Shown here piece after piece: positions 1 through 64,000 of a stretch of 64,000 bases of DNA. This DNA is from Patescibacteria group bacterium (lineage in GTDB: Bacteria; Patescibacteriota; Patescibacteriia; Patescibacteriales; UBA12465). Numbering within the stretch: position 1 is the stretch's first letter; each line of letters begins with the position of its first letter. The position numbers and the translations under genes are program-made. The notes beneath the pieces were generated by a model. The model had not been told where the DNA came from and ran no database searches. It was given only the letters and a program-made list of their open reading frames with translations. Where the stretch lies: the NCBI GenBank assembly GCA_041671365.1, contig JBAZBP010000002.1, positions 1,052 through 65,051 on the forward strand, given 5' to 3'.

Positions 1-452
1 TTATATTCTTCGGTTTCATATACCACTATTCCCTCCGGTTTTAATCTAATAGTTCTGCTTATGCCTGCATCCAATATCAACTTACTGCAAATAGTGCAAT
101 ATGGTTTAGAAAACTCTTTATTTAAACTGTCTCCAGTAAGTCGGGCTAAAAAAAGATCAGCCCCTTGTAATTTATCAGGATTATTTTTATAGGCATCCAT
201 AATTGCACGTTGTTCAGCGTGGACACAACAAGTCCTATCAGATTTAAACCCAGGTAATAGCTCCGACTTTCTGTCACAGCGTCTTTGAGATTCGAGATTC
301 CCAGGCGGTGAATTAAACCCCCGACCCACAACAATCCCATCTTTAACAATAACAGTTCCAACTTTACTTCTAGTGCAAGTGGCTTTTTTTGCTTCGATTA
401 AAGCCTCATTTAAAAATATTTCAATTTCTTTTGTAGATGGAATAATTTTCAT
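1..452 (-). CDS. dCMP/cytidine deaminase-family zinc enzyme (ComEB-like); C-terminus runs off the window start
   Basis: Absent from the ORF track because there is no stop in the window. Hand translation from the ATG at 452-450 gives MKIIPSTKEIEIFLNEALIEAKKATCTRSKVGTVIVKDG...CCVHAEQRAIMDAY...KPYCTICSKLILDAG. It carries the HAE and PCxxC zinc-ligand motifs of the deaminase fold. Confidence 0.8.
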   Translation of the reverse strand, partial: MKIIPSTKEIEIFLNEALIEAKKATCTRSKVGTVIVKDGIVVGRGFNSPPGNLESQRRCDRKSELLPGFKSDRTCCVHAEQRAIMDAYKNNPDKLQGADLFLARLTGDSLNKEFSKPYCTICSKLILDAGISRTIRLKPEGIVVYETEEY

Positions 453-543
453 AATTATAGAATTACTAATATTACATTATTAAACATTAATCTGATAACG
501 ACATTGTACCATACTGTTCCAAAGTGAAATACTCCCCACAAAT

Positions 544-567
544 AATAGCCCCTATTTCAGGGCTATT
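544..567 (-). terminator. Hairpin (aatagccc/gggctatt) that would follow the displaced tRNA-Ser 3' end; candidate original tRNA terminator
   Basis: 8-bp perfect stem read from the sequence. On the minus strand it is followed by the T-rich attatttg. It lies just outside the left att copy. Confidence 0.35.
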
Positions 568-574
568 TACAATC

Positions 575-592
575 TGCGGAGAAGGAGGGATT
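575..592. repeat. Distal att copy: TGCGGAGAAGGAGGGATT (displaced 3' end of tRNA-Ser)
   Basis: Exact 18-nt identity with 6745-6762 in direct orientation. It sits in an imperfect dyad GGAGGGA-TT-TCCGCCT. Confidence 0.7.
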
Positions 593-641
593 TCCGCCTC
601 ATTCGCTCGCCGTCGCTCGCTCATTCGTTGTCCGGGGATTG

Positions 642-779
642 CGACAAGCATCCCTCGGATGCTTGTCGATCGTTCGCTGCGATATTTGCCTACTGGCAAA
701 TATCTAGCTCACTTCAATCCTGTTCGAATCCCTTTTCAACATGCAAAATTAAAAATACCCTAAAAGGGTATTTTTAATT
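642..779. other. GC-rich block with three perfect hairpins (642-668, 681-704, 747-779) at the element's recombinase-distal end
   Basis: Stems are cgacaagcatcc/ggatgcttgtcg (12 bp), gatatttgcc/ggcaaatatc (10 bp) and aattaaaaataccct/agggtatttttaatt (15 bp). Track ORFs here are open in several frames, which is typical of non-coding GC-rich DNA. Confidence 0.5.
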
Positions 780-856
780 TTGTACGCGGAGAGGGTGGGA
801 CGCACTTGGAACGGTCTTAAGTATTACTTCCGCAAAATTGGTTTAAAATAAGCAAA

Positions 857-1465
857 TTACATAGAAGATTTCTTTTGCAATATTATTTCCAACCATTTTT
901 GTCCTCGTAAATCATTTAATTCATTTTTTAAAACAACAAAACCAGTGGCTAATTTCTCTATATTATTTTTTGAATATAAATAATATGTTCTTATACCAAA
1001 CTCGTCCTCTTTAGTAGTTTCTATATAGCTATCGGAGTATTTCATTGATAATCGCATAACTCCATTATTATTCAATGCGATATAGGCATCAGCTAAAATC
1101 TTTTGCAGACTTTCAATTGGTACGTGAATCAGCGAGGCAAAAGCGAAAATAACATCTAAACCTTCCCCAAATTTATAATTTTCAATGTCAGCAACCTCAA
1201 AATTTCCTTTTGGCACTTTTTGTCGTGCTAGCTCTACTAGTTTTTCCGAAATATCTATTCCAATATAATTATCAGTAAATTTAACTATATCTTCTGCATC
1301 ACGACCATTTCCACAACCGATTTCTAAAACACGAGGATTTACTATTTTTACTAATTCTAAAGTTTCTTTAATATCGCTTGTGCGTGCGCCCAAACTATCA
1401 AACTTTTTTGCAAGTGATTGAGCACTATTGTTATAGGTATCAACAGTTTGCGTTTTATTATCCAT
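857..1465 (-). CDS. Class I SAM-dependent methyltransferase (element cargo)
   Basis: 202-aa ORF with motif I VLEIGCGNGRDA followed by an acidic-loop pattern GIDISEKLVE. Confidence 0.8.
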   Translation of the reverse strand: MDNKTQTVDTYNNSAQSLAKKFDSLGARTSDIKETLELVKIVNPRVLEIGCGNGRDAEDIVKFTDNYIGIDISEKLVELARQKVPKGNFEVADIENYKFGEGLDVIFAFASLIHVPIESLQKILADAYIALNNNGVMRLSMKYSDSYIETTKEDEFGIRTYYLYSKNNIEKLATGFVVLKNELNDLRGQKWLEIILQKKSSM

Positions 1466-1488
1466 ATTTTTTTTGATTAATAGTTCTA

Positions 1489-1932
1489 TTATAATTTACC
1501 CTCTTTAATTAATTCAATCGAAGATTTCCCAGTTTGATTTTTTAAAACTATATCCTTTTCTTTAAGAGCGTCATTTATTCTAGCGACCTGTTTTTGCGAA
1601 ATTTTATTTGGAATATCTTTAAAAGCAAAATATTCAATTTTATCTGCCTCGTCATTAAGGGTTAATTGCCCACCAATAATTTTACAAATAAAAGAAAAAC
1701 AGACTTCACTTTTTTCTGGTTTATTATAAACTCCAGCTAATCTAACTATTTCCACGTCAAAGCCAGTTTCTTCTTTAACTTCTCTAATAACACATTCCCA
1801 TGGAGATTCTCCTGCTTCCATAGTACCTCCTGGTAAATTCCATAGATCATAATCCAGGCGATGACAAAGTAATATTCTATTTTGTTCGTCAAAAATGAAT
1901 CCAAATGAAGCAATAACAAATTGAGGTTTCAT
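1489..1932 (-). CDS. NUDIX hydrolase (element cargo)
   Basis: 147 aa with a full Nudix box GGTMEAGESPWECVIREVKEETGF (GX5EX7REUXEEXGU). Confidence 0.9.
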   Translation of the reverse strand: MKPQFVIASFGFIFDEQNRILLCHRLDYDLWNLPGGTMEAGESPWECVIREVKEETGFDVEIVRLAGVYNKPEKSEVCFSFICKIIGGQLTLNDEADKIEYFAFKDIPNKISQKQVARINDALKEKDIVLKNQTGKSSIELIKEGKL

Positions 1933-1936
1933 AAAT

Positions 1937-2173
1937 TTACTTTAAAACAAAATAATTAACTATTTGTATTAAAAAACTAAATCCGATTAAAGCAACACCA
2001 AAATAACTAAATTTTTTATAAAGCTTATATTTTTTAGCCTCTCTCTCGTCTTGTTGCTCTAATATTAAATTAATCGTTCCATCTTTTGAGACTTTTGGAG
2101 GCAAGCCGAAAAAAAATAAAATAATTGAACCGCTTAAGCCAAGTAGCGGACTTAACAAACCTTGAAAAAACAT
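1937..2173 (-). CDS. Small two-TM membrane protein, unknown function
   Basis: 78-aa ORF with two hydrophobic segments. It lies 4 nt upstream of the NUDIX gene on the same strand. Confidence 0.5.
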   Translation of the reverse strand: MFFQGLLSPLLGLSGSIILFFFGLPPKVSKDGTINLILEQQDEREAKKYKLYKKFSYFGVALIGFSFLIQIVNYFVLK

Positions 2174-2276
2174 ATTTTTAAAATCTATTTATATTCTTAA
2201 ATTACCACAAAAGCCCCAAAAAATCAACAAAACCGACTAATTTGACTATCACCATTTTGAGTGCCAAAATATATCT

Positions 2277-3218
2277 ATGACTACCGATAAAATCAAAGAC
2301 CAATTAATTGACTTTAACCGTCAATTCAAGAAAAATTCAGGCCATTTCAAGAGCTTTGAAGTGATTTTTGATTATATTAGCTTTCTTAAATCAGAGCCAT
2401 ATCTTAAAGAATTATTAAACCCTCTTTTTGCTTATGTAAATAAACAATTAGAGGTAATGAAAGATACGGCCAAAAGCCCCGAGAAAAGCCAAGAATTCAA
2501 TAATATAAGCATGGACATACTCGACCCCTCAACTCTTTCGGGAATGCCTATATTTAGTCAAGAATTTGAAACCTGGAAAAAGGCTATAGAAAGCAAACAA
2601 GATGTTTCCCTTATGGCTCTTTTACCTGTTAATTTGCTTTGTTTATTAATTGTATCTATTGAAATGCAAGAAATAAAGGACAGTCAAAAAGCAGGCGACA
2701 CAGAAAGAACTAATGAACTTATAAACGATGTTAAAGACGATTCATTTTCTATAATGCCCGCCCATAATATTAAAAACTTTCCCGAAAAAGCTATAACCTC
2801 GGCTCAATTTTTAGATTCCTCAATGGAAATAATTAATAAGCATATTATTGATACGATAGACTCTCAAGCATTCTTAGAGGGCAGTAAACCTATACCGCCC
2901 ATTAGCTTTGATAAAGAAAATAGTATCCTCTATATCCGAGGCCAAGAGATAAAAATCGCTCTCAAAAGTGAAAAGCCGATAGATCATTATATTCTAGAGG
3001 CTATCTTCTCTAAAGACCTAGCTGACCAAACGGACTTCGTGGAAATATCGGAAGATTATCTAAAAGAAGACTATGAGGGTAATCGACAAAGATTCCGCCA
3101 TGCCTGTGATAAACTGAATCGTAAAATCTCAAAAGCTACTAGTAATAAAATTAATGACTTTATAAGTTATACGACAGAAAAGAACGGTTGGTGCCAAATC
3201 AATCATAAATACCTGTAA
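2277..3218 (+). CDS. Hypothetical protein, possible C-terminal winged-helix DNA-binding region
   Basis: 313-aa ORF followed by a strong terminator. The C-terminal RFRHACDKLNRKISKATSNKINDFISYTTEKNGWCQIN resembles the OmpR/PhoB-type wHTH pattern by eye only. Confidence 0.6.
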   Translation: MTTDKIKDQLIDFNRQFKKNSGHFKSFEVIFDYISFLKSEPYLKELLNPLFAYVNKQLEVMKDTAKSPEKSQEFNNISMDILDPSTLSGMPIFSQEFETWKKAIESKQDVSLMALLPVNLLCLLIVSIEMQEIKDSQKAGDTERTNELINDVKDDSFSIMPAHNIKNFPEKAITSAQFLDSSMEIINKHIIDTIDSQAFLEGSKPIPPISFDKENSILYIRGQEIKIALKSEKPIDHYILEAIFSKDLADQTDFVEISEDYLKEDYEGNRQRFRHACDKLNRKISKATSNKINDFISYTTEKNGWCQINHKYL

Positions 3219-3237
3219 AAATAACTAAATAGAGCAA

Positions 3238-3274
3238 AGAGCCCTGCACTCACAATGGTGCGGGGCTCTTTTTG
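3238..3274 (+). terminator. Rho-independent terminator after the 313-aa gene
   Basis: 12-bp stem agagccctgcac/gtgcggggctct (one G-U pair) followed by ttttt. Confidence 0.65.
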
Positions 3275-3286
3275 TAAACTTAGGTC

Positions 3287-3430
3287 ATGACTAAGTATGA
3301 CGACCAACTGATATCTGATACCCAAGAATATTTTAGCGGATTGTATGGGCGAGCAATAACTCCCGATGAGGCGGATTCTTTTTTAACATCTCTCGTTAAT
3401 TTATATAACTCTCTCTTTACCAAGGAATAA
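3287..3430 (+). CDS. Small ORF (47 aa), unknown function
   Basis: Hand-read ATG..TAA giving MTKYDDQLISDTQEYFSGLYGRAITPDEADSFLTSLVNLYNSLFTKE. It is below the track cutoff and sits between a terminator and a large hairpin. Confidence 0.3.
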   Translation: MTKYDDQLISDTQEYFSGLYGRAITPDEADSFLTSLVNLYNSLFTKE

Positions 3431-3435
3431 CTCTT

Positions 3436-3481
3436 TTTTTCTTTTCGGCGGTTCCCCCGTAGGGGGAGCCGAAAAGAAAAA
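3436..3481. other. 46-nt near-perfect hairpin directly upstream of rep (terminator or candidate origin hairpin)
   Basis: tttttcttttcggcggttccccc-gta-gggggagccgaaaagaaaaa has one mismatch in about 22 bp. Confidence 0.5.
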
Positions 3482-3531
3482 GTTATCCTTGTTAAGAGAA
3501 CTTCTAATTAGAACTAGATAATAACAAATAT

Positions 3532-4479
3532 ATGAAACAACAAGATAATAAATACCTGTCTAACCGTAAACTGGTAAAATCTGGGTCGCTCCTAGAAATA
3601 TATCAGTTTGGTCGTGATATCCACTTAGAGCGAAGAATTAGGCACATCAAAACCGAGGAAGAAATAGAAGAGGCCAAGAAATTCCCTAAGCCCAAAGCCA
3701 GTCAAGAAGAGATTTTAAAGTCCTCGGCTCGGCGTGCCAAGCGAATGATTAAACGATTGATTATGGCCAATTGTTTTCTCTGGTTTAAAACCAAAGGCCA
3801 GCCCTATTTGCCGATTACCCTGACTCTGACTTTTGCCGAGAACATTACAAACCTTAAAAAAGCCAATTATGAATTTACTAAATTTATCAGACGGCTCAAT
3901 TACGAAACGAATGGAATCGAGGGGAAAGACTTAAAGCAAAGTAATTTAAAATATCTGGCCGTCTTTGAACTGCAAAAACGAGGGGCTATTCATTATCATA
4001 TGATTTTCTTTAATCTGCCCTATATCAAAAATATTTATAAAAAGATGTTTGATATTTGGGGGCAAGGTCGGATAATGGTCGGCGGAAAAGATAGAAATTT
4101 TACTAAGATAAAAAACCAAGCCCAGCTCCAAAAGATTATTTTCTATTTTATAAAATATATTCAAAAATCTGTTTTTGAAAATAACTGCCCCAGGCAGAAG
4201 AAATATATCGCCAGTAAAGGATTACTCAAACCGCAAGAGAATTCGTTCGTTGAAGTCGTGTCGCTCGTGGAATCAAAATTGCCGTCTGAATCTTTGGTCT
4301 ATAAATGGGACGGCGAGGCAGAATATAATCAAAACGATATTAATGATTCGGTCGGCAAGCCAGCAAATTTCCTGCGTTGGTTTAATTATTTTCAATATGA
4401 CTTATCCAGTAGGCCAGATTTAGATAAAGAAATAAGCCAGCTTTTAACTGGCTTATCTATAGACGATATTGATTTTTAG
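3532..4479 (+). CDS. HUH-superfamily rolling-circle replication initiator (Rep)
   Basis: 315 aa with motif I-like ITLTLTF, HUH motif GAIHYHMIFF and a Tyr motif FYFIKYIQKS (YxxK). Confidence 0.8.
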   Translation: MKQQDNKYLSNRKLVKSGSLLEIYQFGRDIHLERRIRHIKTEEEIEEAKKFPKPKASQEEILKSSARRAKRMIKRLIMANCFLWFKTKGQPYLPITLTLTFAENITNLKKANYEFTKFIRRLNYETNGIEGKDLKQSNLKYLAVFELQKRGAIHYHMIFFNLPYIKNIYKKMFDIWGQGRIMVGGKDRNFTKIKNQAQLQKIIFYFIKYIQKSVFENNCPRQKKYIASKGLLKPQENSFVEVVSLVESKLPSESLVYKWDGEAEYNQNDINDSVGKPANFLRWFNYFQYDLSSRPDLDKEISQLLTGLSIDDIDF

Positions 4480-4503
4480 CTCGTTCTTTGATAGATTAAT
4501 AGT

Positions 4504-4628
4504 ATTGACCTCAATTTAATACTATTTTCCCAAAAGCCTTTTTTATAGGGTTTATATTTGCCGTTCGAAATGGGCAGTTCTGCTTAACGACAAATTAGCT
4601 TTTGGGCTAGTTTTAAGTTGAGGTCAAT
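4504..4628. repeat. Nested inverted repeats downstream of rep (candidate single-strand origin)
   Basis: Outer arms 4504-4519 and 4613-4628 (attgacctcaatttaa vs ttaagttgaggtcaat, one mismatch). Inner arms 4529-4537 cccaaaagc and 4598-4606 gcttttggg. Confidence 0.5.
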
Positions 4629-4651
4629 CAGGACTGTCCTTTTTGATATTT

Positions 4652-5195
4652 TTATTTAATATCTTCCTTATTAACACAAAAAGCTGGGGACTTTCCTTGC
4701 CCACAATCAAGATTAAAACAAAAACTTTTATCTAACAAATCGATATTTGATTTATTAATAAAGTTCATTCCAGAATTTTGGTAGTTATGGGTAAAAATTA
4801 TATTTTTATCCCCCTCTCTGTCATTATTATAAAAATTTATTTTACAACCATTACAGCGATCAATTCTATTATCGCAATAATTAGACCTAAAAGATAACGC
4901 ATATTGACCGCCAGGAGTAATGTTTACATTTTGAATTATTATATCGTTATTTATCTGAGGGCTATCTTGATTTTTTATTTTATTATTATATTTATCCTCT
5001 AAATAATCTTTTTTTTTCTTTATTGATTACTCCAGATATATAGCATTTATCGAGAGATGTTAGAAAACTAGTTGTTTCCATATTTAGATTAAAACACTTA
5101 TTTCTTTGATAGTTTTGATTTAAGAAGTATATAACCACTAACAATATTAATAAAAATAGACCGATAATAATAAACCTTGATTTAAATTTTTTCAT
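4652..5195 (-). pseudogene. Exported Cys-containing protein split by a frameshift in a T9 (A9 on the coding strand) homopolymer
   Basis: Track ORF 4992..5195 (signal anchor, 67 aa) overlaps a 124-codon open frame (5026 down to 4652, ...NQDSPQINNDIIIQNVNITPGGQYALSFRSNYCDNRIDRCNGCK...) that has no start codon of its own. The frames differ by +1 across the run at 5009-5017. Confidence 0.5.
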
Positions 5196-5267
5196 AAAAT
5201 TTTCCTGCTTATAATTTTTGTAAATTATCTTAATGTATATTTAAATTATACCATAAAACTAACTAAT

Positions 5268-6776
5268 ATGACCACAAATGACCAAAAAATCAAATATGCC
5301 CTCTACTGCCGAAAGTCTACCGAAGACAGCAGTCGGCAAATTCTTTCTCTAGATTCACAAGAGAAAGAAATGTTAAAGTTAGCTGAAACTCTAGAACTAG
5401 ATATTGTTTCTACTTTTAGAGAAAGCAAATCGGCCAAGAAACCAGATAACCGCCCGCAATTTTCCGAACTTATCAATTTGATCAAGCGAGGTAAAATTCA
5501 GGGCGTTATCTGTTGGAAGATAGACAGGCTAAGTCGCAACCCGATAGACTCGGCGACTATTCAATGGCTACTGCAACAGAATGAATTAAAAATAATTCAA
5601 ACAATGGAACGACAATATCTGCCTGGCGATAATGCTTTGCTCTTTAATGTGGAAAGCGGAATGGCTAATCAATATATTTTGGACTTATCAAAAAATGTGA
5701 AACGAGGGATTAGGGCAAAGCTAGAAAAAGGCGGTTGGCCAAATTTGGCTCCGCTCGGTTATCTAAATAAGGATAGTAAAATTATTATTGATAAGGTGAG
5801 AGGAAAATATATCGTTAAAATATTTGAGATGTATAAGACTGGTAAATATAGCGTTAAGGAAATTGCTGATACCCTGTTTAAAGAGGGATTCAGAAGTCGG
5901 GCATATAATAAATATCATAAAAGCAAGATTCATAAAATGTTGTCCGATTCTTTCTATTGTGGAATTATGGAAAAGGGCAACCAGTTATACAAGGGTAATC
6001 ATGAGCCGTTAATCTCTAAGAAGTTATTTGACGAGGTGCAAGAAATGCTAACTAAAAAATCCCATATCAAAAAACAAAATATTCCTTTCGCTTTTCGAGG
6101 AATGCTCCGATGTGCTAAATGTGGCTGTCTGCTAACAGCCACTCAAAAGAAAGGACGGCTAACATATTATTATTGTACTAATGGCAAGAATGTCTGCGAA
6201 GAGCATAAAGCCTATATCAAAGAGGAAAATCTCTCAACGGAATTAAACGGAGTTTTTAATGAATTAATCTTTGACGAAAAAGTCGTTAATCTTGTCTATC
6301 GGGCGAAACTTAAAGAAAGCGGTAATGTCTTGTCTTATCTTGACGAGGCTATCCTTGGTCTTCAAAATAGACTTAAAACGCTCGATGAACGCAAGAAAGT
6401 TCTGATAGACGGCTACTTGGATAAAGTCGTTTTAGAGGGCGACTATAAGGCGAAGAATCAGATAATAGAGAATGAGATAGTGTTAATCAATAAGGACTTA
6501 CAGGAGTTAGAAATCAAAAAACAGAGCCAAGATAATATTACTTTGGAACGGATAAGAAATGCGTTTTTAGAGCCTAAAATAATGCAAAAAGAGTTTTTAT
6601 CTAAAAAACCCGACGAACAGCGAAATACTCTAATAACTCTACTTTGGAACGCTACTATTGATAACAAAAAAATCGCTAATATTTCTTTCAAAGAGCCATA
6701 TAATGTCCTCTCTAAAATTGAAAATAAAAGCGATTTTGATTCAGTGCGGAGAAGGAGGGATTCGAACCCTCGATAG
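5268..6776 (+). CDS. Large serine recombinase (integrase)
   Basis: 502 aa with an N-terminal resolvase catalytic region YALYCRKSTEDSSRQ...SLDSQ, a recombinase domain, a zinc ribbon CAKCGCLLTA...YYYCTNGKNVCE and a coiled-coil tail. The last ~10 codons are the complement of the tRNA-Ser 3' end. Confidence 0.93.
   Translation: MTTNDQKIKYALYCRKSTEDSSRQILSLDSQEKEMLKLAETLELDIVSTFRESKSAKKPDNRPQFSELINLIKRGKIQGVICWKIDRLSRNPIDSATIQWLLQQNELKIIQTMERQYLPGDNALLFNVESGMANQYILDLSKNVKRGIRAKLEKGGWPNLAPLGYLNKDSKIIIDKVRGKYIVKIFEMYKTGKYSVKEIADTLFKEGFRSRAYNKYHKSKIHKMLSDSFYCGIMEKGNQLYKGNHEPLISKKLFDEVQEMLTKKSHIKKQNIPFAFRGMLRCAKCGCLLTATQKKGRLTYYYCTNGKNVCEEHKAYIKEENLSTELNGVFNELIFDEKVVNLVYRAKLKESGNVLSYLDEAILGLQNRLKTLDERKKVLIDGYLDKVVLEGDYKAKNQIIENEIVLINKDLQELEIKKQSQDNITLERIRNAFLEPKIMQKEFLSKKPDEQRNTLITLLWNATIDNKKIANISFKEPYNVLSKIENKSDFDSVRRRRDSNPR
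6745..6762. repeat. Proximal att copy inside the tRNA-Ser 3' end
   Basis: Exact 18-nt match to 575-592. Confidence 0.7.
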
Positions 6777-6837
6777 GGCTTTAACACCCTATAACAGGTT
6801 AGCAACCTGCCGCTTTCAGCCGCTCAGCCACCTCTCC
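6747..6837 (-). tRNA. tRNA-Ser (anticodon GCU), long variable arm
   Basis: Hand-folded: acceptor GGAGAGG/CTTCTCC, anticodon loop TTGCTAA, variable arm TATAGGGTGTTAAAGCCCTATC, T arm GAGGG-TTCGAAT-CCCTC. Confidence 0.9.
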
Positions 6838-6910
6838 TACATTTTTTATTTTTATGGTATAATTACTATATAAAATATAAATTTGCTTGTCAAACAATAA
6901 TAAAAAATAT

Positions 6911-7429
6911 ATGTCGCCAACCAACGCTCAATATTTAAAATGGACTGTACCGGAATATCATAAACCCGAACGCAGCCGCAACTGGTATATTATCGCAGGA
7001 ATTTTTATTTTTATCTGTCTATTTTTTTCTTTCTTTACAATTTCCGGCTGGCAAATAATTTGGCTCGGCTTAAAGGCTAATTTTCTTTTCTCTTTAATAA
7101 TAATTATCTCGGCTATTATGATAATTATTAACGATAGCCGCACACCTAATCAGGTTAATATCGAAATCGGACCGGAAGGAGTTAAGGTCGGACATGATTT
7201 TTACGATTATAATGTATTTAAAAATTTTACCGTCCTCTATAAACCGAAAGAAAGCCTTAAAAATCTCTACTTTGAATTTAAAAATTCCATGCGTCCTCGA
7301 ATCTCTCTGCCTCTACGCCGCTTGGACGCTTTAACGGTTCGCAATTTTTTAATTAAATATCTAGACGAAGATCTAGAAAGAACCGAGATGCCTTTGTCCG
7401 AACAGTTGACGAAACTATTAAAATTATAA
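6911..7429 (+). CDS. Membrane protein, unknown function
   Basis: The track ORF starts at TTG 6887; ATG 6911 is more likely. Two hydrophobic helices precede a soluble C-terminus. Confidence 0.6.
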   Translation: MSPTNAQYLKWTVPEYHKPERSRNWYIIAGIFIFICLFFSFFTISGWQIIWLGLKANFLFSLIIIISAIMIIINDSRTPNQVNIEIGPEGVKVGHDFYDYNVFKNFTVLYKPKESLKNLYFEFKNSMRPRISLPLRRLDALTVRNFLIKYLDEDLERTEMPLSEQLTKLLKL

Positions 7430-7472
7430 TAAGATAACAATAGTTTTGTCCTAAACAACTAGGAACAAATAA

Positions 7473-7547
7473 GCATTCATCGTTCAACGGATAGGACGTA
7501 AGCTTGCGGAGCTTGAGATCCAGGTTCGATTCCTGGTGGATGCACCA
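7473..7547 (+). tRNA. tRNA-Arg (anticodon GCG), CCA encoded
   Basis: Acceptor GCATTCA/TGGATGC, D stem GTTC/GGAC, anticodon loop TTGCGGA, T arm CCAGG-TTCGATT-CCTGG, then A-CCA. Confidence 0.85.
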
Positions 7548-7563
7548 CTAAAAGCCGTTTTGT

Positions 7564-9600
7564 ATGGTTAACATAAACTCTTCAATTATCGAGCTACACC
7601 GCGTTGGTAAAACTACCTCTACTCTTCTAAAAAAGCTGGGTCTCAACACTGTTCATGACCTGCTTTTTTATTTTCCCTTTCGTTATGACGATTTTTCCAA
7701 TCAAATAAAAATTGCCGAAATAAAAGCAAACACCACTGTTAATATTAGTGGCACGATTGAACTGATTCAAAACAAAAAAAGCGCCAGGCGACGAATGTTC
7801 GTGACCGAGGCGCTCATCAGCGATGACAGTGACTCGTTGAAAGTTATCTGGTTTAATCAACCATTTTTGACTAGAACTTATCACGTCGGCGATCAGATTT
7901 CTGTTTCCGGGCGAGTAAGTGAAAATTATGGACAGTTAACGATGATTTCACCGGTCAGTGAAAAAATTTATTCCCAGGAATTAATTCATACTAGCGGTTT
8001 AGTACCTAATTATCATTTAACCTCAAATTTAACTCAAAAACAAATTCGCTTTTTAGTTAAAGAGATAATCGCCTTGGCCGATCAAGAATCCGACTGGCTA
8101 CCGGCCGAAATAAAAATCCGCCTCAAACTTTTAGACTTAAAGATTGCGCTGCGCCAAATTCATTTTCCTAAAAATAACGCGGAAATTAGTGACGCCCAGA
8201 AACGCTTAGGCTTCACCGAATTGTTCTTACGCCAACTAAAAGCGCAAATGATTAAACGGGAATTAAAAACCAGGCGCTCGCTGCCGATTAAATTTCAAGA
8301 ATTAAAAACAAAAAAATTCGTCTCCTCCCTACCCTTTAAATTAACCGACGACCAGAAAAAATCCGCCTGGGAAATTTTACAAGACCTGACTAAAACGGAA
8401 CCCATGAGCCGATTACTAGAGGGTGATGTCGGTAGCGGTAAAACTTTAGTGGTAGTTCTGGCTCTGCTCAATGTCGCTTTGAATAAAAAACAAGCAGTGT
8501 TAATGGTACCCACCGAAATTTTAGCCCGACAACATTTTGACTCCATCTCTAAAATATTAAACGACTATAATTTTAGAATCTCCTTGTTAACTCACAGTCA
8601 TAAAGATCCGAACGCGACAAACGCCGATATTATTATCGGCACCCAGGCCTTAATTCAGGATAAAATTAAATTCGATAATCTGGCTTTGGCTGTGGTAGAC
8701 GAACAGCATCGTTTTGGCGTGAGCCAACGTCAAAAAATTATAGATTTTAACAGCGCTCTCGACCTCACTCCGCATTTCCTATCTTTAACGGCCACGCCAA
8801 TTCCTCGCTCTTTAGCCTTAACTATCTATGGCGATTTAGATCTGTCTATTATTAAGCAACAGCCGGTCGGCCGTCGACCGATTATCACAAAAATCATCAC
8901 CGAAAGTAAGCGCCAAGCCGCCTATAATTTTATTCGCTCTGAAATTAAAGCCGGGCGGCAAGCTTTTGTAATCTGTCCCCTGATCGATATTTCCGACCGA
9001 CTCGGCGTTAAGTCCGTTAAAGTTGAACATAAAAAATTAGATCAAGAAATTTTTCCGGAATTAAAAGTCGGCTTGCTGCATGGCCGATTAAAAGCGGCCG
9101 AAAAAGAACAGGTGATGGCTGATTTTCTCACCAATAAAATTCAAATTTTAGTAGCGACATCCGTTATCGAAGTCGGGGTGGATGTTCCTAATTCCACTAT
9201 TATGATTATCGAGGGGGCGGAACGCTTCGGCCTTGCTCAACTGCATCAATTCCGCGGACGCGTCGGACGCAGCGACCGACAATCTTATTGTTTTTTATTT
9301 CCCTCCAATGAAGAATTAAGCAACGAAAAAACTATTACCCGCCTTGAGGCTTTAACTAAATATAACAATGGTTTCGAACTCGCAAAAATTGATTTAAAAT
9401 TACGCGGTGCCGGGGAAATATATGGAACCGGGCAAAGCGGTTTCCCGGAACTACAAATTGCCTCATTGTTTGATTATGACTTAATTAAAAAAGCGCAAGC
9501 CGAAGCCAGCGCTCTAATTATTTCCGATCCAGAATTAAAAAAATATCCACTCTTAAAAGATAAACTGGGAGAATGGGAAAAAACTATTCATTTAGAATAA
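7564..9600 (+). CDS. recG: ATP-dependent DNA helicase RecG
   Basis: 678 aa with Walker A DVGSGKT, DEQHRFG, TATPIPRS and QLHQFRGRVGR, plus an N-terminal wedge-domain length. Confidence 0.93.
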   Translation: MVNINSSIIELHRVGKTTSTLLKKLGLNTVHDLLFYFPFRYDDFSNQIKIAEIKANTTVNISGTIELIQNKKSARRRMFVTEALISDDSDSLKVIWFNQPFLTRTYHVGDQISVSGRVSENYGQLTMISPVSEKIYSQELIHTSGLVPNYHLTSNLTQKQIRFLVKEIIALADQESDWLPAEIKIRLKLLDLKIALRQIHFPKNNAEISDAQKRLGFTELFLRQLKAQMIKRELKTRRSLPIKFQELKTKKFVSSLPFKLTDDQKKSAWEILQDLTKTEPMSRLLEGDVGSGKTLVVVLALLNVALNKKQAVLMVPTEILARQHFDSISKILNDYNFRISLLTHSHKDPNATNADIIIGTQALIQDKIKFDNLALAVVDEQHRFGVSQRQKIIDFNSALDLTPHFLSLTATPIPRSLALTIYGDLDLSIIKQQPVGRRPIITKIITESKRQAAYNFIRSEIKAGRQAFVICPLIDISDRLGVKSVKVEHKKLDQEIFPELKVGLLHGRLKAAEKEQVMADFLTNKIQILVATSVIEVGVDVPNSTIMIIEGAERFGLAQLHQFRGRVGRSDRQSYCFLFPSNEELSNEKTITRLEALTKYNNGFELAKIDLKLRGAGEIYGTGQSGFPELQIASLFDYDLIKKAQAEASALIISDPELKKYPLLKDKLGEWEKTIHLE

Positions 9601-9601
9601 A

Positions 9602-9643
9602 AAAGGAACTAAAATAACATTTTATTGTTATAGTAGTTCCTTT
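9602..9643. terminator. Hairpin between convergent recG and the 88-aa gene
   Basis: aaaggaacta / tagttccttt, a 10-bp stem with an AT-rich internal region. Confidence 0.5.
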
Positions 9644-9650
9644 ATCGGTA

Positions 9651-9917
9651 TTAATTCTTTGCGCCGCATATTTTGCGGAAAAGATTTTTGGTTATTCTGA
9701 GTCCATCTATGTAGACGTCTTTAAAAGACATTAACAATGATAGACATAAAAATAATACAAAATTCTCTCTTACCCAGATTAATAAAACTCCAGGGTTCGA
9801 ATCGTCGCCGGCAGCATATATCAGCAGAAATACCGCCCCGAGGAATAATATTCCCAGGGAAAGAGATGATACTATAAATATCACCGACAAATAGATTTTT
9901 CTTATGACCGTCATCAT
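9651..9917 (-). CDS. Small membrane protein, unknown function
   Basis: 88-aa ORF with two hydrophobic helices. Confidence 0.45.
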   Translation of the reverse strand: MMTVIRKIYLSVIFIVSSLSLGILFLGAVFLLIYAAGDDSNPGVLLIWVRENFVLFLCLSLLMSFKDVYIDGLRITKNLFRKICGAKN

Positions 9918-10266
9918 TACGAGTTTCCTTTTTTTGTTTAGTTTTTTTGATCTACTGTCATGTCTCTCGGCTTGTAAGCATTCCTAAAACATCAAAACAC
10001 ATCAAAAAACCTAAATTATTTTAAAATGAACTACTAAATTAGTATAGCACTTTTTATAATTACTGTCAATAGAACCGGGTAATTTGCATATACGTACGGC
10101 TATTTTTCACTAAAATATACGAAATTTACCTATTTATACACAAAATCACTATTGACTAAATTTAAAATATCCAGTAACATAAATTACGTAATTAACGACC
10201 ATTCTTTAATAAACGTATATTTAAGCACAAAAAAAATCGCTCTAAAAAAGAGCCAGGAGAAAAAAT

Positions 10267-10674
10267 ATGAGTAAAAATGGCGACTATTTAACCGCTTACT
10301 TCCTCGGAAAGGAAGTCAATGTCATCAACGGATATAAAAGTCCGTCTCGGGGGTTTATAGTTGAAATATTTAGCGATGAAGATGGGGATGAAAATAAAAA
10401 TATCCCCACGCAATCAGTGTCGGTTTGGAAGTTAAATCACGAAAATGCGACCAGCGCTGAAACTTTTTTTAAAAAAATCTTTGGTATCCCCTACGGGGCC
10501 GCCAAAAGATTCGACAAAAAAAAGGGGGTAAACACCAAATCAAAATTTTTGGTGGAAATAAAAAAAGATTATTTAGAGGAATTCTCTAAAATTGAGATTC
10601 CAAAAGGGGAACATATCCCCGAAGATGTTGTCTTATTTGCGATGGCCATATCTATAAATCATGGAGTCGCTTAG
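10267..10674 (+). CDS. Hypothetical protein
   Basis: 135-aa ORF preceded by aggaga 6 nt upstream of the ATG, with hairpins downstream. Confidence 0.55.
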   Translation: MSKNGDYLTAYFLGKEVNVINGYKSPSRGFIVEIFSDEDGDENKNIPTQSVSVWKLNHENATSAETFFKKIFGIPYGAAKRFDKKKGVNTKSKFLVEIKKDYLEEFSKIEIPKGEHIPEDVVLFAMAISINHGVA

Positions 10675-10717
10675 ATTTTAAAATGACCCACAAAATGGGT
10701 CGACTCACGCAAGAGGA

Positions 10718-10741
10718 AAGGCAGTTATAATGACTGCCTTT
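10718..10741. terminator. Hairpin between convergent genes (10267 ORF and radA)
   Basis: aaaggcagt-tataa-tgactgccttt followed by ttttt. Confidence 0.5.
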
Positions 10742-10742
10742 T

Positions 10743-12092
10743 TTATTTTATATATTCGACGATCTCACCCAAATTTTTAATTTTAATTAATTCCAGTTTA
10801 GAACTCTTTACCTCCATGTTAGGAATTAGGGCGGTTGTAAATCCGAGACGTTCGGCTTCGCGCAGTCGCTGTTCGATTTTAAAAACCGGCCGGACTTCCG
10901 CGCCTAAACCTACTTCCCCTAAAACTAAAGTGTGCCGATCAAAATTTTTATTGAGAAATGAAGAAATAATAGCCACGACCGCCGCCAAATCTAAAGCCGG
11001 ATCATTAATTTTTAAACCGCCCACGACATTTAAAATAATATCCTGAGCCATTAAATTTATTTTAGTCCGCTTGGAAATAACCGCACTTAAAACCTGTAAA
11101 CGATTAAGATCAAAGCCGCTGGCTTTGCGTTGCGGATAACCAAAAATAGTTTTTGTAACTAGTGCCTGCAAGTCCGCCAAAAACGGACGAGTTCCTTCCA
11201 GGACGCAGCCGATGACCGAACCGGAAATATTAGCCGCACCGCCCTCGACAAAAACTAAGCTCGGGTTTTTTACTTCTTTAAATCCGACGCCCGTCATTTC
11301 TAAAACCCCCAATTCATTAACCGATCCAAAACGATTTTTCGTCGCGCGGAGCAGGCAATAATTATTATTATTTTCATTTTCCAAATATAAAACCGTATCG
11401 ACAATATGTTCCAGGGATTTCGGTCCGGCTACGGTTCCGTCTTTAGTAATATGGCCGATTAAAAAAACCGCGATATTGTTTTCCTTGGCTAATTCTAAAA
11501 ATTTTACGGCTGCCGCCCGAATCTGAGAAATACTGCCGGCTTCAGCCGGAATTAAACTAGAATAAACCGTTTGAATAGAGTCGATAATTAAGATATTCGG
11601 CCGTAACTTAAAAGCCGAAGACACAATCTTTTCTACATTAGTTTCGGAAATAAATTTTAAATTATTAAGCCGGCAAGCAAGGCGATCAAGGCGCATTTTA
11701 ACCTGGAGCGCCGACTCTTCCCCGCTGACATAAATTGTCGCATATTTTTCTCCAACAGCGCTGGCAATCTGAGCCACTAAAGTCGATTTACCGATGCCCG
11801 GCTCACCGCTCAGTAAAATTAACGATCCGGGAACCAATCCGCCGCCCAGAACGCGATCAATTTCGCTGATATTAGTTTTCCAACGATTTAAAGCAGTCGC
11901 CGTAAGAGTTGCTAAATCAATTACATTAGCTCCGCCCAATTTTTTAGCCATTTCTTTTTTTTCTTCTTTATTATCTGTTACTTGCTCGGTCAAAGTTCCC
12001 CAGGAACCGCACTCCAAACAACGCCCACTCCATTTCGGAGATTGGGCGTCACAGTTAGAACAAACAAAAATTGTTTTAATACTGCTGGACAT
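10743..12092 (-). CDS. radA: DNA repair protein RadA/Sms
   Basis: 449 aa with an N-terminal zinc finger CSNCDAQSPKWSGRCLECGSWGT, Walker A GEPGIGKST, a KNRFG motif and a Lon-like C-terminus. Confidence 0.93.
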   Translation of the reverse strand: MSSSIKTIFVCSNCDAQSPKWSGRCLECGSWGTLTEQVTDNKEEKKEMAKKLGGANVIDLATLTATALNRWKTNISEIDRVLGGGLVPGSLILLSGEPGIGKSTLVAQIASAVGEKYATIYVSGEESALQVKMRLDRLACRLNNLKFISETNVEKIVSSAFKLRPNILIIDSIQTVYSSLIPAEAGSISQIRAAAVKFLELAKENNIAVFLIGHITKDGTVAGPKSLEHIVDTVLYLENENNNNYCLLRATKNRFGSVNELGVLEMTGVGFKEVKNPSLVFVEGGAANISGSVIGCVLEGTRPFLADLQALVTKTIFGYPQRKASGFDLNRLQVLSAVISKRTKINLMAQDIILNVVGGLKINDPALDLAAVVAIISSFLNKNFDRHTLVLGEVGLGAEVRPVFKIEQRLREAERLGFTTALIPNMEVKSSKLELIKIKNLGEIVEYIK

Positions 12093-12101
12093 TAGATAAT
12101 T

Positions 12102-12713
12102 TTATTTTTCCCAATAAACTTCGTTTATCAGCCACTCGCCGTTTACTTTTAAGAAATTTAAATCCATTTTTTGGTTATAAACTTTTTGACTGACCTGCTC
12201 GGTACGCTGAGTAGTAACGATTATTTGCGCCTGACCGCTTTTATCATCGAAACTATTAACCGCATAAACTAAAGCCCGTGTCGTTATCCCGTAAAAAACG
12301 CCCTCATTTTTATACTGCTTGGTTAGCTGGGTAACATAAGTATCGGCCCAGGTTTTAAGACTGGCGGTCATTCGTATTTTTAAGTCCGTAATGTTATCGT
12401 ATCCGGACTGATTAGAAAAAGAACCGAAGCGCTCGCTGAAGGCCATGGCAATTTTTCCTAAGTCATCGGCCGTAGTTACGTGCGGTGCTTCTTTGGAAAG
12501 ATCATATGTCTGCCGGTTGCGCGGCTTATCACCCGGCGTTGTCGTACCAACTGTCGGCTCGGACGGCAATTGCGCCGTAGTGGTCGCTAAAGGAGCGGCT
12601 GGTTCAGGAATAGCGGCCATTTTTCTAAACCAAACTAAGTAAATAATCAAAATAATTAAAATCAATCCGCTGGCAATAATCAAAATTCCAATATTTTTAC
12701 GATTAGTTAGCAT
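12102..12713 (-). CDS. Bitopic membrane protein, putative VirB8-like (NTF2-like) T4SS component
   Basis: 203 aa with a single N-terminal TM, a Pro/Thr linker and a C-terminal domain ending LNFLKVNGEWLINEVYWEK. The assignment rests on topology, size and position next to virB4 only. Confidence 0.5.
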   Translation of the reverse strand: MLTNRKNIGILIIASGLILIILIIYLVWFRKMAAIPEPAAPLATTTAQLPSEPTVGTTTPGDKPRNRQTYDLSKEAPHVTTADDLGKIAMAFSERFGSFSNQSGYDNITDLKIRMTASLKTWADTYVTQLTKQYKNEGVFYGITTRALVYAVNSFDDKSGQAQIIVTTQRTEQVSQKVYNQKMDLNFLKVNGEWLINEVYWEK

Positions 12714-12735
12714 ATATTTAATTATGAACTATTAA

Positions 12736-14634
12736 TTAAGTCAAAGGTTCGGCTTGCTGACTCGCGTCAAACTCTTTTTTCGCTTCCTCCAGTTCCAAAA
12801 GCTGACGCGGATCAGAAGTAATAAGTTGATCTTCGGTATAAGAAGCTACTACCTTCATGGCCACGTGTTTATTGCCGGCGAAAAAAATTCCTTCTCCGAC
12901 GCCGCATTCCAAAAGTAAATATTTTTCTCCTTCAGTTAATAAAAAGGTTTTTTGAATTAAATCAATCGAAGCCGTCGACTGTTTTAAAAGAATTTGTAAC
13001 GATGAATTAGTAACTATCGCTTGTCCGTAGGGTGAAGTTAAAAAATCGTTAACGTCTTGCGTGATAGTTGTTACTCCTAAATAATACTTACGGCAACGTT
13101 TAACCAGGGCAAAAATAAATTTGGCGCTATCCTCGTGTTGCATCATCCACCAGGCCTCATCAATTACTAAAATCCTTTTTTTCATTTCACTTCGAACGAC
13201 GTTCCAGATATAATTAACAATCGTATAAATAGCAATCGGCCGCAACTCATCTTCCAGGTCGCGGACCGAAAAACATACTAACTGATTGCTCATTTCCACA
13301 TTACTCTGATTATTCAACAATCCGGCAAAGGTTCCTTCCGTATATTTACGCAAACGCAAAGATAGATCCGCCCCCCCTTCCATTCCTTCGAGAATTTGCT
13401 GTAAATCCGACATGACCGGCGCTTCAATTTTCGATAAATCAGAATCGGGAGTAATATCTTTTTTAGCATAAGTTTCCAGCAGCGCCCGATCAACAATCGA
13501 ATCCTCGTCATAGCTTAAAGTCCCCAGCATTAACCGAACCAGACCCTTTAAAGTAATAACCGCGCTCCTGATAATATCTTTCGGTTTAGATTCGCCGCCA
13601 ATCGAACGCGGCAAATCGAAGGGATTAATTTTATTTTCGGAAGATAGAGAAATATTAATATAAGTGCCGCCGACCGCTTCGGCCAGATGCTTATATTCAT
13701 ATTCCGGATCAATAATAATAACGTCCGTCCCGAGCATGAGCGAACGCAGAACTTCCAGCTTAATCGCGTAACTTTTGCCGGCGCCGGAAGTCGCGAAAAC
13801 TACCGAATTGGCGTTCTGAAGACTGAAACGGTCAAACAAAATCAAACTATTGTTGTGGCGGTTGATTCCGTATAAAATTCCCCGATCGCTGGTCAGTTCG
13901 CTGGAAATAAAAGGAAAAGAAGAAGCAATCGGCGAAGAATTCATATTAAAAGTAATATAAAGCTCGTCGTCGCCCAAAGGCAAAGTTGAATTAAAACCCT
14001 GTTCCGCCTGATAATAAACTCGGCGGGAATAAACCAAGCGCGAACCGAAAATATCTTCCATTTGGTCGGACAAACGATCTAGATTCTCTTGGTTATTCGC
14101 ATATAAAGTAACATACAGGGCAAATTGAAAAAATTTTTCCGTCCCCTGCGTCAAAGCGTCACGCAGATATTCGATATCGCGCAAAGCGGTTTCTCTAAGC
14201 GGGTCGCGCGCCGCTCCTTTTTCGGCGTCAGAAACAATTTGCGCTTCCAAAGCACCGACTTTGTTTTTTAACTGTTTTAAAATTATGGCGCTTTTCACCG
14301 GGTAAAAAAACATGGAAACATCAAAAGTCACGTTCAAATTAATAACCGGCGCAAACCAGCCAACCGAAATATAACGCGGATAACTAATGACAAAAATCGT
14401 TCGTAAAAATTGATTTCCTAAATGTAAAAAATTAGATTCTATTTTTAGGCTGGCCGGAGCAATAATGTCGCGGACCGACAAAACCCCCCGGCGAAAAGCC
14501 TTCTCCTCCTCGATTATTTCCCGCGTTAAATTCGGATCGGCTTCAATCGGCGGCTGTCCGGACTGGGAGCCGAAAGTAACCGGGGTATTAAGAGAAATTT
14601 TTTTCGTTTGTTCTGGTTTATTAAAATCTATCAT
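12736..14634 (-). CDS. virB4: VirB4/TrbE-family type IV secretion ATPase
   Basis: 632 aa with Walker A FATSGAGKSY and Walker B RILVIDEAWWMM (the DEAW signature typical of VirB4). Confidence 0.88.
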   Translation of the reverse strand: MIDFNKPEQTKKISLNTPVTFGSQSGQPPIEADPNLTREIIEEEKAFRRGVLSVRDIIAPASLKIESNFLHLGNQFLRTIFVISYPRYISVGWFAPVINLNVTFDVSMFFYPVKSAIILKQLKNKVGALEAQIVSDAEKGAARDPLRETALRDIEYLRDALTQGTEKFFQFALYVTLYANNQENLDRLSDQMEDIFGSRLVYSRRVYYQAEQGFNSTLPLGDDELYITFNMNSSPIASSFPFISSELTSDRGILYGINRHNNSLILFDRFSLQNANSVVFATSGAGKSYAIKLEVLRSLMLGTDVIIIDPEYEYKHLAEAVGGTYINISLSSENKINPFDLPRSIGGESKPKDIIRSAVITLKGLVRLMLGTLSYDEDSIVDRALLETYAKKDITPDSDLSKIEAPVMSDLQQILEGMEGGADLSLRLRKYTEGTFAGLLNNQSNVEMSNQLVCFSVRDLEDELRPIAIYTIVNYIWNVVRSEMKKRILVIDEAWWMMQHEDSAKFIFALVKRCRKYYLGVTTITQDVNDFLTSPYGQAIVTNSSLQILLKQSTASIDLIQKTFLLTEGEKYLLLECGVGEGIFFAGNKHVAMKVVASYTEDQLITSDPRQLLELEEAKKEFDASQQAEPLT

Positions 14635-14635
14635 A

Positions 14636-15316
14636 TTATTTTTCTACTCTAATTTTATCCAAATCGACCAATTCCTGATTTTTAGAGGTCTCCGGATTAT
14701 AGGTTTTATAATACAGCTCGATTAAACTTTGCGAGTCTAAACGCGCCACGGCCACCCCCATAGACTCTAAGCCTCCGGACACGCTTTCGATCCGACGATC
14801 CAACATTTCCTGATAATTTTTAAAAGTCTTATCTTTCAAGCGAATAATCGTCGCCGGTTTTAACGCCTCACTGATCAAACTAAAAAATCCTTTATGCTTA
14901 TCAGTCATCGGATCGTACGGCACAACCACGTAAAAACGCTTATTCATAATCTTCCCTAACGAAGTCAACTCCTTAATGTATTCCATGTAATCAGCCGTTT
15001 GGACTTTTAATAATTTATTGGTCTGTTCTTTTTCCCGCTCTTTAAGATACTCCAGATAGTTTTCAATATCCAGTTCGCGCGACTGAATCACTATTTGAAT
15101 AGTAAAGCCGATATTGTTTAAAAAACGAATATAGGAATCGATAACCGCGTTTTGTTCGTCCTCGCTTTTTAAAGAAAAGTTAATGCTAGAAACCAGCAGC
15201 ACGGCCCGAAGCGTGCCGTCTTTCATAATTACCGTATCGTCTTTAATCTCCGCAATAGTTAAATATTGCTGGGTATTGCTGGTTATTTTATTTTTATTTA
15301 AACTTTTTCCGGACAT
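14636..15316 (-). CDS. T4SS-associated hypothetical protein
   Basis: 226-aa ORF lying 1 nt from the virB4 start on the same strand. No motif recognised. Confidence 0.6.
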   Translation of the reverse strand: MSGKSLNKNKITSNTQQYLTIAEIKDDTVIMKDGTLRAVLLVSSINFSLKSEDEQNAVIDSYIRFLNNIGFTIQIVIQSRELDIENYLEYLKEREKEQTNKLLKVQTADYMEYIKELTSLGKIMNKRFYVVVPYDPMTDKHKGFFSLISEALKPATIIRLKDKTFKNYQEMLDRRIESVSGGLESMGVAVARLDSQSLIELYYKTYNPETSKNQELVDLDKIRVEK

Positions 15317-15325
15317 ATATTATAT

Positions 15326-15757
15326 TTATTCTCCTTGATACTTTCCCTTAGTGTCGACAATTAAAGCTAATTCGGCTAATCGAGACCTTTTAAAAACTTT
15401 AGGCGGCAGAACCGACGACTTAAAGTTATCAACCGATACTTTTTCCTCTTCACCTTCCGAAGATCCCTGATGATGCCAAACTCTTAAATTCGGGCGACGC
15501 CAGGTTTGAACAGCATTTAAAACAAAAAAATGAAACGGGCGGCCGTTAATTTTAACAAAGGCAAAAAGCACCATGACAACGAAAACTATTATTGTAATCG
15601 TTATAAATAAAGAAAAATCAACCAATTTGTAACTGATACCGCAAATAATCGCTCCGACCAAAAAAATCATAAATTGCCGCGTCGTAATCGGACCGATAAT
15701 TTGATTTTCAACATCAATAAATTGAGGAACTGTAAATTGTTGCATATAATCACCCAA
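15326..15757 (-). CDS. PrgI-family (VirB3-like) membrane protein
   Basis: 143 aa. The N-terminal QQFTVPQFIDVENQIIGPITTRQFMIFLVGAIICG pattern and two TMs match the PrgI/VirB3-like family as I remember it. Confidence 0.7.
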   Translation of the reverse strand: MGDYMQQFTVPQFIDVENQIIGPITTRQFMIFLVGAIICGISYKLVDFSLFITITIIVFVVMVLFAFVKINGRPFHFFVLNAVQTWRRPNLRVWHHQGSSEGEEEKVSVDNFKSSVLPPKVFKRSRLAELALIVDTKGKYQGE

Positions 15758-15772
15758 AAAATACGTTAAAAA

Positions 15773-17308
15773 TTAAAAAACTAATTTACTGTTTAAACTG
15801 ACTAACGCCTCCACTTCTTCCAAACTTAAACATTCCTGCCCGGCGGCTTGGCGTAAAACAATATAATCTTTTAAAAACAAACCTTTATTTAAAGCCCCTT
15901 GGCCCAAGCTTAAATATAAACGATTAACCGGGCTTTGCCGCCAAGCCAAAACGCCTGCCACCATTTTATCATAACCGTCTTTTTCCAACAATTTAATTTT
16001 CAATAATATCTTGGCCGTCATTTCCGCGGGGGTTTTACCCAGCCGTCGAAAATTAACTAAATCCAAAAATTTTAATTCCTCGATCGGTCCCATGACTTTA
16101 GGGACCGCTTTAATATCGTGCATTTGCGGACGAGCCGGCGACGACGGCGGTGTCGGGCGAGCAGCCGACGGCCTGGGACGCGGGGCCGGCGGCAAAGGTG
16201 CCGGCGGAATAATTTTAGGCGCGGACGATAGTGGTTTTAATATAGGAGGAGTCGTCTTGGCGGTCGGAGAAAATTGTCGAGGAGAGGACGAAACTGATTT
16301 AGATGAAGTTAAAGACGATTGTGATACAGGTGAAACAGGTTTGGCCGGTTTTCTCTTAAATATGTTTAATCTAGACCAAAAACCGGCTGGCCGAGAGAGG
16401 GTTGGCGCCGATTTAAGAGCGGCAGCGGGAATTGGAGGTTTTAAAGGAGCCAAAGATGACTTAGCGACGGTTGTCGTAGCCGTTTTCGTTATTAAAGGAA
16501 TCTTGTTCGCCGGCGGTGTAACCGATAAAACCACGGAAGATTTCAATGACGCCTTTGCTTCCGGTAAGTCTTGCGGCTGGTCCGGTGAAATTCTTAATAC
16601 CGATTTTACTGCCGGCAAGTCCAACTGTTTATCCGGAGCCGATATTTCCAGCTTTTTAATTTGACCGCTGTCAATCGCTTTTTTCAAATCATATTCCGGC
16701 ACAGCTTTAACGACTAATTTTTCTGTCGGGATCTCCAGTTTTGCTTGGCTGATAAAACTGCCGACCAACCCTTGATCCGCGCCGGAAAACTTGCGGCTGT
16801 CGCAGATTTTCAAAAGCCGCTCGATTTCCGCTTCACTTAAATTTAAACCGCCGACTTTAACGTTTTTCGCCAGAGTATTGCGCGTATCTATTTTATTTCT
16901 CACTCCCTTCAAATAAATTCCGATAATATTTTTAAAACGACCGACTAAAGCCGAACTAGGCAGAATTATTCCCGCCTCTTTAATCAACAAGTTAATATTT
17001 TTATCTAAATCCAACTCTTTTATTTCCGCGCTCAATCCCAGATAATCGGCCACGGAAAAAAATATTTTTTGTTTTAACTCTTGCGTTAAATTTTCCGCCG
17101 CCGCCGGAGTTAAGCCCTGCTCACCAATAAAATAAGCCGGCAAATTTTTTACCGTTAAGCCCTTGATCATTACTTTCATGACCGTCATCGCCAAATCGAC
17201 CCGATATTTTTTTTCCAGTTCGGAAATTGCAGCCATCACGGACGGCGAAGAAACCTTGGCTCGTAAGTCTGCGGGCAGACTATTAAATTTTTGCAGGTAA
17301 TCGAACAT
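15773..17308 (-). CDS. Pro/Ser-rich protein with a conserved N-terminal domain paralogous to the upstream gene
   Basis: The track ORF starts at 17389, but that overlaps the upstream gene by 71 nt. The internal ATG at 17308 gives MFDYLQKFNSLPADLRAKV..., which aligns with the start of the 358-aa paralog. Confidence 0.7.
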   Translation of the reverse strand: MFDYLQKFNSLPADLRAKVSSPSVMAAISELEKKYRVDLAMTVMKVMIKGLTVKNLPAYFIGEQGLTPAAAENLTQELKQKIFFSVADYLGLSAEIKELDLDKNINLLIKEAGIILPSSALVGRFKNIIGIYLKGVRNKIDTRNTLAKNVKVGGLNLSEAEIERLLKICDSRKFSGADQGLVGSFISQAKLEIPTEKLVVKAVPEYDLKKAIDSGQIKKLEISAPDKQLDLPAVKSVLRISPDQPQDLPEAKASLKSSVVLSVTPPANKIPLITKTATTTVAKSSLAPLKPPIPAAALKSAPTLSRPAGFWSRLNIFKRKPAKPVSPVSQSSLTSSKSVSSSPRQFSPTAKTTPPILKPLSSAPKIIPPAPLPPAPRPRPSAARPTPPSSPARPQMHDIKAVPKVMGPIEELKFLDLVNFRRLGKTPAEMTAKILLKIKLLEKDGYDKMVAGVLAWRQSPVNRLYLSLGQGALNKGLFLKDYIVLRQAAGQECLSLEEVEALVSLNSKLVF

Positions 17309-17318
17309 GACTAATTTT

Positions 17319-18395
17319 TTATTTTTTTTCCTGTTGCAAGCGGTTAATTTCCTGACTGATAGTTTTATATTCAAAACTATCGGGTGCATAGTTATTTAAG
17401 ATTCCCCGTAATTCATCTATCTCCGAGACAGTTGGGGGCGTGGGGATTGGAACTGAAGTCGGAACGGAAATGGGAGGCACAGATACGGTGACGCTCTTAG
17501 TAGCACCGGACCGAACGCCCGACTTCGCCGAAGGAGCGGCTTCATCCAGAACATCAATAACTTTTTTAGTCTTTTTATTAACTTCCTGCCGATCAATCGG
17601 AAAAACCTCCCACTCTTCCAGAGGAACATTATCCATGCTTTCCGGAAAAAATGCTAAATTACGATAAAGTTTCAGTAATTTTTTAATTAAATCGCGATCA
17701 ACCTCTTTTAGGCCTTTTACATTGGAGTTGTTAGATAAATATTTAACTAAAACAATGTTACTAAATAATTCGCTGCCATTCTCAGAAATAAAATCTTTAA
17801 GCCAATTAGAAACGGTGGGGCGAACATCGCTACCGTTCAAAATAATCTTACCGGGGGTGATAATTTCTTGGTTATTGTAAAAAATATTAATAATTTTTTC
17901 TTCAATTAAATCGTCGGCCTGAAATATTTTAAAAATTGCAATATTCAACTTCTGCAAATCATCAGTCTTATCAACTTTTAAGATTTCTACTAATTTCTCG
18001 GAAAATATTTTTAACAACAATTCTTTCTCCTGTCCGGCAGTTAATTCCGTTGATTCTGACGATTCTCCTATTTCCGCTGATTCCGTCGGCTCTTCATCAG
18101 ACAAGACATCTTCAAATATATCATCAAAAACTGGATCTAAAATTTTTATTTGTATTTCCTGACTTAAATTTTTAGCTTCTGTCGGTTTCAATTTATATTT
18201 AGCCGTAACATAATCATAAATATCTTCACTGTTCAATTCGCCGATCGCCAATAAAATTATCAAAAAACTCAAGGAAACCTGATATTTTTGCTCTAATTCT
18301 TTAATTAAATTAAAAGCCGTCGCCCCGCCGATTTTTTCTTTGGCGTCACCGGGCAATTCTTGAAATTTTTCTAAACACTCTTGGATGTAAGTCAT
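17319..18395 (-). CDS. Hypothetical protein, paralogous N-terminal domain
   Basis: 358 aa. FQELPGDAKEKI...IKELEQKYQVSL...AKNLSQEIQIKI aligns with FNSLPADLRAKV...ISELEKKYRVDL...AENLTQELKQKI. Confidence 0.7.
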   Translation of the reverse strand: MTYIQECLEKFQELPGDAKEKIGGATAFNLIKELEQKYQVSLSFLIILLAIGELNSEDIYDYVTAKYKLKPTEAKNLSQEIQIKILDPVFDDIFEDVLSDEEPTESAEIGESSESTELTAGQEKELLLKIFSEKLVEILKVDKTDDLQKLNIAIFKIFQADDLIEEKIINIFYNNQEIITPGKIILNGSDVRPTVSNWLKDFISENGSELFSNIVLVKYLSNNSNVKGLKEVDRDLIKKLLKLYRNLAFFPESMDNVPLEEWEVFPIDRQEVNKKTKKVIDVLDEAAPSAKSGVRSGATKSVTVSVPPISVPTSVPIPTPPTVSEIDELRGILNNYAPDSFEYKTISQEINRLQQEKK

Positions 18396-18457
18396 AATAA
18401 TTTACCTTTCTAGGTTTCTTGGTTTCAACTATTCAACTAATTTATTGTTTCCTAAAA

Positions 18458-21400
18458 TCAAAACTCCGGTTTTAATGATTCATTCGATTTCCCGCCGGCT
18501 TTAACCGGAGCCTCGGGTTCCAACCGGGGCGGAGTTTGCGATTCTTCGGCCAAAACTTTAACTTCTAGAGGAGTCGTCGCCTTGTTGGCAATGTGTTCAT
18601 TGCTACGAGCTATTTTCTTGAGCAGAGTCGTGAGAACTATAGAATTCAAACCATCATTCTTAATCCCCAATGATTTTAATAAACCCGGAGATTTTAATTC
18701 AAAGTCCTTAAATTTTTTAGACAACTCATTAATATTTTTTTGCAATTCCTCGGTATTTAATTCTGAACTTTCTTTTTCGCTACCTTCTTTATGTTTTTCT
18801 TCAATCACGTTAGATTCTGTTTCTTTCTGACCCGATTCCTTTTTTAAAACTCTAGCCGCTTTATTTTTGCCTTCGCCCTGAACGCGTGATTTTATTTCAG
18901 TATCAATCGCCTTTATTACTTCTTCGTTAGTCATTCCCTTGTCTTTCATTCCCTTGGCTAAGCCGGCAATCTCGGTAGCATGACGACCGCCTGTTTCGGC
19001 GTTCCGCCCATAAAGCTTATTGGCCATCAAACTTTTAGCCATACCTTCGGTTAAATCTTCATCTTCTACGCCGCCTTTATGGATTTCTTCATGATAAACC
19101 GAAGTCATCTTTTCCTGACGACCATAATTTTTACTGGCCGTATTAACCAAACTTAAATTTTCAATTTCATCCGGATCAGATAAACGTCCTTTAGCTTTTT
19201 CTAATTCTGAATTACGACTATTAAAAGACTGATCATCAATTTCTCCGTTATTTTTAGCGCTAGCCAAATTAGATTGTTCGGTATTAATTTCCTGAATAAG
19301 CGCGCTGGCTATTTGCACTTTCTGTGCGCCGCTGACATTCGCCCCTTCCGCCTCCTCGTTAATATCAACTCCCTGCGCTTTTAATTTACTAAAATTAACC
19401 CCAACAATATTTTTTCCATCTATATTCTGTTTGTTATTAGCCAAGGTATTAACGGCTAATTCGCCGCTGCCTTTTTCTCCTATTTGTCCGGTCTGACGAT
19501 AAGCAATTACGCTATCATTTAAACTATCAACCGTTGCTCCTTGCATTCCGTGGGTACCATCAACCCCGCCAAGACTATTTTTACTATTAATCGCGGCAAT
19601 TAAACCGCTTAAACGACTAACATCCATACCACCTTTTTTAGCAGCGGCAATACCCTTGGCTAATCCGGTCATAGTATCTAACTCTTTGTCAGAAGACGTT
19701 CCGCTTAAACCATTAATATAATTTTGGATATGACTGATGGCCGCCGCCGAATCTGGATTATTGTTGGAAGTAAGCTGTTCCAGAAATTTTTTGGACTGAC
19801 CGCCGGCAGTGGAATAAAAAGAGGCGTAGCTGGAATCTCTTTTCATAAAAGCATCAGCTCTAGCTTGATCAAGTGAGGCATTGTGTACATTTAATTTGGC
19901 GTTAGCTATTTCTTTACTACCATTAGTCGCCGCTTTTTCAGTTGTCTCCGAAGTAAAGGCTTGAATGGAACCAGCCATTCCTCCAGCTTTTTTATACCAT
20001 TTAGAATGTTTTTCCGCTTCTTCAGCTCCGACAATATTTCCACTGGCTCGTAAAGCGGCCGCGTCCGCTTCTTTATCGGCTGACTTTCTATTAAGAAAGT
20101 TCTTAAATCTACTAACACCGAAACTGACCGCCCCTCCAACAACACCGCCAACTCCGGCACCAATAATACTTCCACCTATACCACCGCCAGCGCCAAGCGC
20201 CGCGCCAACGCTCGCTCCGTGAAAAGCCGTAGATATTTCTTTTCCGGCATCGGTCTTTAAAAAATCGCTAGTAGCCCCCATGGTTTTTTCACCCATACCG
20301 ATTTTTTCCAAAAACTTCTGTCGTTTATCGACTTTCGCTTTTTTATCTTTAGCTTTCATATCAGATCGCCAAGCCAAACCAACACCCCCAAGATCTCTTA
20401 AAGCATTGCCAGCTTTATTTCCGCCAGGCCCGCTAGCCTGATTGATTAAACTGCCAACCCCCTTGGTTGTAGCGGAGGCCAGCCCTAAACTTGTATTTCT
20501 GGCCGTGCGGCCGACCGCACCACCAACCGCCTTAGCTCTTCCAAGCGCATAAGCACCGGTAAGGGACGCTCCTTTCTGTATTTTAGACATCCCTTTCCCG
20601 GCTATGCCCCCGGCCGCTCCGCCGATTTCCGAAGAAATTTTTAGGCCGCCGACCAACATACCAATGCCAACAATAAATTTAATTAAAGCGCTGGGTGTAC
20701 CACCCACGCTCCCGACACTACTAGAGTCTTGTATCTTAGCTAAATCGGCATTTCCGTTAGTGGTCGCCGCACTAGTATCAAATTTCTGCGGATTCGCACC
20801 GGATAAAGACGCGAGCGACAACCACAAGAAAAAAGCTAAAACCGGGCCGACAATCAAATTCTTGGTAAATTCAGTCCACCACTGCGAAGCATATTTTTGA
20901 CCTCCGGGAAAAGCAGCTAAAAGGTAAGCGGCCGGAGACAAAACGACATAAATCCAAATCATCACCATGCGTATCGCCAGCATCGCCGTCATGGTAATAA
21001 TTACGACAATCGCTACCAGCAAATAAATAATTCCTAAAACGTAGGCCCCGACAGCCGTCCCGGCGGCACTGTTAGACATCTGGACAATCGTAGTAATACC
21101 CAGCATATCGGTTAAATTGGCGCCGCCGACATCTTTAAAAGCATTAACAAAAGTCAGCATTACCACCTGAGCCACATCAATCAAAAGACCGCAAATTGTT
21201 TTAGAAAAATTAATCAGGATCGCCATTAAAATCAATTTTGGCAGCCATTTTTTATAATTATAATTTTCGAGGTGTAAAATCGTTCCGAAAGCAATAATCA
21301 TTAAAATCACCACAAAAAACATATTACAAATATCACGCACAATCACCCAGCCCAATAAGACAGCCTGAGCATCGATAAAATGTTGCTGTTCGGCAATAAA

Positions 21401-21595
21401 GACCAAACCCTGAATAACCAAAACCAAAATGAGACCAAGGGCCCAAACAAAAATACTAAGTAAACCGGTAAGAACGCTCTCCGCCCAGCTCTCAAAAATA
21501 CCTGCTGCCGCATAATGCCCAATAAAGAAAGATCCGATTATTAAAAATAGCGGGAGGACCAAAAATACTATTTTTTTGTGTTGAATTGACTTCAT
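18458..21595 (-). CDS. VirB6/TrbL-like polytopic membrane protein fused to a ~700-aa hydrophilic Gly-rich C-terminal region
   Basis: 1045 aa with roughly 7-8 hydrophobic helices in the first ~330 aa. The hydrophilic tail contains VYHEEIHKG (HExxH). Confidence 0.7.
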   Translation of the reverse strand: MKSIQHKKIVFLVLPLFLIIGSFFIGHYAAAGIFESWAESVLTGLLSIFVWALGLILVLVIQGLVFIAEQQHFIDAQAVLLGWVIVRDICNMFFVVILMIIAFGTILHLENYNYKKWLPKLILMAILINFSKTICGLLIDVAQVVMLTFVNAFKDVGGANLTDMLGITTIVQMSNSAAGTAVGAYVLGIIYLLVAIVVIITMTAMLAIRMVMIWIYVVLSPAAYLLAAFPGGQKYASQWWTEFTKNLIVGPVLAFFLWLSLASLSGANPQKFDTSAATTNGNADLAKIQDSSSVGSVGGTPSALIKFIVGIGMLVGGLKISSEIGGAAGGIAGKGMSKIQKGASLTGAYALGRAKAVGGAVGRTARNTSLGLASATTKGVGSLINQASGPGGNKAGNALRDLGGVGLAWRSDMKAKDKKAKVDKRQKFLEKIGMGEKTMGATSDFLKTDAGKEISTAFHGASVGAALGAGGGIGGSIIGAGVGGVVGGAVSFGVSRFKNFLNRKSADKEADAAALRASGNIVGAEEAEKHSKWYKKAGGMAGSIQAFTSETTEKAATNGSKEIANAKLNVHNASLDQARADAFMKRDSSYASFYSTAGGQSKKFLEQLTSNNNPDSAAAISHIQNYINGLSGTSSDKELDTMTGLAKGIAAAKKGGMDVSRLSGLIAAINSKNSLGGVDGTHGMQGATVDSLNDSVIAYRQTGQIGEKGSGELAVNTLANNKQNIDGKNIVGVNFSKLKAQGVDINEEAEGANVSGAQKVQIASALIQEINTEQSNLASAKNNGEIDDQSFNSRNSELEKAKGRLSDPDEIENLSLVNTASKNYGRQEKMTSVYHEEIHKGGVEDEDLTEGMAKSLMANKLYGRNAETGGRHATEIAGLAKGMKDKGMTNEEVIKAIDTEIKSRVQGEGKNKAARVLKKESGQKETESNVIEEKHKEGSEKESSELNTEELQKNINELSKKFKDFELKSPGLLKSLGIKNDGLNSIVLTTLLKKIARSNEHIANKATTPLEVKVLAEESQTPPRLEPEAPVKAGGKSNESLKPEF

Positions 21596-21630
21596 GCCAA
21601 TTTATTTAACTTATTTTAAAATATTATTGT

Positions 21631-22323
21631 TTACTTGGGTGAAAATAATTTTTTGATAGCATCCAGGGCGACCGAAGCTATACTAATGGGATTGGTGACG
21701 GCATTAACTAACATCGCCACTAGAACAAAAAAGAAAAAAATAAGAGCTAGAGCTAAAGTATCAAGCAGGGCTAATAACATTCCCTCGACGAGACCGGTCA
21801 TTTTGTTTACCTTTCCTTCTCCGCCGAACGCCGGCGGTAAACTGCTGACCCATTCCTCGCCTAATTTACAAAACAAATTATTTCCTAAAACCATCCCTAG
21901 AAAAACATGAATATTTATCCAAATCAGCGTTAAACCAAAGCTATCAATTATATTCAACCAGCACTGCTGTAAAAAACTACCGGTAGCTTTATTAGCGGCG
22001 GCGGTTACAACCTTAGGCAGAGCGCCAGCTATTCCCGCTTCTTTGGTTTTTTTCTCCGTTTTAGCCGCTTGGACGGTGGCTTTAAAACCATGGGGCTGAG
22101 CAGAATTATTATTTTTCGCTCCGCCGCGCTGAGCCTCTTTTAACGCCCCGACTTTTTCCGCACTACTAGAATTATTCTGATTTAATAACTGCTCATCGGG
22201 ATTCATACCGTTTAAAATAAACCTTTTCTTTATGTTAAAATTATACACTAAAATAAACAGAAAGGCAAAATAGAAAAACACTTTTTTAAGATAATAAAAA
22301 AACCTACAAGTCCCGAGTTTCAA
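21631..22323 (-). CDS. Membrane protein, unknown function; the true start is probably ATG 22206
   Basis: 230-aa track ORF. Its first 39 codons overlap the terminator hairpin at 22296-22357, so MNPDEQLL... (191 aa) is the likelier product. It has C-terminal TM helices. Confidence 0.55.
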   Translation of the reverse strand: MKLGTCRFFYYLKKVFFYFAFLFILVYNFNIKKRFILNGMNPDEQLLNQNNSSSAEKVGALKEAQRGGAKNNNSAQPHGFKATVQAAKTEKKTKEAGIAGALPKVVTAAANKATGSFLQQCWLNIIDSFGLTLIWINIHVFLGMVLGNNLFCKLGEEWVSSLPPAFGGEGKVNKMTGLVEGMLLALLDTLALALIFFFFVLVAMLVNAVTNPISIASVALDAIKKLFSPK

Positions 22324-22357
22324 GCGCTCATAACGCTTGAGACTGGGGATTGTAGGA
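22296..22357 (-). terminator. Intrinsic terminator after the T9SS-CTD gene
   Basis: Long imperfect hairpin cctacaagtcccgagtttcaagcg...cgcttgagactggggattgtagg, followed on the minus strand by a U7 run (A7 at 22296-22302). Confidence 0.7.
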
Positions 22358-22376
22358 TTAAGCGGCCGAGAGAATT

Positions 22377-23846
22377 TTATTTCAGCACGGTCATTTTTTT
22401 AGTAGCGGAGAAACTATAATTATCTACACTTATTCGATAGAAATAGGTTCCGCTCGCAAGTTGGCCGGCACTAACTTTTTGGTTATACATGCCGGCTTTG
22501 AGCTCTTCGTTTATCGGGATGGAGACAACCCGACCGAAGAGATCATAAATTTTTAGAGTCACGAATCCATCTTTAGGAACAGAGAAACTGATGGTCGTGC
22601 TGGGATTGAAGGGGTTCGGATAGTTTTGAGATAACGAAAAATCTTGAGGAATATTCGGCTTTTCGGTCTTGACGGCGGTAACGCCATCGATTTTGTATTT
22701 CCAGATCCGGCTGCTTTTATAGTCATTAACAAATCCGGCTAATAACAGATAGTTTTCTTTGTCCCATTTACCCACACCAAGCCATGAAATGGTATATTGC
22801 GCTCTTATTATATTTGTTCTAATTTTCCATAAAATCTCACCCTGATTACCAAATGCTATCGCGATCGGCTCTATCCAGCCGGGACTATAACCTGGATCGT
22901 TCATGTCTTGACCGGAAGCCGTTGAAGATCCAATAACTATGCAGCCGCCGGTCGGTAATTCGACAATATCCGATACATACATTTCTATATAATTAATCGG
23001 AGAGTAGTCACCATCCCAAGTGGTTGACCAGATTTTATTTCCGGAGGTGTCCATTTTTTCGATATACCAAAGGGCGGTCGGAAAATTATAGGAATATACT
23101 CTTGCGGCGTAATACATATTTGCTCCTTGAAGACAAATTTGCCCATTCTGATGATTTAAATAACTTTTAGACCAGATTTTATTTCCGTTTAAGTCATATT
23201 TAACAACGTTTGTACTGCCATAACCGGCCTGGATATAGTTTGCAGTATAAAGATTACTCTCGTTAACCGCCCAAACATTATAATCTTCTGCCAGTTCAAT
23301 CGAAAATGATCGATTTAAGGTTAGGTCATTATTATAAACATAAACTTGTGAAAGATTAGTGTGGTCAATTAAGCCAATTTGATCTCCCACAAAATAATTA
23401 TTCGAATTTTTTTTGATATTTAGGGTACCGATCCAATTCGTCGGCACATCTACTTTCTTTAATAGCTCACCTTGCTGACTATATTTACTTATAGTTTTTT
23501 TAGTGGCCACAAGAAACCTGTCTTCATTATTTAGATCAATGATATTATTATATATTAACCCGCGAGTCATGCTAGGTAAAGAATCTAAATAATTTTTTTT
23601 CCAATTTTTTAGACCATTCGAGTTAAAAGAATAAATAGACTTCCATTCTTCAAAGTAGCTGTTTCTACATATTGCAATATAGTTATTTTGTTTAGTAACG
23701 GATAATGAAAAAATTTCTTGTGGTGCTCCTGAACTATCATCCATAACCATCTCGGAAACTAATTCCGGCACAACTTGTCCCATAGTTATAGGACCTAGAA
23801 AAAATAACAGACAAACTGTCATGACATGAGCATATAGATTTTTCAT
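22377..23846 (-). CDS. Secreted repeat (beta-propeller-like) protein with a C-terminal T9SS type A sorting domain
   Basis: 489 aa with a signal peptide. The C-terminal SQNYPNPFNPSTTISFSVPKDGFVTLKIYDLFGRVV...LASGTYFYRISVDNYSFSATKKMTVLK matches the Por_Secre_tail consensus. Confidence 0.85.
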   Translation of the reverse strand: MKNLYAHVMTVCLLFFLGPITMGQVVPELVSEMVMDDSSGAPQEIFSLSVTKQNNYIAICRNSYFEEWKSIYSFNSNGLKNWKKNYLDSLPSMTRGLIYNNIIDLNNEDRFLVATKKTISKYSQQGELLKKVDVPTNWIGTLNIKKNSNNYFVGDQIGLIDHTNLSQVYVYNNDLTLNRSFSIELAEDYNVWAVNESNLYTANYIQAGYGSTNVVKYDLNGNKIWSKSYLNHQNGQICLQGANMYYAARVYSYNFPTALWYIEKMDTSGNKIWSTTWDGDYSPINYIEMYVSDIVELPTGGCIVIGSSTASGQDMNDPGYSPGWIEPIAIAFGNQGEILWKIRTNIIRAQYTISWLGVGKWDKENYLLLAGFVNDYKSSRIWKYKIDGVTAVKTEKPNIPQDFSLSQNYPNPFNPSTTISFSVPKDGFVTLKIYDLFGRVVSIPINEELKAGMYNQKVSAGQLASGTYFYRISVDNYSFSATKKMTVLK

Positions 23847-23904
23847 GATTTACTCCATTGATTGATTAAATTGTTAAGGTTCATTATTTATTAATTTAAT
23901 CAAC

Positions 23905-23932
23905 TATATAACAAATAATGGTATTCCGTCAA
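23905..23932 (-). promoter_or_regulatory. Candidate sigma70-type promoter for the T9SS-CTD gene
   Basis: Minus strand reads TTGACG, a 16-nt spacer, then TATATA. GGAG lies 8 nt before the ATG. Confidence 0.4.
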
Positions 23933-23950
23933 GGGTTGCGTGATTAGGAA

Positions 23951-23976
23951 AAGACTGTCGAGCAATCAACAGTCTT
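23951..23976 (-). terminator. Hairpin after the giant gene
   Basis: aagactgt / acagtctt, an 8-bp stem with a weak T tract. Confidence 0.35.
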
Positions 23977-24008
23977 AAAAATAAAAAATTTAGTATTTCA
24001 TTATTACC

Positions 24009-27000
24009 CTACTGACTTCCAGTAAAACCCCAGTTGTCAGTAGTGGTAGCGTGCACTGCCGTATCCGGTATTTTTAAATAATTATGATAAAAAATATGCG
24101 GAGATGAGGTGGCCGGGGCATTATCTTGATTAGTAATTGTTTGTATCTTACCGTCTCCCCAATCAATGTCAATACTTTTTAGGGGTTGCTGTTCCGGATC
24201 GACAATACTATTAAATTCTAAACGGTACCAACCCTTGGACGTAGCTTTATTCCCGGTAATCGGCGTAACGTTATTGCCATTATTATCATTAGAGTATAAA
24301 TGAAAATTAAAAATAGTAGGATAGACGGAACAAAAGGCTTTTAAACATGAGTTTGAATCAACACAGTTAGGCCGAACATTATTCGGCAGTCCTGTATCAG
24401 AAGTAATACAATGCGGAGGCGTAAAACTATAATCGGCGCCGTTATTGCCTTGTAGAAATATATTCTTTAATATATTTTTATAAGGAAGTAGTGATGGAGT
24501 ATTTATTAATGGGTAAGCTCTTGTCCAAAGCGGCTGGCACGTGCCCAATCCGGTGCCACAACTCTGAGCAATAAAAAAGTCAGAGTCAAAGGAGGTCATG
24601 GTAGCGCTGCTTGAGGCAACACAATAAGTATTAGGTCCATTTGGCTCAACCGTACAAGATCCAATAAGACCACAACTTTTGCTGTTGCTGCAACCATAAG
24701 GTCTACCTTGATTAGATCCATAAGATCCAAAAGGAAAAGTATTAATATCTGATTCATACTTCATTAAATTATAAGGTGTAGCAAAAAAATGAAAAAATGG
24801 GGGAGTAGAGGTAGGATAAGAGTCAATATTTTTAACTCTTTCAACCCAGGCCTTATTATTACCCATATCATCAACTACTTGAACAGATTTGTCCTGATAA
24901 TTCAATTTAAAATTTTTAAGTAACGTTAAATCAGTTTCAGCGGACGGCAACGGATTTTTAGTATAATCATAAATGCGAATGGGTTGTAACCCGTCACTAA
25001 CAGTCTCACCTAAAGTTTTTTCTACGTTATTTAAACCGTCATAAACATACCAACCATTAGAGCTTTGACTAGGCAAAGTAAGGGTAAGCCAAAAATTTAA
25101 ACTAACGTGTTCATTAAAATATTCATAGTCTTTTGTGAGTTGAGCATCTTGTAAGTTTAAACTTTTTATCCCGACCGAAGTAAAATCAAATGTGCGCTGT
25201 AGACTGGTACTATGGGTAGCTTCAACGGTAACCTTTGAATTTGTCTTTGGTATACACCATTCAAAATAACAACAATTATTATCATTTGTACAATTAAACT
25301 TATAATAGAAATTAAAATAATTAGAATCACCCTGACAACTTGCAAGATCTTGTGGTCTCCCATTTAAATTCGTATTATCCCCTTCTGGATCCCAGCATTT
25401 TCCACCCTCTTGTTTTGCATAATATAAATAAGCCTCTCTCTTCTCCACCAAGTCAAAATTACCGCTCACTTCCGTGGCGTAACTAAGAGGAGTAGGACCA
25501 TGATAACCATTAGACTTAAAATTATTTGTCGGAACATTGTCCATCGGATACCACAGCAAACAAACGCTGGGATTGGCCGGATCATGCTCTAAGCAATAAC
25601 CTTCTAGGCCTGACGTAATTGTATTCTTATTTTTACTGACGCAAGTTAGGCTATCGCCCGTCGGATATAAACGGCACTCCGACGCAACATATTTATCATT
25701 AGAAATTTTTAAAACAGGCTCAATCTTTATATCGTCAAAATAAACCGGACTAGTACCGGGCGCACCATCATGACTAACTTTAACTTGAATACCGGCAATA
25801 TTCGTCAAAGTAAACCGATGTATTTCTCTGGTCCAATCCAGTCCGGAAATGGATGAAAACGTTTTAATCGGAGCACCGGAAGCGTTAGTAATCGTAACTT
25901 GCGCTTCCGCACCATTAGATTTTTTTGTATTAACTAAATAGTTAATAAAATAGTCCCCGGAAGTGATAGCTAAATCTGAGGAAACTCCTAATGTATATTC
26001 TTTTCCTAGCGGCACCATTAAATAAGTCTTGCCGTGCGCCGGGTGGTCGGTCCCGTATGAGTCGGCAACATCGGGATTATCAATTAGACAACGATCACTA
26101 TTATTTGACGAAGTGCAAGGACAAGGCTTTGTGGCACAAGTTGTTAGGTCTGGTTTATCTTCAAAATCGCCATTCGAAACCGTCAGTTTTCGGCCCACCA
26201 CCTCCATCTGCCCCAAATTATAATTATTATAAAGAGAATAACCGGTAGCATTACCATCGACCGCCGTCGTCGTGGTTCCCGTCAGCGGAGTCGTATAATT
26301 ATTACATTCACCCTGATTGTCTAAACTATTGCATTCGTTATAGGCATAGCAAGTTTTTTTCTTGGTTATTGGATCCTGAGTATAAGAAGTGCAGCTCAAC
26401 CAGCGCGAACAAACCCGATTTGGACTGACTTTAATAACCTCATTGGCAGTGCAAGAATTGCCGCTGCAAGAACTCGGAACAAGCGGATTGGGATCATTAG
26501 TCGCCCGGTTATTAGTCGCGTAAGCGTCATAGTCTAAGCCGGTTAAACCGCTCGCCCCGCTAACGCCGCGTTCATTAAATAAAACACAACCATTGTTAAA
26601 TTGGGCTTGTTTGGTGCAACTGGTTTTATCTATCTTACTCTGCAACTGATAATCAACAGCTAGTTCTCTAACCTCAATCGTGCGACCGATAGCTCCGCCG
26701 GATAAACGCGTCGAAGTGGCTTCTAAAGAATCAAAAATAACCGGAACATTAGTCGTCGTAGCAGCGGCCAAACTGGTCGTTGCCGCGCCAAAATTATTAT
26801 CACTTAATAATTGCCGAACAGACACCGTAAAATCTAATATAACTCCGCTGCCGCTGCCGTTCGTAACATTTAAACTATAAAGTTTATAGGGCTCTAAGGC
26901 GATAACTTGCTGCGTGGGTGTTAGCGTGGACGACCATGCTCCAAGACTAACGTCTCCCCAACCCTCGGTTCCTTCAGTTGTCGTTGTAAAACTGGGATTG

Positions 27001-30000
27001 TTAACCAGATTAGGATTAAAACGAGTTACCGGATCAATATATTCCGTACAACCGGAAGAAGCAACATCGCAAATACCGGCATCAGTACTCGGAATCGGGA
27101 CGCCACCACCTCCCAGACCGATAGTTTTAAAGACTGAATAAGCGCACTCATGATCGGTTTTATCAAGAATACAAGAACCGGCTCCGGTACCGCAGTCACT
27201 GTCGCTTAAACAAATCGGTCCGTCAACCTCCGCCGAGCCACTGATAGATTTGTCTTTATTCAAATCACAACGCTTAGCCGGTATTTTATACCATTTTTTC
27301 GAGCCGACCGAGGCATTATTAGCGGCTCGATAAACACAAACATTATTTCCCGGATCTTTAAAATAATTAACACTATTATTATCCTTATTCGTCCAGGTTT
27401 CACAGCCGACGTCGCCGGAGTTACATAAAATTGTCTCGTATTGATTCGGATTATTTAATTTAAAAACATCAGAAAATCCGATTAGGCTGTTTCCTCCCTG
27501 GCCTTGGCCTAAGCGGCTGCAGCCAAGATTGACGGCGTTACACTGTTTCTTGGCGTCGTAGACGGCATATAAAGCACTATCGCCGGGAACCATTACACAA
27601 TTAGGATCCGCCACATTGCAAGTCGTCGTCGCTACCCCGCCCTCCCAAAAACCGGATCCGTAAGGCGAATAATTTTTTGTATCAATCATCTGCTCGCAGC
27701 CGACCGCCGAATCGGAACATAATTTAGTAAATTTATGTAAATTATTTTTTAGATTATTCCGATCGGTGTATTGAGCGCAACCTAAATTATAGTCGGCGCC
27801 TTGATAATTGCCGGCCAAATCATAATAACAGGAATCCGAAATTTGACTGGAATTTTTAATTAAATAATAACGGTCGCTAATTTCCGACAAAACAAAATCA
27901 TCTAAATAAAATTCTCCGCCGCCGTTAATCACCAATTCTTCATTATTTCCGACCGACTGATCAAGATCGGTTAAATTCGCCCGATAAATATTCCAGCCGC
28001 TCCCGCCTTTAATTACAATCGGACTAAAATCGGTTTTCGTCCCGGTATCCTTGTTCCTAAAAGAAACAGTTAAAGTAGTGTCGGTCGGCGCAAGACCTAG
28101 AAATCTTAAAGTATAAGCCGAACCTTGATTAACCAGTCCGCTAACGCTTGAAGTTGCTTCTCCCGAAACGCAGGTGTTATGTAAAGAATGGCCATCTTTA
28201 TTATTAGAAATAGGACTGATGCTAAAACAAGTACTGGAGGACCAGCCGTTTAAACCGCTTTCGAAATTGTCAAAAGAAATAACCCGCACATTACTGCCGG
28301 TGCTGCCGTTATATTCGCGGCAACCGTTTTCACTGGCGCGGCAAGTCTGTCCTTCTCCGGGAATTGCGCTATAAAAACAAGATTCGGAAGTTGCATCCCA
28401 CGTACCGCCGTTTAAACAAACAGTATTTCCACTAGAATCGATATTTTTATCAGTCATTCGATAGGTATGACAATTATCGGAGCAGGTAATCGTCTGGGAA
28501 CTTAAAAGGTAGGCTACCGTTCCGGAGGCATTATAAAATTCTCGACAGTCGGGATTAAAAAGTGGATCATTCACCGGTTTATTATAAATATCCGCGGTAC
28601 AAAGTGCAGGGTTATAACCGGCAGTAGTCGCCGGCGTTCCGCCGGCATCTTTTTTCAAAGAATACGCCTGTAACTGATAACCGCTCGCCTGCCCTTCCCA
28701 GGCATAAAAACTGGCACATTGGGTCGTACTCGGTTTTATACACTGTTTTAGAGAAGTATAATATTCTTTCTGTTCCCCTCCTTGAGCGAGCGAGTCTAAA
28801 TTAGTAAATTCGCTGCAACCGGCCGCCTCCGCGCTGCACTTAGTAGCGGTAGCGGGAATTATATTTTCCGTCTCCGCGGAATTAAAATAACTGCCCTTAG
28901 AAATATAGACGTCATAGCCGAGACATTCTGCCGGACAATAATCATTACTTGCGACTTTAGCCGTGACAACAAAATAGTCTTTAATGTTTGTATAGGAATC
29001 ACAGCCGACCTCGTCCTGGTTGCACTTCCGAGCGAAAGCCGAACAGACTGCCGGCGCATCCGATTTTAAGGTATAATCCTTAACCGCACTACTGACGTTA
29101 TTATAGCAAGTTTTTTCTAGATAATTCGGCAATAATTTTTCATAAATTCTCGCCGAACCGGATGTTGTTTGGCCATAAGCCGTATAACCGGTATCCCAGT
29201 CGCTCGCTTCAAATTTTAAATTTTTAACATAAAAAGTAATTCCCGCCGAACCAAGAATGACAAAATTCGGATCATTGAAACTGCTGTCAGCCGAACGAGT
29301 CACATTTAAGTGCTGCCATGAACCCATAACGGCAGTGGTCATATCATAATTCGAACCGCTCCCAACCGTCAAACTAACACTGCCGGCATTCTCTAAATAA
29401 ACATCGGCGCTCATCGTATAAAATTGGCCGGTAACAATTTGAAAATTAGCGGGCAAAAGAGAGTTTTCCGGATTAGAAGAAACACCACCGGCCGCAGAAG
29501 CGTCTACTGCTAATTTTAAAACTTTACCGTCTCCGCTTACCGGATCCTGGACAATGGATGCCTCTTCTATGTTAATCAATGGCCAATCATTAAGCTTCGT
29601 TCCGCTATTAGAAACACTACCCAATTCCTCATTATTAAAATCGGAGTCCATCACCAAATTATTACCCCAAGTGGATTTGACGCGCATCAGCTCCGTACAA
29701 CCATTATCAGGACTGCTGCAAGTACCCAAGCTTTTGTTCAAATATAAACTATTAGACGTACTCCAACTAACTGTTCCGGTCGAAGTAGCATAAATACCGG
29801 ATAAAGAATACTGTCGGCAACCGGCGTTGCTAGAATTACAGTTATTATAGTTTAAAGTATTTTGCAAATAAGCCACCGCTTGTCCATTTACGCCGGTAAA
29901 CGACTGGCAGGTATTGTTAACCGGTTCGCAAGAATCCGTATTAAAATTCCACGTTCTTTTTTCTCCATTACAATACCCATAAACTTCACAACTGCCATCA

Positions 30001-31880
30001 GGTTTTTCTTTAATACAGGTTTGCCCGTCGGCGCAATAATTATCCGCCCTAAGAATATTTAAGGTGCTGGGAGTGGAAGAAACGGAGGCGTTTCCTTCTA
30101 TTCCCTGCGTAACCGTCGTACTTAAGAGTTGCGCGCCAAACCCCTCTTTTTGGCAATAATTAAGCGGTGCCTTTAAAACCCAGTTAGGATCGACCAATCC
30201 TTGGCACCAGGTCGTGTCAGATCCAAAATCTTGACTAAAATTAGTATACTGATCAAGAGGATTAAAGCAGGAAACTAAATCATTTAAAGTTGCCCGATGA
30301 GGCGAGACCGGGTTGTTGGCGATTGAGGCTACCTCAGCCCAACCGATCGGTAAAATCCGATACTTAATAAGAATACTAATATTTCTTAAAGAATACTCGC
30401 TGTTATAAGCGTCTCCAGAATCACTGTTAGTTACTTGCCAGTCGCCGTGTAAGGAGCCGTCATTGATAGCCTCGATTACAGTTTTCTTTTCGGAAATCGC
30501 CTGCATAAACGGACTATCAATAACACAGTTATCCGGCCCGGGATTTTTTGAATCTTGACAAACCGCCAAAGACGATAAAATATCATAATCCGCCTGCGTA
30601 CCAAAATTAGGTTTAAGCAAGGCGGTTGTAACCTGCTTCAAGGCTGTAGCTCCTCGACCGCTATTAGGATCGCTGGAATAACCGGAACCGCCGCCGACGG
30701 CATTATTACCGTTATCCTGCTTTCCCAAACTCTGTACTAATTTATTAAAGGCGGATACGGCTAATTGATTTAAAAAGACATTGGCGGCATCCACAAAAAC
30801 ATCGGTAGTAATTTTTCCGATATTGCCGGCTTTAATAGCGTCCGCCTCTTGTAGGGTTCTCTCTGCCGTTCCCGGAGGAGCTGCGGAATCACCGGCAATA
30901 TTAGTAACATTCAACCATCCCTTATTGGCAATGAATCCGGTTTCAGAATTTTTTACATTAACTAAGGCTTTATTAGATAAATCAGTTTTTGCCAAAACAG
31001 AAATACCGAGATCGTTGGCCTGAGGGTCAAAATATTGAGCCAGATTATTTAAATAATCGCCCGAACGCAAATCAGCCAATTTTTTATTAATATCCGTGTC
31101 CCAGGTTGTAATCATTTTTGACAGAGTACAGTTAGGCGGGGCTGGACGAGTTTGCTGAACAAGTCCTAAACCTATTTGGACCTTAGCCATTAAAGATGAA
31201 GGACTGCAAACATTAAAAGACGGAGTAGTCTCTTTCATGGCGCCTGCGACATCATTAGTAGTACCGGTAACTGCACAGGAAGTGTTATTATTGGCACAAT
31301 TACGGAAACAGCTTTGAATAGCTGTGGAATCCTGTCCACTGTTTTGGAGATTATACCCATAGTCTCCGGTATAATTATTTTGATCTTGACTATTCGATAA
31401 TTGAGCACTGCAAGAAGCATTACAATCTGTTAATTCTTTATCACAAGACTTTTGGTCTACAGACCGATTTAAATTATTGACAAAACTTTCTACGAACGTT
31501 CCCATCGCTTCATCACCAATTTGATTTAAATAAGCTCCAATATTTTGAGTAACAAACAAAGGTTTTTGGCCGGAACCACCAGAACCGATATAATTAGCGG
31601 TATCATAAGCAATTTTATTAAGAGCCGTACTCAATGTCCGCTGAAAAGCGATTGCCCCGGCTTTCTTCCATAAAAAATCGGCACCATCCTTAACCTTCGT
31701 CCATACCCAATCGGCGTAACCAACAACATCGGCCACAACTGTAGTCGCTAATTGCGCGTGAACCGGTTTAGGCGGTGCAGCGACAATCACTAATAACAAA
31801 CAAAAAATCAAGAAAAAACTTTTAATTTTTTGACTGAATCTTAATTTTTTATTTTTTTCCGGCTCGATTAAATTTCTCAT
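24009..31880 (-). CDS. Giant (2623 aa) Cys-rich secreted/surface protein with CBM-like modules and a PKD-like C-terminus
   Basis: Single uninterrupted ORF with an N-terminal signal/anchor. Four N-x-x-F-E/D-type module starts are present: NLVMDSDFNNEE, SFDNFESGLNGW, NLVNNPSFTTTTEGTEGW and VSNGDFEDKP. The C-terminal IDIDWGDGKIQTI...HIFYHNY is PKD-like. Confidence 0.85.
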   Translation of the reverse strand: MRNLIEPEKNKKLRFSQKIKSFFLIFCLLLVIVAAPPKPVHAQLATTVVADVVGYADWVWTKVKDGADFLWKKAGAIAFQRTLSTALNKIAYDTANYIGSGGSGQKPLFVTQNIGAYLNQIGDEAMGTFVESFVNNLNRSVDQKSCDKELTDCNASCSAQLSNSQDQNNYTGDYGYNLQNSGQDSTAIQSCFRNCANNNTSCAVTGTTNDVAGAMKETTPSFNVCSPSSLMAKVQIGLGLVQQTRPAPPNCTLSKMITTWDTDINKKLADLRSGDYLNNLAQYFDPQANDLGISVLAKTDLSNKALVNVKNSETGFIANKGWLNVTNIAGDSAAPPGTAERTLQEADAIKAGNIGKITTDVFVDAANVFLNQLAVSAFNKLVQSLGKQDNGNNAVGGGSGYSSDPNSGRGATALKQVTTALLKPNFGTQADYDILSSLAVCQDSKNPGPDNCVIDSPFMQAISEKKTVIEAINDGSLHGDWQVTNSDSGDAYNSEYSLRNISILIKYRILPIGWAEVASIANNPVSPHRATLNDLVSCFNPLDQYTNFSQDFGSDTTWCQGLVDPNWVLKAPLNYCQKEGFGAQLLSTTVTQGIEGNASVSSTPSTLNILRADNYCADGQTCIKEKPDGSCEVYGYCNGEKRTWNFNTDSCEPVNNTCQSFTGVNGQAVAYLQNTLNYNNCNSSNAGCRQYSLSGIYATSTGTVSWSTSNSLYLNKSLGTCSSPDNGCTELMRVKSTWGNNLVMDSDFNNEELGSVSNSGTKLNDWPLINIEEASIVQDPVSGDGKVLKLAVDASAAGGVSSNPENSLLPANFQIVTGQFYTMSADVYLENAGSVSLTVGSGSNYDMTTAVMGSWQHLNVTRSADSSFNDPNFVILGSAGITFYVKNLKFEASDWDTGYTAYGQTTSGSARIYEKLLPNYLEKTCYNNVSSAVKDYTLKSDAPAVCSAFARKCNQDEVGCDSYTNIKDYFVVTAKVASNDYCPAECLGYDVYISKGSYFNSAETENIIPATATKCSAEAAGCSEFTNLDSLAQGGEQKEYYTSLKQCIKPSTTQCASFYAWEGQASGYQLQAYSLKKDAGGTPATTAGYNPALCTADIYNKPVNDPLFNPDCREFYNASGTVAYLLSSQTITCSDNCHTYRMTDKNIDSSGNTVCLNGGTWDATSESCFYSAIPGEGQTCRASENGCREYNGSTGSNVRVISFDNFESGLNGWSSSTCFSISPISNNKDGHSLHNTCVSGEATSSVSGLVNQGSAYTLRFLGLAPTDTTLTVSFRNKDTGTKTDFSPIVIKGGSGWNIYRANLTDLDQSVGNNEELVINGGGEFYLDDFVLSEISDRYYLIKNSSQISDSCYYDLAGNYQGADYNLGCAQYTDRNNLKNNLHKFTKLCSDSAVGCEQMIDTKNYSPYGSGFWEGGVATTTCNVADPNCVMVPGDSALYAVYDAKKQCNAVNLGCSRLGQGQGGNSLIGFSDVFKLNNPNQYETILCNSGDVGCETWTNKDNNSVNYFKDPGNNVCVYRAANNASVGSKKWYKIPAKRCDLNKDKSISGSAEVDGPICLSDSDCGTGAGSCILDKTDHECAYSVFKTIGLGGGGVPIPSTDAGICDVASSGCTEYIDPVTRFNPNLVNNPSFTTTTEGTEGWGDVSLGAWSSTLTPTQQVIALEPYKLYSLNVTNGSGSGVILDFTVSVRQLLSDNNFGAATTSLAAATTTNVPVIFDSLEATSTRLSGGAIGRTIEVRELAVDYQLQSKIDKTSCTKQAQFNNGCVLFNERGVSGASGLTGLDYDAYATNNRATNDPNPLVPSSCSGNSCTANEVIKVSPNRVCSRWLSCTSYTQDPITKKKTCYAYNECNSLDNQGECNNYTTPLTGTTTTAVDGNATGYSLYNNYNLGQMEVVGRKLTVSNGDFEDKPDLTTCATKPCPCTSSNNSDRCLIDNPDVADSYGTDHPAHGKTYLMVPLGKEYTLGVSSDLAITSGDYFINYLVNTKKSNGAEAQVTITNASGAPIKTFSSISGLDWTREIHRFTLTNIAGIQVKVSHDGAPGTSPVYFDDIKIEPVLKISNDKYVASECRLYPTGDSLTCVSKNKNTITSGLEGYCLEHDPANPSVCLLWYPMDNVPTNNFKSNGYHGPTPLSYATEVSGNFDLVEKREAYLYYAKQEGGKCWDPEGDNTNLNGRPQDLASCQGDSNYFNFYYKFNCTNDNNCCYFEWCIPKTNSKVTVEATHSTSLQRTFDFTSVGIKSLNLQDAQLTKDYEYFNEHVSLNFWLTLTLPSQSSNGWYVYDGLNNVEKTLGETVSDGLQPIRIYDYTKNPLPSAETDLTLLKNFKLNYQDKSVQVVDDMGNNKAWVERVKNIDSYPTSTPPFFHFFATPYNLMKYESDINTFPFGSYGSNQGRPYGCSNSKSCGLIGSCTVEPNGPNTYCVASSSATMTSFDSDFFIAQSCGTGLGTCQPLWTRAYPLINTPSLLPYKNILKNIFLQGNNGADYSFTPPHCITSDTGLPNNVRPNCVDSNSCLKAFCSVYPTIFNFHLYSNDNNGNNVTPITGNKATSKGWYRLEFNSIVDPEQQPLKSIDIDWGDGKIQTITNQDNAPATSSPHIFYHNYLKIPDTAVHATTTDNWGFTGSQ

Positions 31881-32554
31881 GGTTGTGTCGTGCTAGAATT
31901 TTGACTGTTTAAAGTTTCTTGATAACTTTTTAATAAATCCGCGTCGCTAATTTTATCTAAATCGGCTTGGCTGCTAATTCCGCTGGAAATAAGTAATTGG
32001 CGCAAAGTTGCGGCATCCGCTTGCCCGTTCAGAGCATTTTGTAAAACAGTCTGATCGGCACTTCCCAGGCCGGAACCGGCCGAAGGAACTGCGGGACTTG
32101 ACTCCACCGGCAAAGAAAGATCGGGAATAGTAGTTGGGTTACTGGAGCTGGCCACCTGAACAGGCGCATTGCAATTTTGACCCTGAGGACAATTTGGATC
32201 GGTCTTCTGCTGAATTTCTTTTAAGTCGAGAATACCGTCGCTGTCAGTATCTGGCAAATAAGGCGAGGTATGATAAATATAAATTTCATCGTAATCCGAC
32301 AAACCGTCACCGTCCGTATCGGTTTTCTTAAGCAAATCTATGGAAACGCTGCTCGTCGCCGCGGTCGAAACCGCCGTGCTGGTTCCGTTATAAGCGAATG
32401 GCGAAGTAATTTGTACTTGCATTTGCCAAACCCAAAAAATAACGATAACCGCCGCTAAAATAATAAAAAATGACACCGCTATTTTCTGCGGTTGAGGCAA
32501 ATCTTTGAAGGTTGAATTAGCGCCAATTTTCTCTGGGGGAACTCCTAAGCGCAT
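31877..32554 (-). CDS. Membrane-anchored protein with thrombospondin type-3-like Ca-binding repeats
   Basis: 225 aa with one TM, then DTDGDGLSDYDE and DTDSDGILDLKE. Its stop overlaps the giant gene's start (ATGA). Confidence 0.7.
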   Translation of the reverse strand: MRLGVPPEKIGANSTFKDLPQPQKIAVSFFIILAAVIVIFWVWQMQVQITSPFAYNGTSTAVSTAATSSVSIDLLKKTDTDGDGLSDYDEIYIYHTSPYLPDTDSDGILDLKEIQQKTDPNCPQGQNCNAPVQVASSSNPTTIPDLSLPVESSPAVPSAGSGLGSADQTVLQNALNGQADAATLRQLLISSGISSQADLDKISDADLLKSYQETLNSQNSSTTQP

Positions 32555-32593
32555 AATATTAAAAAAACAATTAGACCTTTTAATTTAAATTTA

Positions 32594-33439
32594 TTATACC
32601 ACAAACGACGTTAAAGCCGCAAATAAATTTCGCCAATTTTCCAGAGACAAGTCTTCGGCGCGAACCTGCGGATTAAGACCTTGGGAAACTAACAGATTTT
32701 CCATAATTTTTGTCTCGGTCTTTAATCCGGCGGCCAGATTATTTTTTAACATTTTTCGCTTCGAACTAAAACCGATTCTCACCACTCTAAAAAAACGCTT
32801 ATCTTCCGTTGATATATATTCCTTATTTATAAGTGTCAGCTTAACCAAGGCGCTGTCCACTTTCGGCTCCGGCCAAAAATTTCCGGCTTTAACTATTTTA
32901 ATAATTTCCGCCGTGGCGTAATACTGCACGGAAATTGCCAGAATACTCATGTCGGGCGGCTGAGCAGTAATTCTTTCCGCTACCTCTTTTTGCAACATTA
33001 GAATTAAAGATTTCGGCCGCGACTCACCGCTTAAAAATCGCCGTAAAAAAATTGAAGTAATATTATAAGGCAGATTAGCGACAATTTTATATTTACCGGT
33101 TTCTAATTGATGAGCCCGCGGGTTAAAGCGCAAAATATCCCCATTGACTATTTCGAGGTTAGCCGTATTGTTAGCGTCCACGGCCATTTTTAAATAATTA
33201 GCCAAGTTATCGTCAAGTTCGACCGCCACGATTCTTTGCGCTTTTTGTGCTAATTTAATCGTTAAAAAACCCAGGCCCGGTCCGATTTCTAAAACAGTGT
33301 CCGTCGGCTGCAAATTCGCCGCCGTTACTATTTCCTCATAAATTTTTTCGTTTATTAAAAAATTCTGACCCTTGGAACGCGAAGGTTTAATTTCCATCAA
33401 ACGGCAAATTTCTCTAATTTGGCTTAATAAATCGGACAT
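32594..33439 (-). CDS. rsmA: 16S rRNA (adenine1518/1519-N6)-dimethyltransferase RsmA/KsgA
   Basis: 281 aa with GQNFL, the SAM motif VLEIGPGLGFLT and NLPYNI. Confidence 0.92.
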   Translation of the reverse strand: MSDLLSQIREICRLMEIKPSRSKGQNFLINEKIYEEIVTAANLQPTDTVLEIGPGLGFLTIKLAQKAQRIVAVELDDNLANYLKMAVDANNTANLEIVNGDILRFNPRAHQLETGKYKIVANLPYNITSIFLRRFLSGESRPKSLILMLQKEVAERITAQPPDMSILAISVQYYATAEIIKIVKAGNFWPEPKVDSALVKLTLINKEYISTEDKRFFRVVRIGFSSKRKMLKNNLAAGLKTETKIMENLLVSQGLNPQVRAEDLSLENWRNLFAALTSFVV

Positions 33440-33503
33440 ATAATATTTATTTTTAGAGACTTTAGATTTTCTTCATCTTTAGTTTGTTATAGTTGATACC
33501 AGT

Positions 33504-33573
33504 GGGCCCGATGGCGGCTTTAGACTCAGTATTGACACCTAGGTCTCGGGGTTCGACTCCCCGCGGGTCCACA
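33504..33573 (+). ncRNA. tRNA-like minihelix (acceptor + canonical T arm) without a foldable D or anticodon arm
   Basis: GGGCCCG...CGGGG-TTCGACT-CCCCG-CGGGTCC-A-CA. I tested all 5-bp/7-nt-loop registers in the 36-nt insert and none pairs. Confidence 0.35.
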
Positions 33574-33695
33574 GGGAGGCGGATATAATCAAAATAAACC
33601 AGGAAACACTATTTTCGATATTGACTACCAAAAATTAATTTGCTACTATAATTGTAGTGTCAATGCTGAATTAAAGCCGTTATAGACTTAAAAAC

Positions 33696-33714
33696 ATCCG
33701 CCCCAAAGGCGGAT
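33696..33714. terminator. Bidirectional terminator (leuS and the tRNA-like element)
   Basis: atccgcc-ccaaa-ggcggat flanked by an A run and a T run. Confidence 0.65.
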
Positions 33715-33721
33715 TGTTTTT

Positions 33722-36181
33722 TTATTTAACGACAATATTCAACAATTTCCCGGCCACAAAAATATTTTTAACTATTTCTTTCCCCTCCAGCCATTTTTTA
33801 ATTGTTTCATTCTCGGCAGCCAATTTTATTGCTTCGACTTCGGAAATATCGGCTGCCACCTCTAAGGTCGCTCTCAATTTACCGTTAACAGAAATAACTA
33901 AATTAACCGTTTCGTCTTTAATTAATTGAGGATCATACTCCGGCCAAGAAGATTTAAAAATACTTTCCTGATGACCTAATTTCTCCCAAAGTTCTTCGGT
34001 TAAGTGCGGCGCAAAAGAAGCCAGAATTAAAATAAATTTTTCTAAATTATTTTGACTTACCGGCCAAACATTATTTTTTGTTTTATATTCTCCTAAATTA
34101 TTAACAAAAATCATCAGGGCGGAAATAGCGGTATTATAGTGAAAATTTTCAATATCTTCCCCGACCTTCTTTATAGTTTTGTGAAGCAGCGCCACTATTT
34201 TCTGATCATCCGCCCCGGAAAAATTTTCTCCCAGGTTATAAATTTTCTCCAAGAAACGACTAATTCCGATAATTCCCCGGCTGCTCCAAGGTTTCATGTC
34301 TTCTAGGGGCCCCATAAACATTTCATATAAACGTAAAGCATCGGCGCCATGACCGGCAATCAGTTCGTCCGGATTAACGACGTTACCCTTAGATTTCGAC
34401 ATTTTATTTCCATCCTCGCCTAAAATAATTCCCTGATGGCGCAGTTTTAAAAATGGTTCGTTAAAAGAAACGACGCCATATTTTTGAAGAACTTTGGTAA
34501 AAAATCTAACATAGAGCAAATGCATAACCGCGTGCTCCGCTCCGCCCATATAAACATCAACCGGCAACCAATATTTAAGCAAATCAGGATCCGCGATAGC
34601 CTGGCTATTTTGACAATCGACATAACGCAAATAATACCAAGAAGAACAAACAAAAGTATCCATCGTATCGTTTTCTCGACGCGCCGCTGCGCCGCATTTC
34701 GGACACTTAACCTGCTGAAAGCTCGAAGAATATTTTAAAGGTGATTCGCCGGTCGGACGAAAATCCACGTCCGTCGGCAACAATACCGGTAAACTTTCTT
34801 CCGGTACCGGCACTTCCCCGCACTGCTCGCAATAAATAATCGGAATCGGCGCGCCCCAATAACGCTGACGCGAAACCAGCCAATCGCGCAAACGATAATT
34901 AATTTGCGCTTGTCCTTGTTGGCTGTTAATTAAAAATTTGGTCATTTCTTCACGGGCGGCGGCGGAAGTTAAACCGGTAAATTGACCGGAGTTAATTAAT
35001 ATTCCCTCGGCGGTATAAGCGGAGTCAAAAATTAATTCCCGGTCAGGAGTTTTTTGATCGTTAGGGACAATCACTATCTTAATAGGAAGCCGATATTTTT
35101 TAGCGAACTCCAGATCGCGTTCATCGTGGGCCGGAACCGCCATAACTGCTCCGGTACCATACGAAGCTAAAACATAATCGGCTAAATAAATTTTAATTTC
35201 CTCCTGGTTAAAAGGATTAACTGCCGTTAAGCCGGCCAAAACTACGCCGGTTTTATCTTTGTTTAAATCTGTGCGCTGTAAATTAGTTTTAACCTCAGTC
35301 ATTTCTAAATACCGATCCACTTCCGACCAATTAGTAATTTTATCTTTTAAATTAACGACTAAACTATGTTCCGGAGCCAAAACGACATAAGTGCAACCAA
35401 AAATAGTATCCACCCGAGTCGTAAAAACTTTAATTATTTCCGTCGTTCCTTTAATTTTAAAAGTAATTTCAGCGCCGACGCTCCGGCCGATCCAGTTACG
35501 CTGAGCCGCTTTAGTTGAAGACGGCCAATCAATCTCGTCCAGTCCATTAAGCAAACCCTTAAGTTGACGGCCTTCATAAGTTTGGTCTTCGATAAAATCA
35601 GTAATCTTAAAAAACCATTGCTCTAAATCCTTTTGAATCACTTCATTGCCGCAACGTTCGCAGTGACCGTCGACTACCTGTTCATTGGCTAAAACCGTCT
35701 GACAGCTCGCACACCAGTTAACTTGCGCCTTTTTCTTATAAGCTAAACCATTTTTATACATTAAAAGAAACAACCATTGGGTCCATTTATAATAGGCGGG
35801 GTCGGAAGTATTAACGGTCTTTTCCCAATCATACGATAGACCGAGCGAATTCATCTGTTTGGTAAAAGTCTCAATTGCTTTTTTGGTCGTTTCCACCGGA
35901 GAGATTCCGGTTTTAATCGCGTAATTTTCGGCCGGTAGGCCGAAGGAGTCAAAACCTTGAGGATGAAAAACATTAAATCCGCGAGCGCGATAATAACGAG
36001 CATAAATATCGGTGGCGGTATATGACTCGACATGACCGGCGTGCAAGCCCGCCCCCGAAGGATATGGAAACATGTCCAAAATATAATACTTGGGTTTAGC
36101 TCGGTCTGTTTCGGTTTTATAGAGACCGCCGTCCAGCCAGCGATCTTGCCATTTTTTTTCTATTTCTTGGTGGTTATACAT
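33722..36181 (-). CDS. leuS: Leucyl-tRNA synthetase
   Basis: 819 aa with PYPSGAGLHAGHVESY (HIGH-type), KMSKSKGN and a CP1 editing-domain length. Confidence 0.95.
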   Translation of the reverse strand: MYNHQEIEKKWQDRWLDGGLYKTETDRAKPKYYILDMFPYPSGAGLHAGHVESYTATDIYARYYRARGFNVFHPQGFDSFGLPAENYAIKTGISPVETTKKAIETFTKQMNSLGLSYDWEKTVNTSDPAYYKWTQWLFLLMYKNGLAYKKKAQVNWCASCQTVLANEQVVDGHCERCGNEVIQKDLEQWFFKITDFIEDQTYEGRQLKGLLNGLDEIDWPSSTKAAQRNWIGRSVGAEITFKIKGTTEIIKVFTTRVDTIFGCTYVVLAPEHSLVVNLKDKITNWSEVDRYLEMTEVKTNLQRTDLNKDKTGVVLAGLTAVNPFNQEEIKIYLADYVLASYGTGAVMAVPAHDERDLEFAKKYRLPIKIVIVPNDQKTPDRELIFDSAYTAEGILINSGQFTGLTSAAAREEMTKFLINSQQGQAQINYRLRDWLVSRQRYWGAPIPIIYCEQCGEVPVPEESLPVLLPTDVDFRPTGESPLKYSSSFQQVKCPKCGAAARRENDTMDTFVCSSWYYLRYVDCQNSQAIADPDLLKYWLPVDVYMGGAEHAVMHLLYVRFFTKVLQKYGVVSFNEPFLKLRHQGIILGEDGNKMSKSKGNVVNPDELIAGHGADALRLYEMFMGPLEDMKPWSSRGIIGISRFLEKIYNLGENFSGADDQKIVALLHKTIKKVGEDIENFHYNTAISALMIFVNNLGEYKTKNNVWPVSQNNLEKFILILASFAPHLTEELWEKLGHQESIFKSSWPEYDPQLIKDETVNLVISVNGKLRATLEVAADISEVEAIKLAAENETIKKWLEGKEIVKNIFVAGKLLNIVVK

Positions 36182-36196
36182 ATATAAGGGGTATTC

Positions 36197-36306
36197 GGAC
36201 GAAGTAGCATTTTTCCGCTTCGGTTTTTTCTGTGAGAAAATCTTTCGGCCTACGGCCTCGATTTTCTTTGACGAAAAAACAGGCGCTCCAAAATATTACT
36301 TCGTCC
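36197..36306. repeat. Structured intergenic repeat, copy 1 (divergent)
   Basis: Outer stem ggacgaagta/tacttcgtcc. The core shares TTTTTCCGCT, TTTTCTG, GACGAAAA, CGCTCC and AAAA with copies 2 and 3, and has compensating stem changes. Confidence 0.6.
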
Positions 36307-36347
36307 TCATTTTCTTAAATTATTATTCCTGGCATTCATTGCTCTTC

Positions 36348-37115
36348 TTAGTATAATTCCAGTCCAATCGGCGCATGATCGGAACCAGTAATTTTATCTA
36401 AAATATAAGCTTTTTTTAACAGTCTCTTAAGTTTAGCCGAAGCGCAGAAATAGTCAATTCGCCAGCCGACATTACGCGTTCGGGCTCCGGCGCGCCAGCT
36501 CCACCAGGAATATTGAATCTTTCGGCTATGCAGCTCACGAAAAGTATCGATAAAACCGGCGACTAAAAATTTGTTAAACCAAGTCCTTTCTTCTTTGGTA
36601 AATCCGGCCGATACTTCGTTTTCCCGCGGTCGGGCCAAATCAATTTCGGTATGAGCGACATTAAAGTCTCCGGTGACGATCACCGGTTTTAATTTTTCTA
36701 ATTTTTTTACACATTTTAGCAGAGCGTCATTAAATTCCAGTCTATAAGGTAAACGCGATAACTCTTGATTGGCATTTGGAAAATAAACATTCAATAAATA
36801 AAAATTTTTTAATTCCACGATCTGCACTCTTCCCTCGATATCAAATTTAGCGACACCTAAACCATTTTTGACTCCAATAACCTGATTAAATCCGGCTCGA
36901 ACTAAAACGGCCGTACCGCTATAACCGGGACGATTAGCACAATTCCAATATTCAGTAAATCCGTCAAAATCAAATTCCGTTTCATTCCTGATCGTGTCAG
37001 AAATTTTTATCTCTTGCAAACACAAGATATCCGGTTTTATCCGCCGCAAAAAGGGTTGAAAACCCTTTTTACTTACCGCTCGGATACCATTAATATTCCA
37101 AGAGATTATTTTCAT
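36348..37115 (-). CDS. xth: Exodeoxyribonuclease III (AP endonuclease)
   Basis: 255 aa with MKIISWNINGIRA, LCLQE and GSDHAPI. Confidence 0.9.
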   Translation of the reverse strand: MKIISWNINGIRAVSKKGFQPFLRRIKPDILCLQEIKISDTIRNETEFDFDGFTEYWNCANRPGYSGTAVLVRAGFNQVIGVKNGLGVAKFDIEGRVQIVELKNFYLLNVYFPNANQELSRLPYRLEFNDALLKCVKKLEKLKPVIVTGDFNVAHTEIDLARPRENEVSAGFTKEERTWFNKFLVAGFIDTFRELHSRKIQYSWWSWRAGARTRNVGWRIDYFCASAKLKRLLKKAYILDKITGSDHAPIGLELY

Positions 37116-37169
37116 ATAATATGATATAATATATTTATTATAATTTAAACTTAAGCATTTTTCAATTAT

Positions 37170-37919
37170 ATGAGTTTAAACGAACGGTTAAAATTTGCCG
37201 AGATGAAGGCGCGCCATAGCCACGCTCTGCTTCCCTGGTATAAAAAATGGTGGGGCATACTTTCTTTAATCGCCGCCGGTCTGATTTTTATTATTCTCAT
37301 CGCATCCGCCGCTTATGTTGTAAATCGAGTCCAACAAATTATCAGCGGCCAAGCCTCGGCCATGAACGAAGAACAACTCCAAATTTATTTACAAAAAGTA
37401 AACGGCGACAGTACCAATTATTCCGTCGGTACTAGTACGCCAAAAGTAACTATCGTGGAATTCGGCGATTTCGCCTGCCCTTATACGGAGCAAGCTTATT
37501 CCGTCGTCAATCAACTAGCTCAAAGCTATAAAGATAAAATAAAAATAGTTTGGCGCGATTATTTGCGCAACCTCGATTCTGTCGATCTGGCCATGACCGC
37601 GCGCTGCGCCGGTGAACAAAATAAATTTTGGCCGATGCATGATGCCTTATTTGCTAATCAGGCCGCCCTAAGCGTTAACGACGACGCTCGTCCCGGCAAA
37701 TTAGTCGCTTTGGCTCAAAATCTGGGTTTAAATGTAGATCAATTCACTGCTTGCCTGACCAGCCAAAAATATCTCGACCAAATTAAAAAGGATTATGACG
37801 ATGGAAACGCTCTCCAGATTATCGGCACTCCGACTTGGTTTGTTAATAATCATACTTTTTCCGGCTATATACCGTTTGATAAATTTAATTCTTTAATCGG
37901 CGGTTTATTAGTTAAATAA
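37170..37919 (+). CDS. DsbA-family thioredoxin-fold protein, membrane anchored, with atypical active site CPYT
   Basis: 249 aa with an N-terminal TM. The VTIVEFGDFACPYTEQ context matches DsbA/thiol:disulfide interchange proteins, but the second Cys is replaced by Thr. Confidence 0.8.
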   Translation: MSLNERLKFAEMKARHSHALLPWYKKWWGILSLIAAGLIFIILIASAAYVVNRVQQIISGQASAMNEEQLQIYLQKVNGDSTNYSVGTSTPKVTIVEFGDFACPYTEQAYSVVNQLAQSYKDKIKIVWRDYLRNLDSVDLAMTARCAGEQNKFWPMHDALFANQAALSVNDDARPGKLVALAQNLGLNVDQFTACLTSQKYLDQIKKDYDDGNALQIIGTPTWFVNNHTFSGYIPFDKFNSLIGGLLVK

Positions 37920-37920
37920 T

Positions 37921-38466
37921 ATGGAAACGATTCGCATTCACGGCCGCGGCGGGCAAGGAGTGGTAACGGCCGCCGAGTTAATCGCTATCGCCGCCTTTTA
38001 TGATGGACACGAAGCCCAGGCTTTTCCTAATTTCGGCGTAGAAAGAAGCGGCGCCCCAATCCAATCTTTCGCGCGAATTGACAGTCGACCGATTATTACC
38101 CGGGAACAAGTATATGAACCAACAGTGTTAATTATTCAAGACAGCACCCTAATCGACACGGTCGATGTTTTTAACGGAATCAATAAAAATACTAAAATAA
38201 TTATAAACTCCCCTAAAAATCGCTGGCCAAATCTAAAACTAAAATCTAAAAATTTATATTTTTCGCCGGCTACGGAAATTGCTCTAAAAATTTTAGGAAG
38301 GAATATCGTTAATACCGTTATCTTGGGCGCTGTAGTTAAATATACCGGCCTAATCTCTTTAGAATCGTTAAAAAAAGCCGTAAGCGAAAAATTTAAAGAC
38401 AAGGGAGAAGAAGTAATTAAAAAAAATATAGAAGCGATAAAAATGATTTATGAAAAAAATAGCTAA
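37921..38466 (+). CDS. porG: 2-oxoacid (pyruvate):ferredoxin oxidoreductase gamma subunit
   Basis: 181 aa with IRIHGRGGQGVVTAAELIA. Confidence 0.85.
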   Translation: METIRIHGRGGQGVVTAAELIAIAAFYDGHEAQAFPNFGVERSGAPIQSFARIDSRPIITREQVYEPTVLIIQDSTLIDTVDVFNGINKNTKIIINSPKNRWPNLKLKSKNLYFSPATEIALKILGRNIVNTVILGAVVKYTGLISLESLKKAVSEKFKDKGEEVIKKNIEAIKMIYEKNS

Positions 38467-38734
38467 AAATATCGGCCTGATAACTCAACCCGGAACCAGT
38501 TTAAAAAACAAAACCGGCCCGTGGCGGACCCAAAAACCTCTAACCGATCTTAATGTCTGTACCGGCTGTTCGCTCTGCGCCAAAATTTGTCCGGAAGGCT
38601 GTATCCTCATGAAACCGAATTTAAAATTTAACGCTAAACTAAAACCGGAAACTGATTATGATTATTGCAAAGGCTGCGCTTTATGCGCGCACGAATGTCC
38701 GGTAAAAGCGATAAAAATGGTTGAAGATTATTAG
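38450..38734 (+). CDS. porD: 2-oxoacid:ferredoxin oxidoreductase delta subunit (2x[4Fe-4S])
   Basis: 94 aa with CTGCSLCAKICP and CKGCALCAHECP. Confidence 0.85.
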   Translation: MKKIAKNIGLITQPGTSLKNKTGPWRTQKPLTDLNVCTGCSLCAKICPEGCILMKPNLKFNAKLKPETDYDYCKGCALCAHECPVKAIKMVEDY

Positions 38735-38742
38735 AAACAATT

Positions 38743-39933
38743 ATGTCTAAAAACAACCAACAAATATTAGAAGGATCACGAGCAATCGCTTTAACGATTA
38801 AAAATATCGCTCCGGCCGTTATTTCCGCCTACCCGATTACTCCCCAGACGCATATCGTTGAAGATCTGGCAGAGTTTAAAGCGAACAGCCAAACTAGTTA
38901 TGAATACGTTCGCGCCGAAAGCGAATTTGCCGCCGCCTCGATTGTTCTGGGCGCCAGCGCCACTGGCGTTCGCGTTTATAGCGCGACCAGTTCTCAAGGT
39001 CTCCTGCTGATGACAGAGGTAATTTATAATATTGCCGGACTGCGGCTGCCGGTCGTTATTACTTGCGCCAACCGAGCGATTTCTAGTCCGATAAATATTT
39101 GGAACGATCACAGCGACGTGATGTCTATTCGTGATGCCGGCTGGATTCAACTATTCGCCACCGATAACCAAGAAGCCATTAACCAACATATTTTAGCCTA
39201 TAAACTAGCCGAGAGTTTAAAAATTCCGGTAATGATTAACGTCGACGGTTATATTTTAACCCATTCTTATGAACCGGTAACCATCCCCGACGTTAAATTA
39301 ATTAAAAAATATTTACCGAACTACCGACCGATTAGCGGTACTTATCTTAACCCGGCCGATCCTGTGACTCTTGGCGCTTTTTTCACGCCAAGGCATTATA
39401 TGGAAACTCGGGAAGTCTTACATAATGATTTAATCAATAGTCTCAAGGTTATAAACCAAGAATATAAACTACTTAATAAAGTATTAGGAAACGCTAACCA
39501 TTCTCGCGAAAACAAAAACTCATCTCTTATTGATAATGGCTTAATAGAATATTATGGCCCAAAAAATCCCCAAACCGTTCTAATCGCCCTGGGCTCAATG
39601 GTCGGAACCGTCCGCGAGGCCATAAAAGATTTAAAAAATGTCGGAGTATTAAAAATAAAAGTCTATCGCCCTTTTCCGGGAGAGGAAATAGTAAAAATAA
39701 TCAAATCTGTTAAAAATGTCGCTGTTCTGGAAAAAGCTATAAGTTTAGGATCGTCCGGGGCGCTATATTCCGACTTATCCGCCGCGCTCGTTGCCGGAAA
39801 AATTAAAAATAATCTTAATCTTAAAAATTATATTGTCGGTTTGGGCGGACGAGATATTACGCAAAAGATGATCATAACCATAGTCAAAGATGCCCCGAAA
39901 AAAAATAATTATCTAAAATTTATCGGAAAGTAA
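38743..39933 (+). CDS. porA: 2-oxoacid:ferredoxin oxidoreductase alpha subunit
   Basis: 396 aa with the AYPITPQT motif and a typical length. Confidence 0.88.
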   Translation: MSKNNQQILEGSRAIALTIKNIAPAVISAYPITPQTHIVEDLAEFKANSQTSYEYVRAESEFAAASIVLGASATGVRVYSATSSQGLLLMTEVIYNIAGLRLPVVITCANRAISSPINIWNDHSDVMSIRDAGWIQLFATDNQEAINQHILAYKLAESLKIPVMINVDGYILTHSYEPVTIPDVKLIKKYLPNYRPISGTYLNPADPVTLGAFFTPRHYMETREVLHNDLINSLKVINQEYKLLNKVLGNANHSRENKNSSLIDNGLIEYYGPKNPQTVLIALGSMVGTVREAIKDLKNVGVLKIKVYRPFPGEEIVKIIKSVKNVAVLEKAISLGSSGALYSDLSAALVAGKIKNNLNLKNYIVGLGGRDITQKMIITIVKDAPKKNNYLKFIGK

Positions 39934-39934
39934 T

Positions 39935-41113
39935 ATGAAAAAATTACCAATAATAATTACTTCATTTTTAATAATTTATTTATTTTTACCCGGAATAACA
40001 AAGGCGGAATCTTGCCATTGGATAGGTAAAGTACCGGCTAGCTGTTCCAATGTCGAAATACAAGATAACAGTAGTCCCAATAAATGTAACAACACCAGTA
40101 CGATTGGTATCTGCTGCTGTCCTTCCGCCAGCGCAGCGGCTAAAGCCGCCGCTAAAACTACTACCGATAATGTTAATTATACTCCGCTTACTTTTTATCC
40201 TCAGATAGGTATATCTTCATTTGACGGACCTACGGCCGTCGGAAGTTTTATAAAAGGAAAAATGAGCAGCAATCTTTTGGCTACATATATTGAAGTTATC
40301 TATAATTATGGAATGTCGGTAGTCGGCATCCTGGCGGCGATTGTTTTAATGGGTGGTGGTATCTTATGGTTAACTTCGGCCGGCAATGATTCTAAAATAA
40401 CCCAGGCTAAAGAATTGATTGGCGGAAGTATAGCGGGTCTAGTAATTTTATTCAGCTCTTGGATATTATTAAATACAATTAACCCGGATATACTTAAAAT
40501 GAAACCGATTGTAACGACCTTCGTTCAAACTCTTTCCGCCGGTTGCTGCGAATCATCCAATAAGGCGATAATGACCACTGATGATAAATGTAAAAAACCG
40601 TCTATTTTTAAAGCTAACGCCAGAACTAATTCTACAATGACCGCTTGTGAGAATGAAGGATGCTGTGCTACTAATAATGTTAATTCTAATATCAACACGA
40701 GTAACTATGTCAAGTGCGTAGACACGATAGAATCCGACTGCCCGGCCGTACAAAACGGTAAAACCGGACTTAAAGATTTCTTTCCTAATCAATCGTGCTC
40801 GCAGCTTGGTAAGTGCCCTACCGAAGTCACCGTTAATTGCAACTCAATTAAAGACGGAGATAGCTGCCAAAACGGAAAAGGAAAAAATGTGGCCGATAGT
40901 TATTGCTATGGCGGGAAATGCTATGAAGGCAGTGGCATCAAGGAGGGGGATTTGTGCGGAACTAATGGTGGAAAATGTACGTCAAACGCTGGGCTTAACT
41001 TTTCAAAATTAGAATTTCAAAACGTAAATTGTTACGAATCAAATTACCAACAAGACAGTGGCGGTAGAAATTGCGGAAAAGGATTATACTGCTGTTATAA
41101 AAAAACAAATTAA
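39935..41113 (+). CDS. Cys-rich exported protein with a central VirB2/TrbC-type T4SS-pilin-like two-helix domain
   Basis: 392 aa with a signal peptide, a CxW...CCC module, then YNYGMSVVGILAAIVLMGGGILWLTSAGNDSKITQAKELIGGSIAGLVILFSSWILL, then a Cys-rich tail. Confidence 0.7.
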   Translation: MKKLPIIITSFLIIYLFLPGITKAESCHWIGKVPASCSNVEIQDNSSPNKCNNTSTIGICCCPSASAAAKAAAKTTTDNVNYTPLTFYPQIGISSFDGPTAVGSFIKGKMSSNLLATYIEVIYNYGMSVVGILAAIVLMGGGILWLTSAGNDSKITQAKELIGGSIAGLVILFSSWILLNTINPDILKMKPIVTTFVQTLSAGCCESSNKAIMTTDDKCKKPSIFKANARTNSTMTACENEGCCATNNVNSNINTSNYVKCVDTIESDCPAVQNGKTGLKDFFPNQSCSQLGKCPTEVTVNCNSIKDGDSCQNGKGKNVADSYCYGGKCYEGSGIKEGDLCGTNGGKCTSNAGLNFSKLEFQNVNCYESNYQQDSGGRNCGKGLYCCYKKTN

Positions 41114-41123
41114 TTAACTAAAC

Positions 41124-42005
41124 ATGTTAAATACAGAAAAAAAAATAAATAAATTTCTCTCCCCCGGCCATAGCGCCTGTGCCGGTTGCGGACAATTAGT
41201 CGCCGTCCAGGCCGTGATGCGAGGATTAAATAAAGAAACAATCATCGCTAATGCGACCGGCTGTTTAGAAGTAACAACTACCGCTTATCCGCAGAGTGCT
41301 TGGGGTTTACCCTGGATTCATTCTTTATTTGAAAATTCTTCTGCAGTCTCCTCCGGAATTTTGGCGGCTCTGAAACAAAAAGGCGATACTAAAACTAAAG
41401 TAGTTGTTCAAGGCGGCGACGGCGGGACGTTTGATATTGGAATCGGACTGATTAGCGGAATGTGGGAAAGAGGTGAAAATATTTTATATATCTGCTACGA
41501 CACCGAAGCTTATTCTAACACCGGAATTCAGGCTTCCGGCGCTACCCCTTACGGCGCCAATACGACAACTACGCCGAGCGGGCTTCAATCTGTCGGTTCA
41601 AAACAAACAAAAAAAGATATGTTGGCTATCGCCCTGGCGCATGGCCTTGGATATGTCGCCCAAAGTACGGCCGGATTTCCGGATGACATAACTAACAAAA
41701 TCAAAAAAGCTTTAGTCGCGCCCGGTCCAAGCTATATCCAAATCTTATCACCCTGTATTCCGGGATGGAGAATAAATACCGATGAAGCGGTCATGATGGG
41801 AAAATTAGCGGCGGCCACCGGACTTTACCCCTTGCTGGAATATACGAACGGGCAATTAACGACTTCAAGCATTAATAATAATTTTAACGCCAAACCCGCA
41901 AACGAATATTTAAAAAAACAAGGGCGTTTTAAACATCTCCAAGCTGAAGATATCGCCGCCATCCAGAAGCTGGCCGATGAAAATATAAAAAAATATAAAA
42001 TATGA
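41124..42005 (+). CDS. porB: 2-oxoacid:ferredoxin oxidoreductase beta subunit (TPP-binding)
   Basis: 293 aa with CAGCG and GDGGTFDIG. Confidence 0.88.
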   Translation: MLNTEKKINKFLSPGHSACAGCGQLVAVQAVMRGLNKETIIANATGCLEVTTTAYPQSAWGLPWIHSLFENSSAVSSGILAALKQKGDTKTKVVVQGGDGGTFDIGIGLISGMWERGENILYICYDTEAYSNTGIQASGATPYGANTTTTPSGLQSVGSKQTKKDMLAIALAHGLGYVAQSTAGFPDDITNKIKKALVAPGPSYIQILSPCIPGWRINTDEAVMMGKLAAATGLYPLLEYTNGQLTTSSINNNFNAKPANEYLKKQGRFKHLQAEDIAAIQKLADENIKKYKI

Positions 42006-42388
42006 AGACGACGCGGTTATTACAATCGATTCTGATATTTTCTCTTCTGTTATTGGCGCGACAGGCCAGCGCAAATTGCATGTGGACTACTCATAATCAA
42101 TGTATAGATATCGGAACAAGCAATGATTGGGCTTCATCGACTGAAACTAATTGTAATATTAATCAAAAACCAGCCGGTACGACTAAGTGTTGCTGCGCCG
42201 ACTCCATTCTCGGGTGTTGTGAAAAAAAAGACAATCTCGGAACCATTACAACCGCCAATATGCTTGGCGAGAATTGCCAAAATATCACAACTGCCAGTAC
42301 AACTTTTTTTCAAGATTTTCTAGCTGATAATAATACTTGCAAAGATAAAAATTCTTCTAAAACTACCGGCTCTAATAGCGCCAGCGGC
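42002..42388 (+). repeat. 387-bp perfect direct repeat, copy 1
   Basis: Line-by-line comparison with 43479-43865 found no differences. The identical spurious track ORFs at 42123..42323 and 43600..43800 corroborate this. Confidence 0.9.
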
Positions 42389-43465
42389 GATTGCTCTTGG
42401 AAAGCAATAAAAACAGAACCTTTCGGTGTATCGGGCGGATGCGATACCGCCGGTGGTGAAAAAAATGGAAATACTTGCTCGGCCAGCACAAAACCATCAG
42501 ACTCGGCCATCGCTCAAGCTAATGTATCTTTTACTTACGTCTGCTGCTGCAAGCCGACAGTTGCGGCGCCCGTCTTCACTCCCCCGAAGTTTATTTTGCC
42601 AAATATCCAAATTTCAATTCCCGGACTAAACCTGACGACCAGTTCAATCCAATCGGAATTAAACGCTGACGGATCTTATACCGTTAGCGTTCCCTGGATC
42701 GGTCAATATATTGGCGGTATTTATAATTACGGCGTCGGTATTGCCGGAATTTTAGCGGCAATAATGCTGATGGCCGGCGGGGTTCTCTGGCTCATTTCGG
42801 CCGGTGATGCTTCAAAAATAACGCAAGCCAAAGAATTAATTACCGGCAGTATTACCGGATTAATTATTTTAACAACCTCTTATCTTCTGCTTTATACTAT
42901 TAATCCGGAATTGACCCAATTTAAACCGATTGATCTGGGGGCAATAAAGAGAGAAGAATTTGAGGGAGACAATAATTCTCCAAGTGTTACTCTGGATATG
43001 GTCAAGATAGCCTCTACTTTAGGCGTTAATTGCGGCCAAGATTCTATCAGTCAAATAGTTACTAAAGCAAAAGGCAAGGCCACTTACAGCCAAGAAAATA
43101 GAACCAAAGCCGCCCCGGGCGGTTTTGTATATTTAGATTGTTCCAGCTTCGCCAGTTTTGCGCTGAAGTGTGCTACCGGTAAAAACAGCGGCCAACGTAG
43201 CGCCGATATCTTTAGTGAACAAAAAATTTGGGATCAAAAATTAGAAAGCCTACAACCCGGGAATATGATCGGATGGGCTCCTAAAAATAATAAAAATAAT
43301 AGTGGACATGTGATAATATATATGGGCAATGGGATATTTGGCGATTGTCATTCGGGTTCCGGCAAGCAACCGGGAAATTGCATCAGTAATTCAATTAGCT
43401 TTGAAAAAATAAAAAATTACGCCACCAGTCATTCTGATGGAAAATTATATTTCAAAAGTTACTAA
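42002..43465 (+). CDS. T4SS-pilin-like domain protein fused to a C-terminal NlpC/P60 peptidoglycan endopeptidase
   Basis: 487 aa with a signal peptide, two CxW...CCC modules and a pilin-like helix pair. The C-terminus reads YLDCSSFASF...PGNMIGW...GHVIIYMGNG (Cys/His catalytic pattern). Confidence 0.75.
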   Translation: MKTTRLLQSILIFSLLLLARQASANCMWTTHNQCIDIGTSNDWASSTETNCNINQKPAGTTKCCCADSILGCCEKKDNLGTITTANMLGENCQNITTASTTFFQDFLADNNTCKDKNSSKTTGSNSASGDCSWKAIKTEPFGVSGGCDTAGGEKNGNTCSASTKPSDSAIAQANVSFTYVCCCKPTVAAPVFTPPKFILPNIQISIPGLNLTTSSIQSELNADGSYTVSVPWIGQYIGGIYNYGVGIAGILAAIMLMAGGVLWLISAGDASKITQAKELITGSITGLIILTTSYLLLYTINPELTQFKPIDLGAIKREEFEGDNNSPSVTLDMVKIASTLGVNCGQDSISQIVTKAKGKATYSQENRTKAAPGGFVYLDCSSFASFALKCATGKNSGQRSADIFSEQKIWDQKLESLQPGNMIGWAPKNNKNNSGHVIIYMGNGIFGDCHSGSGKQPGNCISNSISFEKIKNYATSHSDGKLYFKSY

Positions 43466-43478
43466 AATAATTTTTAAT

Positions 43479-43865
43479 ATGAAGACGACGCGGTTATTAC
43501 AATCGATTCTGATATTTTCTCTTCTGTTATTGGCGCGACAGGCCAGCGCAAATTGCATGTGGACTACTCATAATCAATGTATAGATATCGGAACAAGCAA
43601 TGATTGGGCTTCATCGACTGAAACTAATTGTAATATTAATCAAAAACCAGCCGGTACGACTAAGTGTTGCTGCGCCGACTCCATTCTCGGGTGTTGTGAA
43701 AAAAAAGACAATCTCGGAACCATTACAACCGCCAATATGCTTGGCGAGAATTGCCAAAATATCACAACTGCCAGTACAACTTTTTTTCAAGATTTTCTAG
43801 CTGATAATAATACTTGCAAAGATAAAAATTCTTCTAAAACTACCGGCTCTAATAGCGCCAGCGGC
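43479..43865 (+). repeat. 387-bp perfect direct repeat, copy 2
   Basis: See copy 1. The offset is 1477 bp. Confidence 0.9.
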
Positions 43866-44957
43866 AACTGTCAATGGGAAAAAGGCAATTTTTCTCTAAA
43901 TTTTGAAAACCGCTGTGATTATCTACAAATGATATCGACTAAAGATGAAACTAAATGTGCCAAATCAGAAAAAATAGTTCTAGTCTCTACTGAAGAGGCT
44001 ACCTATCAGAACACCTGTTGCTGTCCAATTGCCAAACTCGCTCCTGTCACCTTCACTCCCATTAAACTTATCACGCCCAACATTCAAATTCCCATTCCCG
44101 GGCTGACATTAACTCCGGCCGATTCAATCCAGCCGACGGAAAACTCTAACGGATCTTTTTCTCTCAGTATTCCCTGGATTTCCGAATATATAATCGGTAT
44201 TTATAATTATGGCACCGCTATTGCCGGAATTTTAGCGGCGATAATACTGATGGCCGGCGGGGTTCTCTGGCTTATCTCGGCCGGTGATGCTTCAAAAATA
44301 ACGCAAGCCAAAGAATTAATTACCGGCAGTATTACCGGATTAATTATTCTAATTTCTTCCTATCTTATTCTTTATACGATCAGTCCGGAATTGACGATAT
44401 TTAAATCAATTAATATCGGGACGGTTCAACATGAAGATTTTAAATTTGCCGAAGCAAAACTCGGCTCTACGGCCGAACAATTTAAAAATATGACCTGCGC
44501 CACAGAAGCAGAATTAACTAATGGAATTGAGTTTTACGCTACGGGTTATTTTAAAATGCCTTGGCAATCGGCGCAAGACATAAAATATCTTTGCATGGTG
44601 CACATGCAGGGCACCTGCCCTAACGGCATAATGAAAGATCAACAATGTATTGAAAATAAACAATTTATTTTTCCTGATTATCCGAATTATCAACCCTGCG
44701 AACCATTTTCATCTGATCTATATAATAAATATTTTAATGACCCAAAATTGAAAGTCGGTGAAACTATCGCCGGGCCGATAAATTGCGGAGGCAGTTTATC
44801 TATGGGCAAACAAGTATGTTTTAATGGAAAAACTTATACGATAGCTGATAGCGGCGGCGGCATTCAGGGAAGAAGAATAGATATTTTAAGTTCCTCAGAA
44901 AAAGATGCCCTTAACAACACTAAGCAAGGAACTTTAAAATCCGGTGCCTGCAAATAA
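43479..44957 (+). CDS. T4SS-pilin-like domain protein fused to a C-terminal 3D (MltA/RlpA-like) domain
   Basis: The track start 43437 overlaps the previous gene. ATG 43479 reproduces the identical MKTTRLLQSILIF signal peptide. The C-terminus reads GETIAGP...GKTYTIADSGGGIQGRRIDIL, the 3D-domain pattern. Confidence 0.75.
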   Translation: MKTTRLLQSILIFSLLLLARQASANCMWTTHNQCIDIGTSNDWASSTETNCNINQKPAGTTKCCCADSILGCCEKKDNLGTITTANMLGENCQNITTASTTFFQDFLADNNTCKDKNSSKTTGSNSASGNCQWEKGNFSLNFENRCDYLQMISTKDETKCAKSEKIVLVSTEEATYQNTCCCPIAKLAPVTFTPIKLITPNIQIPIPGLTLTPADSIQPTENSNGSFSLSIPWISEYIIGIYNYGTAIAGILAAIILMAGGVLWLISAGDASKITQAKELITGSITGLIILISSYLILYTISPELTIFKSINIGTVQHEDFKFAEAKLGSTAEQFKNMTCATEAELTNGIEFYATGYFKMPWQSAQDIKYLCMVHMQGTCPNGIMKDQQCIENKQFIFPDYPNYQPCEPFSSDLYNKYFNDPKLKVGETIAGPINCGGSLSMGKQVCFNGKTYTIADSGGGIQGRRIDILSSSEKDALNNTKQGTLKSGACK

Positions 44958-45362
44958 TTACTTCCCCCGATCCATCGCCTCATTCGCCAGCCGATCCGCC
45001 TCCTGATTATTCTCCCGCGGAATATGCGTATAAGTAATTTTCTTATAAGCTAAAGAGAGATTATAAATAGTTAAAAACAAAGGCGCCAGGTCTTTGTTTT
45101 TTACTTTATATTCATGTCTTAATTGTTTAACTACCAATTCACTATCCAGATAACAGTCGAGCTCCGTCGCGCCCAGTTCAGTCGCTTTTTTAAAGGCCGC
45201 AATCAGAGCGCGATATTCCGCCTGATTATTAGTCGCTACGCCTAAAAATTCGGAAATCTCCGCGATGACTTTTTTATGTTCATTATAGAGAACCGCGCCG
45301 ATCCCGGCCGGACCGGGATTACCGCGCGCTCCGCCATCGGTATAAATTATTAATTTGTTCAT
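44958..45362 (-). CDS. rnhA: Ribonuclease HI-family protein
   Basis: 134 aa with IYTDGGARGNPGPAGIG, NNQAEYRAL, DSELVV and NQEADRLAN. Confidence 0.85.
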   Translation of the reverse strand: MNKLIIYTDGGARGNPGPAGIGAVLYNEHKKVIAEISEFLGVATNNQAEYRALIAAFKKATELGATELDCYLDSELVVKQLRHEYKVKNKDLAPLFLTIYNLSLAYKKITYTHIPRENNQEADRLANEAMDRGK

Positions 45363-45392
45363 AATATTAATTATTTATATTTTCTATTAAAC

Positions 45393-45511
45393 AATTTTAT
45401 AGGAATTATGTTTTTCCCGCTAGTTCTTTTCTGGGGAAAAAAGTCGCGAAACGCTCCTTTTTTCTGGACGAAAAGAACAATCGCTCCTTAAAACATAATT
45501 CCTATAAAATT
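45393..45511. repeat. Structured intergenic repeat, copy 2
   Basis: 18-bp perfect outer stem aattttataggaattatg/cataattcctataaaatt enclosing the 83-nt core 45411-45493. Confidence 0.7.
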
Positions 45512-45518
45512 ATAATCT

Positions 45519-47303
45519 CTATACCATACTACTAATTCTTATATCTACGATCTTTAACTGCGCTTCCCTTCGGCCGTTAAATTCATTAATTTCTAAATAA
45601 TAAACCAAATCGATTAAATCGCCAATATTAAATTTTTTATATTCTTGTGCCGCTCCAAAGGCTAGAGCCCAAAAAGCGTTCATTTTCCCCGTCAACGGAT
45701 CCGCCGCCGACAAACGCAGTTTAATATGTTGATCATCAAATCCCATAGTCACAATATCGTCCAGACGCAAATTATAACTGACAAACCGCGGCTGAGGATT
45801 GTTTTGGCCATAAGGTGCGAGACTATTAATTTGATCGGCTAAATCTAAAGAAATTTCTTTAAATTCCAACTCCGCCTCTATTTTTAATTTAGGAATTAGA
45901 GCGGTCGAGTCTAACTGTTTCGCGGCTAAAGCGAGCATCTGTTTTTTAAAAGCCTCTAAATTTTTTTCACTAATTAAAGAAAAGCCGCAAGCCATCGGAT
46001 GCCCGCCGTACTTATCCAGATACTCGGCACAAGCTTCAATGGCCGCAATTAAATTAAATCCTTCGATTGAACGTCCCGAACTTTTAAAAGCTATTTTCTT
46101 AGGAATTAATTTTTTAGTTTTCGAATCAAATTCCGCTTCTTCGATCAACCGCGTAATAATTAGAGTCGGCCGGTAATATTTTTCCGCGATTCGCCCGGCG
46201 ACCAATCCGATGACTCCTTCATTCCAAATCTGATCCGAACCGGCGACACTGATAATCACCAGGGGTAAATTAGTAGGATCGATTTGCGCTTCCACTTGAG
46301 CGGTAATTTCGGCGGTAATTTTCTGTCGACTGATATTACGCTCATTGAGTTCATTCGCTAATTCTTTGGCCTCGGCCGGATCAGTCGTGGTTAATAAAGC
46401 GAAGGCACTATTAGCGTGCGCTAGGCGACTGGCGGCATTTAATCGCGGTCCGATTTGCCAGCCGATATTCCAAGCTTCCAGCGATCGACCGCTGTTAATT
46501 TTAGCAACTTTAATTAATTCATTTAATCCCAAACGCTTGCCGATATTTAAAATTTTTAAGCCATCTTTAACCAGTTGACGATTTTCTCCTAAAAGACTAA
46601 CCATGTCGGCCACCGTGCCGACCGCCACTAAATCTAAACATTTATCGCTGATTAATTTTTTTTGGGCTTCAGTAACATTAGCTTTAGTAAGCAGAGCGCT
46701 AACCAATTTAAAAGCCACGCCGACTCCGGCCAAATATTTCCAAGGATAATTATCTCGCGTATCGGACGGATTAATATAAAGACAGGCCGGCAAATCCTCC
46801 TCTTTTTCCGGAAGAATATGATGATCGGTTATAATAACGTCTAGTCCCAATTTTTGTGCATAGGCGACTTCATCTTTATTCCTTATGCCATTATCAACCG
46901 TAATTATTAATTTAAAACCCTGCTCTACGATAGAATTAATCGCCGCTTTATTTAATCCATAGCCCTCGGAAACTCGATCCGGCAAATAAACTTCCGCCAC
47001 CCCATGCAAAATATTCAAAGTCTCCAGTAAAATAACGGCCGAGGTTACTCCGTCGGCATCATAGTCGCCATAAACCACAATCTTATTCCCTGATTTAATA
47101 TGTTTAATTATTAAATCCACGACGTTCGTCATGTTTTTAAATAAGAAAGGATCGTAAAAATCTGTGTCGCTAAAAATTGCCCGCATGTCCGCCGTTTCTT
47201 TTAAACCGCGATTAAAAAGCAGCTGGAGCATGAGCGGATTAACATCCGAATGAGCGGCCAAAAACTCCGAACTAATTTTAGGTAATACTTGCCAGTTTTT
47301 CAT
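45519..47303 (-). CDS. recJ: Single-stranded-DNA-specific exonuclease RecJ
   Basis: 594 aa with DYDADGVTS, ITVDNG and ITDHH (DHH family). Confidence 0.9.
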   Translation of the reverse strand: MKNWQVLPKISSEFLAAHSDVNPLMLQLLFNRGLKETADMRAIFSDTDFYDPFLFKNMTNVVDLIIKHIKSGNKIVVYGDYDADGVTSAVILLETLNILHGVAEVYLPDRVSEGYGLNKAAINSIVEQGFKLIITVDNGIRNKDEVAYAQKLGLDVIITDHHILPEKEEDLPACLYINPSDTRDNYPWKYLAGVGVAFKLVSALLTKANVTEAQKKLISDKCLDLVAVGTVADMVSLLGENRQLVKDGLKILNIGKRLGLNELIKVAKINSGRSLEAWNIGWQIGPRLNAASRLAHANSAFALLTTTDPAEAKELANELNERNISRQKITAEITAQVEAQIDPTNLPLVIISVAGSDQIWNEGVIGLVAGRIAEKYYRPTLIITRLIEEAEFDSKTKKLIPKKIAFKSSGRSIEGFNLIAAIEACAEYLDKYGGHPMACGFSLISEKNLEAFKKQMLALAAKQLDSTALIPKLKIEAELEFKEISLDLADQINSLAPYGQNNPQPRFVSYNLRLDDIVTMGFDDQHIKLRLSAADPLTGKMNAFWALAFGAAQEYKKFNIGDLIDLVYYLEINEFNGRREAQLKIVDIRISSMV

Positions 47304-47308
47304 GATAT

Positions 47309-47410
47309 TTATTGAATAAAGCCAACGGCCGCAGTCCAGGCCACCATCGACAGAACCACAATACTAGAAAGAATAATCCACAAAATTTTAATCACTTTTC
47401 GTCTTTTCAT
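47309..47410 (-). CDS. Possible 33-aa membrane peptide
   Basis: Hand-read MKRRKVIKILWIILSSIVVLSMVAWTAAVGFIQ. It fills the lepA-recJ gap, but there is no other support. Confidence 0.25.
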   Translation of the reverse strand: MKRRKVIKILWIILSSIVVLSMVAWTAAVGFIQ

Positions 47411-47414
47411 AATA

Positions 47415-49250
47415 TTATCGTTTTAAAATTTTAACAAAAGTGTCGGGCGGGATGTCCACGCTTCCCTTGCCGGCGGCCATCATTTTTTTCTTGCCCTTTT
47501 TCTGTTTTTCTAAAAGCTTCCGTTTTCGACTGACATCGCCGCCATATAATTTAGCGGTCACGTCCTTACGCATCGCCGACAAAGTCTCGGAAGCGATAAT
47601 TTTGCCATTAAGAGCGGCTTGAATTTTAACGGCGAACATCTGCCGCGCCAGGCTTTGTTTTAAAATTTCGACAATTTTTCGTCCCTCATGATAGGCTTCA
47701 TCGCGATAAACTATCGTCGCCAAGGCTTCAATAATGTCTTCCGCCACCAAAATATCCATTTTAACCACATCCGCCGGACGATAATCCAGATAATCATAAT
47801 TAATGGAAGCATAACCGGCAGAAACACTTTTTATCTTATCATAAAAATCCGTTAAAATCGCCGCCAACGGTATTTCGTAGTGCAATAAAACGCGGCTGTC
47901 GTCGCCATCAGTCGAAATATATTCGGTATTTTTATAAATTCCTCTTTTTTCCTGGGCCAATTTAATAATATTACCTAAATATTTTTTCGGAGTGATAATG
48001 TCTAATTTTACCCAGGGCTCTTCAATCAAACTGACTTGAGTCGGATCGGGCAGGCGTTGCGGCGTCCGGATAACGATTTCCTCGCCGCTGCTCTTTAAAA
48101 TTTTATAAGCGACGCTCGGAACAGTAACGATTAAATTTAAATTGTATTCTCGCCGTAATCTTTCCTGAAAAATTTCCAAATGCAATAATCCTAAAAAACC
48201 GCAGCGAAAACCAAAGCCCAAAGCGTCCGATCTTTCCGGCTCATAAACCAGAGCCGCGTCATTCAGTTTTAATTTGGCCATCGCTTCGCGCAATTCCTTA
48301 AAATCATTGCCTTCGTGCGGAAAAATTCCGGCAAAAACCATGGGGCGAACCTCCTTATATCCCGGCAATGGCTTTAACTCTTCCGAATTAATCACACCGC
48401 GATTAGCCGTTAAAGTATCGCCGACGCGACAATCCGCCACTTGTTTAAAGCCGGTGATGACATAACCGATTTCCCCGGTTTGCAATTCACCGGTAGAAAA
48501 ATAATCCGGTTTAAAAAATCCGCAATCCAGTACTTCACTCTGCGAATTGGTCGATAATAACTTAATTTTATCTCCTTTCTTCAGAGAACCGTTAAAAACT
48601 CGGACATAAGCCACTACACCGCGATAAGTATCGTATTTGGAATCAAAAATTAGAGCCCGGGGATAATCTTGATGGCCAATTACTTTATTTTCTTCGGTCG
48701 GCGCCATCGGAAAACTGCCGCGAGCAATAACGGCTTCCAAAACTTCCTGAACCCCAACCCCAGTTTTGCCTGAGGCGCAAATTATATCCTCAATTTTACA
48801 ACCCAGAAGTTCCATTATTTCTTTTTGAGTTTTTATGATGTCCGCCGCCGGCAAATCGATTTTATTCACCACCGGAATAATCGTTAAATTCTGTTCGAGC
48901 GCCAAATATAAATTAGCCAGGGTCTGCGCCTGAATCCCCTGCGTACAATCTACCAGTAAAACCGCCGTTTCCACGGCCGCCAAAGAACGCGAAACTTCAT
49001 AAGAAAAATCCACGTGCCCGGGAGTATCGATTAAATTTAATTGATGACCCTGATAATTCATGGTTACCGGCTGCAGCTTAATCGTAATACCTCGTTCCCG
49101 TTCAATATCCATCCCGTCCAAAATTTGCTCTTTCATTTTCCATTTTTCTACCGTTCCGGTCAATTCCAACATCCGATCGGCCAAGGTCGACTTACCGTGA
49201 TCGATGTGAGCAATAATGCAAAAATTCCTAATTTTTTTTATATCAAACAT
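47415..49250 (-). CDS. lepA: Translation elongation factor 4 (LepA)
   Basis: 611 aa with NFCIIAHIDHGKSTLADR and DTPGHVDF, plus a LepA C-terminal domain length. Confidence 0.95.
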   Translation of the reverse strand: MFDIKKIRNFCIIAHIDHGKSTLADRMLELTGTVEKWKMKEQILDGMDIERERGITIKLQPVTMNYQGHQLNLIDTPGHVDFSYEVSRSLAAVETAVLLVDCTQGIQAQTLANLYLALEQNLTIIPVVNKIDLPAADIIKTQKEIMELLGCKIEDIICASGKTGVGVQEVLEAVIARGSFPMAPTEENKVIGHQDYPRALIFDSKYDTYRGVVAYVRVFNGSLKKGDKIKLLSTNSQSEVLDCGFFKPDYFSTGELQTGEIGYVITGFKQVADCRVGDTLTANRGVINSEELKPLPGYKEVRPMVFAGIFPHEGNDFKELREAMAKLKLNDAALVYEPERSDALGFGFRCGFLGLLHLEIFQERLRREYNLNLIVTVPSVAYKILKSSGEEIVIRTPQRLPDPTQVSLIEEPWVKLDIITPKKYLGNIIKLAQEKRGIYKNTEYISTDGDDSRVLLHYEIPLAAILTDFYDKIKSVSAGYASINYDYLDYRPADVVKMDILVAEDIIEALATIVYRDEAYHEGRKIVEILKQSLARQMFAVKIQAALNGKIIASETLSAMRKDVTAKLYGGDVSRKRKLLEKQKKGKKKMMAAGKGSVDIPPDTFVKILKR

Positions 49251-49262
49251 AAATAATATTAT

Positions 49263-50912
49263 TTAAATGCCTCTAGCCTCGCCTTGATCGCCGATATCAA
49301 CCTTTTTAAACGGCCACCGATTATTTAAAGATGATAAAAATCCGGATAATTCTTCACTTCTAAACAAATAACAAAAACCCAGATACACCAAGATACCAAC
49401 CAATCCGGCGGAACATAATTGAATAAAAACTCCACTAAATTTAGTCATATCAATAAAAGGCCAAACTAAAGCTTTCGTGATTTGTGCCGCTCCTCCGCCG
49501 GCAATGGCGCTGACTATTAATTTAAAGACTTCCTTTAAGGTTCGATCAATATCTAAATTACCAATAGCCAATGATAACCAAATCCACAATAATATAAATT
49601 GTAAAATATTGTCGATTGAAAAGGCTAAGGCTAGTCCGGTCACACCCAGGCGCGGTGCTAAAATTAAAGCTAAAACAGTGTTAACCGCTACGGTAAACAA
49701 ACTAATATAAAGGGGCGTAACCGAATCATGCCGCGCATAAAAAACTCGTATGATTAAAGGAACAAGGGCTTGGGCAAATAAACTTAGAGCAAAAAAACCT
49801 AACGTATTCATGGTTAAAGTCGTGTCTTGCCAATTAAATTTACCCGAACCCAAAACTACCCGAATAATCTGAGCCCGTAAAGCGATAATCAAAACCGTGG
49901 CGGGAATTATAAAAAATAAAATTTTCCGCAGAGTCTGGGAAAAATTAGCAATCAATTCATCTTTATTAAAAGCATTGGCGGCCAACACCGGAAAGGCAGC
50001 AATAGCAAAAGAAATTCCAAATATACCAATCGGAAATGATTGTAAGTTGTTAGCAAAATTAAAAATCGCCAAAGAGCCGCTAGTTAAATTCGAAGCAATC
50101 AAAGTCACAATAACTAAATTAATTTGCGTAATACTCAAACTCAAGGTTCGCGGAATCATCATTTTAATAATTTTTCTGGTATTAGAATCACGCCAATTAA
50201 TTTTAAAACGATAGCGCCAACCCAGATGACAAACTGTCGGTATTTGAATGGTCATATGTAAAGCCGCTCCCAGAACCACGCCCCAGGCTAATCCATAAAG
50301 ACCCCACCATTGCACAAAATATAAAGCTCCGATAATAATACCTAAATTATAAAAAATCGGAGCCAGCGAATAAATTAAAAATCTCTTAAAGGATTGCAAA
50401 ATACCGCCAAAAATTCCGGAGATGCCTAAAAATAACGGCGACAAAAACATAATCCGCGTTAGATTGGCCGTCCAAATCTGTTGAGAAGAATTAAACCCCG
50501 GGGTAATTAATTTGGTTAAGATCGGCGCCAGAATAATTCCGATAATCGATAAAATGGCCAAGGCTAAAAATAAAAAATTTAAAACATTATTCACTAAATC
50601 CCAGGCCTCGGAATTTTTAACACATCCTTCGCCGTCAGCCTCATTTTCACATTTAAAATCACGGACGACGGCCGTAAAAATCGGAATAAAACCGGCGGAT
50701 AGCGCCCCTAAGACAATAATATTAAAAATCAAATCAGGAACACGAAAAGCGGCATAATAAATATCCAGAGTTTCCCCGGCTCCGAATTGGCCGGCCAAGA
50801 TTCGGTCGCGTACAATTCCTAAAAAACGCGAGGCCAAAGACGACAAGGCCACTAAGGCGGCCGCCACCGTAATGTTATTTATTTGTTTTTTAAAAATATT
50901 CTTAAAAGTCAT
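49263..50912 (-). CDS. murJ: Lipid II flippase MurJ (MviN family)
   Basis: 549 aa and polytopic. N-terminal SRFLGIVRDRILAGQFGAGETLDIYYAAFRVPD is typical of MurJ. Confidence 0.9.
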   Translation of the reverse strand: MTFKNIFKKQINNITVAAALVALSSLASRFLGIVRDRILAGQFGAGETLDIYYAAFRVPDLIFNIIVLGALSAGFIPIFTAVVRDFKCENEADGEGCVKNSEAWDLVNNVLNFLFLALAILSIIGIILAPILTKLITPGFNSSQQIWTANLTRIMFLSPLFLGISGIFGGILQSFKRFLIYSLAPIFYNLGIIIGALYFVQWWGLYGLAWGVVLGAALHMTIQIPTVCHLGWRYRFKINWRDSNTRKIIKMMIPRTLSLSITQINLVIVTLIASNLTSGSLAIFNFANNLQSFPIGIFGISFAIAAFPVLAANAFNKDELIANFSQTLRKILFFIIPATVLIIALRAQIIRVVLGSGKFNWQDTTLTMNTLGFFALSLFAQALVPLIIRVFYARHDSVTPLYISLFTVAVNTVLALILAPRLGVTGLALAFSIDNILQFILLWIWLSLAIGNLDIDRTLKEVFKLIVSAIAGGGAAQITKALVWPFIDMTKFSGVFIQLCSAGLVGILVYLGFCYLFRSEELSGFLSSLNNRWPFKKVDIGDQGEARGI

Positions 50913-50924
50913 ATTTTAACTCTT

Positions 50925-52424
50925 TTATCTTAACGGTTTCTGGCGATAATACAAGGTCTGTAAATTATCCAAGGTCTTATCATAACCGGGATTGACCTCA
51001 AGTTCGCTTTTAAATTCTTTATCCGCTTCCCTATATTTTTTTTGATCCATATAAATTACACCTAAATTATTATGGACCATCGGTTCTTGGGGATTTAAGC
51101 CGAGAGCCAGCGCGTCATGATTAATCGCTTGGATATAATCACCGGAAAAATAATACATTACTCCCAAATTTTTTTGGGCCAGGGGTGAATGCGGCGAAGT
51201 TTTTACCGCCGCTTGCCAGAAAGTCATCGGATCATAAAAATTTCGACTTTGAACTAAAGTTAAAATTGAAAAAAATATCAATAACATTGTCCCAGCCAAT
51301 AAAACTTTCCTATTCTGCCAATTCGCTTCTTTTATCCAGTCGATTTCCGCCAAAATAATTAAAAAGCCAATCAAGGGAAGATATAAACGATGTTCTAACA
51401 GATAAGGAGCACTGTTCGATATGGCAAACGGGGGCAAGAAAAAAACAAGAAACCAGACTGTGCCAAAAAATAAATAATCATATCTCTTGCGTCGGGAAAA
51501 AAATAAAACTATTGTTAGGAGGGCCAGAGCGACTATTCCATATATTAAAGTAGAATCGGCCGAAACGGGCAGAACGCTTAGATTAAAAGGGAGAATCATT
51601 TTTCCGCCCATTACTAAAGCATTGGGAAGATTATTAATAATCGACCAGGCGGCTGAGAGAATTCCGACATTCTCCTTGGAAAAAGCTAAACTGCGCATAA
51701 TCAACCAGATAAAACCGGCCAAAAAAGAAAAAACAAAAATCAATATTCGATCAGTGTTCTGGGTTTGATCGCGTCGACCGATACTTAAAAAATAAGCCAA
51801 AACTAAAAGAGGAAAAAGTATCGCCGTTTCTTTAGTGAGTAACGCCAAAAAGAAAAAGGAAGTATAAGCCAATAAAGAAAGCAGCCTGGGACGCTTCGAA
51901 AAACTGATGAGTGATAAAACGGCCGCCAAGATAAAAATAGCCACCAGAGAGTCATTCCGACCAGGCAACCAGGCAACAGCCTGCGTTAACGCCGGATGAA
52001 CCAAAAAAAACAGAGAAAGGAAAAAAGCTAATGATTTTTTGGTCAATATTTCACTTAAAAGGACAAAAACTAAAATAACGGAAATAATATGTAAAATTAT
52101 ATTATCAAGATGATAAACAAAATAATGATGGCCGCCAAACTGAGCATCAATCATGAAAGAAAGATTAAGGAGCGGCCGATAATAAAAATTAGTTCCCGAA
52201 AAAAAAGCGTCAGTCGAAAAAATCGTGGCAATGTTTTTATAATCAGCCAATACGTTCTGCCGATCCAAGATTAAAGTATTATCATCCAAATAAGTTAAAT
52301 CAAAAAATAAGGTTTGACTATATAATAAAAAACCCAAAGCAAAAATAATAAAATAAGGCCGCCAAGTTTTTAAATTCCGCCAATTTCTAGTTTTTTCACC
52401 GCTTATTATCATAATTATTTTCAA
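50925..52424 (-). CDS. Polytopic membrane glycosyltransferase-like protein (PMT/GT39-like) with C-terminal TPR repeats
   Basis: 499 aa with ~10 TMs and a C-terminus AQKNLGVMYYFSGDYIQAI...HNNLGVIYMDQKKYREA (TPR). Confidence 0.65.
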   Translation of the reverse strand: MKIIMIISGEKTRNWRNLKTWRPYFIIFALGFLLYSQTLFFDLTYLDDNTLILDRQNVLADYKNIATIFSTDAFFSGTNFYYRPLLNLSFMIDAQFGGHHYFVYHLDNIILHIISVILVFVLLSEILTKKSLAFFLSLFFLVHPALTQAVAWLPGRNDSLVAIFILAAVLSLISFSKRPRLLSLLAYTSFFFLALLTKETAILFPLLVLAYFLSIGRRDQTQNTDRILIFVFSFLAGFIWLIMRSLAFSKENVGILSAAWSIINNLPNALVMGGKMILPFNLSVLPVSADSTLIYGIVALALLTIVLFFSRRKRYDYLFFGTVWFLVFFLPPFAISNSAPYLLEHRLYLPLIGFLIILAEIDWIKEANWQNRKVLLAGTMLLIFFSILTLVQSRNFYDPMTFWQAAVKTSPHSPLAQKNLGVMYYFSGDYIQAINHDALALGLNPQEPMVHNNLGVIYMDQKKYREADKEFKSELEVNPGYDKTLDNLQTLYYRQKPLR

Positions 52425-52452
52425 CTTATTATATCAACTTTATAAAAACAAA

Positions 52453-53166
52453 CTAGTTATGTTTGCCGAATAAGTATTTTAATCCAACCAGTACCGTCTC
52501 TAATCCATATTTCAGACTTCGTCTAAAATTAATCGATGACGCTTCCGGAAAATAACGGACCGGCACGGGAATTTCGCCAATTCGGTATTTCTTGGCAACA
52601 ACCTCAAATAAAACCTGGCTATCAAAAACAAAATCATCGGAATTCTTTAGCCAATCAATGTTCTGCAAAACCTCTTTTTTATACGCGCGCATACCAGTAT
52701 GCCATTCCGATAAATTTTGCCCGCTTACAAAATTTTCAAAAATAGTCAAAACGCGATTAGATATGTATTTATACAGAGGCATCCCGCCGGCTAAAGCTTC
52801 GTGGCGGCTCCTAATCCGCGTGCCGAGCATTACGTCAAAATAATCATCCCCGATAAATTCCGCTAAATATTTAACTAGTTTCGGATCATATTGATAGTCC
52901 GGATGAATCATCACAACAATATCGGCCCCATGATCAAGTGCTAAACGATAACAGGTTTTCTGATTAGCGCCATAACCGCCGTTGGTTTCATGGATAAAAA
53001 CAAACAGGCCGAGACGACGCGCCAAGTCAGCCGTCTCGTCATGGCTGGCGTCGTCAACCAAAATTATTTCATCAACCAGGGCCGGCAAATCTTTGACTGT
53101 CCGTTCTAAAGTACCGGCGGCATTATAAGCCGGTAAGACCACGATAATTTTTTTAGAATTGTACAT
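52453..53166 (-). CDS. Family 2 glycosyltransferase (polyprenol-phosphate sugar transferase-like)
   Basis: 237 aa with [12 protein letters not shown] and VDDASHDET. Confidence 0.85.
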
Positions 53167-53174
53167 AAGGTAAT

Positions 53175-53291
53175 TAGCCAGATGAAATAATATTTTAAGG
53201 AGCGATTGTTCTTTTCGTTAGGAAAAAAGGAGCATTTCGCGACTTTTTTCCCCAGAAAAGAACTAGCGGGAAAAACATTATTTCATCTGGC
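53175..53291. repeat. Structured intergenic repeat, copy 3 (inverted relative to copy 2)
   Basis: 16-bp outer stem agccagatgaaataat/attatttcatctggct. The core 53191-53275 equals the reverse complement of the copy 2 core at about 79 of 83 positions by hand alignment. Confidence 0.7.
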
Positions 53292-53309
53292 TTAACACAA
53301 TTTCAATGG

Positions 53310-55310
53310 CTATAGAATAATTCTAACATCTCCCGCCGAAACCCCCTTCTCTGTTACAAATAGCGGATTAATATCCAATTCTGATATTTCCGGATGTTCA
53401 TTAGCTAAACGCGCTAAATTAACTAAGGCGTCAGCGAGCGCAATAATATCATATTTTTTCTGGCGTCGCGCCCCGTTTAAAATCGGATAAATCTTTAACG
53501 CGCCGATGAGTTCCAAGGCGCGTGTCCGATCTAAATCACTAATCGCTAATTTAAAATCCTTGAATACTTCCGTATAAATTCCCCCCTGTCCGATCATCAT
53601 AATCGGTCCAAAAGCGCTATCGCGCTTAAAACCTAAAATAATTTCCTGAAACTTAGTTGCTTGCGTCTGGATTACCAAATAATTTTTCGAATTATTTAAG
53701 GCCGAACGATTCTTTGTCTGTAAACTCGAAACGGCCGCTTTTAACTCCGCCACATTTTTTAGATTAATTACCACGCTGCCCGTATCGGTTTTATGTAAAA
53801 AATCCGGACCGGTAATTTTAAGAACTACCGGATATTTATAAGTCTTTAAGTACGCCGGCGAAAAACGAGTAGTTTTAACCACCGGGATTTTATATTGTTT
53901 TAATAAACGAAAAGAAGCTAAATAATCATCAGTCGTGATTTTAGCTTTTATTTTAAAAGAAAATCGCTTATAGGGTCTGATATTTTTAAGTGTCTCTTTG
54001 TAAACGATTAATTTTTTAAAACTGCGCACCGCTTCTTCCGGAAAATCAAATGTCGGAATATTGTTTTTAGCGAATAGGGCCCGGGCCGATTGAACATCTC
54101 GACCGCCGACAAAACTGGTCATGATTAATTTATGCGGATATTTTTTCGCAATGGCCACAATCGCTTCAGCCGTTTTTAGGGGTTCCGTGGAAGTTTGCGG
54201 CGTCAACAAAACTAATAAATTATTAATTTTTTTATCGGCGAGAGCTTTCTTAATAGCAGCGTCATAACGCGCCGCATCGGCATCGCCCAATAAATCCTGA
54301 CTATGACCAAAAGGCAAATTCTGACGACCAACTTCGTCGGCGGTTAAAACTGCCACCCCTCCAGCGTTAGTTATTAAGTAAAGTTCTTGCCGTCCAAGAT
54401 TATGCCAAGACTCTTTACGAAATAGCAACAACAAATTAAACAACTCTTCTAAATTTTCTAACCAAATCGCTCCGGCTCGTTCTAGCCCGGTTCGTACTGC
54501 CGCCGCCGAACCGGCCAATGATCCGGTATGAGATAAAGCTAGCTGGCTGCCGGCCGCGCTAATTCCGGATTTAAGAACGGCCACCGGCTTATGTTTAGAT
54601 AAACGCGAAACTATCTCCATAAATCGCTGGCCGTCTTTAATTTCTTCCAAGTAAGCGACAACCAGATCAATCCGCGAATCATGAGCCAAATAATCCAAAA
54701 TTTTATTTTCATCAATCACCGCTTGATTGCCTAAGCTAATAAAATAACCGAAATTAAAATCTTTAATTTTCAACCAATCGAGGGCCGCGGCACCGATCGC
54801 GCCGGATTGCGATAATAGTGCACTATTACCGGTTTCTTTATCGGCCGCCGCAAAAGTAGCGTTCAAATGCTGCCAGGTATTGATCAAACCCAAACAATTT
54901 GGTCCTAAAATATTAAGTTTATGTTTCCGGGCTAATTTAATTATTTCATTTTCCAAGGAAAGGCCCTCCGGACCATTCTCTTTAAAACCGGCCGTAATGA
55001 TAATAATATTTCTAATACCCAAAGCCGCACATTTTTTCAGTTCCGTTAAAACTAAACTGGCCGGAATGGCAATAATTACCAATAGCGAAGCATAATCTAC
55101 TGTCGGCAAATTGGCCAAATCGGCATAGGCAGGCAAACCGGCCACTTTCGATTCTTTTAAATTAACCGGATAAATTCGTCCCTTAAAGCCATTTTTGATT
55201 ATATTATCTAAAATTTGTCGGCCTAATTTAGCCGGATTAGCGGAAGCGCCGACAATTGCGACCGCTCGCGGATTAAAGAAATAATTTAAAGACATAGATT
55301 TATATAACAC
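53310..55310 (-). CDS. Acetate--CoA ligase (ADP-forming), fused alpha/beta type
   Basis: 666 aa with an N-terminal CoA-binding region NPRAVAIVGAS, succinyl-CoA-synthetase-like flavodoxin domains and a C-terminal ATP-grasp. Confidence 0.88.
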   Translation of the reverse strand: MLYKSMSLNYFFNPRAVAIVGASANPAKLGRQILDNIIKNGFKGRIYPVNLKESKVAGLPAYADLANLPTVDYASLLVIIAIPASLVLTELKKCAALGIRNIIIITAGFKENGPEGLSLENEIIKLARKHKLNILGPNCLGLINTWQHLNATFAAADKETGNSALLSQSGAIGAAALDWLKIKDFNFGYFISLGNQAVIDENKILDYLAHDSRIDLVVAYLEEIKDGQRFMEIVSRLSKHKPVAVLKSGISAAGSQLALSHTGSLAGSAAAVRTGLERAGAIWLENLEELFNLLLLFRKESWHNLGRQELYLITNAGGVAVLTADEVGRQNLPFGHSQDLLGDADAARYDAAIKKALADKKINNLLVLLTPQTSTEPLKTAEAIVAIAKKYPHKLIMTSFVGGRDVQSARALFAKNNIPTFDFPEEAVRSFKKLIVYKETLKNIRPYKRFSFKIKAKITTDDYLASFRLLKQYKIPVVKTTRFSPAYLKTYKYPVVLKITGPDFLHKTDTGSVVINLKNVAELKAAVSSLQTKNRSALNNSKNYLVIQTQATKFQEIILGFKRDSAFGPIMMIGQGGIYTEVFKDFKLAISDLDRTRALELIGALKIYPILNGARRQKKYDIIALADALVNLARLANEHPEISELDINPLFVTEKGVSAGDVRIIL

Positions 55311-55338
55311 GCCTGAAGTTCTAATCGGCGTGTAAAAA

Positions 55339-55449
55339 TTACCGCTTAATTAATAAAACAAAACCGCTGACGAACCAAAAAATGAACAAATAATTCAAAT
55401 TAAAATAAACTAAAATTATCCGCGGAGAAATAATTTCCATAATAATCAT
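55339..55449 (-). CDS. Possible 36-aa membrane peptide
   Basis: Hand-read MIIMEIISPRIILVYFNLNYLFIFWFVSGFVLLIKR. No other support. Confidence 0.2.
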   Translation of the reverse strand: MIIMEIISPRIILVYFNLNYLFIFWFVSGFVLLIKR

Positions 55450-55493
55450 TATAACCAAGGCCAGGCTGAAAAAATAAAATATTTCTTGCAGTA

Positions 55494-56969
55494 TTAAGGC
55501 CAAATTTTTTGCCATAAAGTTTTACCTTTTAAGTTTATAGTAATTTCTTTAATTTCTAAATAACCGGCGGCCGCTGTTTTACCCGTTAAACCCGGAATGG
55601 AAATAAGAAAAGTATAGCGACCGTCAACCCGATCGGCCCCGATTAAGTTAAATTTAGCGCTCGCTGTTTTTAAACCGTCGTTTTCCAAAGGTTGGGAATA
55701 ACTAGCGATAATATATTTAATATTGTCGCCGGGCAGAAAATAACGATCGATGGATTTAACGCCGGGATTAAGCAAATTATCGGCCGCAAAAGCGAAAACA
55801 CCATTATTTTCTAAGACCAGATCATCTTTTTTAAGGTTAATTATTGAGTTTAATCCGCCTGATATATAGTTAAAGGGTTGATAGGTTTTATTTAAATCAA
55901 ATGTCCGGCCGCCAAAAATAATTTTTCCCAGACTAACCGGATTGGAGGTTTGGACCCGTAATTGTTTCGCATCGGTAAATAGCGTTAAATCGCCTGATCC
56001 GGAAACGGGCCAAATTTTATGAATGACGCTTAATTTGTCCGAAGAACTCTCAATTTTTTTAATGACAACATCATTAGAAATTTTTACTTCAATTTTATAA
56101 ACTCCGGCTGGCTGGGTTTGTCCTCTGAAATTCAGACTTTTAATCTCGGTCTTCCCCGTGTTTAATTCGGAATTGTCAGAAATAGTTTGCGTCATTATTA
56201 TTTTATCGCCCGACCAGATATTAACCGTGACCGGATCAGATTTAGAGTCCTGACGTAAATATAAAAAATTAAAATTAAGGCGCCAGGGTTCATTTTTCAA
56301 ATATAGATAAAATTGATGCGCGCCGCGCAACGGCTGATTAATAACAAGCGGCCGAAGAGGGACATAATCCGGCAAAGAATAACTGAGCTTCAAGGGGTAG
56401 TTATAAACTGCTACGCACGCCAAGGGGCCGCCGGAACAATTCTTTAAAAATCCCGCCTGCAAATCACTTAAAAATCCGGAAACGGAAGTATAGCTCTTGC
56501 TTGCCTGAAGAATTAAAAGTGACTCGCTGTCTTCCAGCCGCGGCCAATTAAAACGCCAATGGTCTAAAAGATTGTTTTGCAAAGGCTGAAGGTCATAACT
56601 GCCGGTCAACTGATCTTTCAAAACACCAAGCTCGATCAGCGGCGTCGTGGAGTTAAGCCGGTCGCGATATTTAATCGTCACTACGGCCGAATCAAAGGTC
56701 CGGGGCGTAAATACCGAAAAATAAACCGGATCGGTAATTATTTTTGGAGATAGCGGTTGACTGACGTCTAAACGATTGTCCGGTTTAAAATCACCGATAA
56801 AACCCTGCCCGCTATGCCAATTCGCCGGCCAACTCCGACTATAAGTAATATGTCCTAGAGGAACAATTTTAAAATACAAAAAAACCAAAATTATAGCTAA
56901 TAAAATCAGCCCTAAAAATAAACGTAACTTATACAAAGACGGCCATTTTGCTAAAAACGATTTTAACAT
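55494..56969 (-). CDS. Membrane-anchored hypothetical protein
   Basis: 491-aa ORF with a single N-terminal TM. No recognised motif. Confidence 0.65.
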   Translation of the reverse strand: MLKSFLAKWPSLYKLRLFLGLILLAIILVFLYFKIVPLGHITYSRSWPANWHSGQGFIGDFKPDNRLDVSQPLSPKIITDPVYFSVFTPRTFDSAVVTIKYRDRLNSTTPLIELGVLKDQLTGSYDLQPLQNNLLDHWRFNWPRLEDSESLLILQASKSYTSVSGFLSDLQAGFLKNCSGGPLACVAVYNYPLKLSYSLPDYVPLRPLVINQPLRGAHQFYLYLKNEPWRLNFNFLYLRQDSKSDPVTVNIWSGDKIIMTQTISDNSELNTGKTEIKSLNFRGQTQPAGVYKIEVKISNDVVIKKIESSSDKLSVIHKIWPVSGSGDLTLFTDAKQLRVQTSNPVSLGKIIFGGRTFDLNKTYQPFNYISGGLNSIINLKKDDLVLENNGVFAFAADNLLNPGVKSIDRYFLPGDNIKYIIASYSQPLENDGLKTASAKFNLIGADRVDGRYTFLISIPGLTGKTAAAGYLEIKEITINLKGKTLWQKIWP

Positions 56970-57003
56970 ATATCTGCTTCTATTTTACGGTATTTTTAGT
57001 AAT

Positions 57004-57034
57004 AAAAAAAGGGGGGTATCTACCCCCTTTTTTT
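57004..57034. terminator. Bidirectional intrinsic terminator downstream of rpoC
   Basis: aaaaaaa-gggggg-tatcta-ccccc-ttttttt. Confidence 0.7.
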
Positions 57035-57050
57035 ATATTTTCAGATTTTC

Positions 57051-60000
57051 TTATTTCCCATAATCGAACCTTTTTTTCTTCCCTTTATAACCGGTGCCGG
57101 CCGGGATTAAACAACCGATAATCACATTTTCTTTCAAACCTTCGAGGTAGTCGATTTTACCGTTAACCGCAGCATCGATTAGAACGCGTGAAGTCTCTTG
57201 AAAAGACGCTGCCGATAAAAAGCTGTCGGTCGTTAAGGAAGCCTTCGTAATACCTAGTAACAAACGGTCGGCTTTGGCCGGTTTCTTTAAACCTTTGTTC
57301 GCCTGCTCCAGAACCTCTTCTTCCACGGTTTCGCCCGGCAAGATAAGAGCGTCGCCCGCTTCTTTAATCAAATATCGAGAAAACATCTGACGAGCAATGA
57401 TCTCGACGTGCTTATCATTAAGCGGCTGTCCCTGAGAACCGTAAACATATTGAATTTCTCGGATTATATATTTTTGCGTTTCCAAACGACCCTTTAATTT
57501 ATAAAGTTCTCTCAAATCCAAGCTGCCTTCGGTTAATTGCGTTCCCCGTTCGACCGATTCCCCGTCTTTAACCATCATCATCGTTCCCTTAAGAATAGAG
57601 AATTCTTTAACTTTTTCCACTTCTTTGGAGATGCTGATATATTTTTCAGTCACCGCGGCCGTCCCGGCGGATTTCGCCAGCACTACATCTCCGCCAATCT
57701 TAAATAGCTCGGCATTCTTCGCAACCTTCTCGCTATCCTTAACGATAACCTTCAAATCTAATTTTTTAGCATCTTTAACCGTCAGTCCGCCGGCTAACTT
57801 TAATTCATTAATTTTTTCGGAAAAATAATATTTATCATAATCTCGACCCTTATAGTAAATACTAAGGATTTTAGTCTGAGGATTATCCACGGATATTTCT
57901 CGACCATCCTTATCTTTAATAATTTTCTGAGCAAATTCAATTTTAATTTTTCCGGCGACATCAGAAATCAAAGCCTTTTTCTTGGGAGAACGCGCTTCAA
58001 AAATTTCTTCAACGCGCGGCAAACCCTGGGTAATATCGTCCGAGCCGGCGACACCGCCGGAATGGAAAGTACGCATCGTTAACTGCGTGCCCGGCTCTCC
58101 GATAGACTGGGCGGCAATTACGCCGACGGTCGCACCCATCTTCACCGCCTTATTGTAGGCCAAATCCCAACCATAGCATTTAGCGCAAATACCTTTATGC
58201 ATTCGGCAACTCAAAACAGAACGAACACAAACATCTTCAATATCTTTAGTTTTTAATAATTTAATATTTTCCTCCGCCAACAACTCTCCGGCCTCTAAAA
58301 CAACTTTGCCTTTTTTATCTTTAACATCTTTAGCTACATAACGACCGGTAATTCGTTTAAAGAAATCCTCTCCGTCTCTTTCGGTTTCCGCTCGGTTTAA
58401 ATCCAAACCGATAGTATCGCCGCAATCATCATCGGAAATAATTACATCCTGAGAAACATCTACCAAGCGTCGGGTTAAATAACCGGCATTAGCCGTTCTT
58501 AAAGCCGTATCGGATAAACCTTTGCGAACACCATGAGTAGAAATAAAGTATTCCAAAACACCAAAACCTTCTTTAAAGTTTCCCTTAACCGGCAATTCGA
58601 AAATAGCACCCGAAGGAGAGGTAACTAAACCCTTCATACCTAAAATCTGGACCGGCTGTGCCCAAGAACCGCGCGCGCCGGAATCGATCATAGAAAATAC
58701 CGGTAAAATATCAGCCAACCCTTTCTTACAAATCTCGGCAATTTTATCTTTGGTATTGGTCCATTCCTCAATTACTTTAGAGTAACGTTCACTGTCGGTC
58801 AGCAAACCCTCATTATATTGTTCTTGAATAAGTTCCACTTTTTCATTAGTCGCCTCAATTAAACGATCTTTTTCCGGCATATTCGGTAAATCCCCGAAGC
58901 CCCAGGACAAACCGGATTTAGTAATAAAAGCAAAACTACTATTTTTTAAACTATCAATAAATTTAACCGTTTCCTCTTCTCCGTAAATTCTTAGACATTC
59001 TCGAATTAAATCTTTTAACTTACTTTTTCCCACTACCTCGTTAAGATAGCGTAATTTTTCCGGCAATAAGGAATTCAAAATTAAACGACCGATAGTAGTT
59101 TTTATTCTGGCCCCTTCATATCTAACCCCAATGGCTTCATGAAGATCGATACCATTATTTTCATAAGCCAAAAGCGCTTCGTCGAAATTATAAAAATAAT
59201 GCAAGCTCTCCGTCGATCGGCTGTCATAATCTTTTTCCGCCAATGTCATATAATAAGTACCCCAAACAATATCCTGTCCGGGAGCGACAATCGGTTCGCC
59301 GGTGGCTGGTTTTAATAAATTATGAGAAGACAACATTAAAGTCTCGGCTTCATGCCGCGCTTCTTTGGTCAGAGGAACATGAACCGCCATTTGATCGCCA
59401 TCGAAATCGGCGTTAAAAGCGGTACAAACGAGCGGATGAATCTGAATAGCTTTACCTTCGATTAAAATCGGTCGGAAAGCTTGAATACCTAAACGATGCA
59501 GAGTGGGCGCCCGATTTAATAAGACATAAGCCCCCTTAACGATTTCTTCCAAAATATCCCAAACCTCATCATGCCCCGCCTCCATGTAACGCGAAGCGCT
59601 GCGAACATTATGAACAATTTCGCGCTTAATAAGTTGCGAAATAACAAAAGGTTTAAATAATTCTAAAGCCATTATTTTCGGTAAACCGCATTGATCTAAG
59701 TTCAGGCGCGGATTAACGACGATAACCGAGCGACCGGAATAATCGACGCGTTTACCTAATAAATTTTGACGAAAACGACCTTGTTTACCCTTTAAAGTGT
59801 CGGCTAAGGATTTTAATTGGCGCTTCTGCCCGGTCGAAGCAGTAACGGTTTTGGTATGACGCGCACTATTGTCAATTAAAGCATCAACCGCTTCCTGTAA
59901 CATTCTTTTTTCGTTGCGACAAATAACTTCCGGCGCATTTAAATCAATTAATTGCTGTAAACGATTATTACGATTAATAATCCGACGATATAAATCATTT

Positions 60001-60983
60001 AAATCCGACGCGGCAAAACGGCCGCCATCAAGAGCTACCATCGGCCGTAAATCCGGAGGAACGACCGGCATAACCGTCATGATCATCCATTCCGGTCGGA
60101 TATTATTGTTACGAAAACTTTTTAAAAGCTTCAAGCGCTTAATCAATTTTTCTTTTTTAGAATCAATAGCCGTGGTCAATTTTTCTTCCAAATGAGTCAC
60201 GCTGGCCACTAAATCAATTTTGGCCAATAACTTACGAATCGCTTCCGCGCCGATCGAGGCTTCAAAAATATGACCGAATTTTTTACTAAGTTCCTGATAC
60301 TGCTGTTCTGATAAAATTAAAAGCGGCTTCAGTTCCTTTAACTCTTTTTGGACCGAACCAAAATCCTCTTCTAAGCGCGCTAAGCGCTCGGCTTTTAATT
60401 TAGCCGCTTCTTTTATTCCTGAATTATTTTCACTTTCTTGACCGGTACTTTCTTTGATCTTCTTGATTTGTAAATTATAATCATTATCGATATTTTTAAT
60501 TTTTCCTTTATATTCGGCTTTAACCTGATCAATCGTGGTTTGTTTTAAAGTTTCATCAACTTCGGTCACAATAAAACTGGCATAATAAATTACTTTTTCC
60601 AAAGATTGAATTCCCAGTCCTAATAATAATCCAATCTTGGAAGATAAACCGCGTAAAAACCAAATATGAGAAACCGGCACCTGCAGAGTAATGTGCCCTA
60701 AGCGTTCTCGACGAACGATGCTGCGCGTCACTTCCACACCGCATTTATCGCAGACGATTCCTTTATAACGAATTTTTTTATATTTGCCGCAAGCACATTC
60801 CCAATCCTTAGTCGGACCAAAAATTTTTTCGCAGAACAGACCGTCTTTCTCCGGTTTTTGCGTGCGATAATTAATAGTTTCCGGTCTGACTACTTCCCCG
60901 TGCGACCAGCCTAAAATTTCATCCGGACTGGCTAAGCGCAGGCGAATAGCCGAAAAATCGCTAGTTTTTATAGGATTTAACAT
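57051..60983 (-). CDS. rpoC: DNA-directed RNA polymerase beta' subunit
   Basis: 1310 aa with the NADFDGDQMAVH catalytic motif and an N-terminal zinc-binding Cys cluster. Confidence 0.97.
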   Translation of the reverse strand: MLNPIKTSDFSAIRLRLASPDEILGWSHGEVVRPETINYRTQKPEKDGLFCEKIFGPTKDWECACGKYKKIRYKGIVCDKCGVEVTRSIVRRERLGHITLQVPVSHIWFLRGLSSKIGLLLGLGIQSLEKVIYYASFIVTEVDETLKQTTIDQVKAEYKGKIKNIDNDYNLQIKKIKESTGQESENNSGIKEAAKLKAERLARLEEDFGSVQKELKELKPLLILSEQQYQELSKKFGHIFEASIGAEAIRKLLAKIDLVASVTHLEEKLTTAIDSKKEKLIKRLKLLKSFRNNNIRPEWMIMTVMPVVPPDLRPMVALDGGRFAASDLNDLYRRIINRNNRLQQLIDLNAPEVICRNEKRMLQEAVDALIDNSARHTKTVTASTGQKRQLKSLADTLKGKQGRFRQNLLGKRVDYSGRSVIVVNPRLNLDQCGLPKIMALELFKPFVISQLIKREIVHNVRSASRYMEAGHDEVWDILEEIVKGAYVLLNRAPTLHRLGIQAFRPILIEGKAIQIHPLVCTAFNADFDGDQMAVHVPLTKEARHEAETLMLSSHNLLKPATGEPIVAPGQDIVWGTYYMTLAEKDYDSRSTESLHYFYNFDEALLAYENNGIDLHEAIGVRYEGARIKTTIGRLILNSLLPEKLRYLNEVVGKSKLKDLIRECLRIYGEEETVKFIDSLKNSSFAFITKSGLSWGFGDLPNMPEKDRLIEATNEKVELIQEQYNEGLLTDSERYSKVIEEWTNTKDKIAEICKKGLADILPVFSMIDSGARGSWAQPVQILGMKGLVTSPSGAIFELPVKGNFKEGFGVLEYFISTHGVRKGLSDTALRTANAGYLTRRLVDVSQDVIISDDDCGDTIGLDLNRAETERDGEDFFKRITGRYVAKDVKDKKGKVVLEAGELLAEENIKLLKTKDIEDVCVRSVLSCRMHKGICAKCYGWDLAYNKAVKMGATVGVIAAQSIGEPGTQLTMRTFHSGGVAGSDDITQGLPRVEEIFEARSPKKKALISDVAGKIKIEFAQKIIKDKDGREISVDNPQTKILSIYYKGRDYDKYYFSEKINELKLAGGLTVKDAKKLDLKVIVKDSEKVAKNAELFKIGGDVVLAKSAGTAAVTEKYISISKEVEKVKEFSILKGTMMMVKDGESVERGTQLTEGSLDLRELYKLKGRLETQKYIIREIQYVYGSQGQPLNDKHVEIIARQMFSRYLIKEAGDALILPGETVEEEVLEQANKGLKKPAKADRLLLGITKASLTTDSFLSAASFQETSRVLIDAAVNGKIDYLEGLKENVIIGCLIPAGTGYKGKKKRFDYGK

Positions 60984-60988
60984 ATATT

Positions 60989-64000
<3,012 letters not shown>

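Follow-up and report, generated by a model that had tools for sequence, protein, structure and literature searches.

The locus analysed here lies within a 64-kb stretch of DNA (64,000 nucleotides, hereafter the window) and comprises a gene whose product ends in a T9SS type A C-terminal domain (CTD), situated between the gene of a giant secreted or surface protein and a T4SS-like gene block (Table 1). The window also encodes VirB4/TraG-like, PrgI and three T4SS_pilin proteins, together with KsgA, LeuRS, RpoB/C, LepA and MurJ. Its LeuRS has been deposited under the name 'Patescibacteria group bacterium' and, among named organisms, is most closely related to those of Falkowbacteria, Parcubacteria and Moranbacteria. 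By its sequence, the window is a Patescibacteria (CPR) chromosome. Neither T9SS machinery (SprA/Sov, PorV, PorU, PorK-N) nor outer-membrane families were found among its 40 ORFs, in agreement with an earlier note on this DNA, which had described CPR-like surroundings without T9SS genes. Patescibacteria are treated as monoderms (PMC12857230; bioRxiv 10.1101/2021.05.31.446380), and their T4SS is of the Gram-positive type and essential (PMC12857230). PMC12421860 describes the T9SS as unique to the FCB superphylum.

Table 1. Features of the CTD gene and its flanks (positions in the window).
Feature	Positions	Strand	Basis
TM230, small membrane protein gene (Logan: 191 aa), first in the T4SS-like block; bounds the slot on its downstream side	21631..22323	-	ORF
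Intrinsic terminator behind the CTD gene: hairpin at 22303-22356, then U7 at 22296-22302	22296..22356	-	Folding energy versus shuffles
CTD gene, CDS of 489 aa (signal peptide, beta-propeller, linker, T9SS type A CTD)	22377..23846	-	ORF list and sequence; stop codon 22377-22379
T9SS type A CTD (Por_Secre_tail), modelled as an Ig-like beta-sandwich, aa 404-489	22380..22637	-	PF18962, TIGR04183, CTD-only model
Flexible linker, aa 393-403	22638..22670	-	pLDDT <50 at residues 393-403
Seven-bladed beta-propeller, aa 24-392, repeated KYD-x-x-GN-x-x-W motifs	22671..23777	-	AlphaFold model and Foldseek
Predicted Sec type I signal peptide, aa 1-23 (MKNLYAHVMTVCLLFFLGPITMG, cleaved before Q), Gln at +1	23778..23846	-	Heuristic prediction; AlphaFold helix 2-21; family cleavage motif
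Conserved 5' leader with GGAG Shine-Dalgarno sequence (23853-23856)	23847..23902	-	Near-identity window versus L094
Promoter-like site TTGACG, 18 nt, TATAGT	23903..23932	-	Consensus scan, 10/12 matches; conservation in L094
Hairpin after the giant-gene stop codon (stem AGACTGT...ACAGTCT, then a T run), terminating the upstream unit	23952..23975	-	Sequence reading
Giant secreted/surface protein gene, 2623 aa, upstream boundary of the variable slot	24009..31880	-	ORF; no Pfam family

The product of the CTD gene exhibits a predicted multidomain architecture. The JGI call of this protein is shorter (468 aa, from M22); homolog alignment and the conserved Shine-Dalgarno sequence support the start at M1. 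The CTD annotation of this protein is already present in public records. Heuristic prediction and the structural model indicate a signal peptide with n, h and c regions and a family-conserved cleavage motif between G and Q. The AlphaFold model (pLDDT 81) is all-beta at residues 28-385, and the PDB matches retrieved by Foldseek with the whole model are propellers, namely CylK, PorZ and the PLL2/PHL lectins, with E values down to 3e-10. The N-terminal 400 aa, containing the propeller, gave no Pfam match above cutoff, and the protein falls below the Pfam cutoffs of the SBBP and PQQ-like repeat families (PF06739, PF13360) even though a beta-propeller fold is modelled. A family member, P0003, reaches 26.5 bits with PQQ_2, slightly below the cutoff of 27.6, and PF06739 is found in distant relatives only.

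The T9SS CTD serves as a diagnostic marker for Bacteroidota/FCB secretion and for diderm biology. In the window protein, Por_Secre_tail (PF18962) matches aa 409-484 of 489 (nt 22380-22622) with 38.5 bits (gathering cutoff 27, E 1.5e-9) and TIGR04183 with 35 bits (cutoff 23); the domain lies at the extreme C-terminus, the alignment reaching the last residue, K489. The Por secretion tail recognized in the earlier note is thus borne out, with the motifs QNYPNPFNPSTTI, LKIYDLFGR, ASGTYFYR and KKMTVLK all present. The PNPF start, the G..V middle and the G.Y.Y...KKM end are invariant among 13 family CTDs, and the motifs of the window CTD align with those of the solved Por CTD chain 8glj_D, its sole sequence match in the PDB. 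When modelled alone, the CTD forms a beta-sandwich (pLDDT 83). The fold search with this model was non-specific: 8qb1_A and 8gl8_D were matched (TM ~0.6), none below E 0.001, and unrelated sandwiches ranked equally. Sequence-level family membership, beyond fold kinship, confirms a genuine T9SS type A domain. A CTD HMM built from 120 hits identified this ORF as the single CTD ORF of the window.

The gene order and the joins around the CTD gene were reproduced in an independent assembly (Logan), in which the identical 489-aa protein is called. Moreover, a related locus from another sequencing run (L094), with 70% DNA identity, carries the CTD gene in the same position with both junctions matching, and the C-terminus of its giant protein is 55% identical to that of the window. 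The earlier note had considered a chimeric assembly; an FCB fragment would then have been mis-joined into a CPR contig during assembly or binning. The taxonomic oddity of the CTD is all that speaks for such an artefact; against it, the joins are identical from two assemblers, the divergent relative shares both junctions, no compositional break is seen, and homologs are located on CPR contigs that are between 190 and 822 kb long. Chimeric assembly was consequently rejected, and we regard a mis-join as extremely improbable.

The CTD gene constitutes its own transcription unit, as its description as a stand-alone gene in the earlier note had implied, with promoter, leader and terminator conserved. 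The strong terminator likewise proposed there is supported by a hairpin of -30.6 kcal/mol (z = -5.6; 0/200 shuffles equally stable) followed by the U7 tail, and the start of this hairpin is also present after the L094 ortholog. The same note had proposed a TTGACG-16-TATATA promoter: TTGACG (23932-23927) is conserved, but TATAGT, ending at 23903 with 18-nt spacing, is a better partner than TATATA at 16 nt. Taken by itself, the promoter scan was at chance level (12 promoter-like sites versus 11.0 +/- 3.3 expected in shuffles); it is the conservation of both hexamers in L094 (TTGACA/TATAGT), not the scan score, that supports the promoter. The intergenic region is 90% identical between the window and L094, as against only ~70% for coding DNA, and an Rfam scan of the conserved leader and terminator returned sub-threshold noise only, with no family. 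On the upstream side, the stem after the giant gene is preserved in L094 by compensatory changes (AGACTAC...GTAGTCT).

The position of the CTD gene was compared across related loci. The order KsgA-TSP3-giant-[slot]-TM230-VirB6-like-...-VirB4 is kept in dozens of loci, and VirB4/TraG-like, PrgI (VirB3-like), VirB6-like and VirB2-like pilin genes are shared by the window and 80 syntenic loci. Among 47 related loci that span the slot, TM230 directly follows the giant gene in about half, so the CTD gene does interrupt the locus, as the earlier note had stated. No target-site duplications or inverted repeats beyond short chance repeats were detected on either side of the insertion. Unrelated propeller-CTD genes stand first after the giant gene elsewhere, of the PSII_BNR/Ycf48 type in L064 and L067 and of another type in L048. 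CTD genes thus recur in this slot, with a rough p of ~0.006 for two independent events, a modest statistic. A single ancestral slot gene with swapped heads was rejected, the window CTD being 30-52% identical to the L064, L067 and L048 CTDs and on average 57% identical to FCB CTDs. CPR loci carry about one CTD gene each, and FCB loci carry arrays. Synteny also breaks at this slot more generally: it is occupied by small unrelated ORFs and, by eye, by aminoacyl-tRNA synthetase-like ORFs in L036 and L048. The presence of CTD genes there could thus be the mark of an insertion hot spot instead of functional coupling.

The propeller-CTD family was delimited as the single-stretch members of an exhaustive profile HMM search with the N-terminal propeller (profile A2), because a word-indexed search with the propeller alone, limited by its prefilter, returned only the window protein itself (P0001) and one homolog (P0002). 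The family comprises 37 single-stretch members, 36 of which keep the CTD. With 428 bits to profile A2 (positions 1-366), the window protein combines an end-to-end N-terminal profile match with the CTD and a CPR context, and thus belongs to the family as defined. A scan of named genomes with a 4-sequence profile yielded one locus, that of the P0003 organism. All eight close members with readable flanks reside in CPR-like contexts, two of them carrying Patescibacteria names: P0003 lies on an 822-kb contig of the GTDB 'Patescibacteria group bacterium SO_2017_GW3_20', and further CPR-context close members are P0005, P0009, P0010, P0012 and P0066. Full-length homologs with this CTD were found in Patescibacteria contexts that include a contig of 822 kb and a species representative of GTDB. 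The earlier note had allowed that orthologs with this CTD might be routine in the lineage, which would make the gene vertical and common; this largely proved to be so, as such homologs do recur there, but in a patchy manner. FCB-type loci with CTD-gene arrays, an OMP beta-barrel and CTD-tagged glycosidases are the setting of P0047 and P0033, two distant relatives, and of P0011, a hit to the CTD only.

Within the family, the two modules differ markedly in conservation. Among the eight CPR-context members, identity is 57% for the CTD versus 27% for the propeller, and the CTD is the more conserved module in 28/28 pairs. The consensus residue is the same for CPR and non-CPR CTDs in 69/86 columns (r = 0.87), an agreement inflated by the choice of the non-CPR set by similarity to the window. 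The aligned sequences thus show the CTD to be under purifying selection. A small residue followed by Q occupies the predicted cleavage site in 32/35 members; as scored with one crude detector, Q at +1 occurs in 59% of the family, 50% of CTD-only hits and 8.7% of 184 secreted proteins from CPR loci. This Q-rule has been described as Bacteroidetes-specific (PMC5837995).

The composition of the CTD gene is native to its surroundings (GC z -0.81, GC3 z -0.42, tetranucleotide z from -1.2 to +0.4), and the comparison of codon usage, suggested in the earlier note, also marked it as native (codon log-likelihood z -0.08). Horizontal acquisition, another explanation offered there, therefore stands as an old event and fails as a recent one, GC, GC3, synonymous codons and tetranucleotides all being native. 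According to the recent scenario, the gene would be neutral or decaying baggage received from an FCB bacterium by a CPR cell. The CTD and the Q+1 signal peptide are indeed FCB hallmarks, the gene is inserted relative to the common locus order, and its occurrence is patchy among related loci (3/47 slots). Against this, besides the native composition on which recent transfer was rejected, the ORF is intact, its promoter, leader and terminator are common to a relative at 70% DNA identity, the close members all have CPR-like contexts, and the CTD is the best conserved part of the protein. A recent transfer is accordingly disfavoured, and we consider it very unlikely. Retention and conservation of the CTD, the CPR contexts of close members, the FCB loci of distant ones and the Q-rule instead point to an old capture now under selection, the direction of which was presumably from FCB to CPR.

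Comparison with known systems places the window protein close to T9SS type A cargo, exemplified by the CTD chains 8glj_D and 8gl8_D from SprA-PorV complexes of F. johnsoniae and by the CTD of mirolase (8qb1). Both have a Sec signal peptide with Gln at +1 (predicted in the window protein), a passenger domain and a C-terminal domain of ~80 aa, modelled as a beta-sandwich in the window protein, with the pattern PNPF...G..V...G.Y.Y...KKM, above curated HMM cutoffs. Unlike such cargo of Bacteroidota/FCB, the window gene resides in a monoderm Patescibacteria chromosome with no T9SS in view within 64 kb. In Ignavibacteria, Chlorobi and Bacteroidota, propeller-CTD proteins of the SBBP/PQQ-like or Ycf48/BNR-like kind (for example P0014, P0033, P0047 and P0062) have the same two modules in ~400-500 aa, with a distant homology of 22-26% identity in the propeller and 48-63% identity in the CTD. 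Their genes are found among many CTD genes, whereas the CPR clade has its own partner gene or the T4SS/giant-protein slot. PorZ of Porphyromonas gingivalis (PDB 5m11), a surface component of the T9SS and the second-best structural match of the whole model (E 2e-9), also presents a propeller followed by a CTD-type sandwich; however, it has two propellers in ~750-780 aa instead of one in 489 aa, and 11% identity with a TM-score of 0.31-0.44 gives no sign of orthology. The small beta-sandwich fold of the CTD model is further shared with the FlgD Ig-like domain (PF13860), of which CPR family CTDs give sub-threshold matches, and with accessory sandwiches of Gram-positive extracellular enzymes (3wnn, 5axg). 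These examples show that such a fold works on monoderm surfaces without a T9SS. With its VirB4/TraG-like, PrgI, VirB6-like and VirB2-like pilin genes, the window resembles the Gram-positive-type T4SS locus of Patescibacteria, which PMC12857230 summarises after Wang et al. (2023) and Quinonero-Coronel et al. (2025). The dedicated Patescibacteria T4SS paper makes no mention of a CTD-propeller gene, a giant protein or a variable slot.

In other lineages, the family is associated with a partner gene. The partner protein, of ~520 aa, has an N-terminal TM followed by Ig-like and Cys-rich regions, and its gene adjoins and diverges from the CTD gene in six lineages. Neither the window (BLASTP and HMM) nor any of the 80 T4SS-linked loci contains it; here, as in L094, the CTD gene stands after the giant gene instead of beside a partner. 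Pfam, NCBIfam and PDB sequence searches with the partner were empty, with no peptidase or sortase signature and no homolog of known function.

Taken as a whole, these observations identify a native and inherited Patescibacteria gene whose product joins a seven-bladed propeller to a T9SS type A CTD. It was probably acquired in the distant past from a member of the FCB group, and its product, predicted to be exported by Sec, probably has a T9SS-independent role in docking or adhesion. The propeller and CTD would have been acquired as one unit, including the Bacteroidetes-style signal peptide with Gln at +1, and would since have diversified within CPR lineages. Because the cells are monoderm and no T9SS is in view in the window, the CTD presumably cannot serve as an outer-membrane export signal. 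We thus favour a repurposed CTD, presumably acting independently of any T9SS in CPR. After Sec export, the domain would most likely be a compact beta-sandwich docking or retention module, which would keep the propeller, a putative ligand- or glycan-binding head, on the cell surface. Judging by adjacency, the likely docking target would be the large surface protein encoded nearby, namely the giant protein here and the partner in other lineages. The neighbouring T4SS block is thought to mediate epibiotic host contact and, since the slot lies between it and the giant surface-protein gene, an accessory adhesin in host attachment appears the most likely function.

The full type A consensus would nevertheless fit a specific receptor better than generic docking, as a plain sandwich would hardly need it. 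It is conceivable, although we hold it to be unlikely, that the CTD is a working recognition tag in the absence of an outer membrane and a T9SS, either read by a CPR receptor or anchoring system, for which the partner and the giant protein are candidates, or mimicking the cargo tag of an FCB host and engaging the T9SS or attachment machinery of that host. The first form, in which the CTD would be a true sorting signal for a CPR receptor or enzyme that cleaves the protein or anchors it covalently to the wall or S-layer, draws on the purifying selection on the CTD, which is strong, and on the partner gene, adjoining and divergent in independent lineages. Such anchoring would be analogous to PorU-mediated attachment, and the membrane-anchored partner is one candidate for the machinery. 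We consider this form unlikely: the partner has neither a peptidase or sortase signature nor a detectable homolog of known function. Its absence from the window and the T4SS-linked loci would also leave the CTD genes there without their machinery unless it is encoded elsewhere.

The second form, in which the epibiont protein would present its CTD to a T9SS or PorV-type receptor of an FCB-group host in order to latch on or be handled as cargo, we judge improbable. It would explain why the CTD has kept to the type A consensus common to several phyla (69/86 columns, inflated as noted above), evolves more slowly than the propeller (28/28 pairs) and is retained in nearly the whole family (36/37 members), why the Q+1 site is retained too, and why the gene is located in a host-contact locus. 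However, to our knowledge, no CPR-FCB pairing has been described. T9SS cargo also meets the translocon from the periplasmic side, out of reach for an external protein, and the conservation could also result from fold constraints or from a CPR-encoded receptor.

A survey of the literature on the T9SS CTD in CPR, including the dedicated Patescibacteria T4SS paper, found no discussion of the subject. The present analysis shows a patchily distributed family of CTD-tagged propellers in monoderm Patescibacteria that is inherited and under purifying selection, with the CTD as its slowest-evolving part. In evolutionary terms, it offers an example of gene capture, in the likely direction from FCB to CPR, that retained both end-signals, Q+1 and the CTD. 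If the recognition-tag reading were true, the host-contact loci of monoderm ultra-small bacteria would have found a second use for a sorting signal so far regarded as peculiar to a single diderm superphylum. For the biology of CPR epibionts, the propeller-CTD protein, its partner and the giant protein represent testable candidates for their poorly understood surface and adhesion apparatus.

The C-terminal domain (CTD) gene encodes a protein whose last ~80 residues were recognized in a Pfam scan as PF18962 (Por_Secre_tail; 38.5 bits, cutoff 27) and also matched TIGR04183 (35 bits, cutoff 23). All the CTD motifs quoted in the earlier note were found in this protein, and an HMM built from 120 database matches detected it as the one CTD ORF in the 64-kb window. 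A full-length AlphaFold model derived from a 19-sequence alignment (pLDDT 81, pTM 0.73) predicted an N-terminal helix corresponding to a signal peptide (residues 2–21), an all-beta region (residues 28–385), a disordered linker (residues 393–403), and a beta-sandwich (residues 405–487). The large domain is modelled as a generic seven-bladed propeller, with CylK, PorZ, and the propeller lectins PLL2 and PHL as its top PDB structural matches; PorZ likewise combines propellers with a CTD. Modelled alone, the CTD adopted an Ig-like sandwich (pLDDT 83) whose fold neighbours included the T9SS CTD structures 8qb1_A and 8gl8_D, but also FlgD and accessory domains from glycosidases of Gram-positive bacteria. 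Since these fold matches are unspecific, none being at E < 0.001, the family assignment rests on sequence; the sole match of the CTD profile among PDB sequences was the Por CTD chain 8glj_D. On this basis, the tail belongs to the T9SS type A CTD family. The JGI gene call (P0001) starts at M22 (468 aa) and drops the signal peptide; a conserved Shine-Dalgarno sequence and the N-termini of homologs support the M1 start instead.

Coordinates of the features discussed
Feature	Location	Coordinates	Strand	Remarks
CTD gene	window	22377-23846	minus	ORF, 489 aa
Leader of CTD gene	window	23847-23902		near-identical to L094:~640-698
Partner gene	L002	8276-9853	minus	divergent from propeller-CTD gene
Partner gene	L004	506-2095	minus	divergent from propeller-CTD gene
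Partner gene	L008	8325-9887	minus	divergent from propeller-CTD gene
Partner gene	L007	3600-5765	minus	divergent from propeller-CTD gene
Partner gene	L092	6105-7565	minus	divergent from propeller-CTD gene
CTD gene	L092	4009-4911	plus	
CTD gene	L092	8001-9440	plus	
VirB4-like ATPase	window	12736-14634		
Giant-protein N-terminus	window	31751-31880		predicted signal peptide ends ...VHA|Q
Integrated element	window	2277-6837		adjoins tRNA
Rep-like protein gene	window	3532-4479		REP_ORF2-G2P 61.8 bits; RepSA weak
Large serine recombinase gene	window	5268-6776		3' end overlaps tRNA-Ser(GCT)
tRNA-Ser(GCT)	window	6746-6837		
PFOR subunit genes	window	37921-38466, 38743-39933, 41124-42005		
T4SS_pilin gene	window	39935-41113		
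T4SS_pilin gene	window	42002-43465		also NlpC/P60
T4SS_pilin gene	window	43437-44957		

Pfam scans of the 40 larger ORFs of the window identified RpoB, RpoC, LepA, MurJ, RecJ, RecG, RadA, LeuRS, KsgA, and pyruvate:ferredoxin oxidoreductase (PFOR) subunits, together with a Gram-positive-type T4SS set (VirB4/TraG-like, PrgI, and three T4SS_pilin genes); a giant protein of 2623 aa is also encoded. T9SS or outer-membrane families were absent from these 40 ORFs, which bears out the earlier description of the window as CPR-like and free of T9SS genes. The closest named relatives of the LeuRS belong to Falkowbacteria, Parcubacteria, and Moranbacteria (61–66% identity), and the host of the CTD gene is a CPR (Patescibacteria) chromosome. 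Patescibacteria are treated in reviews as monoderms that need their T4SS in order to grow as epibionts (PMC12857230), and the T9SS is described in PMC12421860 as unique to the FCB superphylum. With no machinery in view and an envelope reported to be monoderm, the 489-aa protein does not fit the definition of a T9SS cargo. Elsewhere in the window, a small integrated element carries a Rep-like protein gene and a large serine recombinase gene, and GC content falls to 0.31–0.32 in parts of the 1–6 kb region, compared with a window mean of ~0.40. The PFOR subunit genes are interleaved with the T4SS_pilin genes (37921-44957), the last two of which share an identical N-terminal stretch of ~46 aa (MKTTRLLQSILIFSLLLLARQASANCMWTT...), suggesting recent tandem duplication or gene conversion.

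The composition of the CTD gene is typical of the window in GC (z −0.81), GC3 (z −0.42), local tetranucleotide distance (z −1.2 to +0.4), and synonymous-codon likelihood (z −0.08), the last being the codon-usage comparison that the earlier note had called for; no target-site duplication was found flanking the gene. The Logan assembly of run SRR18595301 contains an identical CTD protein with the same neighbours. The closest homolog, P0002 (57% identity), originates from another sequencing run, and at its locus (L094) the C-terminus of a giant protein (55% identity over 183 aa) lies directly upstream, the DNA is 70% identical to the window over 1.8 kb, and the gene is followed by the first part of the window's terminator hairpin. 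This locus is decisive in showing that the CTD gene is neither an artefact nor a recent arrival. The proposal of a chimeric assembly can be practically discounted, as the gene neighbours are reproduced in both the Logan assembly and L094, a divergent locus that shares the upstream junction and the terminator start.

The intergenic stretch between the giant-gene stop and the CTD-gene ATG is 90% identical between the window and L094, exceeding the conservation of the coding sequence. The hairpin after the stop of the giant gene is kept through compensatory changes, the -35 hexamer reads TTGACG in the window and TTGACA in L094, the -10 hexamer is TATAGT in both, and the GGAG Shine-Dalgarno sequence and ~55-nt leader are retained. 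The putative promoter was not significant in a sequence scan alone, but it is supported by this conserved footprint. A strong terminator (-30.6 kcal/mol, z = -5.6, followed by U7) completes the picture, so that the claim that the gene forms its own transcription unit holds. The leader is near-identical in the two loci although the coding DNA is only ~70% identical; an Rfam search with it returned no family match, and it may function as a regulatory RNA or be bound by a protein.

In an exhaustive profile search of 1.84 billion representatives, the propeller by itself retrieved 165 proteins below 1e-30, among which the 37 single-stretch matches of 700 aa or less were taken as the family. The CTD occupies the C-terminus in 36 of these 37 members and is obligatory in the CPR propeller family. 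One member, P0003, is encoded on an 822-kb contig with a CPR-like context, confirmed by a second assembly; the organism represents its species in GTDB as 'Patescibacteria group bacterium isolate SO_2017_GW3_20'. Five further close members (P0010, P0009, P0012 on a 190-kb contig, P0005, and P0066) also occur in CPR-like contexts, and a CTD protein with another head was found in a Nomurabacteria context. The lineage provisionally assigned to P0077, whose contig spans only 2.8 kb, belongs to the Actinomycetota and would be monoderm. The distant propeller relatives P0047 and P0033 (22–26% identity) and the CTD-only match P0011 reside in FCB-type loci. Locus L097 contains seven consecutive PF18962-matching genes (one weak) and an OMP beta-barrel, and locus L098 encodes a sigma-54 activator along with GH2 and GH3 enzymes that carry the CTD tag. 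Because the close members are found in CPR-like contexts and the distant relatives in FCB-type loci, the distribution suggests that the family arose in the FCB group and later diversified within CPR. The horizontal acquisition listed as one possibility in the earlier note would hold as an old event with an FCB source, to which this polarity of contexts points; a recent neutral transfer is highly improbable given the native GC, GC3, codon, and tetranucleotide values and the position shared with the divergent L094.

Cleavage by signal peptidase I in Bacteroidetes typically exposes a Gln residue (PMC5837995). A small residue followed by Gln was found at the predicted cleavage site of 32 of 35 family members. 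When one crude detector was applied to all sets, Gln at +1 was scored in 59% of the family and 50% of the CTD-only matches (presumably mostly FCB), versus 8.7% of 184 predicted secreted proteins from CPR loci. With the CTD and Gln at +1 both present, FCB-type signals appear to have been kept in CPR at both ends of the protein. The predicted signal peptide of the giant protein also places a Gln at +1.

Among eight CPR-context members, mean identity was 57% in the CTD versus 27% in the propeller, with the CTD value higher in all 28 pairs; between the window protein and P0002, the values were 89% and 50%. The CPR and non-CPR CTD consensus sequences share the majority residue in 69 of 86 columns (conservation r = 0.87), an agreement inflated by the choice of the non-CPR set according to similarity to the window. 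Since the constraint is stronger on the CTD than on its passenger domain, the CTD would be functional rather than decaying in CPR, and these alignments demonstrate, at the sequence level, purifying selection upon it. Such maintenance would also be compatible with a true sorting signal for CPR-encoded machinery of an unfamiliar kind, which we consider unlikely, or with mimicry of the T9SS cargo of a host, which seems less likely still.

In six lineages (those of P0003, P0005, P0009, P0010, P0012, and P0066), a divergently transcribed gene for a membrane-anchored partner lies ahead of the family gene. The partners measure ~490–720 aa where the gene is complete (~520 being commonest), and are 28–45% identical among themselves. 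They have a TM helix at the N-terminus, conserved regions of Ig-like appearance, and the conserved motifs GQxW, PGDTQ, AEIETDNG, and LAWSDPC; their C-terminus is rich in Cys and carries the motifs D-x-D-x-D-G-Y and DC-x-D...PG. The partner matched nothing in Pfam, NCBIfam, or PDB sequences, and no homolog was detected in the 64-kb window or in any of the T4SS-linked loci searched. In both arrangements, the neighbour of the propeller-CTD gene encodes a large surface protein with a membrane anchor. The CPR-like contig L092 (GCA_964357525.1) carries two CTD genes separated by 3 kb, and in front of each lies a divergently oriented gene; one product of these divergent genes (486 aa) is a partner homolog, and the other (637 aa) was not matched in tblastn with partner queries.

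The VirB6-like neighbour protein, used as a query, recovered 80 loci (36–68% identity) sharing the gene order KsgA, TSP3-repeat protein, giant protein, slot, TM230, VirB6-like, p358, p538, PrgI, and VirB4, where the slot is the interval occupied in the window by the CTD gene. Among 47 loci with both slot borders visible, TM230 came directly after the giant gene in about half, about a dozen had one or two small ORFs (115–165 aa), and a few had larger genes. The CTD gene, said in the earlier note to interrupt the locus, is indeed an insertion relative to the conserved order. The slot behaves as a hot spot: some of the small ORFs are homologous to one another (for example, those of L016, L017, L019, and L027; 24–35% identity), ORFs in the L036 and L048 slots resemble aminoacyl-tRNA synthetases as judged by eye, and the L052 slot holds 7 kb of extra genes. 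In loci L010-L089, the VirB4-like ATPase is 63–93% identical to that of the window (77–93% in most) and the VirB6-like, p358, p538, and giant proteins mostly 26–70%, indicating very uneven rates within the locus.

Three of the larger slot genes encode a signal peptide, a beta-propeller, and a CTD, each being the gene that immediately follows the giant gene, in the same orientation. Those of L064 (424 aa) and L067 (405 aa) matched the Ycf48/PSII_BNR propeller (85.9 and 70.3 bits) and PF18962 (52.9 and 48.0 bits), and that of L048 (408 aa) scored 57.5 bits with PF18962 and bears another type of head. They resemble the window protein in the CTD alone (30–52% identity). Derivation of all the slot CTD genes from one ancestor by head-swapping was rejected, as these CTDs are no closer to that of the window than FCB CTDs are (mean 57% identity), and the three are independent genes. 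CTD genes are rare in the VirB6-like-linked loci, with three found in about 0.95 Mb, so that their occurrence at one slot position is suggestive: for two independent slot events outside the lineage of the window, p is roughly 0.006 (41 slot positions, ~549 genes, dereplicated), with the caveat that the slot is also a general breakpoint able to hold unrelated genes.

The CTD gene is native and forms its own transcription unit, and in its product a Sec-type signal peptide is followed by a propeller head that a linker joins to a type A CTD; the gene's identity and history as reconstructed here are very probably correct. We found no paper addressing T9SS-type CTD genes in CPR, and the family-level picture, the selection on the CTD, the retained Gln rule, the partner gene, and the recurrent slot beside the giant protein within the T4SS locus appear to be new. 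The chances of the following mechanism, a docking and attachment role, we regard as even. The protein would be exported by Sec across the single membrane, after which the CTD could not be used for outer-membrane translocation and would act as a docking or retention module, tethering the propeller to a neighbouring surface protein (the giant protein or the partner) or to the wall. The propeller head probably binds ligands or glycans, and the protein would then take part, together with the T4SS and the pilins, in attachment to the host.

Follow-up and report, generated by a model that had tools for sequence, protein, structure and literature searches.

The window, i.e. the whole 64-kb stretch of DNA that was analysed, comes from the MAG of an uncultured, ultra-small bacterium of the Patescibacteria and carries two tandem genes, A and B, inside the por operon. 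The locus comprises the following features:

39935-41113, forward strand: gene Z, a third paralog with a VirB2-like hairpin and a Cys-rich non-enzymatic tail, located between porA and porB
41124-42005, forward strand: porB, for the TPP-binding beta subunit of pyruvate:ferredoxin oxidoreductase; it overlaps the start of A with its stop and serves as synteny anchor
42002-43465, forward strand: gene A, a 487-aa ORF with signal peptide, head H, Cys2a module, VirB2-like hairpin and predicted NlpC/P60 tail
42389-42553, forward strand: Cys2a module of A (DCSWK...VCCCK), unrelated to its counterpart in B
42950-43462, forward strand: NlpC/P60 tail of A (Pfam), with the catalytic Cys in DCSSF and the His in SGHVIIY assigned by alignment
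43479-44957, forward strand: gene B, a 492-aa ORF with the same signal peptide and head H, Cys2b module, VirB2-like hairpin and 3D/MltA-YuiC-like tail
43866-44024, forward strand: Cys2b module of B (NCQWEK...TCCC)
44430-44954, forward strand: tail of B, resembling 3D/double-psi-beta-barrel lytic transglycosylases; pLDDT above 90

The start of A and the stop of porB share the sequence ATGA, B begins 13 nt past the stop of A, and rnhA adjoins B downstream on the opposite strand. NCBI annotates A as 'pilin' with a start at M27 (P0001, 461 aa) and lets B start at 43437 (P0005, 506 aa); the porB ortholog of a relative, L001, carries the TPP_enzyme_C annotation. A pilin gene directly upstream of porB is found in 44 of 68 related species loci. 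A VirB4-like ATPase is encoded at 12736-14634, about 27 kb from A and B. A promoter and terminator scan of the locus gave promoter-like sites at shuffle level and no convincing terminator between A and B.

The T4SS_pilin profile (PF18895, gathering cutoff 26.6 bits) matches Z with 29.8 bits and A with 27.8 bits, whereas B stays just below the cutoff (24.4 bits). The hairpin of B is 85% identical to that of A on the amino acid level, and the hairpin region of Z shares 45-56% with A and B. In the AF2 model of B (pLDDT 82) helices 233-266 and 271-301 are joined by the loop SAGDASKITQAKE; a signal peptide and two predicted hydrophobic helices connected by a short polar loop correspond to a VirB2-like layout. 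A and B thus share the pilin-like hairpin domain, but they do not resemble a small (~100 aa), virB4-adjacent T4SS pilin, as they are 487 and 492 aa long, contain large extra domains on either side of the hairpin and are not next to virB4.

The tail of A alone scores 23.3 bits with NlpC/P60 (PF00877, cutoff 23), the whole protein 20.7 bits. It can be aligned to CwlO and to the cell-wall hydrolase of PDB 7cfl, the Cys of DCSSF and the His of SGHVIIY lining up with 7cfl, and it is 80% identical (aa) to the tail of L001 gene 2. With the profile match and the catalytic Cys...His arrangement, the tail of A is predicted to be an NlpC/P60 peptidoglycan endopeptidase. On the tail of B the Pfam 3D profile (PF06725) reaches 14.8 bits (E 0.033), which is under the cutoff of 23.8 and covers profile positions 29-57 only; some homologs (P0087, P0090, P0150) have a precomputed PF06725 match. 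The top Foldseek matches of B, obtained with the full-length query, are MltA (prob 0.98-0.99) and YuiC (0.92-0.94), with E values of 0.06-0.1 and TM scores of 0.16-0.40. By inspection, Asp residues are present in ADSGGG and RIDIL, and the first Asp position reads IAGP. The weak Pfam match and the predicted fold suggest that the tail of B is a putative hydrolase of the type of an MltA-like lytic transglycosylase. Serine hydroxymethyltransferase matches of this tail in a PDB sequence search were rejected as spurious.

The 5' parts of A and B form an exact direct repeat:

41999-42388, forward strand: repeat copy 1, i.e. 3 nt upstream and codons 1-129 of A, encoding the signal peptide, Cys module 1 and linker
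43476-43865, forward strand: repeat copy 2, i.e. 3 nt upstream and codons 1-129 of B

A reading of the sequence alone (hereafter the sequence-only reading) had noticed that 42002-42388 and 43479-43865 are identical; exact sequence comparison bears this out and sets the true run at 390 nt instead of 387, at an offset of 1477. The left border lies 3 nt before each ATG and the right one at a codon boundary, at residue 129. The encoded stretch begins with the N-terminus MKTTRLLQSILIFSLLLLARQASA, signal-peptide-like as judged by inspection, and proceeds through Cys module 1 and the linker to the end ...SNSASG. Blastn stretches the repeat to 403 nt at 99% (41986-42388 vs 43463-43865), the extra 5' bases being A/T-rich with 4 mismatches in 13 nt. 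In a self-comparison of the 64 kb it is the sole long repeat apart from one other element. The latter, a repeated element of 97 nt, lies elsewhere in the window and is unrelated to the 390-nt repeat. An Rfam search with a hairpin element observed on the side gave no family.

Among 777 aligned homologous nucleotides A and B differ at 87. In 100,000 permutations of these differences identical runs never exceeded 120 nt, as compared to the observed 387 nt in aligned coding columns (390 nt in the raw sequence), so that chance is excluded and the run exceeds what the overall divergence allows in the sense of a GENECONV-type analysis. Permutations and synonymous sites (see below) both speak against a uniform divergence of A and B, which we reject for this alignment.

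Beyond the repeat the two genes are a patchwork. As the sequence-only reading had described, identity drops through the second Cys module (39% nt and 22% aa, i.e. chance level), returns in the pilin-like block and is lost in the tails (37% nt). The recovered part is as follows:

42661-42925, forward strand: second homology block in A, i.e. the end of the pre-pilin stretch and the two-helix hairpin, with the core at 42740-42868
44141-44405, forward strand: second homology block in B, with the core at 44220-44348

The blocks are 85% identical (nt) at an offset of 1480, and their cores agree at 125 of 129 positions (96.9%), exactly the figure and the coordinates given before; the core contains a 72-nt exact run (42797-42868). 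The pre-pilin stretches share 67.5%, and the Cys2 modules and tails of A and B are unrelated. A divergence of 0/390 in the head, 4/129 in the pilin core and 15-35% in the flanks of the core implies that the segments differ in age.

The closest relative, L002, allows these segments to be placed. Positions 1-856 of L002 align to 41541-42393 of the window at 86.3%, and positions 2392-5830 align to 44048-47504 at 87.0%, from L002 gene 2 on through rnhA and recJ. As repeat copy 1 is contiguous with porB in the single 86.3% alignment, it occupies the ancestral position. The upstream flank of copy 2, CTAAAATAA TTTTTAAT, is unique sequence, and its beginning corresponds to intergenic sequence of L002 behind a relic of an NlpC/P60 gene. 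This relic corresponds to the end of A:

43401-43470, forward strand: 3' end of A and first intergenic bases, present as a homologous non-coding relic in L002

In L002 it comprises ~70 nt behind the stop of an Amidase_2 gene (blastn 91.4% over 70 nt, E 3.6e-23). The tails at the porB...rnhA site are Amidase_2 and 3D in L002 and SLT-like and NlpC/P60 in L001, and two H-like heads occur in L001, but not in L002 and L084.

Head H shows no difference between A and B as compared to 57/393 between the window and its positional ortholog in L002 (85% identity). Counted in codons for identical amino acids, synonymous differences in the head amount to 1/130 for A and B and to 32/116 and 31/115 for their comparisons with L002 gene 1, i.e. 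~1% vs 27-28%. In the pilin block they amount to 10/64 (16%) for A and B, compared to 24-28 of 60-68 (35-43%) against the L002 genes; the two L002 paralogs differ from each other at 29/59. Likewise, the pilin core identity of A and B (96.9%) contrasts with 84-85% in comparison with the L002 genes; the paralogs within L002 share 77.5% and those within L001 66.7%. Outside these tracts the relation is inverted: the pre-pilin stretch of B is closer to its ortholog in L002 gene 2 (86.5%) than to A. These values support the recent gene conversion, or non-reciprocal exchange, that the sequence-only reading had proposed. Moreover, Cys2b of B matches the Cys2 module of L002 gene 1 (78% nt, 73% aa) and has no such match in L002 gene 2, whereas the pre-pilin stretch of B matches L002 gene 2; B is thus chimeric relative to L002. 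At the linker end of H, window and L002 share an exact stretch of 59 nt, which was considered as a recombination joint and set aside, since it does not clearly exceed the longest run to be expected at 87% identity over about 4.3 kb (P of about 0.1 by a rough estimate).

Exchange of modules is not confined to the window. In 80 species-level related loci, retrieved using porB, the gene after porB ends in a 3D, M15/VanY, C39_2, NlpC/P60 or M15_4 tail. Heads were sorted by module-specific HMMs; single-linkage clustering of heads was dropped as the conserved pre-pilin stretch merged almost everything. Head H occurs with at least seven tail types (3D, Amidase_2, C39_2, M15_4, M15/VanY, NlpC/P60 and SLT), each of which is found without head H, too, and a Cys2a-type module also follows head H in P0007, P0041, P0044 and P0050. 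Adjacent paralogs in independent assemblies contain near-identical patches that lose identity abruptly at module borders (97.1% over 454 nt in L028, 98.4% over 385 nt in L023, 96.5% over 255 nt in L063 and 93.3% over 195 nt in L050). Two tandem genes after porB were counted in 2 of 37 species loci. The earlier suggestion of a cassette-like shuffling of tails on a constant scaffold therefore stands in its first half, given the alternative tails at the syntenic site and the L002 relic, but the scaffold is not constant, as heads and second Cys modules are exchanged as well.

Taken together, we consider it probable that the repeat arose when tandem paralogs recently recombined in a non-reciprocal manner, at a locus where modules are exchanged recurrently. 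A and B would be old tandem paralogs of a Patescibacteria family whose members begin with a Sec signal peptide, followed by one or two extracellular modules rich in Cys, a two-helix VirB2-like hairpin in the membrane and an extracellular tail of the peptidoglycan-hydrolase type. Head and tail would accordingly both be displayed outside the cell, and targeting of hosts or cell walls may be the selective driver. The gene bodies seem to be old, with B from the pre-pilin stretch onward and the 3' end of A having L002 counterparts at the background of ~86-87% (nt), and the 390-nt repeat would be the footprint of a very recent homologous exchange, i.e. gene conversion or segmental copying. In the likeliest version B received a copy of the 5' block of A, which is at the ancestral position and joined to the porB stop, presumably by a RecA-type mechanism. 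An older or patchier exchange may have homogenised the pilin core. Across relatives, heads, second Cys modules and enzymatic tails appear to have been replaced repeatedly at the same site, and the pilin core and the conserved borders between modules probably provided the homology for these swaps.

The right border of the tract lies in a short shared motif, [DN]C[SQ]W, with which every Cys module begins, and we suggest that the junction formed here. To the left there is little or no homology; strict gene conversion and a duplication-insertion of the 390-nt block would fit the sequence alike. An ancestor with H-Cys2a-...-NlpC/P60 as gene 1 and sp-Cys2b-...-3D as gene 2 takes a similar number of events as one with H-Cys2b-...-NlpC/P60 as gene 1 (as in P0002) and another head on gene 2, the latter implying another order of events.

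The identical heads could also be the remnant of a recent tandem duplication of the whole gene, after which foreign cassettes replaced the second Cys module and tail of one copy. Direct repeats in tandem with a 1477-bp period agree with this, and a tandem state as rare after porB as noted above could be young. Nevertheless, we regard such a duplication as unlikely, since the bodies of both genes are older than the separation from L002: at 87%, pre-pilin stretch, hairpin and tail of B align without a break to gene 2 of L002 and the genes downstream of it, and the NlpC/P60 3' end of A has its relic there. The unequal ages of the segments and the presence of two genes at this site in L001 and L002 argue in the same direction. 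We also find it unlikely that the arrangement is a product of short-read MAG assembly, in which two strain haplotypes were joined or a repeat was resolved wrongly, creating a false tandem or a false identity. The locus is represented by one MAG contig without a second assembly: look-ups of the exact proteins A (487 aa), B (492 aa) and P0005 yielded no independent contig on record, and metagenome contig searches with protein A and with a 24-nt stretch conserved between window and L002 gave no matches. Moreover, the repeat is longer than read and k-mer length, and a collapsed or copied graph node would give perfect identity. However, both copies have unique flanks on each side that match orthologous L002 sequence, the junction from the 3' end of A via the intergenic bases to H is novel sequence rather than a k-mer overlap, the repeat length is not a typical k-1, and comparable patches with few mismatches exist in other assemblies. 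With porB and the 3' end of A as in-edges and Cys2a and Cys2b as out-edges, the assembled order would be the only linear solution, as the alternative closes a 1477-bp circle.

Recurrent exchange of heads and tails at one site with conserved module borders might finally point to programmed diversification by pilE/pilS-type cassettes, a shufflon or a diversity-generating retroelement, with the repeat as recombination substrate, and a role in host adaptation has been proposed for Patescibacteria VirB2 arrays (PMC12102498). This is very unlikely at the present locus. A tblastn search of the 64-kb window with A, B and Z returns only these three genes and thus no cassettes of a silent or partial kind. 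The genes are not flanked by meaningful inverted repeats. Neither a reverse transcriptase nor an invertase close by was found, and the single recombinase lies ~35 kb away beside a tRNA. Both copies are complete ORFs, and the observed exchanges are between species-level lineages, not inside a population.

There is nothing unusual in gene conversion between tandem paralogs, with examples in Neisseria pilE/pilS or opa and in VirB2 paralogs of Bartonella and Anaplasma. As in such concerted evolution, the transfer proposed for A and B is non-reciprocal, has sharp borders and homogenised synonymous sites. In contrast to pilE/pilS, A and B are both full-length genes of the expressed type, the tract replaces a whole module (signal peptide and head) rather than a hypervariable loop, and the window tblastn matches include no silent partial copies, which speaks against a system of this type.

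VirB2-like pilin arrays are found in the same phylum and belong to the same Pfam family (PF18895/PF04956). As a further point in common, the window encodes a VirB4-like ATPase. Quinonero-Coronel et al. 2025 (PMC12102498) describe the arrays as divergent in sequence, with amino acid identities inside one array averaging 25% and not exceeding 54%, whereas A and B are ~73% identical over 320 aa with an identical 129-aa head. The pilin array of Southlakia epibionticum is essential (Wang et al. 2023, PMC10633639); this is the sole species tested, and the role of the arrays is unexplained (PMC10633639, PMC12857230). The arrays are treated as pilins, while the family members described here are fusions of 390-490 aa with Cys-rich heads and peptidoglycan-hydrolase tails, and A and B lie in the por operon at the above-mentioned distance from virB4. 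In the searchable literature we found no mention of hydrolase fusions of VirB2-like pilins.

The locus also shares its logic with polymorphic toxins (Rhs, CdiA-CT), in which a conserved exported N-terminal or anchor region bears many unrelated C-terminal enzymatic domains, tails are swapped by recombination at a conserved border and a displaced 3' remnant stays downstream, here in L002. It does not appear to belong to the Rhs/CDI type, as A and B lack Rhs or filamentous haemagglutinin repeats, their tails are cell-wall hydrolases and not nucleases or pore formers, and heads are exchanged, too. Inspection of the sequences at A and B, with merely a 13-nt gap between the genes and rnhA after B, revealed neither an immunity ORF nor a VENN or PxxxxDPxGL motif. 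Phage endolysins and bacterial autolysins use the same catalytic repertoire (NlpC/P60, Amidase_2, M15, SLT, 3D) on varied carriers, but the carrier here is a VirB2-like transmembrane hairpin with a signal peptide instead of a cell-wall-binding domain. Unlike endolysin genes, A and B are chromosomal and syntenic, and no phage match was found for the repeat.

Patescibacteria spend their lives attached to other microbes, and the means by which they breach or remodel cell walls are, to our knowledge, largely unknown. At the locus described here a pilin-like hairpin may double as a putative membrane anchor for predicted peptidoglycan hydrolases, and heads and tails are re-assorted on very recent time scales, one event being free of any accumulated substitution. 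The value of the observation lies in the family and the comparative pattern rather than in the conversion itself. It offers a testable handle, as module combinations can be compared with hosts, populations can be searched for the coexistence of two- and one-gene states and the dependence on a T4SS can be probed. Tentatively, we speculate that the porB-rnhA site might be a natural combinatorial display locus, in which a VirB2-like hairpin anchor carries Cys-rich receptor-binding heads on one side and cell-wall hydrolases of differing bond specificity on the other, joined by recombination at short module borders and allowing the episymbiont to retarget host walls. If this were true, the 390-nt repeat would be an exchange caught mid-course, and the repeats would keep the locus able to switch between states with two enzymes and with one. 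That the repeats confer a potential for deletion or duplication, as the sequence-only reading had pointed out, can soundly be deduced from their arrangement: recombination between them could remove exactly 1477 bp and leave an intact gene B fused to porB.

Genes A and B are neighbouring paralogs on a 133.5-kb contig of a Patescibacteria (CPR) metagenome-assembled genome, in the gene order dsbA-like, porG, porD, porA, Z, porB, A, B, followed by rnhA and recJ on the opposite strand.

Genes of the region
37170-37919, dsbA-like gene
39935-41113, Z, a third paralog with pilin hairpin and a Cys-rich tail without Pfam match
42002-43465, gene A, 487 aa ('MAG: pilin' at NCBI)
43479-44957, gene B, 492 aa ('hypothetical protein WC249_02875' at NCBI)

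The proteins encoded by A and B share an N-terminus that resembles a signal peptide and a Cys-rich head (H), which contains a CxW...CCC module, a further part with Cys residues and a linker rich in Ser/Thr and is followed by a second CxW...CCC module (Cys2a in A, Cys2b in B) and a conserved PKF-x-P-x-x-Q-I-x-IPGL stretch. After this come a two-helix hairpin (T4SS_pilin, PF18895) and a C-terminal enzyme domain, the hairpin scoring above the Pfam cutoff in A and Z (27.8 and 29.8 bits) and just below it in B (24.4 bits). The tail of A, queried alone, matches NlpC/P60 (23.3 bits; cutoff 23), and the Cys of DCSSF and the His of GHVIIY align with solved cell-wall hydrolases. In B the Pfam match to the 3D domain is weak only; as the best PDB matches of its AlphaFold2 model (54 homologs; pLDDT 82, tail >90; helices 233-266 and 271-301) are MltA (probability 0.98-0.99) and YuiC (0.92-0.94), the tail is a putative 3D/double-psi-beta-barrel lytic-transglycosylase-like domain. 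Judging from VirB2 topology, head and tail should both lie outside the membrane, and a DsbA neighbour fits Cys-rich exported modules. The giant protein P0179 (3837 aa) contains 26 separate stretches matching residues 22-75 of the H head, i.e. the CxW...CCC module is also a tandem repeat unit in very large, presumably surface-located proteins.

A and B are identical over 390 nt (41999-42388 = 43476-43865, offset 1477), from 3 nt upstream of each ATG to the precise end of codon 129, and over 403 nt at 99% if the A/T-rich upstream bases are counted. The identity of the two head stretches reported in the sequence-only reading is borne out, all its numbers being reproduced and the true length being 3 nt greater. 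Self-comparison of the entire window yields three repeats only, namely this head repeat, a second A/B block at 85% and an unrelated 97-nt element.

Identity between A and B along the genes
Codons 1-129: 100% (codon-level profile)
Second Cys module: 39% nt, 22% aa
Pre-pilin stretch: about 65-68% nt
Second repeat block, 42661-42925 vs 44141-44405: 85% (window self-comparison)
Two-helix block: 87% nt
Core of the two-helix block, 42740-42868 vs 44220-44348: 125/129, including 72 nt without mismatch (42797-42868)
Tails: 37% nt

This pattern is more than uniform divergence, and three lines agree on this. When the 87 differences among 777 aligned homologous positions were permuted, 0 of 100,000 permutations gave an identical run >120 nt. 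Among codons for the same amino acid, 1/130 differ between the heads of A and B vs 32/116 in the comparison with the positional ortholog in L002, a Logan contig and the closest relative; in the pilin block 10/64 differ between A and B, vs 24-28 of 60-68 against the L002 genes and 29/59 between the L002 paralogs. The 129-nt core is 96.9% identical between A and B and 84-85% identical to either L002 gene, the paralogs of L002 and of the related locus L001 being 77.5% and 66.7% identical to each other, respectively. As the amino acid sequence of this core is nearly the same in A, B and the L002 and L001 genes, purifying selection cannot explain the nucleotide identity. Moreover, 0/390 and 4/129 differences are not of one age by a Poisson argument, from which we infer that homogenisation took at least two exchanges. 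The head shows 57/393 differences to L002 and 0 between A and B and, equal rates assumed, would have been exchanged during about the most recent 5% of the period that followed the L002 split.

In L002, where porB, rnhA and recJ are about 86-87% identical to the window at the nucleotide level, the order is porB, gene 1 [H head, Cys2b, hairpin, Amidase_2], gene 2 [head unlike H, hairpin, 3D tail], rnhA, recJ. Two single continuous alignments connect the loci, one covering porB and the head of A (86.3%), the other running from the pre-pilin stretch of B through recJ (87.0%). Cys2b of B resembles gene 1 (78% nt) and its pre-pilin stretch gene 2 (86.5%), making B a chimera relative to L002. Directly 3' of the Amidase_2 stop (L002 1901-1970) about 70 non-coding nt are 91% identical to the end of A (its final 20 codons with the stop, plus the start of the intergenic sequence) and are a relic of a replaced NlpC/P60 tail. 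L001 (about 73% nt) has Z, porB, gene 1 [H-like head, Cys2, hairpin, SLT-like tail], gene 2 [H-like head, hairpin, NlpC/P60 tail, the latter 80% identical to that of A in amino acids] and rnhA. L084 (about 71% nt) lacks the por genes and carries dsbA directly 5' of a Z-like gene and a B-like gene [signal peptide, Cys2b, hairpin, 3D tail], followed by rnhA, and in L086 a gene [H, Cys2b, hairpin, NlpC/P60] adjoins rnhA directly. Over its final 59 nt (42330-42388, linker ...DNNTCKDKNSSKTTGSNSAS) the head is identical to L002 against a background of ~86%; this stretch, by rough estimate not clearly significant, sits exactly at the module border where the 390-nt repeat stops.

Such modularity extends through the family. 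In the set of 80 species-level loci that porB retrieved, porB is immediately preceded by a pilin-hairpin gene in 44/68 and immediately followed by one in 37/70, the downstream gene carrying a 3D, M15/VanY, C39_2, NlpC/P60 or M15_4 tail. At E <= 1e-3 the H head, a rare module, is present in 14 representative clusters out of 1.84 billion; it is combined with 3D, Amidase_2, C39_2, M15_4, M15/VanY, NlpC/P60 or SLT tails, each of these seven types also being found without H. Entirely different heads precede NlpC/P60 tails that share 60-70% identity with the tail of A (P0008-P0020). Four other species, in independent assemblies, have near-identical patches that cover signal peptide and/or hairpin and end abruptly at module borders, where unrelated heads or tails adjoin.

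Near-identical patches between adjacent paralogs
L028 62-2439: 97.1%, 454 nt
L023 7816-9932: 98.4%, 385 nt
L063 7474-9150: 96.5%, 255 nt
L050 6259-8236: 93.3%, 195 nt

Such behaviour thus recurs, and the repeat in the window is its most extreme example. Judged from the single assembly, an assembly artefact is unlikely: both copies have unique flanks matching orthologous L002 sequence, the sequence joining the 3' end of A to H is novel, the four observed edges permit one linear solution only, the assembled order, and comparable patches are present in other assemblies. The proposal of gene conversion or tail shuffling made from sequence alone is supported by the permutation and synonymous tests, the chimerism relative to L002, the tail relic in L002 and the varied tails. 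Non-reciprocal homologous recombination between the tandem paralogs, whose gene bodies are old, explains the pattern best, and the 5' block of A was probably copied onto B. This direction is favoured because porB and the block of A adjoin, as they do in L002, because L002 and L084 have different N-termini on their B-type genes, and because the tract stops exactly at the start of the Cys module (GDCSWK in A, GNCQWE in B, SDCQWK in L002). Another order of events, starting from an ancestral gene 1 of the type H-Cys2b-...-NlpC/P60, as in P0002, is possible; whichever order holds, three or four exchanges are required between the lineages of the window and L002. Since the left border is almost without homology, conversion in the narrow sense looks the same as the insertion of a copied block. 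Recombination between the 390-nt repeats could plausibly delete 1477 bp and fuse B to porB in frame, a hypothetical event in keeping with the fact that relatives mostly have a single gene, as only 2/37 loci have a second tandem gene behind the porB-downstream pilin gene.

The family resembles polymorphic toxin loci in its conserved carrier, swappable C-terminal tips and displaced remnants, and endolysins in its domain shuffling, but defining features of these systems, i.e. immunity genes, demarcation motifs and phage context, are absent. For the VirB2-like pilin arrays of Patescibacteria, 441 of which have been counted, a mean within-array amino acid identity of 25%, at most 54%, is reported (PMC12102498), and such arrays are essential in Southlakia epibionticum (PMC10633639, PMC12857230). 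The literature searched contained no description of pilin-hairpin-hydrolase fusions or their module exchange, an absence there that is not proof of novelty. Gene conversion and domain shuffling are in themselves ordinary processes; what makes the locus moderately interesting is the carrier family, the recency of the head exchange and the position of the syntenic hot spot within the por operon.

In protein databases the identical N-termini are hidden by the start choices, which look wrong: NCBI starts A at Met27 (P0001, 461 aa; 42080 instead of 42002), omitting the signal peptide, and B at 43437 (P0005, 506 aa), 14 codons upstream of 43479 and inside gene A. The starts used here are backed by the repeat itself, an ATG-spanning stretch of 38 nt identical in L002 and the signal-peptide-like sequence. 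As porB and A overlap (ATGA), only 13 nt separate A and B, and a sequence scan shows neither a clear promoter nor a clear terminator in that gap, A and B are likely to be co-transcribed with the por genes. Interleaving of pilin-hairpin genes with the pyruvate:ferredoxin oxidoreductase operon is seen in the window (37170-44957) and in loci L003-L082.

The 97-nt element occurs at 45385-45520 (between rnhA and recJ) and 53180-53300 (between 52453-53166 and 53310-55310), in opposite orientation and with 93% identity over 97 nt; L002 has one copy (3719-3837). A core of ~75 nt lies inside a perfect outer stem of ~22 nt, whose sequence differs between the copies with pairing kept (RNA fold -51.8 kcal/mol, z -9.3). 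An Rfam search returned no family; candidate identities are a structured RNA, a long hairpin acting as terminator and a MITE-like element.

Other features of the window
5268-6776, +, large serine recombinase gene (Resolvase, Recombinase, Zn_ribbon_recom)
6746-6837, -, tRNA-Ser
12736-14634, -, VirB4-like ATPase (TraG P-loop, AAA_10, DUF87, TraC; neighbours 10743-17389)
18458-21595 and 24009-31880, -, giant ORFs of 1045 and 2623 aa, no Pfam match
22377-23846, -, 489-aa protein with Por_Secre_tail (T9SS C-terminal sorting) domain

The VirB4-like ATPase marks a type IV secretion locus, which is ~27 kb away from the genes for the pilin-hydrolase fusions. The recombinase gene ends inside or beside tRNA-Ser, where an integrated element may have its border, and the Por_Secre_tail domain is unexpected in a Patescibacterium.

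Follow-up and report, generated by a model that had tools for sequence, protein, structure and literature searches.

The three related elements found in the window, by which we mean the whole 64-kb stretch of Patescibacteria DNA analyzed here, are real members of an undescribed, ∼120-base intergenic hairpin repeat family of Patescibacteria. Our best explanation, in which we place about even confidence, is that the family is a REPIN/MITE-like, non-coding interspersed hairpin DNA repeat that is maintained in a single-stranded or cruciform state. As part of this explanation we also hold, with belief and doubt evenly balanced, that the repeat is specific to a clade of Patescibacteria related to Falkowbacteria; the host is a Patescibacteria MAG whose RecJ is 100% identical to a protein listed at NCBI under "Patescibacteria group bacterium", and relatives of the host carry the label Candidatus Falkowbacteria. 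Among bacterial genomes, those of Patescibacteria rank with the smallest and most streamlined, with gaps of 0 to 20 nt between genes, so a 120-nt non-coding hairpin that survives in them over deep divergence calls for explanation.

Copy c1 occupies positions 45393-45511 on the plus strand (119 nt; 124.9 bits with the covariance model) in the gap between the genes for RecJ (45519-47303) and RNase H (44958-45362). Copy c2, with 117 nt and 125 bits, lies on the minus strand at 53176-53292, between genes for an ADP-forming acetyl-CoA-synthetase-like protein (53310-55310) and a family 2 glycosyltransferase (GT2; 52453-53166). Copy c3, a 110-nt member of subfamily B that scores 84.6 bits, is located on the plus strand at 36197-36306, between an Exo_endo_phos (xth-like) gene (36348-37115) and the LeuRS gene (33722-36181). 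The flanking genes of each copy are arranged in tandem on the minus strand; the element strand is opposite to theirs for c1 and c3 and the same for c2. A first-pass annotation of this DNA had placed the copies right after the stops of minus-strand genes, and we confirmed this location directly past the stop of the upstream gene for RecJ, the acetyl-CoA-synthetase-like gene, and the xth-like gene. The coordinates that it gave for c1 and c3, both on the plus strand, stand, and those for c2 (53175-53291) were one base off. The gaps that hold c1, c2, and c3 measure 156, 143, and 166 nt, respectively, whereas most other gaps in the window measure 0 to 50 nt. A pattern built on the shared motifs matched exactly these three places, with 0.01 matches expected by chance, and an unfiltered covariance-model run found no fourth copy in the 64 kb. 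Logan unitigs terminate within c1. Repeats such as these interrupt short-read assemblies and may be misannotated as small ORFs or RNA genes.

Each copy folds into one rod-like hairpin of stacked stems, as had been described from the sequence at first. Fold z-scores for c1, c2, and c3 were −8.0, −11.2, and −6.3 as RNA and −8.7, −9.0, and −5.4 as DNA; no shuffle equaled the native folds, and the elements are stable as DNA. The family layout is a rod made up of an outer stem (P1), a conserved asymmetric internal loop, a second stem (P2), a second loop, and a variable hairpin (P3). In c1, the 5′ arm of P1, AATTTTATAGGAATTATG, spans 45393-45410 and forms 18/18 Watson-Crick pairs with the 3′ arm, CATAATTCCTATAAAATT, at 45494-45511. 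The distal 10 nt of the 5′ arm are specific to the locus, and the proximal part, GAATTATG, is common to the family. The 5′ strand of the large internal loop (J1/2), TTTTTCCCGCTA, runs from 45411 to 45422, and its first four T residues pair with AAAA at 45490-45493, at the end of the 3′ strand (J2/1), AATCGCTCCTTAAAA, which covers 45479-45493. Both strands are conserved, with family consensus sequences of UUUUUCC(C)GCU plus 1 to 3 nt for J1/2 and A(AU/GG)CGCUCC(UU)AAAA for J2/1, and the loop that they form distinguishes three subfamilies, A, A′, and B. P2 is formed in c1 by GTTCTTTTC (45423-45431) and GAAAAGAAC (45470-45478). This helix (helix 3) has 7 to 9 bp across the family, typically GUUCUUUUC/GAAAAGAAC, and 100% of its cells are paired. 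The second loop consists of J2/3, with the consensus UGK, and J3/2, with the consensus NNAC, whose conserved AC stands just before the 3′ strand of P2; the base pairs around this loop are invariant. P3, at 45435-45465 in c1, has a GGNAAAA/UUUUNCU base with a conserved G.U closing pair, and its top varies in both sequence and length. The perfect apical hairpin GCG-AAA-CGC, at first ascribed to c2, belongs to c1, and c2 has GCGAAATGC instead.

The corresponding parts of the other two copies are the c2 P1 arms at 53276-53292 (5′) and 53176-53192 (3′) with the core at 53193-53275, all on the minus strand, and the c3 P1 arms at 36197-36209 and 36294-36306 with the core at 36210-36293, on the plus strand. 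Perfect outer stems of 18, 16, and 10 bp had been reported. These counts hold for Watson-Crick pairs, to which c2 adds one G.T and c3 adds three imperfect pairs; the c1 stem consists of its 18 Watson-Crick pairs. The outer stems are not, as had been thought, unrelated between copies, since the 8 to 9 bp adjacent to the core share GAAWTWATG/CATWATTTC followed by TTTT/AAAA. The conserved span is also longer than the ∼83 nt first proposed, with the similarity between c1 and c2 extending over 97 nt. Across the family, the conserved unit is ∼97 nt and combines an asymmetric core of 80 to 100 nt with a shared inverted end of ∼13 bp (GAAWTWATG-TTTT ... AAAA-CATWATTTC). This unit is enclosed in a longer, locus-specific, nearly perfect palindrome; P1 has 13 to 23 bp when UUUU/AAAA is counted, and only its distal 4 to 10 bp are locus-specific. 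Two of the unpaired motifs noted earlier, TTTTTCC(C)GCT and CGCTCC(TT)AAAA, are conserved family-wide. The other two, CTGGGG and TCTGGACG, are not fully so; all that is conserved of them is CUG.GG and CU..ACG, and they are partly paired.

To collect further members, we scanned one genome and one metagenome collection once each with an exact pattern. Eight distinct real copies were recovered among mostly chance matches, and they came from Falkowbacteria GW2011_GWF2_43_32, another Patescibacteria MAG, and five metagenome contigs. Most of the pattern matches were discarded after inspection as chance matches in unrelated phyla, and divergent members were missed because the scans used one strict pattern. 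A covariance model made from 11 copies added L005:4005-4137, L067:11780-11893, and L069:12395-12507. Covariance models thus gave 14 distinct copies in total in ∼330 kb of Patescibacteria/Falkowbacteria DNA, which answers in the affirmative whether copies exist beyond the three in the window. When all 14 copies were used for a second model, it detected no others in the ∼330 kb of Patescibacteria loci. The largest set from a single genome among the 14 is that of the window, with three copies. In 854 kb of viral contigs the covariance model found no copy; the full pattern yielded one chance match there, and 15-mers of either loop yielded 100 loci, 0 of which matched the model. A search of the window against Rfam at gathering thresholds returned two tRNAs only, and E-value searches with c1 and c3 gave a best E of 0.12, all of it microRNA-like hairpin noise. 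No match to c1 was found by blastn against plasmids and phages, and in the literature on Patescibacteria we found nothing relevant to the repeat. The early impression that the element matches no known family was borne out by these searches.

Base pairing in the family is preserved by covariation. In the 14-copy alignment, which was fitted to the covariance model, standard pairs make up 93.7% of cells, as opposed to 73.9% in shuffled controls and 47 to 57% when the partners are slid. Changes on both sides were seen in 25/39 pairs among the 14 copies, with 17/21 in P1, 3/7 in P2, and 5/9 in P3. An independent MAFFT/RNAalifold analysis of 11 copies found compensatory changes in 22/39 pairs. Between c1 and c2, the proximal part of P1 differs by an indel and a substitution, both of which are compensated on the two arms. 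In every copy, the element strand outscores the reverse strand two- to three-fold with the covariance model, which implies that the non-complementarity of the two large-loop strands is itself conserved. The loops are more conserved than the stems, and the very ends vary.

We also considered whether the conserved region might encode a product. A 27-codon ORF is present in c1, c2, and L034, running from an ATG at the junction of P1 and the core to the TAA of CTCCTTAAAA. A small protein was rejected because this ORF is interrupted in L014 and L005a and there is no ATG in c3, L032, L043, L053, and L067. The reverse strand carries a Shine-Dalgarno-like AAGGAG with a TTG after it; this too was rejected, as it leads into no conserved ORF.

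Comparison of orthologous sites revealed that the repeat is an insertion relative to related genomes. We used syntenic loci from relatives whose RecJ is 74 to 79% identical to that of the window, none being closer than ∼79%. The site between RecJ and RNase H is filled in the window and in L067. It is empty in L059, L061, L069, L171, L172, L174, and L175, where gaps of 21, 15, 20, 16, 11, 18, and 10 nt are found, and in L064, where the two genes overlap. The site between the acetyl-CoA-synthetase-like and GT2 genes is filled in the window and L043 and empty in L059, L061, L064, L067, and L174, with gaps of 3, 3, 6, 2, and 3 nt. Between xth and LeuRS, the window and L069 are filled, and L059, L067, L174, and L175 are empty with gaps of 6, 7, 19, and 2 nt. 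In L061, the xth/LeuRS gap contains an unrelated tandem repeat. Lastly, the site between EF-G and orf119 is filled in L014 and L034, and L177-L179 have an empty gap of 6 nt that reads GGAAAGTAAaaatatATG. There is, then, presence/absence polymorphism at four sites, each of them filled in two genomes and empty in one to eight relatives. The 22-kb RecJ region of L174 has no element at all.

At these four sites, for each of which as many as eight genomes were compared, no empty gap contains a palindrome. The first-pass annotation had offered insertion into the loops of pre-existing hairpins as one reading of the repeat; it is not supported, because the empty gaps are 0 to 21 nt long and palindrome-free at 4/4 orthologous sites. 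The outer stem is absent from the orthologous regions that lack the core and so does not pre-exist there. Additionally, in L067 the palindrome provides a new stop codon for RecJ, whereas in the sister L064 RecJ and RNase H overlap in ATGA. From this difference it follows that the whole palindrome belongs to the added sequence. Filled and empty orthologous sites showed no consistent target-site duplication, and the one possible case, a 4-nt ATGA in L067, can be put down to the requirement that the RNase H start codon be preserved. Nor are any terminal nucleotides conserved among the copies, the distal 4 to 10 bp and the termini being different in every one.

Filled orthologous sites were next compared with one another. 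Copy c3 and its ortholog at L069:12395-12507 have homologous flanks (GCCAGGAAYAWTAATTWAAGAAWATGA on one side and GAAT on the other), identical P1 boundaries, and the same orientation. Their P1 stems differ by two double changes, in which C-G and G-C correspond to A-T and A-T, and their P2 stems differ by two more, TTTTTTC/GAAAAAA against TAATTTC/GAAATTA. These compensatory substitutions, in P1 as well as P2, took place within the locus. Together with the double changes in 25/39 pairs, they uphold the earlier proposal of a structured element selected for pairing. The two genomes are not sisters: by LepA and RecJ, L061 is the nearest to the window, and L069 groups with L064 and L067. Orthology between non-sister genomes means that the element predates the group and was lost several times.

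At other sites the core has turned around. Copies L014 and L034 have EF-G on one side and, on the other, small ORFs that are orthologous at 64% identity; their flanks are homologous and their P1 arms are identical at 15/17 positions per arm, yet the core is inverted and P3 is different. Copies c2 and L043 have orthologous acetyl-CoA-synthetase-like and GT2 neighbors and a partly shared right flank (TGGCTAATTA vs TGGCTGATTA), and their cores are inverted relative to each other. Copies c1 and L067 occupy the same gap in opposite orientations and belong to different subfamilies. The core is thus inverted at two or three orthologous sites. L005b and L042, both in the gap between RuvX and RecO, have the same orientation. 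Flanking proteins of the genomes in the pairs c3/L069, L014/L034, and c2/L043 are 64 to 94% identical. The cores of c1, c2, and L034 are identical at 78 to 79 of 83 positions, whereas their distal P1 sequences are entirely different; L014 and L034, despite their common P1, have cores identical at only 71/83. The distal stem is tied to the locus, the core to the lineage of the family. Taken together, an established copy is inherited vertically over long periods and lost in many lineages, and time and again the asymmetric core has flipped and been swapped between copies, with the distal stem remaining at its locus.

We favor behavior of the REPIN/MITE class over a regulatory RNA because pairing has been kept for long, copies are gained and lost between genomes, and orientation flips. 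We infer that what is constrained is a single-stranded or cruciform form, in the simplest case of DNA, because orientation is irrelevant and a compensated indel arises more easily when one arm serves as template for the other than through independent mutation followed by selection. Copying of arm from arm is known as quasipalindrome or template-switch correction. Pairing could be upheld in single-stranded or cruciform DNA by such arm-to-arm templated correction, by selection, or by both, and the core could be inverted and exchanged through recombination or template switching that spans the palindromic arms. The conserved unpaired loops, with the invariant pairs around the second loop, may form a recognition surface for a putative trans-acting, structure-specific protein that would copy or maintain the element. 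Neither a transposase nor a RAYT was found in the scanned ORFs of the window (1 to 33 kb) or in the fetched loci, nor was there a match to Y1_Tnp, and the window and fetched loci held no cognate insertion sequence with the same ends. As a result, no enzyme ties the repeat to mobility. The only HUH protein that we found, a rolling-circle Rep (PF23343) encoded at 3532-4479 within an integrated element of the window, was rejected as a partner, since its homologs are widespread in Patescibacteria (P0123, 89% identical) with no evident association.

Several observations weigh against this REPIN-like explanation. Filled and empty sites, when compared, revealed neither a target-site duplication nor conserved termini, the scanned window ORFs and fetched loci had no transposase or RAYT, and the pattern of conservation is the reverse of that in a classical MITE. 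Streamlined genomes have kept a 120-nt insert over deep divergence, which suggests that it serves the host, as does the near-invariance of the loops. With only three copies from one genome, a recent transposition event was not caught, and gene conversion, instead of copying, could account for the c1 and c2 cores being 95% identical. There is also a conserved G.U pair at the base of P3, on one strand in 12/14 copies, as a functional RNA would show.

A functional structured RNA is the main rival, and we consider it possible, if unlikely. The repeat would then be either a cis-acting element of operon mRNAs, serving as a processing, stability, or RNase III site, or a multi-copy small RNA gene, and its loops would bind protein or RNA. 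Strong covariation in all three helices, the conserved unpaired motifs, the one-strand G.U of P3, and the orthologous copies kept over deep divergence with compensatory changes would all be expected of such an RNA. The copies would also be co-transcribed with their neighbors, given that 14/14 lie between co-directional genes; they often begin at or near the upstream stop codon, in what are otherwise tiny spacers between housekeeping genes. Their orientation relative to these genes, however, is mixed, with 8 co-oriented and 6 opposite, and the core is inverted between the orthologous sites of L014/L034 and c2/L043, so the loop sequences in the mRNA would differ between genomes at the same locus. 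The copies lack consistent transcription signals as well: we found no consistent promoter at c1-c3 and no terminator-like site (a G+C-rich stem followed by a U run) at any of the three. P1 speaks against RNA in that its mismatches on the element strand comprise ∼4 G.U and 12 A.C. As there is no G.U excess, wobble pairs in P1 were rejected as a guide to the strand. The mismatches also show no link to the direction of transcription. Most close relatives lack the element at every site, which indicates that it is dispensable, and Rfam has no match to it.

A more elaborate account, which we put forward only tentatively, combines persistence with a partner protein. Here the repeat would be a vertically inherited, flipping hairpin or cruciform module whose conserved asymmetric loops are the cognate site of a putative structure-specific protein (a domesticated transposase/recombinase or a repair or nucleoid factor), in a REPIN-like partnership of replicator and host that does without a RAYT. 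Its alternative is a new class of structured RNA.

A related, and in our judgment rather doubtful, explanation is a DNA structure maintained by the host, where the cruciform or hairpin would serve as the putative site of a structure-specific protein in nucleoid organization, replication, or repair and would be inherently independent of orientation. If both hairpins are extruded at all times, occurrence in both orientations and the flips between orthologous sites are what one would expect. Pairing is conserved without a wobble bias, and structure alone does not demand the invariance of the base pairs that surround the second loop. Many neighbors also act in DNA repair or recombination (RecJ, RNase H, RuvX, RecO, and xth), but this enrichment is confounded, because a few old sites have been inherited vertically and because our sampling was centered on RecJ. 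The element is missing from most relatives, no candidate binding protein was found, and supercoiling is needed for an AT-rich cruciform whose loops measure 12 and 15 nt; all of this counts against a host-maintained structure.

We regard it as very unlikely that the ∼83- to 97-nt core is a small mobile unit that targets the centers of pre-existing palindromes. It would account for a distal P1 that tracks the locus and a core that tracks the lineage, for the common P1 arms and the different, inverted cores of L014 and L034, and for the left arm of these two copies, which starts with the native stop-codon context GTAAAA that is also found at the empty L177 site. However, this possibility is disfavored by the palindrome-free empty sites and by L067, where the entire palindrome with its new RecJ stop codon is extra relative to L064, and the shared proximal stem moves with the core. 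Free-standing perfect AT-rich hairpins of 16 to 18 bp, comparable to the outer stems, are absent from the window. Two places in the window, 744-782 and 24446-24487, had been candidates for empty palindromes on account of weak covariance-model matches; they are ordinary AT-rich hairpins without GAAWTWATG.

Least probable of all is an inverton, in which a site-specific recombinase would flip the core between inverted repeats and change the expression of the downstream gene: the inverted-repeat flanks with both orientations at orthologous sites (seen between genomes), the inverted-repeat consensus common to dispersed copies, and a large serine recombinase encoded at 5268-6776 of the window would fit, but the core has no consistent promoter, P2 and P3 covary in a way not required of invertons, the recombinase sits in an integrated element beside a tRNA gene as is typical of an integrase, and the downstream genes are housekeeping genes such as those for LeuRS, RNase H, and AlaRS.

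This family is a compact system, provided by nature, in which to study how pairing is maintained in imperfect palindromes. It is equally suited to the study of how the centers of palindromes flip and are exchanged and of REPIN-like persistence without an obvious transposase.

Known systems resemble the repeat to different degrees. Hairpin telomeres and parvoviral terminal repeats are the termini of linear replicons and invert through hairpin-primed replication. By analogy with their flip/flop, the repeat is an imperfect palindrome with an asymmetric center that occurs in two inverted-complement orientations, but it occupies internal chromosomal sites. The attC of integrons is a recombination site that is folded from a single strand, with RYYYAAC/GTTRRRY core sites, and operates with a cassette array and an integrase. 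Like attC, the Patescibacteria repeat conserves structure without conserving stem sequence, has conserved unpaired or extrahelical bases in an imperfect hairpin, and carries a variable terminal stem-loop. Its ends, on the other hand, are variable and without RYYYAAC/GTTRRRY, and it has housekeeping neighbors in place of a cassette array or integrase.

Palindromic repeats of the MITE-like kind, which include Correia/NEMIS, ERIC/IRU, the Rickettsia palindromic elements, and bcr1 of Bacillus cereus, end in terminal inverted repeats of conserved sequence and are in most cases flanked by a target-site duplication (TA for Correia and TTTAT for bcr1). The repeat has in common with these families a small size (100 to 150 bp), AT-rich and non-coding sequence, a long hairpin fold, either orientation in transcribed intergenic spacers, and presence/absence polymorphism between related genomes. 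It differs in that the termini vary in every copy, no duplication was seen, and the best-conserved parts are internal unpaired loops. For want of conserved termini and a target-site duplication it is not a classical MITE. The contrast is weaker than was originally drawn, as a shared inverted terminal segment of ∼13 bp is present inside the outer stem, though the ends themselves still vary.

The nearest described kind of element is the REPIN, although membership is not established. REPINs are doublets of REP sequences that form hairpins and are mobilized by RAYT transposases (Bertels and Rainey 2011, PMC3116915). A REPIN consists of a hairpin with two conserved blocks and a spacer that changes in a compensatory manner, persists vertically for long, and is predicted to form its hairpin in single-stranded DNA or mRNA (PMC3116915). 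The Patescibacteria repeat departs from this description in that no RAYT/Y1 transposase was found in the scanned window ORFs and fetched loci; its blocks, TTTTTCCCGCTAGTTCTTTTCTG and ACGAAAAGAACAATCGCTCCTTAAAA, are not palindromic, are without GTAG, and form asymmetric unpaired loops; an extra locus-specific, near-perfect outer stem closes it; and its density is apparently low, at 0 to 3 copies per 20 kb. In other respects the two are alike. Both are extragenic hairpins of ∼100 nt with inverted conserved blocks around a variable spacer that stays paired through compensatory changes, as the alignment and pair counts indicate for our family. For both, the fold is predicted in single-stranded DNA or RNA, both orientations occur, and copies persist vertically in a lineage for long, as exemplified here by c3/L069, L014/L034, and c2/L043.

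The hairpin-forming intergenic repeat interrupts short-read assemblies. Two Logan unitigs from run SRR18595301 contain sequence that matches the window without differences around the copy at 45393-45511 (L058:1-44 and L060:2000-2074), and both terminate within this copy, in a segment that it shares without mismatch with the copy at 53176-53292. At locus L061, where the xth/LeuRS gap has no element, the gap is filled by 4.6 tandem units of AGACTAGATT (L061:20352-20396), and at L043 (1002-1030 with 1120-1150) three units of CAATCAG adjoin the arm of the outer stem P1. These short tandem repeats fall at the exact positions of the element or its arms. At L019, one P1 arm is broken by a 7-nt insertion, GGCGCCA. 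Taken together, the tandem repeats of L061 and L043 and the insertion in L019 suggest either that the arms are prone to slippage or that remnants of lost elements persist at these sites.

A 27-codon ORF within the repeat (45408-45492, MFFPLVLFWGKKSRNAPFFWTKRTIAP, and 53194-53278 in the second copy) starts at an ATG on the junction of P1 with the core and stops at the TAA of CTCCTTAAAA; it is limited to these two copies and locus L034, and annotation could mistake it for a gene. The LepA-RecJ gap holds a conserved hydrophobic ORF of 33 residues (MKRRKVIKILWIILSSIVVLSMVAWTAAVGFIQ; 47309-47410, minus strand), and in most syntenic relatives this ORF has a gene call, of 29-33 residues.

The start of the window (1-8000), especially 3379-5067 and 5268-6837, looks like an integrated element. 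Its GC content is 0.34 versus 0.40 elsewhere. A rolling-circle Rep gene (3532-4479; PF23343) lies between two inverted repeats of 34 nt (3379-3412 and 5034-5067). Homologues of this Rep reach 91% identity and are present both on small contigs and on long ones from Patescibacteria. Further along, the 3′ end of a large serine recombinase gene (5268-6776) overlaps tRNA-Ser(GCT) (6746-6837). Upstream of the Rep gene we observed a strong, long hairpin (3425-3490) with perfect 14-bp arms, TTTTTCTTTTCGGC/GCCGAAAAGAAAAA, enclosing CCCCC-GTA-GGGGG, which could be the rolling-circle origin. The hairpin and stem P2 of the repeat have a TTCTTTTC/GAAAAGAA composition in common; against the covariance model of the repeat family, the hairpin scored 15 bits, which is not a significant match.

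Separately, a 404-nt gap holds a G+C-rich, structured-looking non-coding stretch (560-800) whose end is a hairpin (731-795) with arms of 31 nt each; the stretch has no match in Rfam or to tRNA/tmRNA.

A tandem pair of paralogous genes (42002-43465 and 43437-44957; region 41986-44415) is 99% identical across a common 300-nt stretch, and the counterparts in relatives give weak T4SS_pilin matches. The window also contains a type IV secretion-like cluster (10743-17389 and 24009-31880), whose products include a P-loop ATPase of the TraG type and a member of the PrgI family; downstream is a giant ORF of 2623 residues.
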